From an uncultured Mycoplasma sp. (lineage in GTDB: Bacteria; Bacillota_I; Bacilli_A; RF39; UBA660), in assembly GCA_964616405.1 (NCBI GenBank), contig CAZTRE010000004.1, positions 1-64,000 of the forward strand: a DNA stretch of 64,000 bases, in the 5' to 3' direction. Below the pieces are notes generated by a model. It worked only from the letters and a program-made list of their open reading frames with translations, searched no databases and was not told the origin of the DNA. A program made the position numbers and the translations under genes. Of this stretch, positions 1 to 64,000 are shown piece after piece; within the stretch, counting starts at the first letter, position 1; each line of letters begins with the position of its first letter.

Positions 1-54
1 CCTGTGACCCCCTGCTTGTAAGGCAGGTGCTCTAACCAACTGAGCTAATCGCCC
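1..54 (-). tRNA. tRNA-Val (anticodon UAC), 5' two-thirds only; the 3' end lies beyond the window edge
   Basis: The reverse complement reads GGGCGATTAGCTCAGTTGGTTAGAGCACCTGCCTTACAAGCAGGGGGTCACAGG. It shows an acceptor arm, a D-arm GCTC/GAGC, an anticodon stem CCTGC/GCAGG with loop CTTACAA (anticodon TAC), and the start of the T-arm. Confidence 0.85.
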
Positions 55-140
55 AAACAAATCAGTTGACGTAATTAAATATATCAATTATTTATTTCTT
101 TGTCAACGATTTTTTTGCTTTTTTTAATTTTTTTCGTTTT

Positions 141-488
141 TTACTTTAATTTCATCGTTTTTTCTTCTACCCACTTATTTAACATTTCAGTAAGCGTTAA
201 AAATCCGCTTTTAGTTTCTAATATTTTCGTACTTTTCTTTTTGGTTATCCTATAGTCCATATTTTTGATTGTTAGTTTTATTTGTCCATTCTTCTCATTT
301 TCTAAAACCTTCGCTTGAATAAGTTCTCCCATTTTTACATAATCATGAATGTTTCTTACAAAACCGTCACTAATCTCTGATATGTGAATTAAGCCAAAAT
401 TTTGATCATCAATATTTATAAAAATACCATATTTTTCTATTCCTGTTACATATCCCTTTACTATATCGCCTTTTTTATACATGCCCAT
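141..488 (-). CDS. S1 RNA-binding domain protein (YabR / general stress protein 13-like)
   Basis: S1-fold signature GDIVKGYVTGIEKYGIFINID...GLIHISEISDGFVRNIHDYVKMGELIQAKV. A GGAAGGTG Shine-Dalgarno lies 6 nt upstream of the ATG at 488. Confidence 0.8.
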   Translation of the reverse strand: MGMYKKGDIVKGYVTGIEKYGIFINIDDQNFGLIHISEISDGFVRNIHDYVKMGELIQAKVLENEKNGQIKLTIKNMDYRITKKKSTKILETKSGFLTLTEMLNKWVEEKTMKLK

Positions 489-591
489 ATGTTACACCTT
501 CCTCGTACATTATATCATTATTTATAGATTATAACAAGAAATATATTTGCTATGCATTATGATTGTATGATATAATTCACTTGGTGATTTT

Positions 592-828
592 ATGAAGAAC
601 TCAGATATTATTAACAAGATTATTTTACTTATTGATAAGCTTAAGCCTTTTTTAATTAATGATGGTGGCAATCTAGAATTTGTCAAATATGAGGATAATA
701 TTGTTTATGTTAGACTACTTGGGGCTTGTAAGGATTGTGCTATGATGGATATTACGTTAAAAGAAGGTATTGAAGAGATTATTGTAAGTGAAATCCCTGA
801 AGTAAAAGAAGTTAGAAATGTAGATTAG
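592..828 (+). CDS. NifU-like (C-terminal domain) Fe-S cluster protein
   Basis: 78 aa with DGGNLEFV...VYVRLLGACKDCAMMDITLKEGIE. The CxxC pair and spacing are typical of the NifU C-terminal domain. Confidence 0.75.
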   Translation: MKNSDIINKIILLIDKLKPFLINDGGNLEFVKYEDNIVYVRLLGACKDCAMMDITLKEGIEEIIVSEIPEVKEVRNVD

Positions 829-831
829 TTT

Positions 832-1674
832 TTATAACCAGTCTACTTTTTTTATTTGTTGCATTTTTCTAAACTCTTCATATAGTAACTTTAAACTCTT
901 CTCATAATGATTTATTTCTTGAATTAATATGTTAAATTGTGTTTTGTTTATAGCGCTTTTTAATAGTCCATTATAGTAATAATTTGGAAATAATAAACGT
1001 GCAAAAACTAACTCAAAGTCTATTTCATGTGAATATTGGGAGAGAATATCTTTGATAACATCTGAATTAAGCTCATTATTTATAATTTTTTGTCTCAATA
1101 TTTCACTTATTTCTCTTTCTTCAATATCTACTACTAAGTTTAATGGATTCCTAATCTCCTCTTTTTCCAATACTCTAAATGTTAATATTTGTCGCTTATT
1201 TGGAAATTCTTTGCCTGTTATATATAGGATTGCTGTTTCTGCCATCGCATTATAATAATCAAACAGGATTTGATCATATTCATTTTGATGGGAACTTGTA
1301 ATAACTTTTTCATAATAGTCTTTTTTTTTGATCCATAGCTGTTTCCAATTTGTTTTAACAATCTCACCAGAGATGTTTTTCGATAAAAACAGGAGCCTTT
1401 TTTCCATTTCTTTATTATTTATGCAAGTCAAAAGTACGTAATTTATTCCGTTATAATTACTATATAATTTTCCATTTTTATTCTTATTAATTGAAAAAAA
1501 GAGGTTACTAATTTTTTCGTAATTTAATAACCGATACAATTCTTCTACCTCGGTGGTATTAATTACTGGGCATAATAAATATCTATTATTTCCATCTTTT
1601 ATTTTTATATCGTTTTTTACTTTATAAATAGTGGGTGTTTGCAAATTGTAATTATATTTTAAAAATTGTTTCAT
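832..1674 (-). CDS. hypothetical protein, possibly a CotS/YutH-like spore-coat kinase-fold protein
   Basis: Uninterrupted 280-aa ORF. Its size and loose organisation resemble the YsxE-like ORF at 10759-11619, and it lies near a YutD-like gene. I recognised no catalytic motif, so the product name is tentative. Confidence 0.3.
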   Translation of the reverse strand: MKQFLKYNYNLQTPTIYKVKNDIKIKDGNNRYLLCPVINTTEVEELYRLLNYEKISNLFFSINKNKNGKLYSNYNGINYVLLTCINNKEMEKRLLFLSKNISGEIVKTNWKQLWIKKKDYYEKVITSSHQNEYDQILFDYYNAMAETAILYITGKEFPNKRQILTFRVLEKEEIRNPLNLVVDIEEREISEILRQKIINNELNSDVIKDILSQYSHEIDFELVFARLLFPNYYYNGLLKSAINKTQFNILIQEINHYEKSLKLLYEEFRKMQQIKKVDWL

Positions 1675-1700
1675 AATTCATCACTTATTTATATATATGC

Positions 1701-1726
1701 AAAAAAAAAAGAAGCAAGAACTTCTT
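1701..1726 (-). terminator. putative intrinsic terminator after the 1746-3038 ORF
   Basis: The minus-strand RNA reads AAGAAG-uucuug-CUUCUU followed by a run of 10 U. The stem is short and weak. Confidence 0.4.
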
Positions 1727-1745
1727 ATATCTTACTTCATATTTT

Positions 1746-3038
1746 TTATTGTCCAATTCCTTGTGCCATCAAACTTATCATCATGCTAATTTGTTCTTCT
1801 TGTTTATTTTTATCACGACGCATTTGTTGTAAAGCTTGATAAGTTTCATTACATTTTGTTTCTAGTTCATTAGCGTAACCGGCAAATTGATTAATAGTCT
1901 CATTGTAGCGAGCGGTTGTTTCTTGTGCATCATCTGCTTCGTTTGCATATTCTGTTTGTATTTTTCCTAAATCTTTGGTTAATACTGTTACCTTATTAAA
2001 ATAAGCTTGAACATCTTCACTTAATTCAGGATTAGCTAAATTTTCACCCTGTGTTTTTTTATTTTCCAAATTAATTGCATTCCTTTCTGGTGCGATTGCT
2101 ATTGTTTCCCTCTCTATTGTCTCTTCTCCTGAAATTTCATTATAGAATGAATCTTTTACTTTCGGTAATGAAATTGGCGGAAATTCATATTTCTTCACTT
2201 CATCCAATGGAGTTATAGACTTTCTAGGCGAGTTCATACTTGGTGCATTCCTTGTAACATTTTCAAATGGAGTTATTTCAGGAATTTCAGTTTGTTCCGC
2301 TTGTTGAGAAAACATCTGTTCGAATGCATCCCTATTTATTCCTGTAACTCGGTAATCATCAGCAATACTTTCTCCCTTAAAAGGAGCAGTTTCATCTTCC
2401 TTTGTAAACTTCTGTACTTTTGCAGGTGTACTTTCATTTTGACTGACTTTTATTTTTTCTAATTCCTCATTAATCGCTAGTGCAAGTTCATCAGCATCAA
2501 TTGGTTTTTCAGTTTCTTCTTGATCTATTCCAACTGCTTGTTCTTCAGCATCGCTTTCTCCTACTATATCGTCTGTAGACACTGCAAAGTTTTCTGGAGT
2601 AATTAACCCTTGAGTGCCCATAACTGTATCTTTGACTTCAGTATCAGTTCCATAAAGGGCTTCTATATTATATCCCAAATTTTTCATCATTGTATCTTTT
2701 AATTTTATTGCGCGGGAATCGATAAACTCTTCGGTTACATAATTACTAATTTCTAAAAATTTAATTCTCGATTCTAAGTTTGCAATCGCCATTGTGCTCT
2801 TTAAAACCTTCTCTTCTACTATTGTATGGGAATTTTCTGGTACTAGTTGATCACTTTGGAATTCCATAGAAACTAATCCTTTATTATCTAAAGTAAATTC
2901 TTTTTTTGCTAGATTCGATCTAAATTCAGTGAAACGGTTTGATATATTTGTGAATGATACTTGTTTGAATTTGATTTTTCTGAATAGTGAAATTCCGATT
3001 TGTCCAAATTCTCTATCTACTAATTCGACACTTGACAT
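1746..3038 (-). CDS. hypothetical acidic protein with a C-terminal coiled-coil region
   Basis: 430-aa ORF. It is rich in E/D, and the C-terminal 80 aa look heptad-like (KDLGKIQTEYANEADDAQETTARYNETINQFAGYANELETK...). No family recognised. Confidence 0.5.
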   Translation of the reverse strand: MSSVELVDREFGQIGISLFRKIKFKQVSFTNISNRFTEFRSNLAKKEFTLDNKGLVSMEFQSDQLVPENSHTIVEEKVLKSTMAIANLESRIKFLEISNYVTEEFIDSRAIKLKDTMMKNLGYNIEALYGTDTEVKDTVMGTQGLITPENFAVSTDDIVGESDAEEQAVGIDQEETEKPIDADELALAINEELEKIKVSQNESTPAKVQKFTKEDETAPFKGESIADDYRVTGINRDAFEQMFSQQAEQTEIPEITPFENVTRNAPSMNSPRKSITPLDEVKKYEFPPISLPKVKDSFYNEISGEETIERETIAIAPERNAINLENKKTQGENLANPELSEDVQAYFNKVTVLTKDLGKIQTEYANEADDAQETTARYNETINQFAGYANELETKCNETYQALQQMRRDKNKQEEQISMMISLMAQGIGQ

Positions 3039-3060
3039 ACACTATACCTCCCTTTTTTTA

Positions 3061-3339
3061 TTATTCTGCCTTTGATAATTCTCTTAATACATCTTTTACT
3101 TTGCTCCACTCTTCTTCATCTTCTACACCTAGAAGTTTAGCTTCGCCAGATGAACGATCAACATGTGAAACATATACTGTAATATTATCATTTTCGTCCT
3201 TTTCATTTTTTGTATAAATGACATATTCTTTTTTTGTATCCTTAAATTCAAAAGCCAAAATTATTTCAACTTCTTCGATTGAACCATCTTCTGCGACAAT
3301 GGACATCATTTTCTTTTCTAATCCTTGATTTTCTTGCAT
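3061..3339 (-). CDS. DUF1292 family small acidic protein
   Basis: 92 aa with the pattern DGSIEEVEIILAFEFKDTKKEYVIYT...EEEWSKV. It belongs to the same family as the ORF at 55095-55397. Confidence 0.7.
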   Translation of the reverse strand: MQENQGLEKKMMSIVAEDGSIEEVEIILAFEFKDTKKEYVIYTKNEKDENDNITVYVSHVDRSSGEAKLLGVEDEEEWSKVKDVLRELSKAE

Positions 3340-3405
3340 ATAAGTAATCCTCCCTTATTATTCATATATTATAATTCTAACATATTTTTGAATAATTTCA
3401 AGGGC

Positions 3406-3702
3406 TTACCTTATTTTTTTTAAGAGAAATACCTTAGCACCATAACTACAATAATTTTTTATATAATCATCTAAATATTTAATATCATTTATTTTTGTTA
3501 CTTTTTTATTATTGCTATCTTTATATCCCTTTAACCTTACTTTCTCATAAGAAAAGTCGCCAAATATATAATCGAATTCATCAAAATATTCAGTTATCTT
3601 CTCTGATAGTTCTTCTTTATTAATACAATTATTATCATCTCTTACTATTTCATAATTAATTCCATTTATTTCTATTTTCTTCATTCTACACCTCATAGTC
3701 AT
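3406..3702 (-). CDS. YutD-like protein (DUF1027)
   Basis: 98 aa with INGINYEIVRDDNNCINKEELSEKITEYFDEFDYIFGDFSYEKVRLKGY, which is typical of the YutD family. Confidence 0.6.
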   Translation of the reverse strand: MTMRCRMKKIEINGINYEIVRDDNNCINKEELSEKITEYFDEFDYIFGDFSYEKVRLKGYKDSNNKKVTKINDIKYLDDYIKNYCSYGAKVFLLKKIR

Positions 3703-3744
3703 TATATCATATTAAGACTCGATTACAGATATTTATTTTCAATA

Positions 3745-4455
3745 TTATGATTCCGATTGAGGATATGCCTTTTCCAATTGTTTCTCATAGTATTCCTGTG
3801 GAATTAATCCTTTTATCAGTTTTAAAGTGAGTGGAGCTTCTATTTTTATTTTATTATTTTTTGATGATACAGGAAGACTTATTTGTTCTGATATTTCTAC
3901 TACAATAAAGGTTTCGATTACTATACTATTGAAACCATAGGACTCCATTTTAGTCTTTAGTTTAGTAGTTAATTCTCCCTTAAAAGCAAGTTTTAAAGGT
4001 ATGTATGGGCCATAATTGGCATAGAAAGAATTATTTTTAAGTGCCCCAAATGGTACTTCACAGATTACTCCATTTTGAACTTTTTTGAATCTGCCAAATT
4101 TTAAATCTGTCGATATATTAAATTTTTCTATATTTCCTTCTTCTAAAGTAAGTAAATCATTATATATTTTATCATATATGATTCTTAATAAGTGATTTAC
4201 CTCTTGGGTATTGTAGTCAAGTAATTCTATTTCTCCATTGGTTGTTTTTTCTATTATAAAGAGTTTGCTCAAATCAGTGCCCTCTAAAATTTGATGTATT
4301 GTACTATTTACAATGTTAGAGACAATTCTTGTTGATTCATTATTTGCGTAATTGTATAGCTGTTGATTAAGGGATTTTCCGGTTTTACCAATTAAAAAAA
4401 AAGATGTCATTAAAGCGAAGACAAATATTATAATAAATTTTTGGTATCTATTCAT
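3745..4455 (-). CDS. yunB: sporulation protein YunB-like
   Basis: 236 aa with an N-terminal TM helix. The size and overall pattern resemble YunB, and it lies directly downstream of sigG and a ylmC/ymxH-like gene. Confidence 0.55.
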   Translation of the reverse strand: MNRYQKFIIIFVFALMTSFFLIGKTGKSLNQQLYNYANNESTRIVSNIVNSTIHQILEGTDLSKLFIIEKTTNGEIELLDYNTQEVNHLLRIIYDKIYNDLLTLEEGNIEKFNISTDLKFGRFKKVQNGVICEVPFGALKNNSFYANYGPYIPLKLAFKGELTTKLKTKMESYGFNSIVIETFIVVEISEQISLPVSSKNNKIKIEAPLTLKLIKGLIPQEYYEKQLEKAYPQSES

Positions 4456-4681
4456 ATAATTTGGTCTGTACTAAAATTACATCTTCTCCTATTTTAGTAA
4501 TGTCTTTCCACATAATTTGTGAATCAAGCTCCTTGTTTAAAGAAAACATTTTGCGTGATGATTCGAGAATAAGGGATTCCACCGAACCATCCTCTAAAAT
4601 ATTAACATCAATTATAGAGCCCACGTTCTTTCCATCTGTAATATTTATTATTTTTTTTGATTGAAGTTCAGAAAGTCGCAT
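4448..4681 (-). CDS. YlmC/YmxH family sporulation protein (PRC-barrel)
   Basis: 77 aa with LSELQSKKIINITDGKNVGSIIDVNILEDGSVESLIL, the canonical YlmC/YmxH PRC-barrel pattern. Confidence 0.75.
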   Translation of the reverse strand: MRLSELQSKKIINITDGKNVGSIIDVNILEDGSVESLILESSRKMFSLNKELDSQIMWKDITKIGEDVILVQTKLYE

Positions 4682-4723
4682 ACTATCACCTAATTAAATA
4701 TATGATTCTAGGGCCAATTTATT

Positions 4724-5503
4724 CTATTGAAGTGTTTTCTTTAGCTGCTTTATAGCTCCCTTTTCTAATCTAGATACCTGGGCTTGACTTATACTTAACT
4801 CTTTAGCAATTTCCATTTGAGTTTTTCCAATAATGAAACGTTGGTCCAAAATGTATTTCTCGCGTTCATCTAAATCATCAATTGCGGTTGATATTGCAAG
4901 TTTTGTTGATAATTCGTTACTATTAGCCCTTTTGTCTTCTATTTGATCGCATAAGTATATTGTATCCCCTCCATCATTATAGATCGGTTCATACATGCTT
5001 ATTGGATCTTTTAATGAATCTAACGCCGTTACTACATCATATGGTTCTGCTTCTAATTTTGAAGCCAATTCTTCTATTGGAATTTCTTTACTGTGGTCAT
5101 TGTGGTATTCCTCTTTTAACTTTAGAGCTTTATAAGCTAAATCTTTTAGGGAACGACTTATGCGAATGCTACTTGTATTATCACGAATATAGCGTTTTAC
5201 CTCACCTAAGATCATTGGAACTGCATACGTTGAAAACTTTACTTCATGTGATAAATCAAAATTATCAATTGCTTTTAAAAGTCCTATGCAGCCTATTTGA
5301 AATAAATCATCCATATTTTCGGTTTTATTCATAAACTTTTTTAATATTGATAAAACTAATTTTAAATTACCTTGGACTAATAAGTCCCTAGCAAATTCAT
5401 CGCCTTGCTGCATCTTTTTAAATAATTCATTCATCTCATCTTGTTTTAAAACTATTATGTCATTGGTATTAATGCCACTTATTTCTACTTTATATCTTGC
5501 CAT
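4724..5503 (-). CDS. sigG: RNA polymerase sporulation sigma factor SigG
   Basis: It matches my memory of B. subtilis SigG along its whole length: YKVEISGINT, DNFDLSHEVKFSTYAVPMILGE, EPIYNDGGDTIY..DQIED, GKTQMEIAKELSISQAQVSRLEKGAIKQL. Confidence 0.85.
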   Translation of the reverse strand: MARYKVEISGINTNDIIVLKQDEMNELFKKMQQGDEFARDLLVQGNLKLVLSILKKFMNKTENMDDLFQIGCIGLLKAIDNFDLSHEVKFSTYAVPMILGEVKRYIRDNTSSIRISRSLKDLAYKALKLKEEYHNDHSKEIPIEELASKLEAEPYDVVTALDSLKDPISMYEPIYNDGGDTIYLCDQIEDKRANSNELSTKLAISTAIDDLDEREKYILDQRFIIGKTQMEIAKELSISQAQVSRLEKGAIKQLKKTLQ

Positions 5504-5508
5504 AAAAA

Positions 5509-5541
5509 ATCTCTCCTTACCTCAATAGTGGTTGGAGAGAT
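5509..5541 (-). promoter_or_regulatory. hairpin that sequesters the sigG Shine-Dalgarno and doubles as a terminator-like structure for the upstream gene
   Basis: The minus-strand RNA reads AUCUCUCC-(17 nt loop)-GGAGAGAU-UUUUU-AUG. The 3' arm contains the only GGAG before the sigG start codon. A TGAATA -35-like hexamer lies at 5549-5554, and CACTATT lies 18 nt downstream of it, inside the loop. Confidence 0.5.
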
Positions 5542-5565
5542 TAATTTTTATTCATAAATATCTAT

Positions 5566-6387
5566 TTATTCGTCATATTTTTCTAGAAAAAAGCTTTTTT
5601 GGCCATTCTTTTTGGTTGCTAAGACTGTATCTACATTAACGTTTTCACTTGATTTGAATATATTATAAGCAACATTTGGATTGTTTTTTTCTAATTCTTT
5701 TATTAGCATTTTAATTTCTAAACGTTTAGAATCTTTTAAAGAGTCTTTTTCAGTAAATTTACAGGCACAATTGATAAATTCTAAATGATTGTAATTTTTC
5801 CAGGCAATTATATCATCTTCGCGAACTAAATAAAGGGGTCTAATTAATTCCATGCCTTCAAAATTAGTACTTTTAAGCTTAGGCATCATACTTTTATATT
5901 CTCCGCCATAAAGAATTGAAAGCATTATAGTTTCAATTACATCATCAAAATGGTGACCTAAGGCAATTTTATTACAACCTAGAGCTTTAGCATGGTCATA
6001 TAAAAATCCACGACGCATTCTAGCACATAAATAACAAGGAGAATCACTAGCGTGCTTATTAATGACATTAAAAATATCAGAATTAAATATCTGAATATCA
6101 ATTCCTAGCTGTTTAGCATTGCTAATTATTTTTTGAAGATTTTCATCATTATAACCCGGATTCATTACTAAAAAGACTAAATCAAACTTAATCTTTCCGT
6201 GTTTTTTTATTTCTTCCATACATTTAGCAAGTAAAATTGAATCTTTTCCCCCAGATATACAAACTGCTATTTTATCATTTTCTTGAATAAGATTATAATC
6301 TCTGATAGCTTTAGTGAATGGTCTCCAAATAGTTTTACGAAATTTTGTAATTATACTACGTTCTATTTCTTGTTTTTCGTTTAACAT
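5566..6387 (-). CDS. PP-loop ATPase, TtcA-like tRNA thiolation protein
   Basis: PP-loop motif CISGGKDSILL and cysteine pair PCYLCARMRRG, with the size of the TtcA/TilS superfamily. Confidence 0.7.
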   Translation of the reverse strand: MLNEKQEIERSIITKFRKTIWRPFTKAIRDYNLIQENDKIAVCISGGKDSILLAKCMEEIKKHGKIKFDLVFLVMNPGYNDENLQKIISNAKQLGIDIQIFNSDIFNVINKHASDSPCYLCARMRRGFLYDHAKALGCNKIALGHHFDDVIETIMLSILYGGEYKSMMPKLKSTNFEGMELIRPLYLVREDDIIAWKNYNHLEFINCACKFTEKDSLKDSKRLEIKMLIKELEKNNPNVAYNIFKSSENVNVDTVLATKKNGQKSFFLEKYDE

Positions 6388-6398
6388 ATTATCACCTA

Positions 6399-6911
6399 CT
6401 AATCTCGTTCTAAATAATCGGTACCTTTGTGGGGCTCTTCACGTAATAGGTCATTATAATCTTGTTGACGTAAAACTTCATAGATGGCGATAGCTGCACT
6501 ATTAGAAACATTTAAAGCTCGGACATTTGATGTCATAGGTATTCTCATACATCGATCTAAATGATTTTTTAATATTTCTTTAGGAATTCCAGTGGACTCT
6601 TTTCCAAAAATTAAATATATTTGTTTGTTTTCTTTATTAGAAAAATCAAAACTGGTATGTGGTTTGTGACCATAACGGGTAAAAAAATAGTATTCACCAG
6701 GATTTTTTTCTTTGAATTCTTCAAAGTCTTCATAAACTTCCATATCTAGTTTATCGATGTAATTTACACCGCTTCTTTTTAAATGGGCATCATCAATAGA
6801 AAAGCCAAGGGGCTTAATCAAATGCAATTTGGTATTTGTAGCGACGCATGTTCGCATAATGTTCCCAGTATTTTGTGGGATTTCTGGTTGATATAAAACG
6901 ATATTATTCAT
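6399..6911 (-). CDS. trmL: tRNA (cytidine/uridine-2'-O)-methyltransferase TrmL (SpoU/SPOUT family)
   Basis: 170 aa with an N-terminus IVLYQPEIPQNTGNIMRTC and C-terminal SPOUT-knot motifs LIFGKESTGIP and NVSNSAAI. Confidence 0.8.
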   Translation of the reverse strand: MNNIVLYQPEIPQNTGNIMRTCVATNTKLHLIKPLGFSIDDAHLKRSGVNYIDKLDMEVYEDFEEFKEKNPGEYYFFTRYGHKPHTSFDFSNKENKQIYLIFGKESTGIPKEILKNHLDRCMRIPMTSNVRALNVSNSAAIAIYEVLRQQDYNDLLREEPHKGTDYLERD

Positions 6912-6935
6912 ACTTCCTCCTAATATAAAAGGAGA

Positions 6936-7463
6936 TTACTCTCCTAGTCTGTGCAAATCAATAAATTGATGTGTCTTTGAAATTGTTAATTTTTCGTTGT
7001 TTTTGGGTTGAAGGATATGAACTGTTTTTCCTTCTTCTAAAGCAACAAGCGCTGGGAATTGTTCCGTTAGTTTAACTCTAGATGTATACTTTTCATTATA
7101 GGATTTTACGAAATTGACTTTCTCTTCAGCTGATATATTTAAATAAACTATCTCGTTTTGAAGTTCTTCATTGTTAATAAGTTTTTTTAACCCTTTTTCA
7201 TAGTTACGGCACCTTTCATCATTGGCGGTACATATGTATATAAGATTCGTTGGATTTTCCGATACATAGTGTTCTAACTCTTCGCTAGTTATTTCTGATA
7301 AAGTTCCTCTAATAACGGGTATTTCTAATTTCATATCTTGATATACATTATAAACATTGCATAAATATAAGGTTATTGCTGTTGCAACCAAAAATATTAA
7401 AGCTAATATTAAATAATTTTTAATACTTATTTTTCTTTCAGTCTGCTTTTCTTTTGTTTTCAC
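6936..7463 (-). CDS. membrane-anchored hypothetical protein, possibly thioredoxin-fold
   Basis: 175 aa with one N-terminal TM helix (YLILALIFLVATAITLYL) and a Cys pair (ICTANDERC). No secure family assignment. Confidence 0.4.
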   Translation of the reverse strand: MKTKEKQTERKISIKNYLILALIFLVATAITLYLCNVYNVYQDMKLEIPVIRGTLSEITSEELEHYVSENPTNLIYICTANDERCRNYEKGLKKLINNEELQNEIVYLNISAEEKVNFVKSYNEKYTSRVKLTEQFPALVALEEGKTVHILQPKNNEKLTISKTHQFIDLHRLGE

Positions 7464-7528
7464 AAAATCACTTCCTTATCTATTAACATTTTAACACAAA
7501 GATTGTAAATTTTGCACTACAAAATAAA

Positions 7529-9703
7529 TTATTGATAGTTATTGACAATTTTTTTGATTGTCTTTGCGTCTTCATCGTAAAAACTAAAGTGTAAACTAAA
7601 CTTGCCTATTAATTTCTTTGGGTTAGTCGACTGATAGTTCTCATAGTTTAATATATGAGTATTTACTCCATCATAGAAGACTGGGAAAACTCTATTTTTT
7701 AAATCCACTAAAGTGTAATTATTCATATTCTTATCTATCCTAAGGATATTACCTTTTATAAGCATGTTTTCAATTCGACCATAAGCAAATAATTCAATAT
7801 TAGGGATGGATAAAAATTTAGATCGATAATTCTTAATTAGATCTAACTTCTCGGTCTCTGATAGTTCAACGGATAACATCACTGAATTAATATGTAATTT
7901 ATGTAGATAATAGACTGTATAAATATTATAAACATTTAGTGGATAATCCCCTCGGTAACATCTTTCTTTTGATGGCAAATAGTAGTCTGATAAAACATTT
8001 TTTGTACAACTATTTTCTTGAACATGCCTAATACAACGAGGAATTTTATAATAAATTTTCTCATTATCTTTATATTCTTCATAAAGTTTTTTATCACAAA
8101 CATAGATGTATTTAAAATTTAGTTCTAGACAAGTTAATAATTGTTCTTTAGTCCGAACTGTTGCAGTTAAACTTTTTTCTTCTGTAAAGGCTACTGGTTT
8201 AAACTTAACTTCATTTATAATTATATCTTGTTCTAGTTCGGTTCTTTTAGCAATTAATTTTTCTACAAGTTGACGACGAATATCATTAAGCTCTCTAATG
8301 GAAATGAATATATTTTCATCAGCCGATATGGTGGTTTTTTGGCTAATAAATGGGGTGGTGCCAAGTTTTTCTATTTGATCTTTTATCCGCTCTTTTGATA
8401 TTGGGGCATTAATAGATGCCGCTACAATGCCACCGGTTTCTTGAAAAGTATTAGCTCCATCGGTAATCTCTATAACTAAATTATTACTTAAATGAGCAGT
8501 AACTTTAATTGAAATAGGAATTTTTCTTTCAGGAAGAGCACTTAAAGTATTAAGTAAATTATGATCTTGAGTTTTACAAACAGTATCCATAATATCTAAA
8601 TTAATTTTATTATCAACATAACAAATATCATCAGCATAATTTATCAAATTATCTTTTTCATCATATAAATAATTTACAATAAATCCCTTACCACTATTGA
8701 GAAATCTAATTCCATCATGCTGATAAAGAGGTTTAGTTAGTTTTATTTTAATTTTATCTTTAGTTATACCAATAACTTTACCAATGTCTAATCCAATATG
8801 ATTAGGTGTTTTTGGATTCATTAAGTCTTTAGGTTCAACTGAAAAAAGATTGCCTGAGGTAAAATCTCGGTTAAAAATGGTCTTTAATTTATCTGTTTCT
8901 GCTTTTAAGTCAATAGTTTTTCCGTCAATTAAATTACGATAGTATTTTGTAATAAAGCCAACGTATTCAGGACTTTTCATTCTACCTTCTAACTTAAAAC
9001 TTGTGATATCTGATTTTAGTAAATCCAAAATATGCGGAGCAGAATTCAATTCTTTTGTACTTAAAAGATACTGTTGCTTAGATATTGTTTCTGAAGATTT
9101 TTTTAAGGTATATGGTAGGCGACAACTTCCAGCACATTCACCACGATTGCCACTTCTAGTTCCAAGCATACTACTCATGAGGCAGCATCCTGAATAACTA
9201 ATACATAAAGCTCCGTGAATAAAAACCTCTTTTTCAATAGGTACATCAATGGCATTTATCTCTTCCAAAGTCATCTCTCTAGCCAAAACAACTCTCTTCA
9301 CTCCCAATTTATAAAACAATTCTGCAGTATCTTTTGATGAAATATTTGCTTGTGTGGAGGCATGAATTTCTAAGTCGGGATACTTTTCACGAACTAAGCA
9401 AAGCATACCAAAATCTTGAATTAAAACGGCATCTACTTTATGTCTATGAAGGAATTCAACTTGTTCTATGAACGCAGGTACTTCATCATCTTTTATTAAA
9501 GTGTTCATAGTTACGTATACTTTTACACCATAAAGATGAGCATACTTTAAAGCCTCTAATATTTCTACATTGTCAAAGTTTTTAGCAAACTTTCTAGCAC
9601 CAAAGCATTTACAACCTAAATAAACAGCATCGGCTCCGTTTGCTACTGCTTGATAGAGACTGGCCATGTCACCTGCTGGAACAAGTAATTCAGGTTTAAT
9701 CAT
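7529..9703 (-). CDS. U32 family peptidase, long form
   Basis: U32 signature EVFIHGALCISYSGCCLMS, with an N-terminus MIKPELLVPAGD typical of the family. 724 aa. Confidence 0.8.
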   Translation of the reverse strand: MIKPELLVPAGDMASLYQAVANGADAVYLGCKCFGARKFAKNFDNVEILEALKYAHLYGVKVYVTMNTLIKDDEVPAFIEQVEFLHRHKVDAVLIQDFGMLCLVREKYPDLEIHASTQANISSKDTAELFYKLGVKRVVLAREMTLEEINAIDVPIEKEVFIHGALCISYSGCCLMSSMLGTRSGNRGECAGSCRLPYTLKKSSETISKQQYLLSTKELNSAPHILDLLKSDITSFKLEGRMKSPEYVGFITKYYRNLIDGKTIDLKAETDKLKTIFNRDFTSGNLFSVEPKDLMNPKTPNHIGLDIGKVIGITKDKIKIKLTKPLYQHDGIRFLNSGKGFIVNYLYDEKDNLINYADDICYVDNKINLDIMDTVCKTQDHNLLNTLSALPERKIPISIKVTAHLSNNLVIEITDGANTFQETGGIVAASINAPISKERIKDQIEKLGTTPFISQKTTISADENIFISIRELNDIRRQLVEKLIAKRTELEQDIIINEVKFKPVAFTEEKSLTATVRTKEQLLTCLELNFKYIYVCDKKLYEEYKDNEKIYYKIPRCIRHVQENSCTKNVLSDYYLPSKERCYRGDYPLNVYNIYTVYYLHKLHINSVMLSVELSETEKLDLIKNYRSKFLSIPNIELFAYGRIENMLIKGNILRIDKNMNNYTLVDLKNRVFPVFYDGVNTHILNYENYQSTNPKKLIGKFSLHFSFYDEDAKTIKKIVNNYQ

Positions 9704-9779
9704 TTACCTCACCTCTTTTTGTATATCGATTATACCATAAAATTGACTGATATGGCATAGCTATTACATATATTTTATT

Positions 9780-10142
9780 ATGATGGAACAAGAAGAGACA
9801 ATTGAAAGACTTAATTTTGAAAATTTGATTTGGGTAACATTTATTGTTGTCTCAGCCTTAGATATTTATGGAGATGAATTAATAAAAAGAGGAATTTTAA
9901 GGCACGATAAAAGCTCTCAAGAAAAGGCAGAGAATCTATTTTTATTTGTGTCATTAATTTCAATTTTAATTTATGTTTATTTTTTATATAGAAATTATAC
10001 AGATTACAAAAAATATTGTAATGATTTATATTGGATTAGATTAGCGGCAAGCACCTTTATTTTACTCGGTTCTATAATGCTTTTGTATTTTCAATTAAAT
10101 GTAAATGATAGAAGTAGTAATAATTTGCCTTCTAATATCTAG
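9780..10142 (+). CDS. small multi-pass membrane protein, hypothetical
   Basis: 120 aa with three hydrophobic segments. It is a paralog of the interrupted ORF immediately downstream. Confidence 0.5.
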   Translation: MMEQEETIERLNFENLIWVTFIVVSALDIYGDELIKRGILRHDKSSQEKAENLFLFVSLISILIYVYFLYRNYTDYKKYCNDLYWIRLAASTFILLGSIMLLYFQLNVNDRSSNNLPSNI

Positions 10143-10162
10143 AATTAGTAATATATTTTACT

Positions 10163-10540
10163 ATGAATGATAATTATAAAAGATTAAAAGAAATTGAGAC
10201 TGAAAATTTTATATGAATTGTATACTTACTTATTATTGGTATTTCTTTTTTAGCAAATCATTATGAAAAAGAATATTTTATATACAATAACGAGGAAGCA
10301 AAAAAACGTTACCGGATACTAAATATATTTGTCTTCGGAGTGGCACTAATTATCTATTTTTATTTTTTCAAAGGTAACTATGAAACAGTGAAAAACCTAA
10401 ACTGCTGTGACTCTCCTACAAAAATAAAGTTTAATGAATTGAATTTTATCGCATCTTTATTAATTGTAATTGCGGGAATAATTATTTTATACATTGCGAT
10501 ATTTGATGAAGATTTGGAAACAGAAATATCCTTTTCATAA
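10163..10540 (+). pseudogene. paralog of 9780-10142, interrupted by an in-frame TGA at 10214-10216
   Basis: ATG at 10163 gives MNDNYKRLKEIETENFI, then TGA, and then the same frame continues IVYLLIIGISFL... into the track ORF 10340-10540. The TGA aligns with Trp in the neighbour (ENLIW versus ENFI*). Confidence 0.55.
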
Positions 10541-10758
10541 GAACTTGTTTATGATACCTGCATAAATTACTATAGGTGATATGTTTGAAAAATAGACATC
10601 CATTCTTTTGTAGGTGTAACTTCTGTAAACAAAAAAGAAGAAGTAGTGCCTTCTATCTTTCTTTAATACTAATATTTTTGATTATTAGTTTTTATCAGTT
10701 ACTGCTACTTATTTTTATCACGACTAAAATAAATGCAATTATTTTACTTTTTGAGTTT

Positions 10759-11619
10759 TTATTTATCGGTCTGTTGATTTTTTTCATAATATTTTGATAA
10801 GAAAATATTTGTTTTATCAACGTAGTCCACTGTATCCCTAACATTTATTAAATTAACAATAGTAGAATTTTTAAAAACTATTTTGGGTGGAATGGCAATT
10901 AAGGCATGAAAAAGACTTTCTTCATCTTTAGTATACGCATATTTTGCTTGATATAAATCATAAAGAGATGTCATTTCTACTGATTTAAATTCTTGATGAT
11001 AGAAATTTAGAAAATCATAAATAACTGAATCTCTAGTAGAATTATTCCAGTTTATAAAGTATGGCTTATCGCCAATTAAAAAATGATCTAGTGAAATATT
11101 ATTATGTAATTGGACAGTTCTCTCGCGAGTAAGTTTTAATTTTTGATCATACCAGCTATCTATTTCTCTTTCAGAATAATTTAGTGCTTTATAAAATTTA
11201 GAAATATTCAACATTAGTAGATATTCAGCAGGTGCCATAAATTCTCTAGTTTCTAAAAAGTCTTGTAGATCTAGATAGTAATTTCGTAAATATGTAATGT
11301 TTTCTTTTACGTTATTATATAAATCTTTTGTTTTTTCTTGATCAATTTCTTGATATGTTGTTGTTTTGATGTGCAAAAAAAGAAGAGTATTAATTAATTC
11401 AATGGCTTTATCAGATGCAGGAATCTCTAATTCTTCGATATAGGGATAAAACTCATACTTATTAGTGGTTGTAGTTGGGGGTAAAAAGTTGGTAAACCCT
11501 TTTAAACGTAGATAATTATAGGTATCATTGTTTTCTTTTTTTCTGATCTTGCAAAGATATTTTTCGTTGCCTTCTTCTACTATTTTAGCTTTGTTTTTAT
11601 AATTAATTATCTTGTGCAT
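10759..11619 (-). CDS. YsxE/CotS-like kinase-fold spore coat protein
   Basis: A kinase-like catalytic region QLHNNISLDHFLIGDKPYFINWNNSTRDSVIYDFLNF resembles the CotS-family HGD..N...IDW....D pattern, but is degenerate. It lies immediately downstream of a SpoVID-like gene, as ysxE does in B. subtilis. Confidence 0.5.
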   Translation of the reverse strand: MHKIINYKNKAKIVEEGNEKYLCKIRKKENNDTYNYLRLKGFTNFLPPTTTTNKYEFYPYIEELEIPASDKAIELINTLLFLHIKTTTYQEIDQEKTKDLYNNVKENITYLRNYYLDLQDFLETREFMAPAEYLLMLNISKFYKALNYSEREIDSWYDQKLKLTRERTVQLHNNISLDHFLIGDKPYFINWNNSTRDSVIYDFLNFYHQEFKSVEMTSLYDLYQAKYAYTKDEESLFHALIAIPPKIVFKNSTIVNLINVRDTVDYVDKTNIFLSKYYEKNQQTDK

Positions 11620-12370
11620 GATATGGAATTATAATTTTTGAGCCAATTGAAAGAGTTGATAAATCATTATAACTTTCTAGTTCTTCTTTGGTGGTTTTGT
11701 ATTTTTCAATTAATGAATTAATAGTTTCTTCTTCTCTTAAAATATAAACTGAATAGGTAGCATAGGTTTCTTCACTTTCACTTATATTTTCAAATAATGA
11801 GCTTACAATTGGGGTTTCATTTGAATTGTTACTTTCTTCTATTTTCATTTCTTGTATCTCCATTTCTTCTGTCTCTTCTTGTGAATTTTCTAAATCGCCA
11901 TCACATTCACGGGTATCTTTTTCGACTTCAATAGTTTCTATTTTTTGAGGTTCATCATGTAATTCTGGTAATGTTTCTATATCATCTAACTTTTCAATAA
12001 TATCAACTTCTTCTTTTTCTTCGGTTCTATCCTCTTCTATATTAACGATTTCTACTCCTTCAACTTTTATATCAATATAACAAACTAAAGTATAATCATT
12101 TTCTATTTCATAGTAAAAATCATCAATATCAATATGCGTTGTATCTAAATCAAGACTTTCAGTTAAAAGGATATCGGTCGGCAATTGATATGAAAAGCTT
12201 TCTTCTATTCGCGAAGCCTCAGTTAATTTATAACTACCACTGACAAGTAATTCACCTTCTACACTATTGCAGTCTACGAATTTTAAATTATGTTCTAGGG
12301 AAATAGATGTTATCTCACCGATCATTGATGGGAATTCTATTCTCTTCTCAAAAGATATTATTTTTTTCAT
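11603..12370 (-). CDS. spoVID: SpoVID-like morphogenetic protein (N-terminal domain, acidic linker, C-terminal LysM)
   Basis: The C-terminal LysM-like motif is YSVYILREEETINSLIEKYKTTKEELESYNDLSTLSIGSKIIIP. The middle is highly acidic, and the architecture and the downstream ysxE-like gene match spoVID. Confidence 0.55.
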   Translation of the reverse strand: MKKIISFEKRIEFPSMIGEITSISLEHNLKFVDCNSVEGELLVSGSYKLTEASRIEESFSYQLPTDILLTESLDLDTTHIDIDDFYYEIENDYTLVCYIDIKVEGVEIVNIEEDRTEEKEEVDIIEKLDDIETLPELHDEPQKIETIEVEKDTRECDGDLENSQEETEEMEIQEMKIEESNNSNETPIVSSLFENISESEETYATYSVYILREEETINSLIEKYKTTKEELESYNDLSTLSIGSKIIIPYHAQDN

Positions 12371-12393
12371 ATATTCCTCCTAAAAAATAGTAT

Positions 12394-12420
12394 GAAAAAA
12401 GAAGAACGTTTATTCTTCTT
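12394..12420 (-). terminator. putative intrinsic terminator overlapping the stop codon of the 12410 ORF
   Basis: The minus-strand RNA reads AAGAAGAA-uaaacg-UUCUUCUU followed by UUUUU. The stop codon lies in the loop. Confidence 0.5.
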
Positions 12421-13087
12421 TTGCTTTGATTTTTTCTAATTTCTTAACCGCTGTTATAGCCTTTTTTCTACCATGTCTATTCTTAAAGCCTTTTTTACTA
12501 GCTACTTCATCTAAAAAGTTCATAGTAATATTTCTAGCTTCTGGATAAAATTTGTAAAATTCTGGAATTACTTCAGCAATATAATTAGTACTGGCTATAA
12601 ATTCTTTCTCCCCAATTGTCGGAATTTCTCCACTTTGAAGCATTGATATAACTACCACATCAGCAGCCATGCTGGTGTATAATTGCTGTGGAGTAGTAAA
12701 AAGAGGTAATTTCCTTGTTTCTAAATTCCAGGCTACATATCCTCTTACGTTTTGGGCTATAGCTTCCATAGGCATGGAACGAATTTCATTAATTTTTCTT
12801 ATAATACTGTTAATAGTATCGGCGCACCCTGGAAATGATTGAAATAGGGAGCGCTGACTCTCTAAAATTGTTTGTGTATTATCTAAAAATTCTTCATTCA
12901 TCAAGAAAAATGGTTTTTCATTTGACAAGGCATTATCTAAGGCGTTAATAAAACGATAATAGAAGGCGGGATCTTCAAGTTCTAGAAATGAATCGGTTAT
13001 TTTTTTATCAATTACTACTCCTTTTAATATCATAATATCTTCATACTTTAACATTGTTTCTAAAATATCATTTTTGTTTGTTGTCAT
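12410..13087 (-). CDS. hypothetical protein
   Basis: The track ORF runs to 13114. The ATG at 13087 (MTTNKND...) has a GGAG 9 nt upstream and shortens the overlap with lon. No family recognised; the C-terminal tail is basic. Confidence 0.5.
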   Translation of the reverse strand: MTTNKNDILETMLKYEDIMILKGVVIDKKITDSFLELEDPAFYYRFINALDNALSNEKPFFLMNEEFLDNTQTILESQRSLFQSFPGCADTINSIIRKINEIRSMPMEAIAQNVRGYVAWNLETRKLPLFTTPQQLYTSMAADVVVISMLQSGEIPTIGEKEFIASTNYIAEVIPEFYKFYPEARNITMNFLDEVASKKGFKNRHGRKKAITAVKKLEKIKAKEE

Positions 13088-15398
13088 TATTTCTATCTCC
13101 GTTAAATATTTCATTGTAAATTTCTTTGTAATTTTTTACAAAAATAAAGTTAATTTTATTCTTTATATCTTCTGGTATTTCATCTAAATCTTTGCTATTT
13201 TCTTTTGGAATAAATATTTTAGTAATACCAGCCCTATGGGCACCAATGACTTTTTCTTTTAAACCACCAATACCTAAAACACGACCTCTTAAAGTAATCT
13301 CTCCGGTCATAGCTATATTTTTATCGACTGCTTGATTTGATAAAAGACTAATCAAGGATGTTGTGAGAGTTACACCAGCAGAAGGACCATCTTTATTAAC
13401 TGCGCCTTCTGGAACATGAATGTGTAAATCATGATCATCAAATATTTTTTCATCTAAATTAAATTGCTCTATATTAGCTTTTATATAACTTAGGGCAATA
13501 CGACAAGATTCTTGCATTACTTCACCTAGTGAACCAGTAATTGTTAAATCGCCTTTTCCTTTGTATATGGTGGATTCAATTGGTAATATATCTCCTCCAA
13601 AAACTGTATAAGCCATACCATTTACTACGCCTATTTCATTTTTTTCGGACATTTCGGTATAATAATACTTTTTCTTACCTAAAAATTCTTCAACAATTTT
13701 AGTATCAATGTTGTAAAAAGGCATATCCTTTTCTAATAAGATCTTTTTAACAATCTTTCTAAATAAAGTAGCAATCATTCGTTCTAATTCTCTAACTCCG
13801 GCCTCTTTAGTATAATTTCTTATTATCAGCATCAAAGCTTCATCTGATATTTGAACTTGCAATGAAGTAAGGCCATGTTCTTCCAGTTCTTTAGGTACTA
13901 AATGATTCTTCGAAATATCTAGTTTTTCATATTCTGTATAGCTTGAAATGTTAATTATCTCTAAACGATCCCTTAATTCATAAGGAATTTGCTCAATGTA
14001 ATTAGCTGTTGCGATAAATAAAACCTTCGATAAATCGAACTCTTCTTCTATGAAGTGATCTGAGAATTTGCTGTTTTGTTCTGGATCCAGTACTTCAAGT
14101 AAACTACTGGCAGGATCTCCTTTTATATCTTTAGTCATTTTATCTATTTCATCAATGATAAAGACAGGGTTTGAGGTACCGGCTCTTCTTATTCCTTGAA
14201 TTATACGTCCAGGATTTGCTCCAATATAAGTTCGACGATGACCAATAATTTCAGCCTCATCATTAATTCCACCCACACTTATCTTGGCTACCTTCCGCCC
14301 TAGACTTTGGGCAATACTTTGCGCAAGAGATGTTTTACCTACTCCTGGGGGACCTACTAAACATAAAATTGGGCTACGTAAACTATTAGTATTTTGTTTA
14401 ACCGCTAAGTATTCTAAAATACGCTCCTTGACGTCGTCTAAAGCATAATGCGATGAATCTAAAATAGATTTTACTTTTGATAAATCATTGTTGTCTTTGG
14501 TACAATGGTTCCATGGAAGATTTAACATCCAATCTAGATATTCCCTTACAATTCCTAGTTCAGGAGAATTACTATTAATTGATTCATAACGAGCAATTTC
14601 TCTTTTAATTCGCTCTTTTATTTTAGGTGAACATTTTAATTTGGCAAGGCGACTTTTTAATTTTAAAACTTCATCATCTTTGCTATTTACTTCACCTAGT
14701 TCCTGTTGCATTAATTTTATTTTTTCGCGTAAAAAATATTCCTTTTGAGATTCGGTTAATTCTCTTTCTACTTGTTCCTCTATCTTTTGTTCAAGTTCAA
14801 TTAGTTTAATATCCTCATTCATATCTTCGATAAGTTGTTTGCATCGTTCAATCGGATCAACTAAGGTAATATATTTCTTTTTCTTTTGATAATCTAAAGT
14901 TAAAAATGCTCCGGCCAAATCACAAAGTTCATTTAAATTATTTACTTTATTTAATTGAGTAATAACCGCATTACTCATATATGGGACTTTTTCAATATAT
15001 TGCTCAAGTGACTTGACTAGGATGTTAAAATAATCTCTTTCTGTTTCTTTTGGTAGCTCATTTATTTCCTTGTAATTAGCATAGAAAAAATCTTCTTCCT
15101 TAACGTAATTAGATATTTCAACTCTCTTTAATCCCTCAATTACAACGCGGGTTTTACCATTAGGCACAACCATTTTAAATTTTAATCTTCCTAAAGTTCC
15201 ATAATTTGGTAAGTTGGTTACATCGGTATCTAAGTTTTCCTCAATTGGATTTACAATTAACATTAAATCATTTTCAAGTTTATCTATTATATTTATCATC
15301 GCTTGATCGAATGTATTATCATATTCAATTCTGACCTCGTTGTTTGGAAAGATAACCATATCATTAATTATTAGAACTAGAAGTTTTTCTTCTGTCAT
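13068..15398 (-). CDS. lon: ATP-dependent Lon protease
   Basis: Walker A GPPGVGKTS, the proteolytic serine motif KDGPSAGVT and a LON N-terminal domain. 776 aa. A GGAGGTG RBS lies upstream, and the gene ends with TGA. Confidence 0.95.
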   Translation of the reverse strand: MTEEKLLVLIINDMVIFPNNEVRIEYDNTFDQAMINIIDKLENDLMLIVNPIEENLDTDVTNLPNYGTLGRLKFKMVVPNGKTRVVIEGLKRVEISNYVKEEDFFYANYKEINELPKETERDYFNILVKSLEQYIEKVPYMSNAVITQLNKVNNLNELCDLAGAFLTLDYQKKKKYITLVDPIERCKQLIEDMNEDIKLIELEQKIEEQVERELTESQKEYFLREKIKLMQQELGEVNSKDDEVLKLKSRLAKLKCSPKIKERIKREIARYESINSNSPELGIVREYLDWMLNLPWNHCTKDNNDLSKVKSILDSSHYALDDVKERILEYLAVKQNTNSLRSPILCLVGPPGVGKTSLAQSIAQSLGRKVAKISVGGINDEAEIIGHRRTYIGANPGRIIQGIRRAGTSNPVFIIDEIDKMTKDIKGDPASSLLEVLDPEQNSKFSDHFIEEEFDLSKVLFIATANYIEQIPYELRDRLEIINISSYTEYEKLDISKNHLVPKELEEHGLTSLQVQISDEALMLIIRNYTKEAGVRELERMIATLFRKIVKKILLEKDMPFYNIDTKIVEEFLGKKKYYYTEMSEKNEIGVVNGMAYTVFGGDILPIESTIYKGKGDLTITGSLGEVMQESCRIALSYIKANIEQFNLDEKIFDDHDLHIHVPEGAVNKDGPSAGVTLTTSLISLLSNQAVDKNIAMTGEITLRGRVLGIGGLKEKVIGAHRAGITKIFIPKENSKDLDEIPEDIKNKINFIFVKNYKEIYNEIFNGDRNNDNKQK

Positions 15399-15513
15399 CG
15401 ATTACCCACCTCCAAATTTTAGTACTGCTTACTATTATATAATAAATAAATTTTTTTTCAATCTTTTTGATTGTTTTTTACATTTTTTATTTTTTAAAGC
15501 TGCAATTACAAAA

Positions 15514-15538
15514 GAAAAAAGTAGCCGCTTGGCTACTC
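15514..15538 (-). terminator. intrinsic terminator after tig
   Basis: The minus-strand RNA reads AGUAGCC-aagc-GGCUACU followed by UUUUUU, about 10 nt after the tig stop codon. Confidence 0.75.
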
Positions 15539-15547
15539 TTAATTTTA

Positions 15548-16861
15548 TTATTTATTTAACTCTTTTAATAGTTCTACTACTTTACGCATTTCTAAATCGT
15601 ATTGAATCATTTCTAGTCCACCAAATTGATCTAAGAATTCTTCTTTTTTCATTTGGTATTTGTCTGCTAAATCACTAGCTTCTTTTTCAGCTTCTTCTGT
15701 TGTTACTTCGATCTTTTCAATAGTCATGATTTCTTCTAACATTAAACGATATAATACATTTGAATAAGCTTCTTTTTCTAGTTGAGCTTTTAAGTCCTTT
15801 TCAGTACTTCCTGTAAATTGGTAATAAAGATCTAATGAGATCCCTTGCATTTTCATTTGTTCAGAAAATCTTCCAAGTAATCTTTCAACTTCTTCATCAA
15901 CCATTTCTTCTGGAATGTCTACTTCTACGTTTTTAGCAACTTCTTCTAAGATTTTGTCTACGTATTTATTTTCGGCATCAACATCTTTTTGTGCCTTAAT
16001 AGAATCTTTAATAGCTGCTTTAAGTGTTTCTTCAGAGTTTACACCTTCCATACCTAAATCTTCAAAGAAATCTTCATCTAATTCTCTTGCAATTTTTTGT
16101 TTGATTTCATTTACTTTAACCTTAAATACTACTTTAGCTCCTGCTAATTCAGCAGCTCCATAGTCTTTTGGAAATTCTAAATCAAGATCTTTTTCTTCGC
16201 CAGTTTTCATACCTTTTACTTTTTCTTCAAAGCCTGGAATAAATGTATTTGAACCAATTTCTAAAGAATAGTTTTCTCCTTTTCCACCTTCAAATGCTAC
16301 ACCCTCTTTGAATCCTTCAAAGTCGATTACTGCAACGTCGCCTTCTTCAACAACACCTTCTTCTTTAGTTGTTAATTCAGTATATCTTTCTAATAAATGT
16401 CCCATTTCATGATTAATTTCTTCATCAGTAACTTCTACAGTTTCTGGTTTAATATTTAAGCCTTTATATTTGTTAACTTTAACTTCTGGCTTTGTTATAA
16501 TTTTAAACGAAAATTCAACACCATTTTCATTAATACTTTTTAAATCAACAGCAGGTTGAACAACTGGAATTAATTTTGACTCATCCATTGCTTTAACATA
16601 TGCATCTTGTAATACAAGATCTGCAGCATCTAAGAATAATGATTCTTTTCCAAAGTTTTTTTCATAAATATCTCTTGGAACTTTTCCTACACGAAATCCA
16701 TCAACTTTAGCTGTCTTTTGTTTTTTAGCAAAAGCTTTATCTAAAGCTTTAGTCCAATCAGCTCCCTCAATTTTAATAACAACGTCATGAACGTTTTTCT
16801 TTGTCTTTTTTGTTTCTTTAATTTCTTCTTTTGTTTCTTTTACTTCTTTTGTTTTTGCCAT
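15548..16861 (-). CDS. tig: trigger factor
   Basis: The length and pattern are characteristic, including an FKBP-type middle domain (GDVAVIDFEGFKEGVAFEGGKG). The start is set at the ATG of MAKTKEV, which has GGAGGG 7 nt upstream; the longer track ORF would start at TTG. Confidence 0.9.
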   Translation of the reverse strand: MAKTKEVKETKEEIKETKKTKKNVHDVVIKIEGADWTKALDKAFAKKQKTAKVDGFRVGKVPRDIYEKNFGKESLFLDAADLVLQDAYVKAMDESKLIPVVQPAVDLKSINENGVEFSFKIITKPEVKVNKYKGLNIKPETVEVTDEEINHEMGHLLERYTELTTKEEGVVEEGDVAVIDFEGFKEGVAFEGGKGENYSLEIGSNTFIPGFEEKVKGMKTGEEKDLDLEFPKDYGAAELAGAKVVFKVKVNEIKQKIARELDEDFFEDLGMEGVNSEETLKAAIKDSIKAQKDVDAENKYVDKILEEVAKNVEVDIPEEMVDEEVERLLGRFSEQMKMQGISLDLYYQFTGSTEKDLKAQLEKEAYSNVLYRLMLEEIMTIEKIEVTTEEAEKEASDLADKYQMKKEEFLDQFGGLEMIQYDLEMRKVVELLKELNK

Positions 16862-16930
16862 TTGTATTCCCTCCAACGTCTATATTATACATTATAATCT
16901 CTACTAAAACAACAACTTTTAACAATAATG

Positions 16931-17398
16931 TTATTTACTATCAGCTGAGGCTTTATTTGATTTTAATAGTGACTTTGGACCTCCTTTTTTTATAAACATT
17001 CTGCTTACTACTTCAAAATAGTTTTTTTCCTGAGTTAAAAATTCGGTAGCTGCTTGCTTACTAACTATACGCATTTTAAATATTGTATCACTCTTTGGTG
17101 CTTGGATTTTTTCACTCGTTGCATATTCAAATACACCATCAGCCTCATCGGAATAAGCGATTATATGGCTAGGAACGCCCATTTGCTTATATAACGCATC
17201 AGTTTCTCTATTATAGCTTTCAATATCTGTACCTTGCTCAATTAAAGGAGTAGTTTTTGAATTACCATAGGTTAACTCTACTCGATTAACTTCTCTATTA
17301 TATAACTCTGGATAGTTATCCTGTAATATATCGATAATTCTTTTATCACTTATTGATAAAGCTCTTTCAGTCATTGGTATTTTATAATATTTTTTCAT
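16931..17398 (-). CDS. hypothetical protein
   Basis: 155-aa ORF with a GGAGGAAT RBS. No family recognised. Confidence 0.5.
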   Translation of the reverse strand: MKKYYKIPMTERALSISDKRIIDILQDNYPELYNREVNRVELTYGNSKTTPLIEQGTDIESYNRETDALYKQMGVPSHIIAYSDEADGVFEYATSEKIQAPKSDTIFKMRIVSKQAATEFLTQEKNYFEVVSRMFIKKGGPKSLLKSNKASADSK

Positions 17399-17563
17399 TA
17401 GTATTCCTCCTTTTTATAATTATGTTTAAATGTAAATCCCTACTTATTATAATATCAAAATTTTTTACTTTTTTCTAACATTTGGGCGATATTAAAATTA
17501 TTTAGTTAATAACTATATATTTTGACAGTTTATTTACAGGCCATAGAAAAATAAAAATAACTA

Positions 17564-18010
17564 TTAATTAGTCATTTTGCCATTATTTTTATTTGAAACT
17601 TGTTGCGCTTGTTTAACAATTATTTTTACCGCGGTAAATTTCTCTTCTTCAGTATTTACTGTCATTCCTTCAAAAGGCGTCATATCAAAAAAGTCTCTGG
17701 CCCAAGATAACTGTTGTATGCCTTCTTCTGTTATTCCTGGTAATCTTTTTAAATCATCAATTTCCAATAACTGATGTAAATTTTCAATATCATGACGATG
17801 TAAAAGTTCTTTATACTCCTGATCTACATTCATCCAATCAATTGGAAAACGATAATTCAAAGTTTTTTTAGCTGCTTCTTTAGCGGCTAAAGCACTATTT
17901 ATTTCATCTATTAATTCTTCTTGGCTTGATGCGTTTAATATTCTATATCTTAATGCAATTAATTGTGCTATATTATAATCTTTAAATTTTTTATAATCAC
18001 TTTGTATCAT
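17564..18010 (-). CDS. hypothetical protein, possibly with a helix-hairpin-helix region
   Basis: 148-aa ORF. LHQLLEIDDLKRLPGITEEGIQQL looks HhH-like, but the evidence is weak. Confidence 0.4.
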   Translation of the reverse strand: MIQSDYKKFKDYNIAQLIALRYRILNASSQEELIDEINSALAAKEAAKKTLNYRFPIDWMNVDQEYKELLHRHDIENLHQLLEIDDLKRLPGITEEGIQQLSWARDFFDMTPFEGMTVNTEEEKFTAVKIIVKQAQQVSNKNNGKMTN

Positions 18011-18147
18011 GTTTAGTACCTCTTACAACGAATTCGTTTAAAATTATTTTTTATTATAACATATTATTGTTTTTTTACAATTTAAATGTAATTTATTAAG
18101 AAAATTTATACATTTCATGTTAAAATAATGTTTAGGAAGTGATAAAT

Positions 18148-19149
18148 ATGCAAAAAACTATATTAACGGGATTACGGCCAACTGGTAATTTACATTTAGG
18201 ACATTATTTTGGAGCTTGTAGTAATTATTTAAAATTACAAGATTCATATGACTTTTATTTAGAAATTGCTGATGTACAAGCTTTAACCGATAATTTTGAT
18301 AATCCAGATAAAGTAAGAATTAATGTTTATGAAATAACAAAGGATTTATTGGCGATTGGAATGGATCCTAAAAAAGTTCATTTCTTTATTCAATCAAAAA
18401 TACCAGAGATTGCAGAATTGACAGTTTTTTATTCTAACCTAGTGACTGTAGCAAGACTTCAAAGAAATCCGACTGTAAAAAGTGAAATGGCTCAAAAGAA
18501 AGAGTTATTTGGAGCTAATGGAGAAAGCATTACTTATGGTTTCTTAGGATACCCTGTTAGCCAAGCGGCTGATATTACCGCTTTTGATGGTGAAGTTGTC
18601 CCTGTTGGAGATGATCAATTACCATTACTTGAACAATGCCGTGAGATTGTTAGAAAGTTTAATTCTATTTATGGAGAAGTATTGAAAGAACCACAACAAG
18701 TTTTAAGTGATGCTACTCGTGTTAAGGGATTAGATGGAAATGATAAAATGGGAAAAAGCCTAGGAAATGCAATTTACTTAGTTGATGACTATGAGACAAT
18801 CAAGAAAAAAGTTATGGGAGCTGTTACCGATCCTAATAAAATTAAAAAGGATGATCCAGCAAATCCTGATGTATGTATGGTCTACTATTATCACAATTTA
18901 GTTAATAAAGATAATTTGAAAACTGTATGTAGTGAATGTAAAAATGGTTCTCGCGGTTGTGTTCAATGTAAAAAAGAATTAATTGAAGCTATGCATGAAT
19001 TTTTAAGACCAATTCAAGAAAGACGTAAATTCTATGAAGATAATCCTGATGAGGTAAAAAGAATCCTTGAGGAAGGTACAAAACAAGCGAGAATTAAAGC
19101 ACAAGAAAAAATGATTGAAGTTAAAAAAGCAATGAAAATAGACTACTAG
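18148..19149 (+). CDS. trpS: tryptophan--tRNA ligase
   Basis: Class I motifs GNLHLGHY (HIGH-like) and KMGKS (KMSKS). The start is set at ATG 18148, which has AGGAAG 8 nt upstream; the track ORF begins at GTG 18139. Confidence 0.9.
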   Translation: MQKTILTGLRPTGNLHLGHYFGACSNYLKLQDSYDFYLEIADVQALTDNFDNPDKVRINVYEITKDLLAIGMDPKKVHFFIQSKIPEIAELTVFYSNLVTVARLQRNPTVKSEMAQKKELFGANGESITYGFLGYPVSQAADITAFDGEVVPVGDDQLPLLEQCREIVRKFNSIYGEVLKEPQQVLSDATRVKGLDGNDKMGKSLGNAIYLVDDYETIKKKVMGAVTDPNKIKKDDPANPDVCMVYYYHNLVNKDNLKTVCSECKNGSRGCVQCKKELIEAMHEFLRPIQERRKFYEDNPDEVKRILEEGTKQARIKAQEKMIEVKKAMKIDY

Positions 19150-19155
19150 TGTAGC

Positions 19156-19800
19156 CTATTTTTTTATATACGTTAATCTTACAATGTCATAAAGTTTATT
19201 GTGCTTTTCGGAATAGTTTTTTTCAATATCATTTTTAATTTTCATATATTTCTCATAAAATGACAAATCATCCTTCTTGAAAAGCTCTTCATAAAGAAAT
19301 GTTAATTTATCAATATTGTTTTCTTCATATATGTTGTCCATTTCTTTCAATAAGTAGCGTTTCTTTTTTATTTCTTGTCTAGTTAAGAATTGTTCTATTG
19401 AATATTTACTTAATACTTTATATTCAATGGTTTCTTCATTCAAATCACTTGCCTCTTCTAATAAATCTTCTTCTTCATCTAAAAGCAAGGAACTCTTGCC
19501 AATTATTTTGCCAGTACTATTAAATTCTAAGGCAATAACCTTGTTTAAGTCCGATACAAGGGTGGCATACTCTAAATTTTTTGTTTTTTTATATAGAGAT
19601 GTTTCTCCTTTTATTTTTTCTAGTAAGTCACTTGATACGCAAACTTTTTTATTTAGTAAATCATTTAAAGTTTTAGTAGATACTCTTAATAAAGGAATTC
19701 TTTTAACGTGTTCAGGATAATCTTTATCATCCCATTCAAAGAATTCAATTAATCTTTCTTCATCAGTAAAATTTAATAATACATCATAAATATATGTCAT
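19156..19800 (-). CDS. hypothetical protein
   Basis: 214-aa ORF that is ATGA-coupled to the upstream small membrane ORF. No family recognised. Confidence 0.5.
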   Translation of the reverse strand: MTYIYDVLLNFTDEERLIEFFEWDDKDYPEHVKRIPLLRVSTKTLNDLLNKKVCVSSDLLEKIKGETSLYKKTKNLEYATLVSDLNKVIALEFNSTGKIIGKSSLLLDEEEDLLEEASDLNEETIEYKVLSKYSIEQFLTRQEIKKKRYLLKEMDNIYEENNIDKLTFLYEELFKKDDLSFYEKYMKIKNDIEKNYSEKHNKLYDIVRLTYIKK

Positions 19801-20009
19801 TTTAGTTTTTCCTTTCTAATTACCAATCCAATTATTACTAGTAATATTCCGAGAGGGAGAAGATATCCTCCACCATATGTAAATAGAAATATTAAATATT
19901 CTTTAATAGTATAACCAAAAGAAAATAAATTAATGTATACGATTGTATAAATCAGTCCATAAACCATTAAAATATAGCCAATTATTAAAAATAATAGTTT
20001 TATTATCAT
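19797..20009 (-). CDS. small two-pass membrane protein
   Basis: 70 aa, almost entirely hydrophobic. Its TGA stop overlaps the ATG of the next gene. Confidence 0.45.
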   Translation of the reverse strand: MIIKLLFLIIGYILMVYGLIYTIVYINLFSFGYTIKEYLIFLFTYGGGYLLPLGILLVIIGLVIRKEKLK

Positions 20010-20042
20010 AATTTACTTTATGTACTTTAACAATTTTATATA

Positions 20043-20071
20043 CAAAAAAGAAAGTCTTAATTTGACTTTCT
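20043..20071 (-). terminator. intrinsic terminator after rmuC
   Basis: The minus-strand RNA reads AGAAAGUC-aaauuaa-GACUUUCU followed by UUUUU, directly after the stop at 20073. Confidence 0.7.
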
Positions 20072-20072
20072 A

Positions 20073-21155
20073 TTAATTACTATCTATTTGTTTGACTACT
20101 TCGACGTCTACTTTGTTGATAGCTTCAAATTTTTTAGTTATTTTATCAGTTGTAATGGTTACATTTTCAACATCTTTATTAACTGTTTGAATACTTTTCG
20201 CAAGTTTATCCCAACGTTCTTTATATCTTGCAAATTCTAAACCAAGTTTATTTAATTCTTCATGGATTATTGATGTATATTTATCTCGTTCCATATTTTT
20301 GATAATCATTTCTACGACTGTTAATGTGGAAATTAGAGTCGTTGGAGAAGTGATCCAAACACGTTTTCTATATGCATAGTTTATGATATCTTGATGATAT
20401 GCGTTTACTTCAGCAAATATTGCTTCTGCTGGTAGAAAAAGAATGGCTTGATCAGCTGTTTCTCCTGGAATAATGTATTTACTACTAATAGCATCTATGT
20501 GTTTTTTCATATCTTGTTTAAACATTTTTTCATAGTTATCACGCATATCTGGTGATAATTTTTTATCAACCATTAACTGATAATGTTCTAATGGAAACTT
20601 AGAATCAATGGCAATAGTTCCTAAAGGTTCTGGAGCAAAAACTACAGAATCAGCAATTACACCAGTTGACAGGGTGTATTGTAGTTTGAAGATGTTATCA
20701 TTTTTCTCTCCAAAGACACTAGTTAAAATATGTTTTAAATTTACTTCTCCAAAAATACCTCTAGTCTTTTTATCTGTTAAAATACTTTGAAGACTGACGA
20801 TATCAGTTGATAGAGTCTCTATTTTCTTTTGAGCTTCATCAATTTTAGATAATCTTTCAATAACACTCATGAATGTTTTATTGGTTTTTTCAAAGTTCTC
20901 ATCTAGACGGGTATTTACTTTCTCGTTGATAGCAAGTAATCGTTTTTCTAACTGTTCATTTAAATCTTGGAAATCTTTATTTATGTTTCGACTTAAATCT
21001 GCTTTAAAATCTCCCATTTCTTTTGTAATACTCACCTCAAGTTTTCCTAATCGTTCAGTTATATTGCTTTCATTGATATTTTTAAATAAAGAAAGCACAC
21101 CTATAATAAGTATTAATATTAATAAAATTATAATTATGTAATCCATTGTATACAC
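20073..21155 (-). CDS. rmuC: DNA recombination protein RmuC
   Basis: N-terminal TM helix, a long coiled coil and a C-terminal RmuC domain (GTIAIDSKFPLEHY, ILFLPAEAIFAE, VWITSPTTL). Confidence 0.8.
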   Translation of the reverse strand: MYTMDYIIIILLILILIIGVLSLFKNINESNITERLGKLEVSITKEMGDFKADLSRNINKDFQDLNEQLEKRLLAINEKVNTRLDENFEKTNKTFMSVIERLSKIDEAQKKIETLSTDIVSLQSILTDKKTRGIFGEVNLKHILTSVFGEKNDNIFKLQYTLSTGVIADSVVFAPEPLGTIAIDSKFPLEHYQLMVDKKLSPDMRDNYEKMFKQDMKKHIDAISSKYIIPGETADQAILFLPAEAIFAEVNAYHQDIINYAYRKRVWITSPTTLISTLTVVEMIIKNMERDKYTSIIHEELNKLGLEFARYKERWDKLAKSIQTVNKDVENVTITTDKITKKFEAINKVDVEVVKQIDSN

Positions 21156-21164
21156 CTTCTCTTT

Positions 21165-21743
21165 CTATTCTATTTTGAATTCTTTAGATATAAATTTAGT
21201 GATATAATACGCTATTATTAATATAATAGTAATAAAAATTATGGCCTTAAAATTAGTTAGGCTTTCAATAAAGCTTTTACCAATATAGGCCCAAAATGTG
21301 ACCATAAATATCTTTCCTATTAATAAGGCAGTAAGATATTTTTTCTTGGATATTCCTGTTACACCAGCAAGTAAATTTATAAAACAAGATGGCGTAAATG
21401 GTAATGTTATTAGTAATACGAGATTGGTTATTGGTATTTTTTTAAAATTTGCAGTCTTTTTTAATATTTTATCTTTAGTTTTTTCTTGAACGATTTTAAA
21501 TACTAAGTTATTTGAAAGATAATAAAAAAATAAGTATGTTAGGCTGCTGCCTAGAATTGTGGCTATCCAAGATAGTAATATACCTGGGAGGAATCCAAAG
21601 GCATTTACGTTTAGAGTAACGAAGGCCCCTAGGGGAAGAATTGGAAGAAATGATTCTACTAATATTAGAAAAAATCCTACTAGCCAACCACCATTTGCGA
21701 TTAAAGAAGTTGCTGTTTCAATTAATTCGCTTAGTGTTGCCAT
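21165..21743 (-). CDS. DedA / TVP38-TMEM64 family membrane protein
   Basis: 192 aa and multi-pass, with the SNARE-associated pattern LLITLPFTPSCFINLLAGVTGIS. Confidence 0.65.
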   Translation of the reverse strand: MATLSELIETATSLIANGGWLVGFFLILVESFLPILPLGAFVTLNVNAFGFLPGILLSWIATILGSSLTYLFFYYLSNNLVFKIVQEKTKDKILKKTANFKKIPITNLVLLITLPFTPSCFINLLAGVTGISKKKYLTALLIGKIFMVTFWAYIGKSFIESLTNFKAIIFITIILIIAYYITKFISKEFKIE

Positions 21744-21776
21744 ACAATCACCTTCTTGTTTTATTATAGTATAATT

Positions 21777-22073
21777 CTATTTCCTTAACAAGTAATTATT
21801 AAATCCACCAGTAATGTTTACAGTTTTATATCCTTGAGCATTTAAGCGATTTACTAAGTTTTGACTTGATGTTCCTGATTGACAGTAAATATAGTATATT
21901 TGATTTTTATCTAAATATTTTTCAGGGGATATTCTAAGTAATGTTGGGGAAATATTTTTAGCTGTTGGAATTCGATTTAACTGATATTCATAGTTCGTTC
22001 TAATATCTAATATATTTAAAGGTTTATTAGAATATAACATATTTAGTAATTCTTCAATCTCTATGCTCTTCAT
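21777..22073 (-). CDS. rhodanese-like domain protein
   Basis: 98 aa with the active-site loop IYCQSGTSSQ and the pattern LNILDIRTNYEY. Confidence 0.8.
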   Translation of the reverse strand: MKSIEIEELLNMLYSNKPLNILDIRTNYEYQLNRIPTAKNISPTLLRISPEKYLDKNQIYYIYCQSGTSSQNLVNRLNAQGYKTVNITGGFNNYLLRK

Positions 22074-22096
22074 TTTTTCACCTCCAGTATATTAGA

Positions 22097-22127
22097 TGAA
22101 AAAAAAGAATCTAGGTTATAGATTCTT
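22097..22127 (-). terminator. strong intrinsic terminator closing the Tad/T4SS cluster
   Basis: The minus-strand RNA reads AAGAAUCUA-uaacc-UAGAUUCUU followed by a U-run. The 5' arm overlaps the stop codon at 22126-22128. Confidence 0.75.
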
Positions 22128-23373
22128 ATTTAACTAAGTATGGATCTTCTTCAGTACCGGTACCACTCTTGTACATAACTTCTGAGTTTAAATAAACTAC
22201 TGGTCTAACTCTAGCATACATCATAGCTTTTTTATCAATAAGACCATTGCCAGCATCAACCATATATGCATCTGATGAAGTAGAAGCAACAGCGGTAGCT
22301 GTCCACCAACTATAATTTGATATTAAGTAATTGTAATTTTGACATGATGGGCTTGATGGGTTAGTACAATTTTGGTCAATACTAGCATTCATAAAATCAG
22401 CCACTGTTAGTAAACTAATTTGTTGGTTTCTCATGACTTCTTTACATTCAACAGCTTGTTCTGCTCCAGATTGAGTAAGTCCACGTTTAGCAACACACGT
22501 ATTATGAGAAACAATTCTACCCTTATCTTTATCACTTAGTAAATTCTTAGTAATAGTTTCATCTTTTGTACTATATAGTTCTGATAATTTTTCCCTAATT
22601 CTACTTGAAGAATAATTATTTATACCAGCACTATAATTAGTATCTTGATTAAATCTATCGTCCCATGGAACTAAAATATTTAATGGCTCTGCCATAACAA
22701 GAACTAAATTATTAGAGGAATTTATTTTTACAATTCTCCATAGAGCACTATCTAATTGAACATAATTATTAACTTGTTCTCCACGGAAAACATAATTTCC
22801 ATCTTTATTGTATAACCCATAACCAGAACTTACAATTTTATTATCATCTCTAACTACTTTATATAAAGCTTTAGAGGAATATGATTCACCACAATCTAAT
22901 TTTGGAATATAGATATAGTTTGAACCAGCCTTTTGAACTCTTACAGATCCAGTACATAATGAATTAGTATACTTTGAAAGATCTTTCATTTTTCCTTCGG
23001 CAACTAAAACTGAGACATCTACTGTTTGAGAATTTCCATCATTTTTAGGAAGACTCTCTTTGTGATCTGCAAAGTAAGATTCAGCTGCATTTGCCATAAT
23101 CGTTTCTATTTCTTCATAAGTTTTTTTACCACCAAAAAGTGAAGTAATAAAGACTATTAACAATATACCTATAATAATGACTATGATTACGGTAAACATT
23201 ATTTTTATTAATTTAGCTTTGTCTTTTTCCCTATTTGAACCACTACTTTTATTACTACCAGAATCACTTGAAAAAGAATTATCTGTATCATATTCTTCTT
23301 CAAGATCATTCATTTCTTCAGTAATGATTTCTTTTCCTGTATTTTTATCTACATTAAAATTCATCTTATCCAT
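22126..23373 (-). CDS. membrane-anchored surface protein, paralogous in two modules to 44459-46261
   Basis: N-terminal Ser/Asp-rich region, then one TM helix (IMFTVIIVIIIGILLIVFITSLF). The membrane-proximal module has the pattern E..A..Y......LP...V....L....C...V.V...Y.Y...L.CG. The C-terminus ARVRPVVYLNSEVMYKSGTGTEEDPYLV matches YGVRPVLTIKGSSLLKGGAGTAENPYTF in the 600-aa protein. Confidence 0.6.
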   Translation of the reverse strand: MDKMNFNVDKNTGKEIITEEMNDLEEEYDTDNSFSSDSGSNKSSGSNREKDKAKLIKIMFTVIIVIIIGILLIVFITSLFGGKKTYEEIETIMANAAESYFADHKESLPKNDGNSQTVDVSVLVAEGKMKDLSKYTNSLCTGSVRVQKAGSNYIYIPKLDCGESYSSKALYKVVRDDNKIVSSGYGLYNKDGNYVFRGEQVNNYVQLDSALWRIVKINSSNNLVLVMAEPLNILVPWDDRFNQDTNYSAGINNYSSSRIREKLSELYSTKDETITKNLLSDKDKGRIVSHNTCVAKRGLTQSGAEQAVECKEVMRNQQISLLTVADFMNASIDQNCTNPSSPSCQNYNYLISNYSWWTATAVASTSSDAYMVDAGNGLIDKKAMMYARVRPVVYLNSEVMYKSGTGTEEDPYLVK

Positions 23374-23390
23374 ATGTATATCTCCTTTTA

Positions 23391-25697
23391 TTAATTATCG
23401 AAAAAATCATCAAAGAAGTCATCATCATTATCATCATCTGTTAAAGTTAAATTAGTTGTGGTTTTTGGTACTTCTTTAGTTACATTTTCTATCTTTTCTT
23501 CTAAAGGTTTAGTTGGTTGTTTTGGTGTCGCAACTGGTTTTGGTGTCGCAACTGGTTTTGGTGTTGCTGGCTCTGACTTATCTTTTGCTTTTCTTTCCTC
23601 TTCCTCAAGTTCAGCAATTTTAGCATCAATTTTCTTAACTAATTCGTCAACATCAAATCCTAAATCATCATCCTCAGGCTTAGGTTGTGGTTTTGGTGGT
23701 TGCATTGGTGAGTGAGGAGGGAACATTTGCATAGGTGGAAATTCATTATATGATTCAGTATGTGCGGTTTTTCCACGAGATGGCCCTTCCATTCTTGGTG
23801 CACCACCCATTACTCTTCTTTCTTCGCGAGCGTATGGGTCACGAGTTAGAAAATCAGGATAACGCATTTGACTTTCTGCCGGTCTATCAAATGGCAATGG
23901 AGGTTTTCTCATGAAATCGGTTGGATTCATATTTGGAACAGAATCTTTCTTTGCCGGTTCTTGATTTGAACTATTCATCATTTCAAGTAACTTTTTCTTC
24001 TTTTGTTCTTTTACAAATTCTTTAATATCAAAAGTTGCAACCGAACGCTTTTTACGAGTTGGGTATTTGGCAGTTGGATACTTCTTTCCCCAATCTAATT
24101 GATGATTTGGTATAAGTTTTGTTTTAAATGGTTGCTTACGCATACGAAGAATTATTGTTTCGTAAAGCTTCATACGTTGTAAGTCTGATACAGTTACTAG
24201 TGGAGTTGACGCTGTTTTGTCATCCTTTTTAGATTTTACTTCCCCACACATTTTGGATATTTCTTCTAACGCTTTAAGTTCCGTTGTAATAAGATAAATA
24301 ATGTTACCACAGTTACCACGAATAGTTTCGGCATCTTCTTTACCATACACTGAATCTAGTTGGGCAAAGTTCTGAATAATCATTGTAAATCTAATTCCAC
24401 GTGAACGAGCAGCGGTGATCATTGTAGTTACATCTTTTAGAGGTGGCATATTGGCAAACTCATCAAGAATGAAATTTGTACGAACTGGTAATTTCCCACC
24501 GTGTCTTTGAGCAACTGAAATTAATGTTTCATAAATCTGTTTTAAAAGAATAGTTACTAATGAGTGATATGTCTTTTTTTCATCTTGGATTACGATGAAA
24601 ACAGCTGTAGGTTTTTTACCAATACTTTCTAAGTCAATATCACTATAAGATAACATTTCACTTAAATTATCACGAGAGGCAAATAACTTAACTTTTTGTT
24701 TAAATACGGATAAAATACTTCCCTTTGTTTCTGTTGGGGCCATAATGGTTGAAGATGCATTGATAGCTGCTGCGCTAGCAGGATCTTTTCCAGAAAAGTA
24801 TTCTTTAATATAAGTAGAGCCACCAAACTTTTCCTCTCCAACTGTTGTAGCTAATGAAATACTATTAATATTAATTTCTTCTTCTTTAGCATCTTCAAAT
24901 AAACCTAATGCCACACCTGAGAAGTAGTCAGCAGATGTTTTTTCCCAGAATGGATCAGCATTTTTATTTGATTCGTCATACAAGATATTTAATGCTAAGT
25001 CGTCTAATAACTCTATGGCCTTATCTTGTTGGCCAGATTTATACATTTTATATGGTAAAGACATTGGATTCCAAGCGTTACCATTTTGAGGATCACGGAA
25101 GTTCAATAGTAATATTTGATAGCCACGAGCACGTAACATATTACTAGTTGTTTCATAGATTTCACCTTTAGGGTCGGCAATAATCATGGATTCTTTTGCT
25201 TTTGCTAAACTATGAACCTGTGGAAGTACTATTCCTTGAGTTTTTCCGGAACCAGTGGCTCCGATTACCAATGAGTGATATTCACTATTATCTACCCACA
25301 TTTCTTTATCGTTTAAGATTATTGGTATTCCAGCAGCTTTAGAGGAACGTTGTTGGATTTCTACTCGTTCAAGTTCTTCCTTAATTTCCTTTTCTTTGGC
25401 CCAACGAGAGTACCCTTTATCTTTTTTATCTGTTGCTATTCCGAAACCTTTTTCTCTTTCAAAAAAGTATGAACTGACACTAACAAATAAACCACCTAGT
25501 GCGAATATATAGAATACCATTGTTGGGAAAATATAATCAGGTCCAAAAGCAGGAAATGGATTTAATCCAGAAAAAGTTCCTTCTGAAGCGAATGTCGATA
25601 AATTAACAACAGCAATAGCAACTATGTAAAGTAAGGCTAAGGCAAAAAGTCCAAATATTAACCAATCTTCTTTGTCTGCACGTAATTTAAATTTCAT
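23391..25697 (-). CDS. type IV coupling protein (VirD4/TraG family ATPase)
   Basis: Two N-terminal TM helices, Walker A VIGATGSGKTQG and a Walker B region NFILDEFANMP. 768 aa. The C-terminal tail is Pro-rich and repetitive and ends in DDDNDDDFFDDFFDN. Confidence 0.85.
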   Translation of the reverse strand: MKFKLRADKEDWLIFGLFALALLYIVAIAVVNLSTFASEGTFSGLNPFPAFGPDYIFPTMVFYIFALGGLFVSVSSYFFEREKGFGIATDKKDKGYSRWAKEKEIKEELERVEIQQRSSKAAGIPIILNDKEMWVDNSEYHSLVIGATGSGKTQGIVLPQVHSLAKAKESMIIADPKGEIYETTSNMLRARGYQILLLNFRDPQNGNAWNPMSLPYKMYKSGQQDKAIELLDDLALNILYDESNKNADPFWEKTSADYFSGVALGLFEDAKEEEININSISLATTVGEEKFGGSTYIKEYFSGKDPASAAAINASSTIMAPTETKGSILSVFKQKVKLFASRDNLSEMLSYSDIDLESIGKKPTAVFIVIQDEKKTYHSLVTILLKQIYETLISVAQRHGGKLPVRTNFILDEFANMPPLKDVTTMITAARSRGIRFTMIIQNFAQLDSVYGKEDAETIRGNCGNIIYLITTELKALEEISKMCGEVKSKKDDKTASTPLVTVSDLQRMKLYETIILRMRKQPFKTKLIPNHQLDWGKKYPTAKYPTRKKRSVATFDIKEFVKEQKKKKLLEMMNSSNQEPAKKDSVPNMNPTDFMRKPPLPFDRPAESQMRYPDFLTRDPYAREERRVMGGAPRMEGPSRGKTAHTESYNEFPPMQMFPPHSPMQPPKPQPKPEDDDLGFDVDELVKKIDAKIAELEEEERKAKDKSEPATPKPVATPKPVATPKQPTKPLEEKIENVTKEVPKTTTNLTLTDDDNDDDFFDDFFDN
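23520..23570. repeat. 18-bp tandem repeat (2 perfect copies and a degenerate third) inside the coupling-protein gene
   Basis: TTTTGGTGTCGCAACTGG occurs at 23520-23537 and 23538-23555, followed by TTTTGGTGTTGCTGG. It encodes the PKPVAT repeats ATPKPVATPKPVATPK. Confidence 0.9.
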
Positions 25698-25748
25698 ATT
25701 ACTACTTCCTTTCTTTTTTTATTATAACCTAACTTTTTAAAAAAGTCA

Positions 25749-26531
25749 TTATTGATTTGAAATCAGTAAATTAAATTCATTACCATTAAACTTGTACAAC
25801 ATATCTATTGGTTTGTTAACACTATACCTTCCACAGCTGACAACTAATTCATATGTATTATCTGTATCTATATCCATAATAGCACTTAAGTATGGTTTAC
25901 AACCATTTGTACCAAAGTTTTTATCAACATCTGTATAAATTTTGTATATCTTATTATCTTTTACCATAAAGACAAAGGTAAATACTTTATCTGGTGTAAA
26001 GTCTAAGGCAAAGGCATTACTTACAAAATATAATGTCTCTTTTTTGCCATCTTTATCAATATCAATTGATACTTCTTGTGATACTGTGTATTTTGATGAT
26101 GTACTTATGCCATTTTCTTGAAGTACTTTATTTACATGATAGTAATTTCTAATATCTTTTAATTGAAAAGAGCTGACTTTTATATCATAATTGGAACGGA
26201 AAGCTAAGATACTACCATCTTTATTTATAGCTTTTTTATTCTCATCAAACATATACCATTTGCTACCATCATTCCAAAGATAAACTTCTCCAAATTCTTT
26301 ACCATCTAAAAACACTTTATAATCTAACCAATTTATACTATCAATTGTTTTGGGATTTGTGATATTTAGCCATTGTTTATCTGAATAGTTCCAAATAGTA
26401 CTATTTCCAACTATAATTGTAGTTGAGTCTTTGCTTTTAGCAAGATTATCTTTTCCAAAAGCAAAATACATTCCTATTGTAAAAACTATTAAAATTATTA
26501 ATAGCACGTAATATCTTGTTTTCTTTTTCAT
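25749..26531 (-). CDS. membrane-anchored extracellular protein, possible T4SS scaffold (VirB8/TcpC-position)
   Basis: N-terminal TM helix (YYVLLIILIVFTIGMYFAF) and an exported domain of about 230 aa. The functional guess rests only on its position between the hydrolase and the coupling protein. Confidence 0.3.
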   Translation of the reverse strand: MKKKTRYYVLLIILIVFTIGMYFAFGKDNLAKSKDSTTIIVGNSTIWNYSDKQWLNITNPKTIDSINWLDYKVFLDGKEFGEVYLWNDGSKWYMFDENKKAINKDGSILAFRSNYDIKVSSFQLKDIRNYYHVNKVLQENGISTSSKYTVSQEVSIDIDKDGKKETLYFVSNAFALDFTPDKVFTFVFMVKDNKIYKIYTDVDKNFGTNGCKPYLSAIMDIDTDNTYELVVSCGRYSVNKPIDMLYKFNGNEFNLLISNQ

Positions 26532-26534
26532 ATA

Positions 26535-28796
26535 TTATTTCTCCACTTTAAAGCATGCAAATCTACTAGTATTTTGCCAAGGATACTCGGCCCACATATC
26601 AGTTGCAGTACTACCAGGATCCATCATTATAATAGATGAACCAGATATTGTATCAACGGCAACCCAGTGTTGACCAGTATTACCTTTAACTTCAGCAGTT
26701 ACGTAGCAACCATTATTTATAAGTTCCGTAACGGCATTTAATTTTTGTTGTCTTCCATAACCAGAAACATTATAGGACATCTGATATTTAAATCTTGGGG
26801 CAGCAAGTGAGGCTGATGCCCAGACAAAATTTCCTCCACTAACGAATCCACCATGGTTACTTAAATATTCAACGAATGTTCCTGGGTTAAAATCTGGAAT
26901 AACAGTTTCTACTCCACTCTTAGCAATTAAAATAGATACTGATGTTGCAAGACAACCAATTTGTTTAATCGTTTTACCACTATTTCCTAAATATACTCCT
27001 ATCCATGGGCCTTCATATTGTTTCCAAGTAGCAAATGGTCCAGTTGAGGCATTTCCACAGGAAGCTGAACCAGATGTATTACAAGCCATTTTCTGGATAT
27101 CTGCAGCACCATAAGGCCTAGATGAAGAATTATATACTTCTAATAGTATTTGTTTATAATTCATTCCAGAATTGGCATAATTTGTAAATTTATTAGATTC
27201 AGTTGATAAATAACCTGCTGAAATAATATATCCTTCGGAGTTAACTAATACTTCTCCTTCGGTAGCTGCAGCTGCTGTACGTAATTGGTGATCAGCTGCT
27301 AAGGCATCTCTAGTTCTTACCGCTCCATTAACACGGCCACTTCGAATAAAACCACCTTGACCATCTCCACCGCCCATGTAGGAACATCCTTCATTAATAT
27401 TACAAAAGGCTTGATCAGCTACACATGAGGAGATTTGTAAAACCCATTGAGTTCCTTCTTGTTCTAATTTTTTTCCGGCACTATTGCCCATAGCTGTTGG
27501 TCTAGCTAAAGCAAAGCTTCTGGCTGCTACCATCTGAGCTTTTAAGGCCTCCGTTGGTGCATATGAACCAATTTCAGCATTAGCGACTCCGGCAACATAC
27601 TCTTCAAAAGCTACCATATCTTGGTCAATCGGTTTGTTATAACTTCCATTTCCATATGGAGAGCCACATTCCATTAATCTAACCATTAAATTAGATATTT
27701 GCATTGGTTTGGAAACATTTCCAGCTCCAGGTATATAAAAACCTTTAATATTATACATACATGAACCACTAGCTGCACAATTAAGTGATGAATCCCCACC
27801 TATAAAACTATAGTATCTATCAATATAATCAAATACATCTTCAACTAATTGTTCACGGGAAGATTTTGAATAAAGTGGGAAATATCTTAAGAAAATTTTA
27901 TTAGTCAAATTGTCTTTAAATGTTTGTTCACTATACATATTTCCATTAAACATAGCGTTAGCAATATACTCAATAACTGATTTTTTCATAAAATTATAAT
28001 CATAATCATTATTATGAGTATTCATTACATGATATACTGCGGCTATTTTTAAAGCATCTACTGTTTTTCCATTGGCTTGGAAAGATAGTTTTACTTCATT
28101 AATTCTTTGATAAAATTTAGCTGCGTCTTCACTGCTGGCATCAAAGATAATTTCTCCTGTTTCATTACCGGAAATTGAACTAGCACCTAAAGCATCATTA
28201 AATTCACTTACGCCACCACCTATGGATGTTATAATTGCCATAAATAGAAATAATATTCCCACAACTGGTACAACGATCGTTAATACTTTTTTAGTATCAA
28301 ATGTTCCCTTTAACATAGCTTGAATGTCGAACTCTTGATTATCTTCTGGTTCAACTTCTTCGTTTATATCACCAAAAAAACTTGAAGGCTTATTATTACC
28401 TCCAAATCCTCCTAAATTACCAAGTCCACCCAAAGCATTAGTTGACTGAGAAGCATCCGTTGCAGATGGAGTGCCTGAGGCTTTATTATATGCTGCAGCG
28501 GCTTTGCCCAACTTATCTGTCATTCCACTTTCATTCATCTGGTTAATCTTTTTTTGTAATTGATTACCATTTGGCATTGTCTTGGCTGTTCTGCCTAAGG
28601 CTTTTCCTAAAGCTTCAGAGCTTTTTCCCTTGGTAACTTTATCTGCAGCTTTTACTGCGGCTCCGGCTGCCATAGCATAAGGATTCTTTGAGGCCATGGC
28701 AACATCGGCTGCATTTTTAACTGTATTTGTATTGTTTACATTATTACGTTCTTTTTGAGACATTTGGTCGTTGCCTCTTTTTGCTTCATATGCCAA
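26535..28796 (-). CDS. T4SS-associated cell-wall hydrolase with a SpoIID-like domain and a C-terminal papain-like cysteine peptidase domain
   Basis: TTG start with AAGGTGGTG 5 nt upstream. A disordered N-terminal region of about 170 aa is followed by one TM helix. The SpoIID/LytB-like block is FEEYVAGVANAEIGSYAPTEALKAQMVAARSFAL...ATEGEVLV. The C-terminal Cys/His pair is KQIGCLATSVSIL ... TGQHWVAVD. Confidence 0.7.
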   Translation of the reverse strand: MAYEAKRGNDQMSQKERNNVNNTNTVKNAADVAMASKNPYAMAAGAAVKAADKVTKGKSSEALGKALGRTAKTMPNGNQLQKKINQMNESGMTDKLGKAAAAYNKASGTPSATDASQSTNALGGLGNLGGFGGNNKPSSFFGDINEEVEPEDNQEFDIQAMLKGTFDTKKVLTIVVPVVGILFLFMAIITSIGGGVSEFNDALGASSISGNETGEIIFDASSEDAAKFYQRINEVKLSFQANGKTVDALKIAAVYHVMNTHNNDYDYNFMKKSVIEYIANAMFNGNMYSEQTFKDNLTNKIFLRYFPLYSKSSREQLVEDVFDYIDRYYSFIGGDSSLNCAASGSCMYNIKGFYIPGAGNVSKPMQISNLMVRLMECGSPYGNGSYNKPIDQDMVAFEEYVAGVANAEIGSYAPTEALKAQMVAARSFALARPTAMGNSAGKKLEQEGTQWVLQISSCVADQAFCNINEGCSYMGGGDGQGGFIRSGRVNGAVRTRDALAADHQLRTAAAATEGEVLVNSEGYIISAGYLSTESNKFTNYANSGMNYKQILLEVYNSSSRPYGAADIQKMACNTSGSASCGNASTGPFATWKQYEGPWIGVYLGNSGKTIKQIGCLATSVSILIAKSGVETVIPDFNPGTFVEYLSNHGGFVSGGNFVWASASLAAPRFKYQMSYNVSGYGRQQKLNAVTELINNGCYVTAEVKGNTGQHWVAVDTISGSSIIMMDPGSTATDMWAEYPWQNTSRFACFKVEK

Positions 28797-28824
28797 TGTA
28801 CCACCACCTTACTTCTATACTAAA

Positions 28825-30615
28825 TTAGAATCCTCCACCTGAACCAAATGATTCTAACTCTTCTTTTGTTACTGCGATATTTATTCTCATTCTTCTACTA
28901 CCACATACAAACAAGGCTTCTCCTTGCGAATAACGTTTAATACTTTCTTTTTCATTTTCATTTAAATCAATCAATAATGATAAATCTTCTACTGCTTGTT
29001 TCTTTAATCCCATTACAAGATAGTAAGAAGCATTATCAAAGATTGCTTTACCTTCAGTAATTACTGCAGGCGCTGCGAAATCGCTAGGTTGTTGAGTAAT
29101 AATGATAGTACCTGTGTTATACTTACGAGCACGTCTTTGTACTTGAGCTAAGAATTCTGCACCTTGTTGGTTTTTATCGCCTAGTAAAACATGAGCTTCA
29201 TCTACTAGCATTACTGTATCAACACTAGAATCTAAACATAATCCCCATGCGTATTTTAAGACGTTGAATAACAAGGCATTTCTAATATTACTATCACTAT
29301 TCATTAACTCTTTAATATTAAATACCATGAAATCACTATTTCTTCTTAATGTTGTATGACCATCAAAGTAAAATCTTAGTTCTTTAACGATTGGTCTAAC
29401 TTCTAATTCTAGTCTTTCCATAATGTCACGCTCTTTTGTTTGATCAGTCATTGATAATAAACGGCCTTTAATAGTTGCGTAAACATCTGAGAAAATTGGG
29501 AAATCTGCTGATGTAAAATGTGAAAAATCTGTTTCAAAATCAATTCCAAAACGTTTATATGTATCTTGAACTACATCACTAAACATAGCTAAAACATCAT
29601 TTTCAATGGTTGGATTATAGTATTTCATAAATCCTTTTAAGAATTGTAAAGTTCTATTTAAAACTGTATAACCCATTCCATTTTTAATTTCTTCTTCGTC
29701 AGCATCAAATACTACTTCAAGTGGATTAATTAAACCAAAATCTCCACCTTTACCAATATCAATTGTATCTCCACCAAAAGATTTAGTAATATCTCTAAAT
29801 TCATCTTCTGGATCGATAATAACTATTTGACAACCATTTCTAATATGAGTTCTTAACAATAGCTTGGCTGCAGTTGATTTACCTGAACCTGATGTACCAA
29901 GCATAATCATATTAGCATTGTTTCTATTATGTTCTTTTCTTATTTTATATAAAAATTGGTTAAATAGGATAACTCCTCCAGAGAAGTCAACTCCAAGTAA
30001 TGTTGATAATCCTGGATCTTTTATACTATCGAAAATAAACGGATACATAGCTGCCACTGTTACAGATGGAATTGGGGTACCAATTCTTTGTTCAATATCT
30101 TGAGATGGGAAAATTGGTAGCATTGATTTCAATACTTTTTCTTGCTCAAAACGTAGAGAAATGGCTTTTAATTCCATTGCATCAAGATAGTTTTTAACAT
30201 TCATTTTCTTTAATTCTAACATTTCTTTTGTATCAGCCGATACCATTATGTGCATTTGGAAATCAAAGTTTTTAGCTTGGCTTCCAGCAACCATTGAAGT
30301 AAAGTATTCCAAACTTTCCGCATCTTGACGATATCTTTCACGTAAAGTTTGGTCTCTTTCATTACTATATTTTTCTTTTAAGTCGGCTATTTCTTTATTT
30401 AACATCTTAACCATATCTTGATATGGAACTGGAATATGTTTAATAACAATTTTGATTCCAGCCATATTTGTTAGAGAAGCTAAATAACCTGGTGTAATAT
30501 ATTTTGGAAATGAAACAACTGTTAAAATTGTCGCATATTTATCACTAATGAAAAATTCACTTGGTGAAAAATGTAGCCCTTTAGGAGCTAATTGACCTCT
30601 TATTCCTGTACTCAT
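28825..30615 (-). CDS. VirB4-like T4SS ATPase, C-terminal three-quarters (ATPase domain)
   Basis: Walker A MLGTSGSGKST, Walker B VMLVDEAHVLL, and IIITQQPSDF. The N-terminus PKGLHFSPSEFFISDKYATILTVVSFPKYITPGYL is the usual mid-protein linker of Gram-positive VirB4 proteins. Confidence 0.85.
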   Translation of the reverse strand: MSTGIRGQLAPKGLHFSPSEFFISDKYATILTVVSFPKYITPGYLASLTNMAGIKIVIKHIPVPYQDMVKMLNKEIADLKEKYSNERDQTLRERYRQDAESLEYFTSMVAGSQAKNFDFQMHIMVSADTKEMLELKKMNVKNYLDAMELKAISLRFEQEKVLKSMLPIFPSQDIEQRIGTPIPSVTVAAMYPFIFDSIKDPGLSTLLGVDFSGGVILFNQFLYKIRKEHNRNNANMIMLGTSGSGKSTAAKLLLRTHIRNGCQIVIIDPEDEFRDITKSFGGDTIDIGKGGDFGLINPLEVVFDADEEEIKNGMGYTVLNRTLQFLKGFMKYYNPTIENDVLAMFSDVVQDTYKRFGIDFETDFSHFTSADFPIFSDVYATIKGRLLSMTDQTKERDIMERLELEVRPIVKELRFYFDGHTTLRRNSDFMVFNIKELMNSDSNIRNALLFNVLKYAWGLCLDSSVDTVMLVDEAHVLLGDKNQQGAEFLAQVQRRARKYNTGTIIITQQPSDFAAPAVITEGKAIFDNASYYLVMGLKKQAVEDLSLLIDLNENEKESIKRYSQGEALFVCGSRRMRINIAVTKEELESFGSGGGF

Positions 30616-31166
30616 ACTGGCATCACTACTCCAAACTCAGTTGTACTTCCACCATTTAGGAAGTTATCTAAAACTATTCTTAAATCTGAATTACTTGCTT
30701 GTGCAGCAGTTAATCCACACGTTGCTAAACCATTAATTATCATTCTTACTCTTTTGGCTAAAATATCAGGGTCTTTAGACTTAAATAAGAAATAATATTC
30801 TGTATCAACAATATTATTATTGATGAAAGTTTGTCCTTTTTCAATGTCTTGTGCAATTAATTTTCTAATTGCTGGTGAACCAGCATCATTATAAAGTAGT
30901 TGTAATTGAGACATGTAAACAGAAATATCTACAGGTCGATCAGCTACTACTAACCAGAATTCAAAATCAATTGTATTATAGAAGTTTTTTAAACTTATTA
31001 ACATATTATCTTGAGCAATAGGATCTAAGATAAAAATGTTTTTTGGAGAAATTTTAACTCCAGTAATTTTAAAATTATCAGTTGTGATAATCATACTATT
31101 TTGGATACCTCTAACTGGTAACCATGCTTCTGTGGAACCATATCCACTACTTTTTTTTGTTGCCAC
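30612..31166 (-). CDS. VirB4-like T4SS ATPase, separate N-terminal domain ORF
   Basis: GTG start. WLPVRGIQNSMIITTDNFKITGVKISPKNIFILDPIAQDNMLISLKNFYNTIDFEFWLVV has the pattern of the N-terminal domain of Firmicute VirB4/TraE proteins. It ends at a TGA that overlaps the ATG of the next ORF (ATGA). Confidence 0.7.
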   Translation of the reverse strand: MATKKSSGYGSTEAWLPVRGIQNSMIITTDNFKITGVKISPKNIFILDPIAQDNMLISLKNFYNTIDFEFWLVVADRPVDISVYMSQLQLLYNDAGSPAIRKLIAQDIEKGQTFINNNIVDTEYYFLFKSKDPDILAKRVRMIINGLATCGLTAAQASNSDLRIVLDNFLNGGSTTEFGVVMPV

Positions 31167-31461
31167 TTTTATAACACCAACCCTTCCATATATAAGTTTG
31201 AGTATTAGTTAAAAACTCATACATTTCTATTAGTACATTTAATACATTATGATAATAAGGTAATGGGAACACTAAGAATCCCGTAATAACCGCTGGGCTC
31301 AACACCATTATTGTTACAAATGTTGAGCTAAGTGGCATAATTGCTAAAAATGTAAAAGTAATTAATATTCCTGTCCCAAATAATACCAAATCAAAGGGTT
31401 TAAACATACCCATAATTAATTTTCCTTTTTTCGTATTTGCAGGAATTAAATAGTTGTGCAC
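31147..31461 (-). CDS. PrgI-like / VirB3-like small membrane protein
   Basis: 104 aa. N-terminus IPANTKKGKLIMGMFKPFDLVLFGTGILITF followed by a second TM helix. It lies directly upstream of VirB4, as VirB3-type proteins do. Confidence 0.6.
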   Translation of the reverse strand: MHNYLIPANTKKGKLIMGMFKPFDLVLFGTGILITFTFLAIMPLSSTFVTIMVLSPAVITGFLVFPLPYYHNVLNVLIEMYEFLTNTQTYIWKGWCYKSGNKKK

Positions 31462-31512
31462 TATGTATCACACTCCTTTTAGTCTTCTATTATTCTTTTT
31501 AAAAACAAAGTC

Positions 31513-33465
31513 TTATGTACGTTTGTTAGTGACGTCTCCTTTGGATTTGAAATCTTTTACGTCAGTTTCAAATCTATATTTGCCACGAGAAGTTGCATTT
31601 TGAACATCTCTAATTGGAGCTCCAGTTTCATCAATAGGTAATTCGTCTGTAGTACCATCAGGATTTGATATTACACCTGTTATAACCTTACTAGGCGAAC
31701 GATAGGTTTTTGTATAAATATCAATAGGGCGTTGTCCATTACCAAGTAATTCTCGATTTTTGGCAGCTTTTTCATAAGCACTGTTAGCCTTAGCATACTT
31801 AGTTTGAGCTTCTTGGTAAGTGTCAAATGCCTGTAGATATTCTCGCTCAGCTGCTGCATCTGTAGGATTTTTGTGGAAAAGAGCCTCTTTAAGCTTCATA
31901 GCTCTTTCAGCTTTACCAGCTTCTGCCTGTAGAACATCGGCCTCTTGTTTAAGAGTGGCAATTTGATTTCTAGCGATTCCCATTTTTTCAGCTTGCTTTT
32001 CTGAAGTCTCAAAAGCCATACGATCTGTCATCTTTCCTAAGAAACCGCCATGAGCATTTTTATCACCAGTTCTGATTTGAGCTATCTGATCTCTGTTATG
32101 ACTCCATGAATCACCCCAGCCAAAGGCTTTTCCTTGTTTTTCTGCAGCAAGTGTACTATTAACACCATTAAGAGCTCCAGCAGCTAGACCTTTTAGTCCA
32201 CCGCCACCTATAGCCATAGCTGTTCCACCCATTATGGCAGCCATACCTAAATTTGAACCAGTACTTTTAATACCAAACGCATTCATAATGAACTTTGGTG
32301 CAATTTTAATAAAGAAGAACATTCCTATCCAAATAAAGATCATTGAAAGGATTCCAACTAGACCTTTAGCATTATTAATAACAACTCCATTTACAATCAT
32401 ATCTTGGATTAAGAATAATATAAAATATATGACTGCTAGATGTAAAAATAGTTCTAAGTAGGTTGTTGTTAAAGATTTTGTCCATGCTCCAAGTGCTCCA
32501 CCATCCTTACTAGGTTGAATGTTACTTATAATTGGTATTGGCGCAATTATTCTTAAAACAGCCAATTTAATGGAACGCATAGCAATTGTAATGATTTCTC
32601 CTAATAAAATCCATACAAAGACAACAGCGACAATAGTTGAAATTATCGGCATATAAGCAAAGACATATTTATCCCTACCAGATAATCTTTTGTATGTAGC
32701 CATAACTTTATCTAGTGCACCACCTTCCGGTGCTTCACAACTGGCATTAATTAAAGCCAAAATTTCATTTGGACTAGCATCATATGCGGTGTAAATATTC
32801 AAAGTATCTTCATCAATATATTCACAGACACGTGAATCGGGATTTGTTTCATCCTTGTCACCATCTGATTTTACATTAATTCTAACAAAGCCTTTTAGAA
32901 CAGTCGAAGTAAAAATATTAGATGACTGCTTGAGTTTAGCATTTTGTTTATCGGCACCTGTTAAAGTACTATCGTTAGTCGAGGTCCCGCCGGCAGTATT
33001 CTCGGTGGTTCCTAATATAAGACGCCCTAAAGTATTGTTTTCTAAGATTCTTGTTTGTAAGGAATATAATGTACCAAATAATAATCCGTTATTATTAAGT
33101 TGAATTTCATATTCTGTACGAGCTGCAGGGATATTAATTGGCGTTAATACTGCTAGTAAAACAAGTGCAGTAATAACCCTAGTTATGATATTACCGAAAC
33201 CATTCTTCTTATCTGTAAATGTATCTGGATTTAAGATTCCCTGAATAATGGTTATAGCTAATTTAAAAATCATAAATACACCAAGTATTAATTGAATACG
33301 ACCATACATGTTTCTAACTGTTTCATTTGAGAAAATATCAGCACTGGCAACATTAAATAGGATTTCATACATTATACCTAATAACCCATAAGCAACACGG
33401 TCTATCAATGCAAAAAGAGATCTAAATAGATCATTAATAGTATTAGCATTCATGAAGTCTGTCAT
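31513..33465 (-). CDS. VirB6/TrbL-like polytopic channel protein with a C-terminal coiled-coil domain
   Basis: 650 aa with at least 6 hydrophobic segments separated by a large exported loop. Its Gly-rich TM region (GMAAIMGGTAMAIGGGGLKGLAAGALNG) and its position match VirB6-like proteins of Gram-positive and Mollicute conjugative elements. Confidence 0.6.
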   Translation of the reverse strand: MTDFMNANTINDLFRSLFALIDRVAYGLLGIMYEILFNVASADIFSNETVRNMYGRIQLILGVFMIFKLAITIIQGILNPDTFTDKKNGFGNIITRVITALVLLAVLTPINIPAARTEYEIQLNNNGLLFGTLYSLQTRILENNTLGRLILGTTENTAGGTSTNDSTLTGADKQNAKLKQSSNIFTSTVLKGFVRINVKSDGDKDETNPDSRVCEYIDEDTLNIYTAYDASPNEILALINASCEAPEGGALDKVMATYKRLSGRDKYVFAYMPIISTIVAVVFVWILLGEIITIAMRSIKLAVLRIIAPIPIISNIQPSKDGGALGAWTKSLTTTYLELFLHLAVIYFILFLIQDMIVNGVVINNAKGLVGILSMIFIWIGMFFFIKIAPKFIMNAFGIKSTGSNLGMAAIMGGTAMAIGGGGLKGLAAGALNGVNSTLAAEKQGKAFGWGDSWSHNRDQIAQIRTGDKNAHGGFLGKMTDRMAFETSEKQAEKMGIARNQIATLKQEADVLQAEAGKAERAMKLKEALFHKNPTDAAAEREYLQAFDTYQEAQTKYAKANSAYEKAAKNRELLGNGQRPIDIYTKTYRSPSKVITGVISNPDGTTDELPIDETGAPIRDVQNATSRGKYRFETDVKDFKSKGDVTNKRT

Positions 33466-33493
33466 TAAATTTCACCTCTTTTACTTTGCTATT

Positions 33494-34000
33494 TTAGTGT
33501 AATCCACAAGTGGCATTTGATGTTATTCCAAAGATATCAAGTAATGCCATAACTAATTGTGGCAGGAAGAATAAACTTACCGCTAATAATAATCTTGTTA
33601 TTAATTTTTTTTGAGCTTTTTTCATTCCTTCATCATCACTTGTAATAATGACTTTAGCAAAATCAACTCCACTCATTACTACAACAATAAATGGTCCTAT
33701 TATCTTTAAATAATTTAAGATTTTTTGTAGTAGCCAGGCTACTGAATCTTCATCATTAACATTTCCTAGTAAACCATTTTCTCCACAATTTTGATTTTTA
33801 TTATATTCATCTAGCCACTCATCCATGTCTTTTTCAGTGGTTGGTGCATCTTCAAAAGATCTATAAACAAGGGCTGTATTTGTATATTGATATGAAAGAA
33901 TTGTTTTCTCACTTGATATTTCTTTAGCTAAAACATTGCTAGGTATAAATAAAGCAAAAAGTGCGAAGACAATTAAAAAGATTGTTTGCTTTGTTTTCAT
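33494..34000 (-). CDS. VirB2/TrbC-like hairpin membrane protein with a Sec signal peptide (paralog B)
   Basis: Signal peptide MKTKQTIFLIVFALFALFIPSNVLA/KE. The C-terminal two-TM hairpin IIGPFIVVVMSGVDFAKVIITSDDEGMKKAQKKLITRLLLAVSLFFLPQLV aligns with 34091-34420. Confidence 0.55.
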   Translation of the reverse strand: MKTKQTIFLIVFALFALFIPSNVLAKEISSEKTILSYQYTNTALVYRSFEDAPTTEKDMDEWLDEYNKNQNCGENGLLGNVNDEDSVAWLLQKILNYLKIIGPFIVVVMSGVDFAKVIITSDDEGMKKAQKKLITRLLLAVSLFFLPQLVMALLDIFGITSNATCGLH

Positions 34001-34090
34001 AAGATCACTCCAAAAATATTATATCATATTAAGTATAACAAATGAAAAAAAAAATAGCAATTTATTTACTATTTTTTGTTTTTTTCTATG

Positions 34091-34420
34091 TTATTTTGCT
34101 GCTTCCCAGCAAGCTTTCCATCCTTCAGTATTTCCAGTTCCACCTTTAGCTACAATATCCATGATAGCTTGAACTAAATATACTACGAAGAAAATTAATG
34201 CTGCATAGATACAACGTTTAATTAATCTACTTTGTGCTGCTTTAACTTCTTTTTCATCGCTTGCAATAACAGCTTTACCGAAATCAACAAATGCAAATAT
34301 GATTAATACGATTGGAATAACTATATATACAACTGGTAAAACTCCATTTTTAATAAGTCTTACTAATGGTAATAATCCTCCACATGCATCAATATCAGCT
34401 AATTGAATCAAATTTAACAT
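34091..34420 (-). CDS. VirB2/TrbC-like hairpin membrane protein (paralog A)
   Basis: 109 aa. The two-TM hairpin VYIVIPIVLIIFAFVDFGKAVIASDEKEVKAAQSRLIKRCIYAALIFFVVYLV shares the DF.K..I.SD.....KAQ..LI.R core with paralog B. Confidence 0.55.
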   Translation of the reverse strand: MLNLIQLADIDACGGLLPLVRLIKNGVLPVVYIVIPIVLIIFAFVDFGKAVIASDEKEVKAAQSRLIKRCIYAALIFFVVYLVQAIMDIVAKGGTGNTEGWKACWEAAK

Positions 34421-34475
34421 ACAAACCTCTCCTTCAATGTATATAATACATTATTTATATTTTTTTGTCAATTAT

Positions 34476-35549
34476 CTAGCGTCTAAACAAACCAAATATT
34501 TTACTATTACTTATTCCAACCTGTACAAGCCCTAATTTAGATAACAAACCGGTAATTGCTTCATTCTTTTTACGATCGTTCAAAGGTGGCAATGTATAGA
34601 AGAACTTAATACCTGCTTCATACTCTAATTCACTAACCTCTTTAGCTGTTAGTAACGATTGATTTAATATTATTTTTTGGTTTTTTAGTTTTGCAAAAAT
34701 ATTTCTATTTCTTCTTATTAATTTATTTAATCTTAATGTACTTGATTCTAATAAATATAGAACTTCATCACAAATAGTATTGTCATCATAATCGTTTAAA
34801 TCAATTAAAATAATAGACATACCATTATATTTTCCAATAACTCCCCTTAAATTATTCATATTTGTAGATATCATTGCTTTGTCGTTAAAAAATTGAAATT
34901 CATTTTTATTAACTTCTATAGCAATTACTTTATTTTCTCCAAATATTGATGCTAATTCTTTTTTTAACATATAAATCAAACTAGTAGAACCGGCATGGTC
35001 TGTTACTGATCTTAATCCTATTTTGATTGTTTTATTCATGATACTTTGTGATGCTTCAATGGTTGTTTGAACATCATCTTCAGGTATTTGAATTTGAACC
35101 GCACCAGTTTCATTTATCGATTCGTTAATGTTCTCAATTGGTCGTGGTGGTGATGGTATATTACCTCCACCCATTTTAAGAATATGAGCAACATCTTCAT
35201 ACGAGTTTGATTTTGTTAATAAGTATTTTACACCTTCAAGATTAGTAGTAAAATTGTAAATACCCATTGTTACTAATTGAGATAAGAAATTAGGAGTACA
35301 AATACTATTTCCTTCTGGAATAAAGAAAATAGTTTTATCAGAATCTAAGCCTTCCGCTAAAATCTTAAACATTTTTACATCTGTATAACCTTTGATAGCT
35401 GTAACATCCAAGACCATTTTATTATAGAAAAAGTTTTTAAACATTTCAACTATTTCATTTGCTCCAAATGATCCTGTTATACTTTTTATGACATCAATGT
35501 CTAGTGTGGCGATTAGTGCTTGTTGCTCATTAGCAATAATTACATTCAC
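34476..35549 (-). CDS. TadZ/CpaE-like protein (receiver-like N-domain and ParA/MinD-like domain with a degenerate P-loop)
   Basis: The N-terminal 110 aa are receiver-like (MNVIIANEQQ..., VLDVTAI). The C-terminal domain has ParA/MinD-like strand order (IGLRSVTDHAGSTSLIYMLKKELA ... IILIDLND ... IILNQS), but TDHAGST stands where KGGxGKT/S is expected. Confidence 0.5.
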   Translation of the reverse strand: MNVIIANEQQALIATLDIDVIKSITGSFGANEIVEMFKNFFYNKMVLDVTAIKGYTDVKMFKILAEGLDSDKTIFFIPEGNSICTPNFLSQLVTMGIYNFTTNLEGVKYLLTKSNSYEDVAHILKMGGGNIPSPPRPIENINESINETGAVQIQIPEDDVQTTIEASQSIMNKTIKIGLRSVTDHAGSTSLIYMLKKELASIFGENKVIAIEVNKNEFQFFNDKAMISTNMNNLRGVIGKYNGMSIILIDLNDYDDNTICDEVLYLLESSTLRLNKLIRRNRNIFAKLKNQKIILNQSLLTAKEVSELEYEAGIKFFYTLPPLNDRKKNEAITGLLSKLGLVQVGISNSKIFGLFRR

Positions 35550-35555
35550 TTACAA

Positions 35556-36011
35556 TCACCATCCTATAACTATTGGTTTAGTATCACCAGATACTTGAAA
35601 GATTTTAAGTCCTGGTAATATCTTATTAATAATAGGTATATCAATATTTATTTGCGTAACGATTTTAAAATAAGCTTTTTGCTTTGTATCTGATGTACTA
35701 GAATTGCTTGGTTTAGCAATTTCAACTTTTTTAAAGCAATAGCCATTACCACAAGTATAGCCTTCTTCTGTTAAATCAAAATCTGGGGCATCGTAACCAA
35801 GTTGCTTCATATACTCAAGAATTTGAGAATGACATTTGTTGGCAGCATTAATTTCACATTGTCCCTCATATTGCTCAAATGTTGAAATTATTTTATTTTT
35901 AACTCTGAATGCTTTCGTATAGTTAACATTAAAAGCTAAATAGCCTGAAACTAAAACTAAGAAAACAACAATAATTACCAAGTTTGCTACTCCACCAAAA
36001 GCATCACGCAT
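35556..36011 (-). CDS. pilin-like (TadE-like pseudopilin) protein
   Basis: N-terminus MRDAFG/GVANLVIIVVFLVLVSGYLAF: a short charged leader ending in Gly, then a hydrophobic helix of about 22 aa and a Cys-containing globular domain. AGAAGGTG RBS 7 nt upstream. It lies directly after the Flp-like gene. Confidence 0.5.
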   Translation of the reverse strand: MRDAFGGVANLVIIVVFLVLVSGYLAFNVNYTKAFRVKNKIISTFEQYEGQCEINAANKCHSQILEYMKQLGYDAPDFDLTEEGYTCGNGYCFKKVEIAKPSNSSTSDTKQKAYFKIVTQINIDIPIINKILPGLKIFQVSGDTKPIVIGW

Positions 36012-36038
36012 TTAAATACACCTTCTTTTATCTTTCTC

Positions 36039-36209
36039 TTATTTTTCTACAATGATAACACCAGTTGGCGATCCACCACTGATATTATTCCATTGAGCAT
36101 TTAATGCATTTTGAATATTTGGCCACATAACCCAGAAGAATCCAATTACTGCAGCAATTGCTATCAATGTAATAACAGTTAAGTTTAATTCACCTGTCGC
36201 ATCTTTCAT
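36039..36209 (-). CDS. unannotated 56-aa Flp-like small pilin candidate
   Basis: Absent from the ORF track, presumably because it is under 60 aa. Translation: MKDATGELNLTVITLIAIAAVIGFFWVMWPNIQNALNAQWNNISGGSPTGVIIVEK. It has a short leader ending in Gly and a hydrophobic helix, and lies between tadC-like and tadE-like genes. An in-frame TAA sits immediately upstream of the ATG. Confidence 0.6.
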   Translation of the reverse strand: MKDATGELNLTVITLIAIAAVIGFFWVMWPNIQNALNAQWNNISGGSPTGVIIVEK

Positions 36210-36242
36210 TTACATTACACATCCTTTCATTATTCTAAATTT

Positions 36243-36271
36243 ATTATAGCAAAATTATATTTGTTAAACAA
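36243..36271 (-). promoter_or_regulatory. sigma-A-type promoter for the Flp-like pilin gene
   Basis: On the minus strand: TTGTTT (36271-36266), a 17-nt spacer, then TATAAT (36248-36243). This is about 35 nt upstream of the pilin ATG and just after the tadC-like stop codon. Confidence 0.5.
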
Positions 36272-36287
36272 CTTTTTTTAATTAACT

Positions 36288-37097
36288 TTACATACTGAAC
36301 ATCATCATCATTGCAATTAATATTACTAACATAACACCGACACCAGTTACCACTAACATAACCATTGTCTGTGATTCCATGAAGCTTAGACGTTCTTTAT
36401 ATTTAGTTTCTCTAGCTTTATTCTGTAATGCAGATACTGTTTTTGAAAACATCATTAAACGTTCTTGCTTTTTCTCTTGAGAACCTAAACCTAAACGATA
36501 TAGTAAACGCATCATACGCATTGAATCTCTTACTGGATAGGTATTAGCAAATTCCATATATGGATCAATTGTTGCATCACCGGCATTAATACGATCAATT
36601 AATTTTCTTAATCCTGGCTTAAAAATATCAGGGGCATCATCAATTGATTTACCTAATGCAACTGGTACAGTATAATGTTGAATTAAAATTTCTAAACTCT
36701 TTAAATAGTATGGCAACATTATATCAATTTCATGTAAATGTTTTTTATAATATGATTTTAGTTGGGTATATGATGATTTAAATACTACAAAAGCAACTAC
36801 GGCTGCTAAAGCAATATATAAGAAAATTTTAGAACTAAAACCTCCAGCAGAATCTCCTCCACTTAAAGCAAAAGCTAAGACCATAAAGAAAGTTAAAATC
36901 CCATAGGTTACTCTCTTCATATATAATTGCTTTACATCTACACTTTCTCCATATTTGGCATATACTAAGAATTCATAATCTTTTTCTTTTAGTGCTTCTA
37001 AGTACTTTTCGTTATCAGCAAAAAATTTATTCTTATCAATGGTATTGTTATATACGAATACAAATATTAAAATAACTCCTATTAATACTATTTCCAT
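36288..37097 (-). CDS. TadC-like platform protein (type II secretion system F domain)
   Basis: 269 aa with TM helices at the N-terminus, the middle and the C-terminus. The cytoplasmic T2SSF-like helical domain reads LPYYLKSLEILIQHYTVPVALGKSIDD...LRKLIDRINAGDATIDPYMEFANTYP. Its start overlaps the stop of the tadB-like gene. Confidence 0.55.
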   Translation of the reverse strand: MEIVLIGVILIFVFVYNNTIDKNKFFADNEKYLEALKEKDYEFLVYAKYGESVDVKQLYMKRVTYGILTFFMVLAFALSGGDSAGGFSSKIFLYIALAAVVAFVVFKSSYTQLKSYYKKHLHEIDIMLPYYLKSLEILIQHYTVPVALGKSIDDAPDIFKPGLRKLIDRINAGDATIDPYMEFANTYPVRDSMRMMRLLYRLGLGSQEKKQERLMMFSKTVSALQNKARETKYKERLSFMESQTMVMLVVTGVGVMLVILIAMMMMFSM

Positions 37098-37999
37098 TAT
37101 TCAGCACCTACATTCTCGTTATAATATTTTTCTCCTCTTAAAAGGAAATAAGTATTACATATTATAATAAAGTGTAATAATACTTGAATATACCATTTTT
37201 CTAGAAGAATAAGATATGTTTCATCTCCTAATAAAAATTGTACTAACATTACAAGCAAGTATAATGTAATACCAAATGATAAGAAATTTTTATGGAAGGA
37301 TGCTCTTTCTATTCTATCTCGATATACGCTTTCAATTAACATATCAATATCTAGTTGCATATTATCAAGCGAATCAGCTGAGTTTCTAGCACCTTCTTTG
37401 GTAATTTGTAAAAATAATTGATGCATATTTTTAACTATATAGTATGGATATAGTCCACTCATATATTCTAAGGCTTCATCAATTGTACCATTTTCATAGG
37501 ACATTTCAATCATTCGATTAACATCACTTAATACGGGATCTTCTAAGATTCCAGAATTTCTTACACCTTCAAGAGATTTTACAAATGATTGAGTTGTGGC
37601 AAACTCCATAATAACATTAGATGTATATACTTGAATTTGCTCAAAAATAAATTCAGAATATACTCTTTTACATCTTAAATAAGCTAGGTATGGTACAAAG
37701 GCTATTGCTACACAAGCATAAAAAATACTAATAACAATATTATAGAAATATAAGTATGTTACACCTCCGGCAAAACCAGCAAATATTATTATTTGCATAA
37801 TATATTGTTTAGTTGTATATTCTTGACCTAATTGTTTGGCTTTTTCTCTTACTATTTTAAAGGAGAAGGGTGCGTATTTATCGTATATAGTTTGAACTTG
37901 ATTAGTTATAAATTTACCGATATTTTGACCTTTATAGTTTCTATATAGAAAAATACCAACAATAATTACTATGATTATTAATAATTCTTCAAAATACAT
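37097..37999 (-). CDS. TadB-like platform protein (type II secretion system F domain)
   Basis: 300 aa. T2SSF-like segment SFVKSLEGVRNSGILEDPVLSDVNRMIEMSYENGTIDEALEYMSGLYP...LFLQITKEGARNSADSL flanked by TM helices. Confidence 0.55.
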   Translation of the reverse strand: MYFEELLIIIVIIVGIFLYRNYKGQNIGKFITNQVQTIYDKYAPFSFKIVREKAKQLGQEYTTKQYIMQIIIFAGFAGGVTYLYFYNIVISIFYACVAIAFVPYLAYLRCKRVYSEFIFEQIQVYTSNVIMEFATTQSFVKSLEGVRNSGILEDPVLSDVNRMIEMSYENGTIDEALEYMSGLYPYYIVKNMHQLFLQITKEGARNSADSLDNMQLDIDMLIESVYRDRIERASFHKNFLSFGITLYLLVMLVQFLLGDETYLILLEKWYIQVLLHFIIICNTYFLLRGEKYYNENVGAE

Positions 38000-38011
38000 A
38001 AATACTCCTTT

Positions 38012-39412
38012 CTACGCTTGTAAACTTTCATTAATTGTTGAAACAGGGATTTGCGGTGCAGTTTGATTTTTTTCAACAATTTGAATTGGAGGAGATGACA
38101 TTAATTGCTCTTTTGGTGCTTGCAATGTAGGAGTCGGTTGAATGGTTGGTGCTGGCTGTGTTTCTAATGGAGTAATTACTGGTTGAGCTGCTACTTGTGT
38201 AGTTAATGGAGCATTTGGTTGAGTATTAGATATAACACTTGGCTGCTCAACTTGCTTTTCGTTAGAAGTTGCACCATTTATTTGTATACCTGGTATGGTT
38301 TCTTCTGTTGTATCCCCTTTACTAAAATCGGCTTGTTGTGTTATAGTCATTTCCTCAGGCAATTTATCAATAATACTTTGAACATCAATATTTTGATTTT
38401 CTAAATATTGTAATAAATGAGCACTTGGTTTTCTCATCATTGGCTCTCTACCAAATAATTTTTGATAGATAATTCGCGATTGTGGAACGTTATTTTCATC
38501 AACATAAAATTCACATACTTCATCTAATTCACGATGAAATTTTCCACGTTCCTTACTATAGTAAGCTTTGATGTGAACGCCTATTTGAATATAACGATAA
38601 ATAGTTGTTAAAAACTGAGCAACATCTAAGTCAGTTTCCATCAAACTGTAAAGACGATATGGAATAGCTGAGGCTTTATCCGCATGAATTGTAGAAAGAA
38701 TATTGTGTCCTGATGAAATTGAGTTACGTACGGCTGATACTGCTTCAGCACTACGTACTTCAGAAAGTAGAATCCATTTTGGATTCTGACGCATACAAGT
38801 TACTAATACATCTGTATAACTTGCGACATTGTTTGTCTTCATCGCAACAATATCTCTTTGAGGAAAGATTTTATCTAAGTGAAGCTCTAATGTATCTTCA
38901 ATTGTAATTATTTTTTCGCTTGTTTTAGTATGGCTAGCTAGATATTTTACAAATTCAGTTTTACCAGAGCCGGTTTCTCCAGAAACCATGATATTACAAT
39001 GTCCTTGAACACATTTAATTAATAAGTCATGAACATCTTGGGTAAAATATTCATCTTTAATAAGTTTATCTTTTTCTAGACGAATTTTAGCAGGTGTTTT
39101 ACGTATAACTAAAGCAATGCCATTAGTGGCAACGGATTGATGAACGAAATTAAGACGTAATTCTGCAGATTCTGCATCTAGGAAAGGCTTAGCATTATTA
39201 AAAGTGGTTCCCATTACGTTAGAACATTGAAAAGCCAATTTTTCAACAAACTCTTGATTAGCTCCTTCTACTTCAACTCGTAGAGAACCTTGAGTTAGTG
39301 AACGTATCCAAATTTGGCCTCCATTATCATACGAAATATCTGTTATATCATCATTATCTAGTAGTGGACGGAATGGTCCAAAGTCTAATTTATCGAAGAT
39401 ATTCTCATTCAT
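38012..39412 (-). CDS. CpaF/TadA-like secretion ATPase (T2SS-E/VirB11 superfamily) with a Gln/Pro/Thr-rich C-terminal tail
   Basis: Walker A MVSGETGSGKTEF, the Asp-box/Walker B region ILLSEVRSAEA and a His box STIHA. The N-terminal domain is ITDISYDNGGQIWIR. The last 100 aa or so are low-complexity (QPNAPLTTQVAAQPVITPLETQPAPTIQPTPTLQAP). Confidence 0.8.
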   Translation of the reverse strand: MNENIFDKLDFGPFRPLLDNDDITDISYDNGGQIWIRSLTQGSLRVEVEGANQEFVEKLAFQCSNVMGTTFNNAKPFLDAESAELRLNFVHQSVATNGIALVIRKTPAKIRLEKDKLIKDEYFTQDVHDLLIKCVQGHCNIMVSGETGSGKTEFVKYLASHTKTSEKIITIEDTLELHLDKIFPQRDIVAMKTNNVASYTDVLVTCMRQNPKWILLSEVRSAEAVSAVRNSISSGHNILSTIHADKASAIPYRLYSLMETDLDVAQFLTTIYRYIQIGVHIKAYYSKERGKFHRELDEVCEFYVDENNVPQSRIIYQKLFGREPMMRKPSAHLLQYLENQNIDVQSIIDKLPEEMTITQQADFSKGDTTEETIPGIQINGATSNEKQVEQPSVISNTQPNAPLTTQVAAQPVITPLETQPAPTIQPTPTLQAPKEQLMSSPPIQIVEKNQTAPQIPVSTINESLQA

Positions 39413-39454
39413 CTAACTCACATCCCTTTTATTTTCTTTTTATCTTTTTCTTTT

Positions 39455-40249
39455 TTATTGTTCGGTCCAAACGGTAACTCTGTTAATCCAGTCTTTTAAT
39501 TGTTCACTACTAATTTCAAGATCTCCTGGTTCATCTTTTAAGCTTTCATTTGTTGGAACTGGTATTAATGTTGATTCATATGTTCTTAAATATTCTGCTT
39601 TCTTTAATAAAACATAATACTCTTCAGGTACAGCAAATACGATCATAGCTGGAGTTCTTTGCTCATCAAGATTTGCAAAAACTGGTTGACCACTTGCATC
39701 TTTTACAGCAAGTACTTTAACATTAGATAATAATTTACCTAACATAATCTTATCAGCATCAGCTGTTGCTTGTTCGCCTTCGGATAATCTATTTACCGCT
39801 TTTAAGTAAATATCAATATAATTACCTGGGTAGATTGAATTACCATATGTAGTAGCTGTAGTAACAGACATATTGTATAAAACGTATCCTTTTGGATAAG
39901 TAAGAATAATATTGGCTGGTAATTGTTCCTTTTCTACAACTGTTCGTTGATAAAATAAACTTCCTGCTGGTATAACTGTATCAGCACTTGAATATTTATC
40001 AATTACTTGATTTTGAGCTGTTAAAACATTTCCTTCTAACATTGAAGGTGGAACTGCTCGGGTACCAACCATATCGGCTGTTATTTGTGTTCCTGGATTG
40101 ATTTGCACTTTAGCATATGGAACATTTACTGGATTTATTGCAGATTGTACTCTCATGTTATATGCAACATATAAGATTATAATAGCGGCAATTATTCCAA
40201 TTACGGTTACTGTATTTTTATTTTGAAAAAATTTCTTTAATCCTGTCAC
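39455..40249 (-). CDS. CpaB/RcpC-like pilus assembly protein (TM helix, SAF domain, CpaB C-domain)
   Basis: GTG start. TM helix VTVIGIIAAIIILYVAY, SAF-like VPYAKVQINPGTQITADMVGTRAVP, and C-domain GNYIDIYLKA...LLSNVKVLAVKD. Confidence 0.65.
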   Translation of the reverse strand: MTGLKKFFQNKNTVTVIGIIAAIIILYVAYNMRVQSAINPVNVPYAKVQINPGTQITADMVGTRAVPPSMLEGNVLTAQNQVIDKYSSADTVIPAGSLFYQRTVVEKEQLPANIILTYPKGYVLYNMSVTTATTYGNSIYPGNYIDIYLKAVNRLSEGEQATADADKIMLGKLLSNVKVLAVKDASGQPVFANLDEQRTPAMIVFAVPEEYYVLLKKAEYLRTYESTLIPVPTNESLKDEPGDLEISSEQLKDWINRVTVWTEQ

Positions 40250-40278
40250 CTTTTCATTCTCTCCTTTTCTATTAATTA

Positions 40279-40761
40279 CTATTTCTTTTTGTTGCTTCTT
40301 TCATCTATTGATTTACCTAAATCATTATTAGGATCTGCCAAAGCATTTTTAGTAAATTCATCATCTGTATAATCTGTTTCGATAATAGCATCAACATTTG
40401 TGGAAATATTTGCTGCTTCTCCAGAAAAGCTTAATACGGTTAATGAATCAACTTTAACACTTACCTTTGGAGGTACCTCGTTAATATCATAAAAACTAAT
40501 ATCATATGTACGAGTATTATCTACATTATCGGCAAATCGACGAAGGAAGCTCTCAACGAACTTCTCTTTGTCAATTCTTATTAATGAGTTAAGTCGATAA
40601 TATTCTACATCAACGGCATCTTCCATTGCAGCTTCTGTTGTTTCTTTTACAAGGTAGTAGTCTAATTCTCCACCTGTTGAGTAGTTACTAATTACATTAA
40701 TTAGTAATAATGCAATTACACTTAATAGGATAACACCTACTGTTAACATTCCTTTATTCAT
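40279..40761 (-). CDS. pilin-like or anchored accessory protein
   Basis: 160 aa. N-terminus MNKG/MLTVGVILLSVIALLLINVI is a short basic leader ending in Gly followed by a hydrophobic helix. No family recognised. Confidence 0.35.
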   Translation of the reverse strand: MNKGMLTVGVILLSVIALLLINVISNYSTGGELDYYLVKETTEAAMEDAVDVEYYRLNSLIRIDKEKFVESFLRRFADNVDNTRTYDISFYDINEVPPKVSVKVDSLTVLSFSGEAANISTNVDAIIETDYTDDEFTKNALADPNNDLGKSIDERSNKKK

Positions 40762-40778
40762 TTATTTCATCGACCTCC

Positions 40779-43637
40779 CTATTCATTATTTACTCCAGGA
40801 TCTCCAGTCTTTAATACGGCTCCTGTGATTGATTTTAAATCGATATTGCTTTCAATTGAACCTTCTGCTGAATTCCACAAATTACTTAAATATACGTATA
40901 CTCCATTTTTCTTAACAACTTTTCCATTCCATGTTCCATATGAATATTTATTATTATAGGCTCTTATTTTTCTTAAGGTTGTTGGTGTTAAATGGAACTG
41001 ATAATCCAAATATGTATCATCTGAATGTAGAGAATCTGCAGTTCCTTCAATTTTTTGAATTAAGGCGATTGGGTCTACATTATAATCTGGATTTTTCATT
41101 TCTAATATTTTTGCTGATTCTGTCCAGTTAAAACCAATAGGTCTTGTGTTTTCTGATACTACACCAGTTATAGTTCTATTAGGGAACATATCTGATCTAT
41201 CAATGGTTCTAACCACATAGTTTTCTAAACCTTTAGTGGCATCACCTGATGCGTTTGCATTCTTGGAGCAGCATCTCTTTGTTGATTCATCATCAACTTT
41301 ACAAATTTCATTTCTTAATGCATAGAAACAATCAACATTTAAGTTCCATCCGAAATATCCAAAGTTTACTGCGGATGCATTAATGTTATAACCATTTGAT
41401 GTATTATTTTTTGTTGCTAATTCTGTTTCAATATCTTGTTTTGTATAACAGCTCTTGGCAAAATCGGCATTTGATATTTGATACCATTCCCACCATTTTG
41501 TATTAACACTTTGAGCATTTAGTGGCATACAGAATTTTTGATCTTCATAATACCAACCAGAAGTATCATCTGGTACTTTAAATGTAATTTCACCGGTTTT
41601 GTTATGGATATAAGTTCCTGGGAAACTCCATTCTGCTAAGTACCAATTCTTAGAATCGGCATTTGTATAACAGCCATTATGATCTAATATTGTTGAGAAA
41701 CTATTATTTGTGGTATCTTTGCCAGCGTTTCCTTTACCTTTTGATGAAATTGAATCTTTCTTTTCAGAAGTGTATGGAAATTCAATTTTTGTTTTCTTGG
41801 TACTACCTGAATCACTAGTTTCATCATAATTAATAGAAATTGTAATATCTGCTGTTTTTGATGAACATGTTACGCCTGCAGAACAAGCATTTCTAGCTGC
41901 TTCATAAATTTTTTCATTTTCTTTATAATCTTTTGCAGCTGTACCTGGATTTAGATATACATCTTTACCACAATCTGTTTTCCAACTACAATTATCTGTA
42001 CACAAATTACCACTTGAATATCTTTTACGTTTAAAACCATGTGTATCAGCAATAAAGCAGTTATTAACGCCATCTTTGGAACATAGCGTTATATCATAAC
42101 CAGTTTTATGAGCTTCAACATACCAACGTCCTAATGAAGCGGCCGCATAATTGTTATGCTCGCCCTTCTCTTTCCAGTCGATAGTATTACCATTATAGTA
42201 ATAACATCCATCTGAATTATCATTTAAACATTGTTGTAATGAATAGTCATTGTTGGCTAATTTTTCTGCTTTAGCTGTTTCATAATTTAAGGCTAATTCG
42301 TTAATTCCATTTTTACCAGCATATACTTTATTGTAGCACTTCTTACTACAAGCCTGAGTATATTTTCCACCATCGCACTCTGCAATACATGAATCAAATT
42401 CTTCATTTGGTCCAGCTTGTGGTTTCTTTCTTTCTACTCCTGATAAAGACACACAACGAGGGGCTGGATTACAATAATTTGTAGTTGATTGTGGTGGTGT
42501 TGCAGTAAACGTTGATTTACATGTAACGTAGCTTGTGACTTTTACTTTGTATTCAAAGCATAGTCCGGCTTTTGAAGCAATCGGTGGACCATATTCTAAT
42601 TTAACAGCTTCCTCACATGTTCTTGTACATGTTGGATTTCCACCATTTAATGATTTTGTTTGAGTATTTCCTGGAGCATAGTGATAAATATATTCATAAT
42701 CGGCACCAGAATATGTGGTTTGTGTTCCTAAATAGTAATCTTTATTTAGATAATAATCAGTATCAGAATTTATTACTTCACCATAGGCATTTGTATATTG
42801 TGCACCTGGCATTTTCAAATAATCATACCTACATTTTGCTGAAAATGTTGGGTTATTGGTAATTGTAATTGAATGACCTGGTACTTTCCCAGCATTGGCT
42901 TTAATACTATTAAATGCTTGTTTAAAAGTTGGAGTTTGTGATTCATTTTCAGCATTAAATGCTTTCCAACTTGCTTTAGCACTATTTATTTTTGCTGTGA
43001 TTTCTTTTTTGTCATAATTTGTTCCTGTTGGAACATTTGCTTTCCAGCAATAAGCTACTGAATCTTTCATAAATTTCTGAGCATCCTGAGACATTTGAGC
43101 AACTTCTGTTCTAAATTTTTTACAGGTATCTTCGTCATTATAATTTATATTTGGTTCTTCACCTAATCCATTTATTTTTGAAGCTTCATCTTCAACTTCA
43201 TAAGTTACATCTAATGTAACATTAGGATCTTTTACACTTTGTAATGTAACTATTATTCTTTCCATATTACCTTCACGAAGAAATTGAGCTTTAAAGTTAA
43301 TTTCTCTATTGGAATTTGAAATAACTTGATTTCCACCTTGGTTAACACCATTAATTTTAATTAATTTCAAGTCATCTTTTGGCTCTTTATTATTTGCACA
43401 TTGACTAGCAACAGCTTCATCTCTAATTAAGGTGAACTCACCAGGAGTTGAATTACTAACAATATATAGTCCATATTTTTCTGCTAGTGTTTCACATGTT
43501 AACTCTGTTACCGTTTCAGTATTTTGATTTAAATTTTCAGCATAGGTAGGAATAATCATTCCAGCTGACAAAAGCATTACTAGCACAAATAAAACCCCTA
43601 ATCTTCTATATTTCTTGTTTTTTGTCATCTTGTTCAT
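40779..43637 (-). CDS. large secreted cysteine-rich protein (candidate adhesin or tip protein)
   Basis: 952 aa with the Sec signal peptide KKYRRLGVLFVLVMLLSAGMIIPTYA/EN. I count about 31 Cys, often in close pairs (CTRTC, CIAEC, CSKKC, CTDNC, RCC). There is no C-terminal sorting signal and no second TM helix. Confidence 0.6.
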   Translation of the reverse strand: MNKMTKNKKYRRLGVLFVLVMLLSAGMIIPTYAENLNQNTETVTELTCETLAEKYGLYIVSNSTPGEFTLIRDEAVASQCANNKEPKDDLKLIKINGVNQGGNQVISNSNREINFKAQFLREGNMERIIVTLQSVKDPNVTLDVTYEVEDEASKINGLGEEPNINYNDEDTCKKFRTEVAQMSQDAQKFMKDSVAYCWKANVPTGTNYDKKEITAKINSAKASWKAFNAENESQTPTFKQAFNSIKANAGKVPGHSITITNNPTFSAKCRYDYLKMPGAQYTNAYGEVINSDTDYYLNKDYYLGTQTTYSGADYEYIYHYAPGNTQTKSLNGGNPTCTRTCEEAVKLEYGPPIASKAGLCFEYKVKVTSYVTCKSTFTATPPQSTTNYCNPAPRCVSLSGVERKKPQAGPNEEFDSCIAECDGGKYTQACSKKCYNKVYAGKNGINELALNYETAKAEKLANNDYSLQQCLNDNSDGCYYYNGNTIDWKEKGEHNNYAAASLGRWYVEAHKTGYDITLCSKDGVNNCFIADTHGFKRKRYSSGNLCTDNCSWKTDCGKDVYLNPGTAAKDYKENEKIYEAARNACSAGVTCSSKTADITISINYDETSDSGSTKKTKIEFPYTSEKKDSISSKGKGNAGKDTTNNSFSTILDHNGCYTNADSKNWYLAEWSFPGTYIHNKTGEITFKVPDDTSGWYYEDQKFCMPLNAQSVNTKWWEWYQISNADFAKSCYTKQDIETELATKNNTSNGYNINASAVNFGYFGWNLNVDCFYALRNEICKVDDESTKRCCSKNANASGDATKGLENYVVRTIDRSDMFPNRTITGVVSENTRPIGFNWTESAKILEMKNPDYNVDPIALIQKIEGTADSLHSDDTYLDYQFHLTPTTLRKIRAYNNKYSYGTWNGKVVKKNGVYVYLSNLWNSAEGSIESNIDLKSITGAVLKTGDPGVNNE

Positions 43638-44454
43638 CTCCTTTCATTATTTTTTTAATTTCTTTGTATTTTGCATTTACTGTCATTTCGTAATTGCTCA
43701 TCTTTTCATCTTCTCTTAATAATCTTCCAACTACTACAAATTGTCTGCCATCTCCTGGTCCAAACATTCTTGTACAAGTTACAAGTGTTATTACACTATC
43801 ACTATCATTTATATCAACATCATAGTCATATATAGATGAAGACTTAACCATTTTTATATAATTATTTAATTCCTTCTTTGTATAGTTTTCTTTATAAAAT
43901 AAATCTAATTTATAATCTTTCTCAAAGAAAACACCAAATATTTTATATACATAATCCTTACCATCAATTGTATATTGAATATATTTATTTTCTTTAGCAA
44001 AGTCATCATAAACAAAACTCATTAAATCATCAAATCTAGAAAAATAATCTAACCCAATTTCTGGATTTGATGATAAATTTAACAAGTTATGTCCAGAGAT
44101 ATTTACTTGATTATATAGTTTTTCTTTAGCATTGTTATTCCATAAATAGTCTTCTTTATCAATCTTATCAAAAGCATTAATATTTTTATAACTAATTATT
44201 GGTGTATCAATGGTTGTTCCTTGAATTTTTAACCAAGCTATTGTCTCATATAATGAACTATTATCTTTTTTCTTTTCTTTGGCTACTGCCTTTACTCGAC
44301 TATCTATTTTATATATTTCGTTGTTTGTTAGGTTTATTAATAATACCAATACTATACAACAACAAATCAGAAGACCTGCTGTTATTAATAAAGCTTTGAT
44401 CCTCTGATTGCTTTTATTATTCTTTTTTCGGCTTTGATCCTTCATACTTAACAC
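43606..44454 (-). CDS. sortase, class B-like
   Basis: N-terminal TM helix, WLKIQGTTIDTPIIS, catalytic His in NISGHNL, catalytic Cys in VITLVTCTR and a downstream Arg (GRQFVVVGRL). The likely start is ATG 44445 (MKDQSRKK); the track ORF starts at GTG 44454. Confidence 0.75.
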   Translation of the reverse strand: MLSMKDQSRKKNNKSNQRIKALLITAGLLICCCIVLVLLINLTNNEIYKIDSRVKAVAKEKKKDNSSLYETIAWLKIQGTTIDTPIISYKNINAFDKIDKEDYLWNNNAKEKLYNQVNISGHNLLNLSSNPEIGLDYFSRFDDLMSFVYDDFAKENKYIQYTIDGKDYVYKIFGVFFEKDYKLDLFYKENYTKKELNNYIKMVKSSSIYDYDVDINDSDSVITLVTCTRMFGPGDGRQFVVVGRLLREDEKMSNYEMTVNAKYKEIKKIMKGDEQDDKKQEI

Positions 44455-44458
44455 CTAC

Positions 44459-46261
44459 CTACTTTGTTATATTGTATGGATATTCGTAAGTCCCTTTGCC
44501 TTTAGTAATCATTACACCTTTGTGTAAGTTTCCAGTAACTCTTACTCCATAATATTCCATATCACTTACTACTCCACTCATAACAACACCAATGTCTGTT
44601 GCGACACCTTTATAAAATTGTTTGTTTGAAGAATTAATTAACCAGTATGATTTTACATCAGCCTCAGCAAGAGGTCTTGCACTGAACATCTCATAAGTAT
44701 TTGGTGCAGATAATTTAACTTTATATTTTTTTGTACTTGTTTCTTTACCATAAAGTATATCATCTTTGTAAATAGGTACTTCAACGTCTTTATTGACAAA
44801 ATATGAAGTATCAATATATTCACTTACTTTATTATTAATAAAATAGCCTATATTACCTTTTTGAGTTGGATTATATATTTTCTTTGAAGAATCAGTGTCA
44901 TATCTTGTTTTAATTACCTCACCATTGTGAATAACATTTTTTACTGAAACAACTTTGGTAGTACCATCATCATTTGTCTCTACAATCCTCCATAGTAATC
45001 CTCCATAAGAAATATATTCTCCGGGATATCTAGAATTAATAGGATCATCTGCACGTCCTGGAGCAGTTTCTCCAAATGTATATGGGTTTTCAGCAGTGCC
45101 AGCACCACCTTTTAATAAGGAACTACCCTTAATAGTTAATACCGGTCTTACTCCGTAGTTATTAATTATATCATCTGAATAATAGTATGGATTAACGCCT
45201 ACTCCCATCATAAAGTCACGAACAGCGTAAGCAGCTTTATCTCCGCTAAGATTAGCTGTCCACGATAAGGTGTGTGGTTCTAAGAAAGAACCTTCTTCAT
45301 TTCTGGAACGATTTATTTCATCAATTGAAGGGATATATGCATAAGTAGATTTTGTTTTACTACTGCATTCTGTAGTATATAATGCTTCATTGGTTAATGG
45401 CATATTACAATACTTATTTTTTACTAAATATTTTTTGGCTTCTGGTGTAATATGTTCCATGTAATAATCTAACCATGAACTTATTCCGGCATAATCAACA
45501 TTTGCAACATCATCTTGAGCAACTATTTTTACATTATTGCCATCTATTCCGATGATTCGATACATCATACCTGATAAAGTTATGTAATTATTAGGAGATA
45601 AACCTGTATAATAACCTTTTTTATTAGTAGCTATTTCTACAGCATTTTTTAATTTTGAGACTACCTTTACTGTGCGGGTTACAGTAGTTTTATTTTTTAG
45701 GCTATCGTAAGCTGTATAAGTAACTTCATAAGTTCCTACTTTAGAGGTATCTACATTACTTGCTTTTATAATTACATTTTTTGTATTTATTTTGCCATCA
45801 GTTTTATCAGCAACACTTTTAACACCTGGTTCTTTATATTTTGAGCCTAAGTTAATAGTCATTTCTTCAGATCCGTTTAACTTTATTTCTGGCCCTTTAT
45901 TATCAACAGATGATTGAAGAGCTCCACATTTTAAATAAGTGTAGTATTTATATTCTCCTTTTACTCTTTTTACTTTAACCCAAGAATCTTTCATATTACA
46001 TGGCTCTTTAGTATATGGAATATAAAAATCTTCTTTTAAATATGATTTATGATATAGTGTTTGCATTGAAACAGTTGCTAGTCTATCTCCTGTAGGAAGT
46101 TGTGTTTGATTTAAATCATAATATCTCTTAGCAGCCGTTTCTAGTTCTTTTTCATAACTTTTAAATGAACGAGCTGGCTTTAAGATTAAAAACCAAGCTA
46201 CTAAAACGACTATTACTACTGTTACAAATATTTTTAAATATTTTATATTCTCCTTCTTCAT
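44459..46261 (-). CDS. membrane-anchored surface protein with an Ig-like domain and repeated ...RPV...G.GT.E.PY modules
   Basis: N-terminal TM helix. Ig-like segment GPEIKLNGSEEMTINLGSKYKEPGVKSVAD...VGTYEVTYTAYDSLKNKTTVTRTVKV. Two modules end in GAGTAENPYTF and GKGTYEYPYNI. It is a paralog of 22126-23373. Confidence 0.6.
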   Translation of the reverse strand: MKKENIKYLKIFVTVVIVVLVAWFLILKPARSFKSYEKELETAAKRYYDLNQTQLPTGDRLATVSMQTLYHKSYLKEDFYIPYTKEPCNMKDSWVKVKRVKGEYKYYTYLKCGALQSSVDNKGPEIKLNGSEEMTINLGSKYKEPGVKSVADKTDGKINTKNVIIKASNVDTSKVGTYEVTYTAYDSLKNKTTVTRTVKVVSKLKNAVEIATNKKGYYTGLSPNNYITLSGMMYRIIGIDGNNVKIVAQDDVANVDYAGISSWLDYYMEHITPEAKKYLVKNKYCNMPLTNEALYTTECSSKTKSTYAYIPSIDEINRSRNEEGSFLEPHTLSWTANLSGDKAAYAVRDFMMGVGVNPYYYSDDIINNYGVRPVLTIKGSSLLKGGAGTAENPYTFGETAPGRADDPINSRYPGEYISYGGLLWRIVETNDDGTTKVVSVKNVIHNGEVIKTRYDTDSSKKIYNPTQKGNIGYFINNKVSEYIDTSYFVNKDVEVPIYKDDILYGKETSTKKYKVKLSAPNTYEMFSARPLAEADVKSYWLINSSNKQFYKGVATDIGVVMSGVVSDMEYYGVRVTGNLHKGVMITKGKGTYEYPYNITK

Positions 46262-46270
46262 AGGCTCTCC

Positions 46271-55094: not shown

Positions 55095-55397
55095 TTATTG
55101 CTCGTTATTTTCTGTTTCTTCTTTATTTTCACCTTTTTGAATTTCTTCTTGTAATGTTGTAAGAATCGTTTCAATTAATTTCCATTCTTCATCAGTTTCA
55201 ATGGCTTCTAAACGTCCATTTTCATCATCTGGATAATAAACGGAAGCATATACTTCAACGTTTCCTTCTTCATCTCTTGAGTTATCTGTATAAGCAATGT
55301 AGTTTTTGTTTGTTTTGTCACTTTCGAATGTAAATAGTACGTCATATACTACTTCTTGTCCATTCTCATCTAACAAAGTAAATGTATTTTTTTGCAT
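55095..55397 (-). CDS. DUF1292 family protein (YrzB-like)
   Basis: 100 aa and acidic, with the pattern DENGQEVVYDVLFTFESDKTNKNYIAYTD...EEW. It lies between ruvX and mltG, as yrzB does. Confidence 0.7.
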   Translation of the reverse strand: MQKNTFTLLDENGQEVVYDVLFTFESDKTNKNYIAYTDNSRDEEGNVEVYASVYYPDDENGRLEAIETDEEWKLIETILTTLQEEIQKGENKEETENNEQ

Positions 55398-55399
55398 CT

Positions 55400-55816
55400 T
55401 TAATTTCCTTTCCTATCTAGATATGATTGTAATATTATAGTTGCCGCTACGCTATCAACAACCTTTTTTCTGTTTTTACGAGATACATTTCCCATAATAA
55501 GCATGTCGGTTGCACTCTTCGTAGTCAATCTTTCGTCTTGAAGATATACTGGAATTGAGACAAGTTTTTCTAGTTTTTCTTTGAACTCTAAACTTAACTG
55601 TCCTTTAGGACCAATAGTATTATTCATGTTTTTTGGAAAACCTAATACTATGGCACCAATGTTTAGTTCTTCTACTATTTGTTTTACTTCATTTAGTAAA
55701 CGATCATATTCCTCTTCATGTCTTATTGTTTTATAAGTAGAAGCAATGGTTCCAGTAGCATCACTTACGGCTATGCCTAAAGTTCTGCTTCCTAAATCTA
55801 ATCCTAAATATTTCAT
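55400..55816 (-). CDS. ruvX: Holliday junction resolvase-like protein RuvX (YqgF)
   Basis: [19 protein letters not shown] at the N-terminus and DERLTT later in the protein. 138 aa. Confidence 0.9.
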   Translation of the reverse strand: MKYLGLDLGSRTLGIAVSDATGTIASTYKTIRHEEEYDRLLNEVKQIVEELNIGAIVLGFPKNMNNTIGPKGQLSLEFKEKLEKLVSIPVYLQDERLTTKSATDMLIMGNVSRKNRKKVVDSVAATIILQSYLDRKGN

Positions 55817-56067
55817 TAGCTTTTTTTATTGAACTCCACTAATAATATTTCTATTATTTTAGCACGATCAATTTCTTGAATTTTATTTCTTGCATTTTTA
55901 TAACTTGAAATATATCCAGGATCTCCACTTATTAAATATCCAACAATTTGATTTACTGGATCATAGCCTCGTTCTTCTAACGCTTCATATACTTCTTTAA
56001 GTGTTAAACGAGTTATTTCAGCATCAAGTTCTTGAACTTTAAAAAGACTCGTATGTTCTTGTGACAT
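55816..56067 (-). CDS. IreB family regulatory phosphoprotein (UPF0297, YrzL-like)
   Basis: 83 aa with [39 protein letters not shown]. Confidence 0.8.
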
Positions 56068-56136
56068 ATAATCACCTCACTATAATACTTATATTTTAAT
56101 TTTACCATTATTTACTTTAAAATACAATAAATATAT

Positions 56137-57288
56137 TTAGGCCGCAACGACAAAAGCCATATAAATTGTAAAACCTAAGAATATTAAGGTTATTATCCAA
56201 CCATTAAGTCTTTCAAACCAACTACTTTTATTTTTAACACCTAAGGCCATTGTTACTAAAGCACCACCAATTAATCCACCAATATGCGCTGCATTATCAA
56301 CGCCTTGTACTACAAAACCTAAAACTAAGTTGACTATAATTAATGGGATAATTTGGCTTTTTAAGACATTTCCGAGATAAACACGATAGTGATATCCAAA
56401 ATATAGAAGTGAACCCATCAAACCAAAGATAGCTCCTGATGCCCCAACGGAAGCTGCATTACCATAGAAAGTAATGGAAAATAAACTTCCAAATAAAGCA
56501 CTAATAAAATAGATTATAGTAAATTTAAATTTTCCTAAGAAGCTTTCTAACTGACTACCAATTATATATAAAGCATAACAGTTAAAAGCTAAATGCATTA
56601 GACCGGAATGTAGAAAAGCTCCAGTTATTAAACGATAATATTGACCAGCTCTTACACTCGGACCATGAACACAAAAATCTAAAATCATACCTTGAGATTC
56701 TCCAAATAAATATGGAACAAAGTACATAATCAAATTAAAAGCAATTAAAAGATAAGTTATCATTGGGAATTTTGCTTTAAATACTTTTTCGATTTTTTTA
56801 GCATCTTCTTGATTGTGCTTATTAATGTCACCTGTTATCTTCATAAATAATTCAGCCCCTTTTTCTGTAAACTTTAGTTTTTTAGTTAAGTCTGGGAAAA
56901 TTTTAGTAATCATTTCATTTTTATTGATATCACTTTCCTCAGTTACTTTAATATATAGATTATTTGTTGTATTTTCTTCTTTTAAGTCTACATTATCATT
57001 TAAGTTTAAGAAGAAACTTGCAACATTCATATTGAATAATGACATTGTTTTTCTTTTGATTTTTCTCATAATCCTTTTAGTCTTAAATTTATCAAAATCA
57101 AATTGCTCATTATTGTGGATATATCCAGAGACAATACGAATCACCTGATAATCTTCATTTAAATTTTCTAACCAGATTTCATTTTCGACCCCTTGTAGGA
57201 TTATAGGATTATAGTTTTTTTCTGTGATGAAATAATGAAGAAGTTTCATTACCATTATATTTTTATCATCAAACATTACGTCTTCCAT
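56137..57288 (-). CDS. rhomboid family intramembrane serine protease
   Basis: AFLHSGLMHLAFNCYALY, the catalytic GASGAIFGLMG and AHIGGLIGG. It has an N-terminal cytoplasmic domain and 6-7 TM helices. Confidence 0.85.
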   Translation of the reverse strand: MEDVMFDDKNIMVMKLLHYFITEKNYNPIILQGVENEIWLENLNEDYQVIRIVSGYIHNNEQFDFDKFKTKRIMRKIKRKTMSLFNMNVASFFLNLNDNVDLKEENTTNNLYIKVTEESDINKNEMITKIFPDLTKKLKFTEKGAELFMKITGDINKHNQEDAKKIEKVFKAKFPMITYLLIAFNLIMYFVPYLFGESQGMILDFCVHGPSVRAGQYYRLITGAFLHSGLMHLAFNCYALYIIGSQLESFLGKFKFTIIYFISALFGSLFSITFYGNAASVGASGAIFGLMGSLLYFGYHYRVYLGNVLKSQIIPLIIVNLVLGFVVQGVDNAAHIGGLIGGALVTMALGVKNKSSWFERLNGWIITLIFLGFTIYMAFVVAA

Positions 57289-57359
57289 ACGTTACCTCCT
57301 AAAATGCTAATATTATTATAATATAAAACATAAAATAAGAAAAGAGGAGAATACTTATC

Positions 57360-57815
57360 ATGAAAAAAATCTTTACATTTATCATTTTTTTATTACCTTG
57401 GTTTTTAGTTAATATAATTCCTGTTGATTATAATTATTACAGTACTATTAAACTACCTTGGTTTGCTCCACCTACTATATTTTATAGTATTAGTTGGACA
57501 ATTATTTATATTTTAATTGCCTGTAGTATGGTATGTTTATTAGAATCATATAAAATTAAAGCATTACCTACAACTTTTAAAATTATTTTACTTATTAATT
57601 ATTTGTTCAATCAAAGTTTTATTTTAGTTTTCTTTGGACTAAAAAGTAATTTCTTAGGATTTATCAGTTGTATAGGAACGTTACTTAGTACTTTGTTTTT
57701 AGTAAATGAATTATACAATTTAAAACCTAAGTGTAGTAAATATCTGATTCCATATATTATGATTAGTATATTTGCAGTTATTCTATCATTTTTGATTTAT
57801 ATTATGAATATATAA
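57360..57815 (+). CDS. TspO/MBR family protein
   Basis: 151 aa with 5 TM helices, LPWFAPPTIFYSISWTIIYILIA. Confidence 0.65.
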   Translation: MKKIFTFIIFLLPWFLVNIIPVDYNYYSTIKLPWFAPPTIFYSISWTIIYILIACSMVCLLESYKIKALPTTFKIILLINYLFNQSFILVFFGLKSNFLGFISCIGTLLSTLFLVNELYNLKPKCSKYLIPYIMISIFAVILSFLIYIMNI

Positions 57816-57839
57816 AGACCTCAGAATAAATCTGAAGTC

Positions 57840-60116
57840 TTATTTTATCATATTTTTATATGTCTTTGCTATAGTTAATGCTTTACTATATGCATCGCTT
57901 AATTCTTGGAAGTGAATGTCTACAAATTTAGAATCATTTTCTTTGCTCTTTAGTTCGTGTTGATAAGCAATATCAGCTAAGAACATAAAGCCTAAGTATT
58001 TAGCATCACTTTTTAGAGAATGAACCTCAATTGCATAGTTTGGCATATCATTTGTAGTTTTATATGAAGTAATTCGTTGCCACTTTTCTTCGACTTCGGT
58101 TAAAAAGTCGTTAATGGTCATATTATACATTTCCATGTCACCTAGGAATTCTAAGGCTTTGTCCAAGTCAATTTCATGATTTCTTAAATAAGTCTCTGGA
58201 GAAGTTTCCTCTGTATTAGATTCTTCAGTGGTATCCTCTCCTATTATTTCAAGCTCTTCTGTTGCTTCTAATTGTTCAACTTCTTCAGGTGTATTAATGT
58301 TATATTTATCGAAAATAGTATTGAATACGCGAATTAATTCATCTTTTTCGATTGGTTTAGCTAAGTATTCATCAAAGCCTTCACTCATATATTTTTCTTT
58401 CATACCAGTGATGGCATTAGCTGTTAAAATTACAACCGGCATATTAAAATCAGTAATTTGTTTTAATTTTTTGAAGGTTTCTACTCCATTCATTTTTGGC
58501 ATCATATCATCCATTAAGATAATGTCATATTTTGAGCCGGATTTAATATCATCAATACAACTAAATCCATTATCAAATGATTTTATATTATTAGCATTAT
58601 ATCTTTCTAAGATCTTTGTGGCGACTTTTATATTTAAGGCATTATCATCAACAATTAAGATTCTCTTATCTTTTAGATCTAAGGTCGTTTTTACTTCACG
58701 CTTGGTTTCTTCAACTGGAGTGTATTCAATTCGTTGATTTAAAACAATTGTAAATTTAGAGCCTTCTCCATATATGGTATGGACTAGTATTTTGCCACCC
58801 ATTAGTTCAACTAATTGTTTTGTTATAGCCAGACCTAATCCGGTCCCTTCTATAGTTGTATTTTTATCTTCATCAAGACGTTGGAACTTGGTAAATAATT
58901 TGTCAATGTTCTTTTGTTTAATTCCACGACCTGAATCTTCAACAGTAATAATTAATTTAGTAATATTAGGGCTATTAATACAATTTACTTCGTATCGCAC
59001 AAAACCTTTGTCAGTATATTTGTATGCATTACTCAAAAGATTAGTAACGACCTTTTTGATATTAGCATGATCTCCAAATAATGTTTCTGGAATATCTGGG
59101 GCAATATAATATGAGAAGTCTAACCCCTTTTCATTCATTTTCGGAGTTATTAGTTTAGCTAGACCTTCGAAAGTATTTCTAGCAGAATATTTGGAATTAA
59201 CTATTTCTAACTTACCTGCTTCAATTTTAGATATATCTAGAATTCCATTAACTATTTCAAGTAGAGTATTTGAAGCATTTACAATATCTTTTGCATTTTC
59301 TTTTGCTTCATCTAAGGTTTCAGTTGTTAAAATATAATCACTAAATCCAACAATTGCATTCAATGGAGTTCTTATTTCATGAGACATACTTGATAAGAAA
59401 TCTGTTTTTGCTTGATTAGCTTTGTCCGCTTGATCACGGGCTGTTTGAAGAGCTTCAATCATTTTTACGTCGGGGTTTTCGATGGTGAAGTACATAACCA
59501 TCGTTACAAACATTTCGGCTGGTGTAACAAGTAATAAGCCTGGATTGTTCATTTGAATAGCAGACGCACCTAAAGAACAAACTAAATATATAACGAATGG
59601 TATAAATTTTTTCTTGTTAACATGTTCATTCTGTGCTTTGGCAATATTAATTACCCATAGTATGGCACAAATTATACTTTGAATAACTAGTATGGTGGTG
59701 CTCGAACCAATAGCTCCAGCACCATATTTTGAATTAACAAATTCAACATTACCAAATATTACGCCTATAGTTAATACTAGAAAAAATATGGCGTATCCTG
59801 TAATAAGCTTTTTCTCATTTGTTACTAAAAATGACTGCGATTTAGAAATTATTGAAATATATAAAGTTAAAAGCTGAATATATGCTAATAATATTATTAG
59901 ATAAAACTTAATAACCATATTGCTAACTATTGAAATATTATTAAATGCAAAATATGTACAGGGAAATTCTAATATAAGAGATACTAAATTTATAACTATG
60001 ATACATTTATATATTTTATTTTCGTAGTTATCAACTCTTTCTTTCGTAAAATAAACCACATTTAAAAATATACTGAATATTAAACAACATGTTGGTAAAA
60101 TTAATCCTATTGTCAT
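57840..60116 (-). CDS. hybrid sensor histidine kinase / response regulator with a C-terminal HPt domain
   Basis: About 6-7 N-terminal TM helices, H-box SHEIRTPLNAI, N/G boxes LSNAYKYT, DSGRGI and GTGLGLAI, receiver RILIVDDNALN...ILMDDMMPKMNG, and HPt HSLKSDAKYLG. Confidence 0.85.
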   Translation of the reverse strand: MTIGLILPTCCLIFSIFLNVVYFTKERVDNYENKIYKCIIVINLVSLILEFPCTYFAFNNISIVSNMVIKFYLIILLAYIQLLTLYISIISKSQSFLVTNEKKLITGYAIFFLVLTIGVIFGNVEFVNSKYGAGAIGSSTTILVIQSIICAILWVINIAKAQNEHVNKKKFIPFVIYLVCSLGASAIQMNNPGLLLVTPAEMFVTMVMYFTIENPDVKMIEALQTARDQADKANQAKTDFLSSMSHEIRTPLNAIVGFSDYILTTETLDEAKENAKDIVNASNTLLEIVNGILDISKIEAGKLEIVNSKYSARNTFEGLAKLITPKMNEKGLDFSYYIAPDIPETLFGDHANIKKVVTNLLSNAYKYTDKGFVRYEVNCINSPNITKLIITVEDSGRGIKQKNIDKLFTKFQRLDEDKNTTIEGTGLGLAITKQLVELMGGKILVHTIYGEGSKFTIVLNQRIEYTPVEETKREVKTTLDLKDKRILIVDDNALNIKVATKILERYNANNIKSFDNGFSCIDDIKSGSKYDIILMDDMMPKMNGVETFKKLKQITDFNMPVVILTANAITGMKEKYMSEGFDEYLAKPIEKDELIRVFNTIFDKYNINTPEEVEQLEATEELEIIGEDTTEESNTEETSPETYLRNHEIDLDKALEFLGDMEMYNMTINDFLTEVEEKWQRITSYKTTNDMPNYAIEVHSLKSDAKYLGFMFLADIAYQHELKSKENDSKFVDIHFQELSDAYSKALTIAKTYKNMIK

Positions 60117-60266
60117 ACTATCACCTACTATACATATTTTAACAAATCATTTTAATATTGTACATAAAAAAGAGCGACTATTTGAAGTGATAAAATAAAT
60201 GTAGACAGTCAAAAAAGACATAGTCTACATTTTTTTGTTATCATAAATAAAAAAGGAGGATATTTT

Positions 60267-60629
60267 ATGAGTAAGAATAATATGAAGACACCAGAAGAAA
60301 AAGAAATCATTGTAAAACGATATTTAAATGGTGAATCAACTACAAGATTGGCAGACGAATTTAATGTTTCTAGAAGAAGAATTTATTATTGGGTAAAAGA
60401 TTACGAAGAGAAAGGATTAGATGGACTAATATCAAATACTGGTAAAGCATCTAAACGCCATAAAAATATGGGGTTATATTTAAGAAACCCTAAATCAAGA
60501 GAAGAAGAATTAGAAATAGAATTAATGAAGAAAGATATTGAGATAGCTCGATTAAAAAAAGGTTACAACGTGAAAGGAGTTGGCCAAGAAAAGGAATTCG
60601 TTACTACATTCAACAAGAATACAAAATAA
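60267..60629 (+). CDS. IS3-family transposase OrfA (HTH)
   Basis: 120 aa with an HTH region YLNGESTTRLADEFNVSRRRIYYWVK, a leucine-zipper-like EELEIELMKKDIEIARLKK and a GGAGG RBS. Confidence 0.85.
   Translation: MSKNNMKTPEEKEIIVKRYLNGESTTRLADEFNVSRRRIYYWVKDYEEKGLDGLISNTGKASKRHKNMGLYLRNPKSREEELEIELMKKDIEIARLKKGYNVKGVGQEKEFVTTFNKNTK
60554..60560 (+). promoter_or_regulatory. programmed -1 ribosomal frameshift site (A AAA AAA, then G)
   Basis: A seven-A run lies in the orfA frame as tta-AAA-AAA-ggt. After a -1 slip the reading continues KKRLQRERSWPRKGIRYYIQQEYKIIDEYKNKYSIISLCEYMSVSRSGYYKW without a stop, directly into orfB. Confidence 0.7.
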
Positions 60630-60676
60630 TAGATGAATATAAAAATAAATATTCAATTATTTCTTTATGCGAATAT

Positions 60677-61486
60677 ATGTCAGTAAGTAGATCTGGTTAT
60701 TATAAGTGGAAATATAGGCAAGAACATCCAACAATGAAAATGATATCAAGGAAATCAGATATAGATTTAATAAAAGAGATATATAAAAAGCATCCCTCTC
60801 ATGGTTATAGATGGATAAATGCCTATGCTAGAAACAAATATGGCGTAATTTGGTCTGATAATCATGTTCATTTATGTTGTAAGTATGAAAATATTAAATC
60901 TCAAGGTAAACATTATCAATGGAAGAAACCTGATGAGGAACATGAAAAATTTAATAATCTTGTATGGAATGGATGGAAATATTTAAGTAGACCATATGAA
61001 GTAATTGTATCTGATATGACTGCCTTTAAAGTTAAAGGTGTTTATTATGAGCTTACTTTGTATTTTGATGCTTGGAACAAAGAAATAATTGGGTATGGAC
61101 TAGTTTCTCGTAAAGGCAATACTAAATCATATTATGATGGTTTAAATCAAGTTTTAAGCAAAATAAAAGAAGAACAAATTGAAACTCCTATAATCTTACA
61201 CACAGATCAAGGTGCTGTTTATTCTTCCGTTAGTTACAACAATCTTCTAAATGAATTTAATATTCAAAGATCCATGTCTAGAGCTGGAACTCCTACAGAC
61301 AATCCCGTTAATGAATCACTAAACGGATGGATTAAAGAAGAATTGTTTATTGATTTTGATTTAAAACATTGCGAAGATGTTCCAAATCTAATTAAATTAT
61401 ATATTAATTACTATAATAATGAAAGACCAAGCTACGCTTTAAATTATAAAACCCCAATTCAATATAAAATCGAATCAGGATTTTAA
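60677..61486 (+). CDS. IS3-family transposase OrfB (DDE/rve integrase core)
   Basis: VSDMTAF (first D), HTDQGAVYSS (second D) and NPVNESLNGWIKEE (E). The true product is probably the OrfAB fusion, entered by frameshifting at about 60560. Confidence 0.85.
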   Translation: MSVSRSGYYKWKYRQEHPTMKMISRKSDIDLIKEIYKKHPSHGYRWINAYARNKYGVIWSDNHVHLCCKYENIKSQGKHYQWKKPDEEHEKFNNLVWNGWKYLSRPYEVIVSDMTAFKVKGVYYELTLYFDAWNKEIIGYGLVSRKGNTKSYYDGLNQVLSKIKEEQIETPIILHTDQGAVYSSVSYNNLLNEFNIQRSMSRAGTPTDNPVNESLNGWIKEELFIDFDLKHCEDVPNLIKLYINYYNNERPSYALNYKTPIQYKIESGF

Positions 61487-61517
61487 GTGTCTTTTTAAAC
61501 TGTCTACTTTTTCTTGA

Positions 61518-63539
61518 CTAGTTCAATTTGTCGCATTTCTCTTTTATTTTATAATTTGTATCCGGTTTTTTTGTATATGTTTCTCCATCAATTAATGAGC
61601 AATTCTTTCCTTTTCCGATTGGCTTTACAGTCTTTTCTAAACCTTCACCTTCTAAAGCTTTAGCACTTCTTTTTAAACTTCCTGTTAATGGGAATGATTC
61701 ATCATTTCCTCTTATTTTAAATAAAACTTTTTCTGCAAGTTCAGGTTGAAATCTATTAAAGCATCTTTCGTTGGCGTTTGCTAAAACTTCATCAACTGGT
61801 GCGGTACAATCTGGTAATAATTCTATGTGTGAAACTAAAACTGGTCCCGTTTCTGAATCGACAACGACTGTTTCCGTTGATAATATATTTTCCATATCAG
61901 CACCTATAGTTTCATTTACTAAGAATGTAGGAATCCGCTGCCCTGTTGATAAAGGTAGACTATCATTATATCTTCCTTTAATTCTAACATTACCATTCTT
62001 TCCAATATAGGCCCATACATTACAATCGCCCCATACCTTACCAGTTGCATCCTTATAATAAAACTTTTGGGTTGCCTCTGGATTATTTTTATATTCTTTC
62101 ATAGTACATGGTGAGTTTGCAACTAATTTTCCATACTCATCATAGTCACACTCTGTACCATCTTCTCTTAAAACAGCCATATCAACAATTTGGAATGGTG
62201 TTAATCCATAATCCTTTCGTCCATCTTTTGTCAAAGCAATTCTTTGGCGCAAGTCATGGAATAAGGTAAAGAAAAGTCCACCATGTTCGCAATTTCCTCC
62301 ACCTAATGACAATCTTATTGGAGAAAGGGGCTTTGGTAAGGCCTTACATCCAGCATCTATTTCTTTAAACCAATTGTTTATAAACTCTTCTTCATTTTTA
62401 TTTGTCCCCTCTCCTACTGAGACTGCATTTACTAAAAATGGTAACTTTCTTCCTGCCACTTTTGAATCGGAGTGATAATCCTTTGCAGAACGTATCCAAT
62501 GACTTCTAGTTGCCGGCACAAAGGCTGTTTCATTGATTAATAAACTACGCGTTAAAAACCTCTCATTATATATCGGTTCACAAGCTACTGCACATGTTTG
62601 CATTAATGGATCTGAAATCGATGATGATATATCAGTATTAGAATGAAGTGGAATATGAGCAAGCCCCCTCATATTACGCATAGCCGGCATTCTTGAAATA
62701 TCCGGATCATGTGATCTTCCAATGGACATATAAGTTCTATGAGCATGACTTATTGCTTTTGGGCGGCCTACTTTAGTTGATCCACTTGTGTATGTAATTG
62801 TAAATTCATCATCCATATTTACGTCTGCAAATTGTGGAATGTGTCCTTTTCCTAACTCCATAAAATCTTTAATGGTCATTATGCTAGGATCTCTTTTCTT
62901 AAATTTTGGCACTTTATTTTCAAATTTATAGAATTCTTCATCATAATAAGCATACGGGTCTTCACCATTTGGTAAAGAATCTGTTAAAGAAACTAACACT
63001 TTTTTCTCAATTGGTGAGTTGCCAATTACAGCTTCTATTTTCTCATATTCATCATCTGTTCCGAAAAATATTTTCCTATTCTTACTATTAACTATCTCCT
63101 CTAAATAGTCTTGTTCAAATCCAGAACCAATAAAGTGAACTACAGCTCCACACATGGCAGCCGCTTCTAGCAAATATACCGCTTCGGGCGTATTTGACAT
63201 GCAAGCAAGAATCTCGTCGCCTTTTTTAATTCCTATTTTATCTAGTGAGATAGCAATTTTTTCGGCATTACGAAACATATCTCTTGCTGATATTGAATTT
63301 CCTCTATAAAAAATAGCCTCTTTATCAAGATTATTTTTATTTCTATATTTCAGTTCTTCTATCCATGACCAATTATGATTTTTTTCTAAATCAGTAAGCG
63401 CTGCTGCTACTTTTTTTGGACTTTTCACATGTTTTTTTAGATAGGATGGCTTCTTATTTGCATTTTTATTACTTTTTTCTCTGTTAACTTTCATTGTTCC
63501 TTTTAGGAATTTCTCAACATCAATATCATAAATTTTCAT
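61518..63539 (-). CDS. AMP-dependent synthetase/ligase (ANL superfamily) with a basic N-terminal extension
   Basis: AMP-binding motif TYTSGSTKVGRPKAISHAH and a later GD..W..IGKNG..RI.GR block. 673 aa. The substrate is unknown. Confidence 0.7.
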   Translation of the reverse strand: MKIYDIDVEKFLKGTMKVNREKSNKNANKKPSYLKKHVKSPKKVAAALTDLEKNHNWSWIEELKYRNKNNLDKEAIFYRGNSISARDMFRNAEKIAISLDKIGIKKGDEILACMSNTPEAVYLLEAAAMCGAVVHFIGSGFEQDYLEEIVNSKNRKIFFGTDDEYEKIEAVIGNSPIEKKVLVSLTDSLPNGEDPYAYYDEEFYKFENKVPKFKKRDPSIMTIKDFMELGKGHIPQFADVNMDDEFTITYTSGSTKVGRPKAISHAHRTYMSIGRSHDPDISRMPAMRNMRGLAHIPLHSNTDISSSISDPLMQTCAVACEPIYNERFLTRSLLINETAFVPATRSHWIRSAKDYHSDSKVAGRKLPFLVNAVSVGEGTNKNEEEFINNWFKEIDAGCKALPKPLSPIRLSLGGGNCEHGGLFFTLFHDLRQRIALTKDGRKDYGLTPFQIVDMAVLREDGTECDYDEYGKLVANSPCTMKEYKNNPEATQKFYYKDATGKVWGDCNVWAYIGKNGNVRIKGRYNDSLPLSTGQRIPTFLVNETIGADMENILSTETVVVDSETGPVLVSHIELLPDCTAPVDEVLANANERCFNRFQPELAEKVLFKIRGNDESFPLTGSLKRSAKALEGEGLEKTVKPIGKGKNCSLIDGETYTKKPDTNYKIKEKCDKLN

Positions 63540-63705
63540 TTTATTAATTTTCCCCCTTACGTATCGATTGTTTACTATATATAAAATACAAAAGAGGCAA
63601 AAACAATCTTAGATAATTTTTTTATTATATCTTAGATGGGTACTGCCTCTTTGTAAATTAATTACATCTCTATCTTATCGTATTTTTCTAATTTATACAA
63701 GATAT

Positions 63706-64000
63706 TTATTTTAGTTTATATCCAAGGTATTCTAATGCATACTTTGTAAATGGTGATAGTTCATCTTGGGTAAGATTTTTTATTTCATACCATGAACAAC
63801 CATTTGAGTCTATTCCGTCTGGTTCTTCCTTTAAAATGAATTCTCTTGGAGTCACATTGTATAGTATTCCAATGTGATGTAAATCTTCAATCATATTATC
63901 AGACATTTGCCATTTAAATGTTACAGCGGTTGCATCTAATAATTCCTGATTTATAACTTCTACTCCTGCTTCTTCTTGAAGTTCTCTTTTTAGTGCTTGG
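63706..64000 (-). CDS. NUDIX hydrolase, C-terminal part (N-terminus beyond the window)
   Basis: The frame stays open upstream of the track ORF start at 63906. The translation from 63999 reads QALKRELQEEAGVEVINQELLDATAVTFKWQMSDN..., which contains the Nudix-box core RELxEEAGV. Confidence 0.7.
   Translation of the reverse strand, partial: QALKRELQEEAGVEVINQELLDATAVTFKWQMSDNMIEDLHHIGILYNVTPREFILKEEPDGIDSNGCSWYEIKNLTQDELSPFTKYALEYLGYKLK

What the first reader, a model, noticed from the sequence alone, without database searches (positions are those of the whole stretch)
36039..36271. Unannotated 56-aa Flp-like pilin gene with its own consensus-like promoter inside the cluster
The 277-nt gap in the ORF track between the tadC-like and tadE-like genes contains a minus-strand ORF at 36209-36039. 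It is not in the supplied track, presumably because it is under 60 aa. It encodes MKDATGELNLTVITLIAIAAVIGFFWVMWPNIQNALNAQWNNISGGSPTGVIIVEK.

Its size, its short leader ending in Gly, its long hydrophobic helix and its position (tadC, then pilin, then tadE-like) are those of a Flp-type major pilin. However, it lacks the canonical G/xxxxEY processing motif: Glu is at +1 and there is no Tyr.

A near-consensus promoter (TTGTTT, 17 nt, TATAAT) sits immediately upstream, inside what otherwise looks like one long operon. That fits a structural subunit needed in large excess.
Basis: seen in the sequence. Interest (0 to 1): 0.65.

Follow-up and report, generated by a model that had tools for sequence, protein, structure and literature searches.

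The report
Conserved small pilin-like gene, own promoter
A previously unnamed 56-residue gene in an uncultured gut bacterium is real, under strong selection and driven by its own conserved promoter. It most likely encodes the building block of a highly divergent type IV (Tad/archaeal-like) pilus that sits next to a Gram-positive type IV secretion system, but it is not a true Flp pilin.

Summary
The ORF at 36209-36039 (-) exists exactly as described.

**It is a real gene.** It has 834 database homologues. It is intact in all 83 syntenic loci and is found in 188 reference genomes of RF39-like gut "Bacilli/Tenericutes" MAGs. dN/dS is 0.12 overall and 0.045 for codons 2-30, at dS ~1.

**The promoter is real.** TTGnnn-17 nt-TGnTATAAT plus a long Shine-Dalgarno sequence is present in 81/81 loci, against 0.5% of control windows.

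**It is not an Flp-family member.** There is no Flp_Fap hit in 66 divergent members, hhalign against genuine Flp gives E=0.2, and there is no G/xxxxEY motif. No prepilin peptidase lies in the window or within ±10 kb in 89 loci.

**It still behaves like a pilin.**
- It has a six-residue leader ending in an invariant Gly, then one long helix.
- Its C-terminal tail is hypervariable and sometimes Cys-rich.
- Some relatives carry tandem copies.
- The ~150-aa downstream proteins share its N-terminal motif.
- It always follows a CpaB-like protein, a CpaF/FlaI-like ATPase and two paralogous membrane proteins that weakly resemble TadB/TadC.

**Verdict:** a new, divergent family of putative type IV filament pilins in a module coupled to a monoderm T4SS. 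Filament formation and leader processing are inferred, not shown.

The parts
36039..36209 (-). 56-aa putative major pilin. It has a leader MKDATG, an invariant Gly6-Glu7, a hydrophobic helix and a variable C-terminal tail.
   Evidence: sequence. (834 homologues). (intact in 83 loci; dN/dS 0.12). (AlphaFold: one helix over residues 10-44, pLDDT >90 in the core). (563 clusters in the wider family).
36243..36271 (-). Internal promoter: -35 TTGTTT (36271-36266), 17-nt spacer, extended -10 TGCTATAAT (36251-36243).
   Evidence: sequence; the same architecture is present in 81/81 homologous loci with a 17-nt spacer in 80/81, against 0.5% of control windows.
36218..36228 (-). Long Shine-Dalgarno sequence GAAAGGATGTG, 8 nt upstream of the ATG.
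   Evidence: GAAAGG/AAAGGA is found 15-22 nt upstream of the start in 81/81 loci.
35556..36011 (-). 151-aa putative minor pilin. Its N-terminus MRDAFG-GVANLVIIVVFLVLV shares the M-[KR]-[DE]-A-x-G motif with the small protein.
   Evidence: motif conserved in all loci; some lineages have two paralogues. (hhalign of the N-termini, E=0.0012). (only weak TadE/Tad hints).
36288..37097 (-). 269-aa polytopic membrane protein, a putative platform protein (TadC-like by position).
   Evidence: 81% column identity across loci. (hhalign against genuine TadB/TadC: E=0.0028 over the T2SSF core). (paralogy with the 300-aa protein, E=0.0015). No Pfam or PDB hit.
37097..37999 (-). 300-aa polytopic membrane protein, a putative platform protein (TadB-like by position).
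   Evidence: E=0.021 against genuine TadB/TadC, co-linear over 164 columns. (all-alpha model, but pLDDT only 52). No Pfam or PDB hit.
38012..39412 (-). 466-aa secretion ATPase of the CpaF/TadA/FlaI/VirB11 superfamily, with a variable low-complexity C-terminal tail.
   Evidence: PF00437, 1.5e-28.. (best PDB matches: CpaF 7e-20, FlaI 4e-19, VirB11 3e-13). (closest plasmid homologues: Enterococcus pZB18 and B. subtilis pLS20 'tadA').
39455..40249 (-). 264-aa CpaB/RcpC-like protein (SAF + RcpC domains, N-terminal TM segment).
   Evidence: PF16976 at 30.2 bits against a cut-off of 28.8; PF08666 at 21.2 against 21. (TIGR03177, 2.9e-12, below its cut-off).
40279..40761 (-). 160-aa DUF5411 protein with an N-terminal membrane anchor. 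It is always the first gene of the module.
   Evidence: PF17424, 3.6e-48. (conserved position). PMC9523054 links DUF5411 with CpaF and PilC/GspF operons in gut Clostridia.
34476..35549 (-). 357-aa conserved module protein of unknown function (~330 aa in relatives).
   Evidence: always follows the ~150-aa genes. No family or PDB hit.
33494..34420 (-). Two small membrane proteins (109 aa at 34091-34420; 168 aa at 33494-34000) with weak similarity to PF18895 T4SS_pilin. A second conserved internal promoter lies at 34060-34032.
   Evidence: PF18895: E=2e-4 and 0.13, both below cut-off. (promoter pattern 2-2.5 kb downstream of the small ORF in 69/81 loci). They travel with the pilus-like module even where VirB4/VirD4 are absent.
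23391..33465 (-). Adjacent Gram-positive T4SS genes: a 650-aa polytopic protein, a 104-aa protein, a 184-aa protein (TraC-like in homologues), VirB4 (28825-30615), a SpoIID-domain hydrolase (26535-28796), a 260-aa protein and VirD4 (23391-25697).

Best explanation
The 56-aa protein is the major subunit (pilin) of a very divergent type IV filament machine of the Tad/archaeal branch. The machine operates in a single-membrane gut bacterium and is genetically coupled to a VirB4/VirD4 type IV secretion system.

**Proposed mechanism**
1. The gene is transcribed both by operon read-through and from its own strong extended -10 promoter. A long Shine-Dalgarno sequence drives translation, so the subunit is made in large excess (shown: conserved signals; inferred: expression level).
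2. The protein inserts in the membrane N-in/C-out through its single hydrophobic helix (inferred from sequence and the model).
3. The six-residue leader M-K-x-A-x-G acts as a class-III-type signal. It is probably removed after the invariant Gly6 by a prepilin peptidase encoded elsewhere, leaving Glu at +1 (inferred; not shown).
4. The CpaF/FlaI-like ATPase, acting through the two paralogous platform-like membrane proteins, extracts subunits and stacks their conserved N-terminal helices into a filament core. The hypervariable C-terminal tail is left exposed (inferred by analogy).
5. The ~150-aa proteins that share the same N-terminal motif act as minor or initiating pilins (inferred).
6. The filament most likely mediates cell-cell or cell-surface contact for the neighbouring T4SS, as thin type IV pili do for IncI plasmids (speculative).
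For: **Real, strongly selected gene**
- 834 homologues.
- Intact in 83/83 loci, with relatives in 188 reference genomes.
- dN/dS 0.12, and 0.045 for codons 2-30.

**Pilin-like anatomy**
- A short leader with Lys2 and an invariant Gly6, followed by ~22 hydrophobic residues.
- AlphaFold predicts one long helix over residues 10-44 at pLDDT >90.
- The N-terminal ~30 residues are almost invariant across 563 clusters. The C-terminal tails are hypervariable in length (43-107 aa in total) and often Cys-rich, as expected for an exposed head.
- A divergent branch carries tandem duplicate small genes.

**Shared N-terminal motif with the downstream proteins**
- The one or two downstream ~150-aa proteins share the motif M-[KRQ]-[DE]-[AS]-x-G followed by a hydrophobic helix (hhalign E=0.0012). 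This is the major/minor pilin pattern.
- These two are the only proteins in the 64-kb window with this pattern.

**Context**
- The gene always follows DUF5411, a CpaB/RcpC-like protein (above the Pfam cut-off), an ATPase closest to CpaF and FlaI and two membrane proteins.
- The two membrane proteins look like paralogues (E=0.0015) and weakly match genuine TadB/TadC over the T2SSF core (E=0.0028; E=0.02).

**Expression signals**
- The promoter and Shine-Dalgarno sequence are conserved in 81/81 loci, against a 0.5% background.
- The divergent branch has the analogous TTGnnn-17-TATAAT plus AAAGGAGG.

**Weak class III signal similarity**
- Recurrent sub-threshold hits to archaeal type IV pilin N-terminal/class III signal models: PF07790 in 14/66 members (best E 0.0075) and TIGR04205 in 4/66. 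Gly6 aligns near the start of the model.

**Separability**
- The module also occurs without adjacent VirB4/VirD4 (L086/L087). It is therefore a self-contained unit rather than a T4SS sub-part.
Against: - **No peptidase found.** No A24/GxGD motif occurs in the 64-kb window or within ±10 kb of the gene in 89 loci, 1.5 Mb in total (Pfam columns). Whole genomes could not be searched.
- **Atypical signal.** The acidic residue is at +1, not +5. There is no Tyr and no Flp motif.
- **No significant match to any pilin family.** This covers Pfam and NCBIfam, PDB sequences, Foldseek and genuine Flp.
- **Platform identity is weakly supported.** Profile E-values are only 0.003-0.02. The AlphaFold model of the 300-aa protein was poor (pLDDT 52) and its fold search gave noise.
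- **A single predicted helix is generic.** Any small single-pass membrane protein would look the same.
- **No experimental evidence.** There is no transcript, peptide or filament for any member. The literature on the architecturally similar pLS20 genes 36-41 calls them 'unknown' and states that no pilus components are encoded (PMC8557374).
Confidence: 0.55

Rival explanations
1. It is a non-polymerising, unprocessed single-pass membrane subunit of the ATPase/platform or T4SS complex, for example an assembly, anchoring or gating factor. The conserved N-terminal MKxATGE motif is a cytoplasmic docking peptide rather than a cleaved leader.
For: - No prepilin peptidase lies near the gene in any locus.
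- There is no Glu at +5 and no match to any pilin family.
- The extreme invariance of residues 1-30 would also fit a tight protein-protein interface.
- The pLS20 family has a 47-aa single-TM protein of unknown function in the equivalent region, and no pilus has been reported there.
Against: - Hypervariable tails, often Cys-rich and up to ~60 residues long, sit on an invariant N-terminal helix, and some relatives carry tandem paralogues. This is typical of exposed polymer subunits and is not expected for a stoichiometric accessory protein.
- A dedicated strong promoter plus a long Shine-Dalgarno sequence, conserved in 81/81 loci, argues for production in excess of the machine.
- The same N-terminal motif on the 150-aa proteins mirrors major/minor pilin sets.
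Confidence: 0.25
2. It is a bona fide Flp-family (Tad) pilin, cleaved by a TadV/CpaA peptidase at a G/xxxxEY-type site.
For: It has a similar size and a single helix. It lies next to a CpaF-like ATPase and a CpaB-like protein.
Against: - No PF04964 hit in the protein or in 66 divergent relatives at E<=1.
- hhalign against genuine Flp gives E=0.2 over 8 columns.
- The motif after Gly is E-L-N-[LM]-T-V, with no Glu5-Tyr6, in all 82 distinct sequences.
- No TadV is present in the cluster.
- The only 'hybrid' with a canonical Flp leader (P0144) sits on a 729-bp contig at 0.59x coverage that is evidently chimeric.
Confidence: 0.03
3. It is the VirB2/TrbC-type conjugative pilin of the adjacent T4SS.
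For: It is a small hydrophobic protein encoded next to VirB4/VirD4 genes.
Against: - VirB2-type pilins have two hydrophobic helices. This protein has one.
- It has no PF04956 or PF18895 hit.
- The weak PF18895 hits belong to the separate 109-aa and 168-aa genes.
- The gene travels with the ATPase/platform module even where VirB4/VirD4 are absent.
Confidence: 0.05
4. It is a small hydrophobic toxin, bacteriocin or signalling peptide that happens to lie in the operon.
For: It is small, has its own promoter and has a hydrophobic core.
Against: - Its position is fixed in a rigidly syntenic module across 188 species and across a divergent branch.
- There is no double-glycine or lanthipeptide-type leader and no cognate immunity, export or modification genes.
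- Its N-terminal motif is shared with the neighbouring 150-aa structural-looking proteins.
- It is absent from viral contigs.
Confidence: 0.04
5. It is a chance ORF in an AT-rich intergenic spacer; the gap is regulatory DNA or an RNA gene.
For: Short ORFs and promoter-like hexamers are common in ~28% GC DNA.
Against: - dN/dS is 0.12 with abundant synonymous change.
- Start and stop are conserved in 83/83 loci.
- Independent pipelines call it as a gene.
- There is no Rfam match in the gap.
Confidence: 0.01

Closest known systems
Flp/Fap pilins of Tad (tight adherence) pili (type IVc; PF04964), e.g. Caulobacter PilA and Aggregatibacter Flp1
   Same: - Tiny subunit (~50-90 aa) that is essentially one hydrophobic helix.
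- Encoded with a CpaF/TadA-type ATPase, a CpaB/RcpC-like protein, two paralogous polytopic membrane proteins and larger pilin-like proteins sharing its N-terminus (as TadE/TadF do).
- Tandem pilin paralogues occur in some lineages, like flp1/flp2.
   Different: - No sequence or profile similarity.
- The leader is only 6 residues long.
- After Gly the sequence is E-L-N-[LM]-T, not xxxxEY.
- No TadV peptidase or recognisable TadZ is present in the cluster.
- The neighbours do not match the T2SSF or TadE models at significant levels.
- The module is fused to a Gram-positive T4SS.
Archaeal type IV pilins / class III signal peptide proteins (PF07790 Pilin_N, TIGR04205) with FlaI-type ATPases
   Same: - A short charged leader ending in Gly/Ala followed by a hydrophobic helix.
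- The ATPase scores almost as well against FlaI as against CpaF.
- Recurrent weak hits of family members to these models.
   Different: - All hits are far below the curated cut-offs.
- The organism is a bacterium.
- No PibD/FlaK-type peptidase was found nearby.
Type IVa / competence (ComGC) pilins
   Same: - A leader of about 6 residues with Lys and a terminal Gly (compare MKxxKG|FTLIE).
- A conserved N-terminal helix with an essential Glu.
- Helix-breaking Gly/Pro further along the helix. Here these are Gly23 and Pro30, nearly invariant. The comparison with G14/P22 of T4a pilins is from my own knowledge and was not tested.
   Different: - Glu is at +1 rather than +5.
- There is no globular alpha-beta head domain.
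- There is no PilB/PilC/PilD set.
pLS20-family and Enterococcus pZB18 conjugation operons (genes 36-41 around the 'putative VirB11', gene 37)
   Same: - These carry the closest plasmid homologues of the ATPase (E 3e-40 and 5e-38).
- The layout is parallel: a surface adhesin, a small N-terminal-TM protein, the ATPase, two ~250-aa membrane proteins, a 120-aa N-terminal-TM protein, a 47-50-aa single-TM protein, then VirD4/VirB6-like/VirB4.
- pLS20 gene 38 gives a full-length but sub-threshold T2SSF match (E=0.19).
   Different: - Apart from the ATPase, homology is not demonstrable (best E=0.005).
- The pLS20 small protein (MLDQNADR...) lacks the MKxATGE motif.
- Those systems are on plasmids with relaxases. 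This one is chromosomal and conserved across the lineage.
IncI (R64) thin pilus and PAPI-1: type IV pili encoded alongside a T4SS to promote mating contacts
   Same: A type IV filament module is genetically coupled to a VirB4/VirD4 secretion system (concept described in PMC12857230).
   Different: - Those are diderm systems with canonical PilS/PilV pilins, a PilU peptidase and recognisable PilQ/R ATPase/platform proteins.
- No monoderm equivalent is described in that review. It states that Gram-positive T4SSs lack VirB11-type ATPases.
Uncharacterised CpaF + PilC/GspF + DUF5411 operon predicted in Roseburia/Ruminococcus/Eubacterium (Miller et al. 2022, PMC9523054)
   Same: It shares DUF5411 and a CpaF-type ATPase in an 8-9 gene operon of gut Firmicutes, flagged only computationally as secretion-related.
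   Different: - That report names no pilin.
- Its membrane protein is recognisable as PilC/GspF, whereas the ones here are not.
- No T4SS linkage was described.

Membership tests
Flp/Fap pilin family (PF04964; Tad major pilin) | Significant match to the Flp_Fap profile or to genuine Flp sequences | tested here: not met
   No hit at E<=1 for the window protein or for any of 66 divergent relatives. hhalign of the family against two annotated Flp pilins gives E=0.2 over 8 columns.
Flp/Fap pilin family (PF04964; Tad major pilin) | Flp motif: cleavage-site Gly followed by xxxxEY in a hydrophobic stretch | tested here: not met
   After the invariant Gly6 the sequence is E-L-N-[LM]-T-V-[IV]-T in all 82 distinct sequences. 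There is no Glu at +5 and no Tyr at +6.
Flp/Fap pilin family (PF04964; Tad major pilin) | Dedicated prepilin peptidase TadV/CpaA (A24 family, GxGD) in the locus or genome | tested here: not met
   No Peptidase_A24 domain or GxGD[..][KR] motif occurs in the 64-kb window or within ±10 kb in 89 loci. The rest of the genomes could not be searched, so absence from the genome is not established.
Flp/Fap pilin family (PF04964; Tad major pilin) | Small (~45-90 aa) protein consisting mainly of one hydrophobic alpha-helix | tested here: met
   56 aa. AlphaFold predicts a helix over residues 10-44 with pLDDT >90 in the core.
Type IV filament (TFF) superfamily pilins in general | Class III signal: short charged leader ending in Gly (or Ala), directly followed by ~20 hydrophobic residues | tested here: met
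   M1, K2 and G6 are invariant or nearly so, followed by L8-W29. In the window, only this protein and the 151-aa neighbour show the pattern.
Type IV filament (TFF) superfamily pilins in general | Conserved Glu at +5 of the mature protein | tested here: not met
   If cleavage follows Gly6, then Glu is +1 and +5 is Thr. Glu7 itself is invariant in 82/82 sequences, so an essential acidic residue exists but at a different position.
Type IV filament (TFF) superfamily pilins in general | Major and minor subunits share the N-terminal signal/helix module | tested here: met
   The one or two downstream ~150-aa proteins start M-[KRQ]-[DE]-[AS]-x-G followed by a hydrophobic helix in all loci. hhalign of the N-termini gives E=0.0012.
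Type IV filament (TFF) superfamily pilins in general | Encoded with a PilB/GspE/TadA/FlaI-family hexameric ATPase | tested here: met
   PF00437 at 1.5e-28. Best PDB matches are CpaF 7e-20 and FlaI 4e-19. The ATPase is syntenic in all loci.
Type IV filament (TFF) superfamily pilins in general | Encoded with a polytopic platform protein of the PilC/GspF/TadB-TadC/FlaJ (T2SSF) family | tested here: inconclusive
   No Pfam or PDB sequence hit. hhalign against genuine TadB/TadC gives E=0.0028 (269-aa family) and E=0.021 (300-aa family), co-linear over the T2SSF core. The two proteins look paralogous (E=0.0015). The AlphaFold model is too poor to use (pLDDT 52).
Type IV filament (TFF) superfamily pilins in general | Leader cleaved (and N-terminus often methylated) by an A24 peptidase; subunits polymerise into an extracellular filament | not testable with these tools
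   This needs N-terminal proteomics, EM or cryo-ET, or at least whole-genome searches and multimer modelling.
Archaeal type IV pilin N-terminal domain (PF07790) / class III signal (TIGR04205) | Score above the curated cut-off of the family model | tested here: not met
   All matches are sub-threshold. PF07790 hits 14/66 members (best E 0.0075), and the two hits with reported scores reach 11.5-13.9 bits against a cut-off of 25.2. TIGR04205 hits 4/66 (best E 0.01). This is a recurrent weak resemblance only.
VirB2/TrbC or PF18895 T4SS pilins | Two hydrophobic helices separated by a short loop; match to PF04956 or PF18895 | tested here: not met
   It has a single helix and no hit. The weak PF18895 hits belong to the neighbouring 109-aa and 168-aa proteins.
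   No hit for the window protein. PF13400 hits 2/21 family members (best E 0.035). hhalign against three annotated TadE/TadG proteins gives E=0.0053, but over only 31 C-terminal residues.

The most novel reading that the evidence does not exclude
The module is a previously unrecognised class of monoderm type IV filament. Its pilins use a new kind of signal (M-K-x-A-x-G|E, with the acidic residue at +1). They are either processed by a non-A24 enzyme or assembled unprocessed. The filament is an integral, chromosomally fixed partner of a relaxase-less T4SS across the whole RF39-like lineage of reduced-genome gut bacteria. It would be a contact-and-transfer apparatus for DNA, protein or nutrient exchange with other cells, comparable in spirit to the T4SS that epibiotic Patescibacteria depend on, rather than a conjugative element. 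The same logic would then apply to the unexplained genes 36-41 of pLS20-type plasmids. That would contradict the textbook statement that Gram-positive T4SSs lack both pili and VirB11-type ATPases.
Probability: 0.2. Interest if true: 0.85.

Novelty: new variant of a known kind. Interest (0 to 1): 0.62.

Why it matters
- **Unnamed but widespread.** The family has no name, no Pfam/NCBIfam model and no literature. Yet it is present in at least 188 species-level genomes of abundant uncultured gut and rumen bacteria and in 563 sequence clusters overall. It is among the most conserved and probably most highly expressed genes of its cluster.
- **A new branch of type IV filaments.** If it is a pilin, it defines a branch with a non-canonical signal. 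It would also show that a CpaF/FlaI-type pilus module is coupled to monoderm T4SSs. A 2025 field review says Gram-positive T4SSs 'universally lack VirB11 homologs' and describes such couplings only for diderms.
- **A testable hypothesis for pLS20.** It suggests a function for the long-unexplained genes 36-41 of the pLS20 plasmid family, which is genetically tractable.
- **A surface marker.** It offers a surface-exposed, hypervariable marker for a lineage that has resisted cultivation.
- **An annotation lesson.** Length cut-offs of 60 aa hide conserved structural genes.

Tried and rejected
1. **Pfam and NCBIfam scans of the 56-aa protein:** no hits at E<=1.
2. **Profile search of the family against PDB sequences:** only generic transmembrane matches, E>0.2.
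3. **Foldseek of the single-helix model against the PDB:** nothing, E=7.
4. **AlphaFold of the 300-aa membrane protein.** Only 75-83%-identical sequences could be supplied, giving pLDDT 52. Foldseek returned noise, with E>1.
5. **The last large-database search, using the 300-aa family profile.** It returned only close relatives with no Pfam annotation, so no bridge to T2SSF was obtained.
6. **P0144, an apparent natural hybrid with a canonical Flp leader (…KGQTLVEYVLI…).** Rejected as an assembly chimera. It sits on a 729-bp contig at 0.59x coverage and is followed by unrelated ribosomal and ligase fragments.
7. **Homology between the window module and pLS20 genes 38, 39 and 41:** not demonstrable (E=0.15, 0.0047 and 0.14). 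Only the ATPase and the layout are shared.
8. **PDB sequence searches with the 357-aa and 151-aa proteins:** nothing.
9. **Rfam scan of the gap:** no RNA family.
10. **Viral contig scan:** no relatives.
11. **Literature searches** for RF39, DUF5411, pLS20 pili and Gram-positive Tad/T4SS couplings found no description of this protein.
12. **Taxonomy of the divergent Cys-rich branch:** could not be obtained, because the cluster look-up gave no names.
13. **First control regex for the promoter.** It mis-specified the spacer (last lines) and was redone correctly.
Full report
**1. The observation**

It lies in a 276-nt gap between a 269-aa gene (36288-37097) and a 151-aa gene (35556-36011).

The quoted promoter is there: TTGTTT at 36271-36266, a 17-nt spacer, and TATAAT at 36248-36243.
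- An extended -10 TG at 36251-36250.
- A long Shine-Dalgarno sequence, GAAAGGATGTG (36228-36218), 8 nt before the ATG. It matches the ideal GAAAGGAGGTG at 10 of 11 positions. That ideal is recalled from knowledge of the 16S rRNA 3' end and was not tested here.

On the window alone the promoter is not significant. The consensus scan finds promoter-like sites at the shuffle rate in this ~28-30% GC DNA (57 versus 48.9±8.4).

**2. Is it a gene?**

Yes.
- A search of the large protein collection gave 834 hits, the best at E~1e-24. All are 47-71 aa long, and the sources call them only 'hypothetical' or 'unknown'.
- Named sources include Mycoplasma sp. CAG:877 and Candidatus Faecimonas. These are the RF39-like, reduced-genome gut "Bacilli/Tenericutes". 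The RF39 assignment is my inference from those names.
- A scan of one genome per species found relatives in 188 genomes, and 80 loci were retrieved.
- In all 83 homologous loci the ORF is intact and starts at the same M/V-K-[ADE]-A-[TS]-G-E-L.
- Codon-level analysis shows abundant synonymous change on invariant residues. Nei-Gojobori estimates over 3197 pairs give dN 0.119 and dS 0.966, a ratio of 0.12. The ratio is 0.045 for codons 2-30 and 0.33 for codons 31-44.

**3. The promoter**

- In 81 of 81 loci with enough upstream sequence I find TTGnnn, then 17 nt (80/81), then TGnTATAAT. The -10 hexamer is TATAAT in 74 loci, TATACT in 6 and TACAAT in 1. It lies 29-55 nt before the ATG, followed by GAAAGG/AAAGGA.
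- The same pattern occurs in 149 of 28,570 control 100-nt windows of the same loci, or 0.5%.
- Synonymous sites in the adjacent coding sequence are near saturation, so this is a strong phylogenetic footprint.
- A divergent branch of the family keeps an analogous TTGnnn-17-TATAAT plus AAAGGAGG.
- No terminator-like site separates the gene from its neighbours. The promoter therefore adds to operon read-through rather than isolating the gene.
- Rfam finds no RNA family in the gap.

**4. Anatomy of the protein**

*Close relatives*
- Invariant: M1, K2, G6, E7, L8, L10, T11, V12, T14, A17, I18, A20, F24, F25, W26, W29, I32, N37, Q39, W40.
- Nearly invariant: G23 and P30.
- The last 10-25 residues vary in sequence and length.

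*Predicted structure*
- AlphaFold predicts a single helix over residues 10-44, with pLDDT >90 for residues ~11-40 and flexible ends.

*Wider family*
- An exhaustive profile search of 1.84 billion cluster representatives finds 563 clusters at E<=1e-3 and 118 at E<=1e-10.
- All share MK[EAD]A[TS]GE[LV]x[LM]T[VL][IV]T..AI[AG]A. Their tails range from a few to ~60 residues and often contain 4-6 cysteines.
- An invariant N-terminal helix with a hypervariable, probably extracellular, C-terminus is the signature of pilin families. That statement rests on established knowledge of type IV pilins and is an analogy, not a test.

**5. Context**

*The window*
- It is chromosomal. greA, a rhodanese-domain gene, rmuC, a Trp/Tyr-type class I tRNA synthetase gene, trigger factor, lon and sporulation-type genes flank the cluster.
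- No relaxase, integrase or A24 peptidase is present in the window.

*Gene order on the minus strand*

| Order | Gene product | Evidence |
|---|---|---|
| 1 | Surface proteins and a sortase | |
| 2 | DUF5411 | PF17424, 3.6e-48 |
| 3 | CpaB/RcpC-like protein | above the Pfam cut-offs |
| 4 | 466-aa secretion ATPase | |
| 5 | 300-aa membrane protein | |
| 6 | 269-aa membrane protein | |
| 7 | **The 56-aa gene** | |
| 8 | 151-aa protein | |
| 9 | 357-aa protein | |
| 10 | Two small proteins weakly like PF18895 | |
| 11 | T4SS block: large polytopic protein, VirB4, SpoIID-domain hydrolase, VirD4 | |

This order is rigid in all retrieved loci.

*The ATPase*
- By sequence it is closest to CpaF (7e-20) and archaeal FlaI (4e-19), ahead of VirB11 (3e-13).
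- Among plasmids its nearest relatives are on Gram-positive conjugative plasmids, Enterococcus pZB18 at 3e-40 and B. subtilis pLS20 'tadA' at 5e-38. These are ahead of proteobacterial CpaF (~1e-20) and VirB11/TrbB (1e-12 to 1e-17).

*The divergent branch*
- The same module carries two tandem small genes (both MKEATGELNMTV…, with Cys-rich tails) and two ~150-170-aa genes.
- In two contigs it is followed by uvrA and lgt instead of VirB4/VirD4.
- The ATPase-to-330-aa block is therefore a self-contained module that is often, but not always, joined to a T4SS.

**6. A shared N-terminal signal**

- The 151-aa protein begins MRDAFG-GVANLVIIVVFLVLV.
- Across all loci, the one or two ~150-aa proteins begin M-[KRQ]-[DE]-[ASG]-x-G followed by a hydrophobic helix.
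- Their N-termini align with the small-protein family from residue 1 (hhalign E=0.0012).
- In the 64-kb window only these two proteins have a short leader, then Gly, then a hydrophobic stretch.
- This is what a set of major and minor pilins recognised by one processing and assembly system looks like.
- DUF5411 proteins have a different N-terminus (MNK[GA]MLTVGII… or MK[NE]..WGYWLI…). I treat that as a plain membrane anchor.

**7. Membership tests**

| Question | Result |
|---|---|
| Small protein = Flp? | Rejected. No PF04964 hit in the protein or in 66 divergent relatives. No profile similarity to two genuine, annotated Flp pilins (E=0.2). No xxxxEY motif. |
| Prepilin peptidase nearby? | None in the window, or within ±10 kb of the gene in 89 loci (1.5 Mb). 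|
| Membrane proteins = TadB/TadC? | Inconclusive. No Pfam or PDB sequence hit. Profile-profile against six genuine TadB/TadC proteins gives co-linear alignments over the T2SSF core at E=0.021 (300-aa) and E=0.018-0.0028 (269-aa). The two families align to each other at E=0.0015. |
| pLS20 gene 38 = T2SSF? | A full-length but sub-threshold T2SSF match (E=0.19). |
| Small protein = archaeal type IV pilin? | Recurrent but sub-threshold hits to PF07790 (14/66 members, best E 0.0075) and TIGR04205 (4/66). Gly6 aligns near the start of the model. |
| 151-aa protein = TadE? | Only faint hints: PF13400 in 2/21 members, and E=0.005 over 31 C-terminal residues. |

The structural route failed. The AlphaFold model of the 300-aa protein had pLDDT 52, and both Foldseek searches were uninformative.

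**8. Literature**

- I found no description of this protein or of the module in this lineage.
- Val-Calvo et al. 2021 (PMC8557374) list pLS20 genes 36-41 as 'unknown' and note the surprising VirB11 homologue, gene 37. They state that no pilus components are encoded.
- The 2025 T4SS nomenclature review (PMC12857230) states that Gram-positive T4SSs 'universally lack VirB11 homologs'. It describes T4P-T4SS couplings only for IncI plasmids and PAPI-1.
- Miller et al. 2022 (PMC9523054) flagged a CpaF + PilC/GspF + DUF5411 operon in gut Clostridia as an uncharacterised, computationally predicted secretion-related system.
- pLS20 and pZB18 share the layout of the present module. Apart from the ATPase, I could not demonstrate homology.

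**9. Interpretation**

The best-supported reading (confidence ~0.55) is that the 56-aa protein is the major subunit of a highly divergent Tad/archaeal-type type IV filament coupled to a monoderm T4SS.
- Production is boosted by its own promoter and strong RBS.
- It carries a class-III-like signal (MKxATG|E…) that it shares with the downstream minor-pilin-like proteins.

*Shown:* the gene is real, selection is strong, the expression signals are conserved, the protein has a single-helix architecture with a variable tail, the N-terminal motif is shared, and synteny with a CpaB-like protein and a CpaF/FlaI-like ATPase is rigid.

*Inferred:* cleavage after Gly6, the platform identity of the two membrane proteins, polymerisation, and a role in cell contact for the T4SS.

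The main rival (~0.25) is an unprocessed, non-polymerising membrane subunit of the machine. That reading would explain the missing peptidase and the misplaced Glu. It explains less well the hypervariable Cys-rich tails, the tandem paralogues and the dedicated strong promoter.

Canonical Flp, a VirB2-type pilin, a toxin or peptide, and a chance ORF are each unlikely (section 7).

**10. Novelty and score**

- The thing is real and un-named.
- It works most like a Tad/archaeal pilin but fails the tests for membership of Flp.
- I rate it a new variant of a known kind: a new putative pilin family and module variant within the type IV filament superfamily.
- Interest is 0.62. It is surprising to specialists in T4SS and type IV pili. 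It opens a tractable question for the pLS20-type systems. It concerns abundant uncultured gut bacteria.
- The central functional claim remains inferential, and a key component, the peptidase, is unaccounted for.

Noticed in passing
window 34032-34060 (-), upstream of the 168-aa gene at 33494-34000: A second internal promoter of the same extended -10 type (TTGCTA-17-TGTTATACT). It is conserved 2-2.5 kb downstream of the small ORF in 69/81 loci. It sits before a small membrane protein with a weak PF18895 'T4SS pilin' hit (E=2e-4, below cut-off). So two small hydrophobic proteins in the cluster have private promoters.
   Followed up: partly
window 23391-47827 and flanks: - The whole T4SS plus pilus-like cluster is chromosomal and flanked by housekeeping genes (greA, rmuC, a Trp/Tyr-type tRNA synthetase gene, trigger factor, lon).
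- No relaxase or integrase was detected in the window.
- It is rigidly syntenic in 80+ species.
- It looks like a lineage-core apparatus rather than an integrative conjugative element.
   Followed up: partly
L086/L087 10001-10567; L088/L089 (loci): - A divergent branch has two tandem small pilin-like genes (89-93 aa and 78-89 aa). Both start MKEATGELNMTV and have tails with 4-6 Cys.
- Two ~150-170-aa paralogues follow.
- In L086/L087 the module is followed by uvrA and lgt, not VirB4/VirD4.
- The taxonomy of this branch is unknown.
   Followed up: partly
L022, L038, L045, L050, L053, L054, L062, L064-L066, L068-L070, L072, L073, L075-L077, L081, L083 (downstream of the small gene): About a quarter of the close-relative loci carry two ~150-aa paralogues instead of one after the small gene, reminiscent of TadE/TadF pairs.
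   Followed up: no
window 38012-39412 (-), C-terminal ~110 residues of the ATPase: The ATPase ends in a Pro/Gln/Thr-rich low-complexity tail. Across the RF39-like loci the protein varies from 391 to 625 aa, entirely through this tail, and the divergent branch (367-370 aa) lacks it.
   Followed up: no
L090 (pLS20, NC_015148.1 9839-13334) and L091 (pZB18): pLS20 genes 36-41 and their Enterococcus counterparts mirror the module: an N-terminal-TM protein, the ATPase, two membrane proteins, a 120-aa N-terminal-TM protein, then a 47-50-aa single-helix protein (MLDQN[AT]DR…). Gene 38 gives a full-length sub-threshold T2SSF hit (E=0.19). These plasmids may encode an unrecognised type IV filament-like device.
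   Followed up: partly
window 36039-36209 (-), residues 7-11 and 42-44: The invariant E-L-N-[LM]-T matches the bacterial N-glycosylation sequon D/E-X-N-X-S/T, and N-I-S at residues 42-44 is an N-X-S/T sequon. The sequon definition is from my own knowledge. No oligosaccharyltransferase was looked for.
   Followed up: no
window 40779-46261 (-): Directly upstream of the module lie a sortase (282 aa), a 952-aa Cys-rich protein with a signal peptide and a 600-aa Ig-like surface protein. A large surface or adhesin-type protein also precedes the ATPase module in pLS20, pZB18 and the divergent branch.
   Followed up: no
window 3745-5503 (-) and 60677-61486 (+): Sporulation-associated genes are present (YunB, and a sigma-70-family factor of unassigned role) in a lineage often labelled 'Mycoplasma/Tenericutes'. 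An IS-type rve integrase lies at 60677-61486.
   Followed up: no
L084 (729-bp contig carrying P0144): This is an apparent fusion of a canonical Flp leader (MRLKLNNKGQTLVEYVLI…) to this family's C-terminal half. It lies on a 0.59x-coverage contig followed by unrelated gene fragments and is almost certainly an assembly chimera. It is a caution for small-protein databases.
   Followed up: yes
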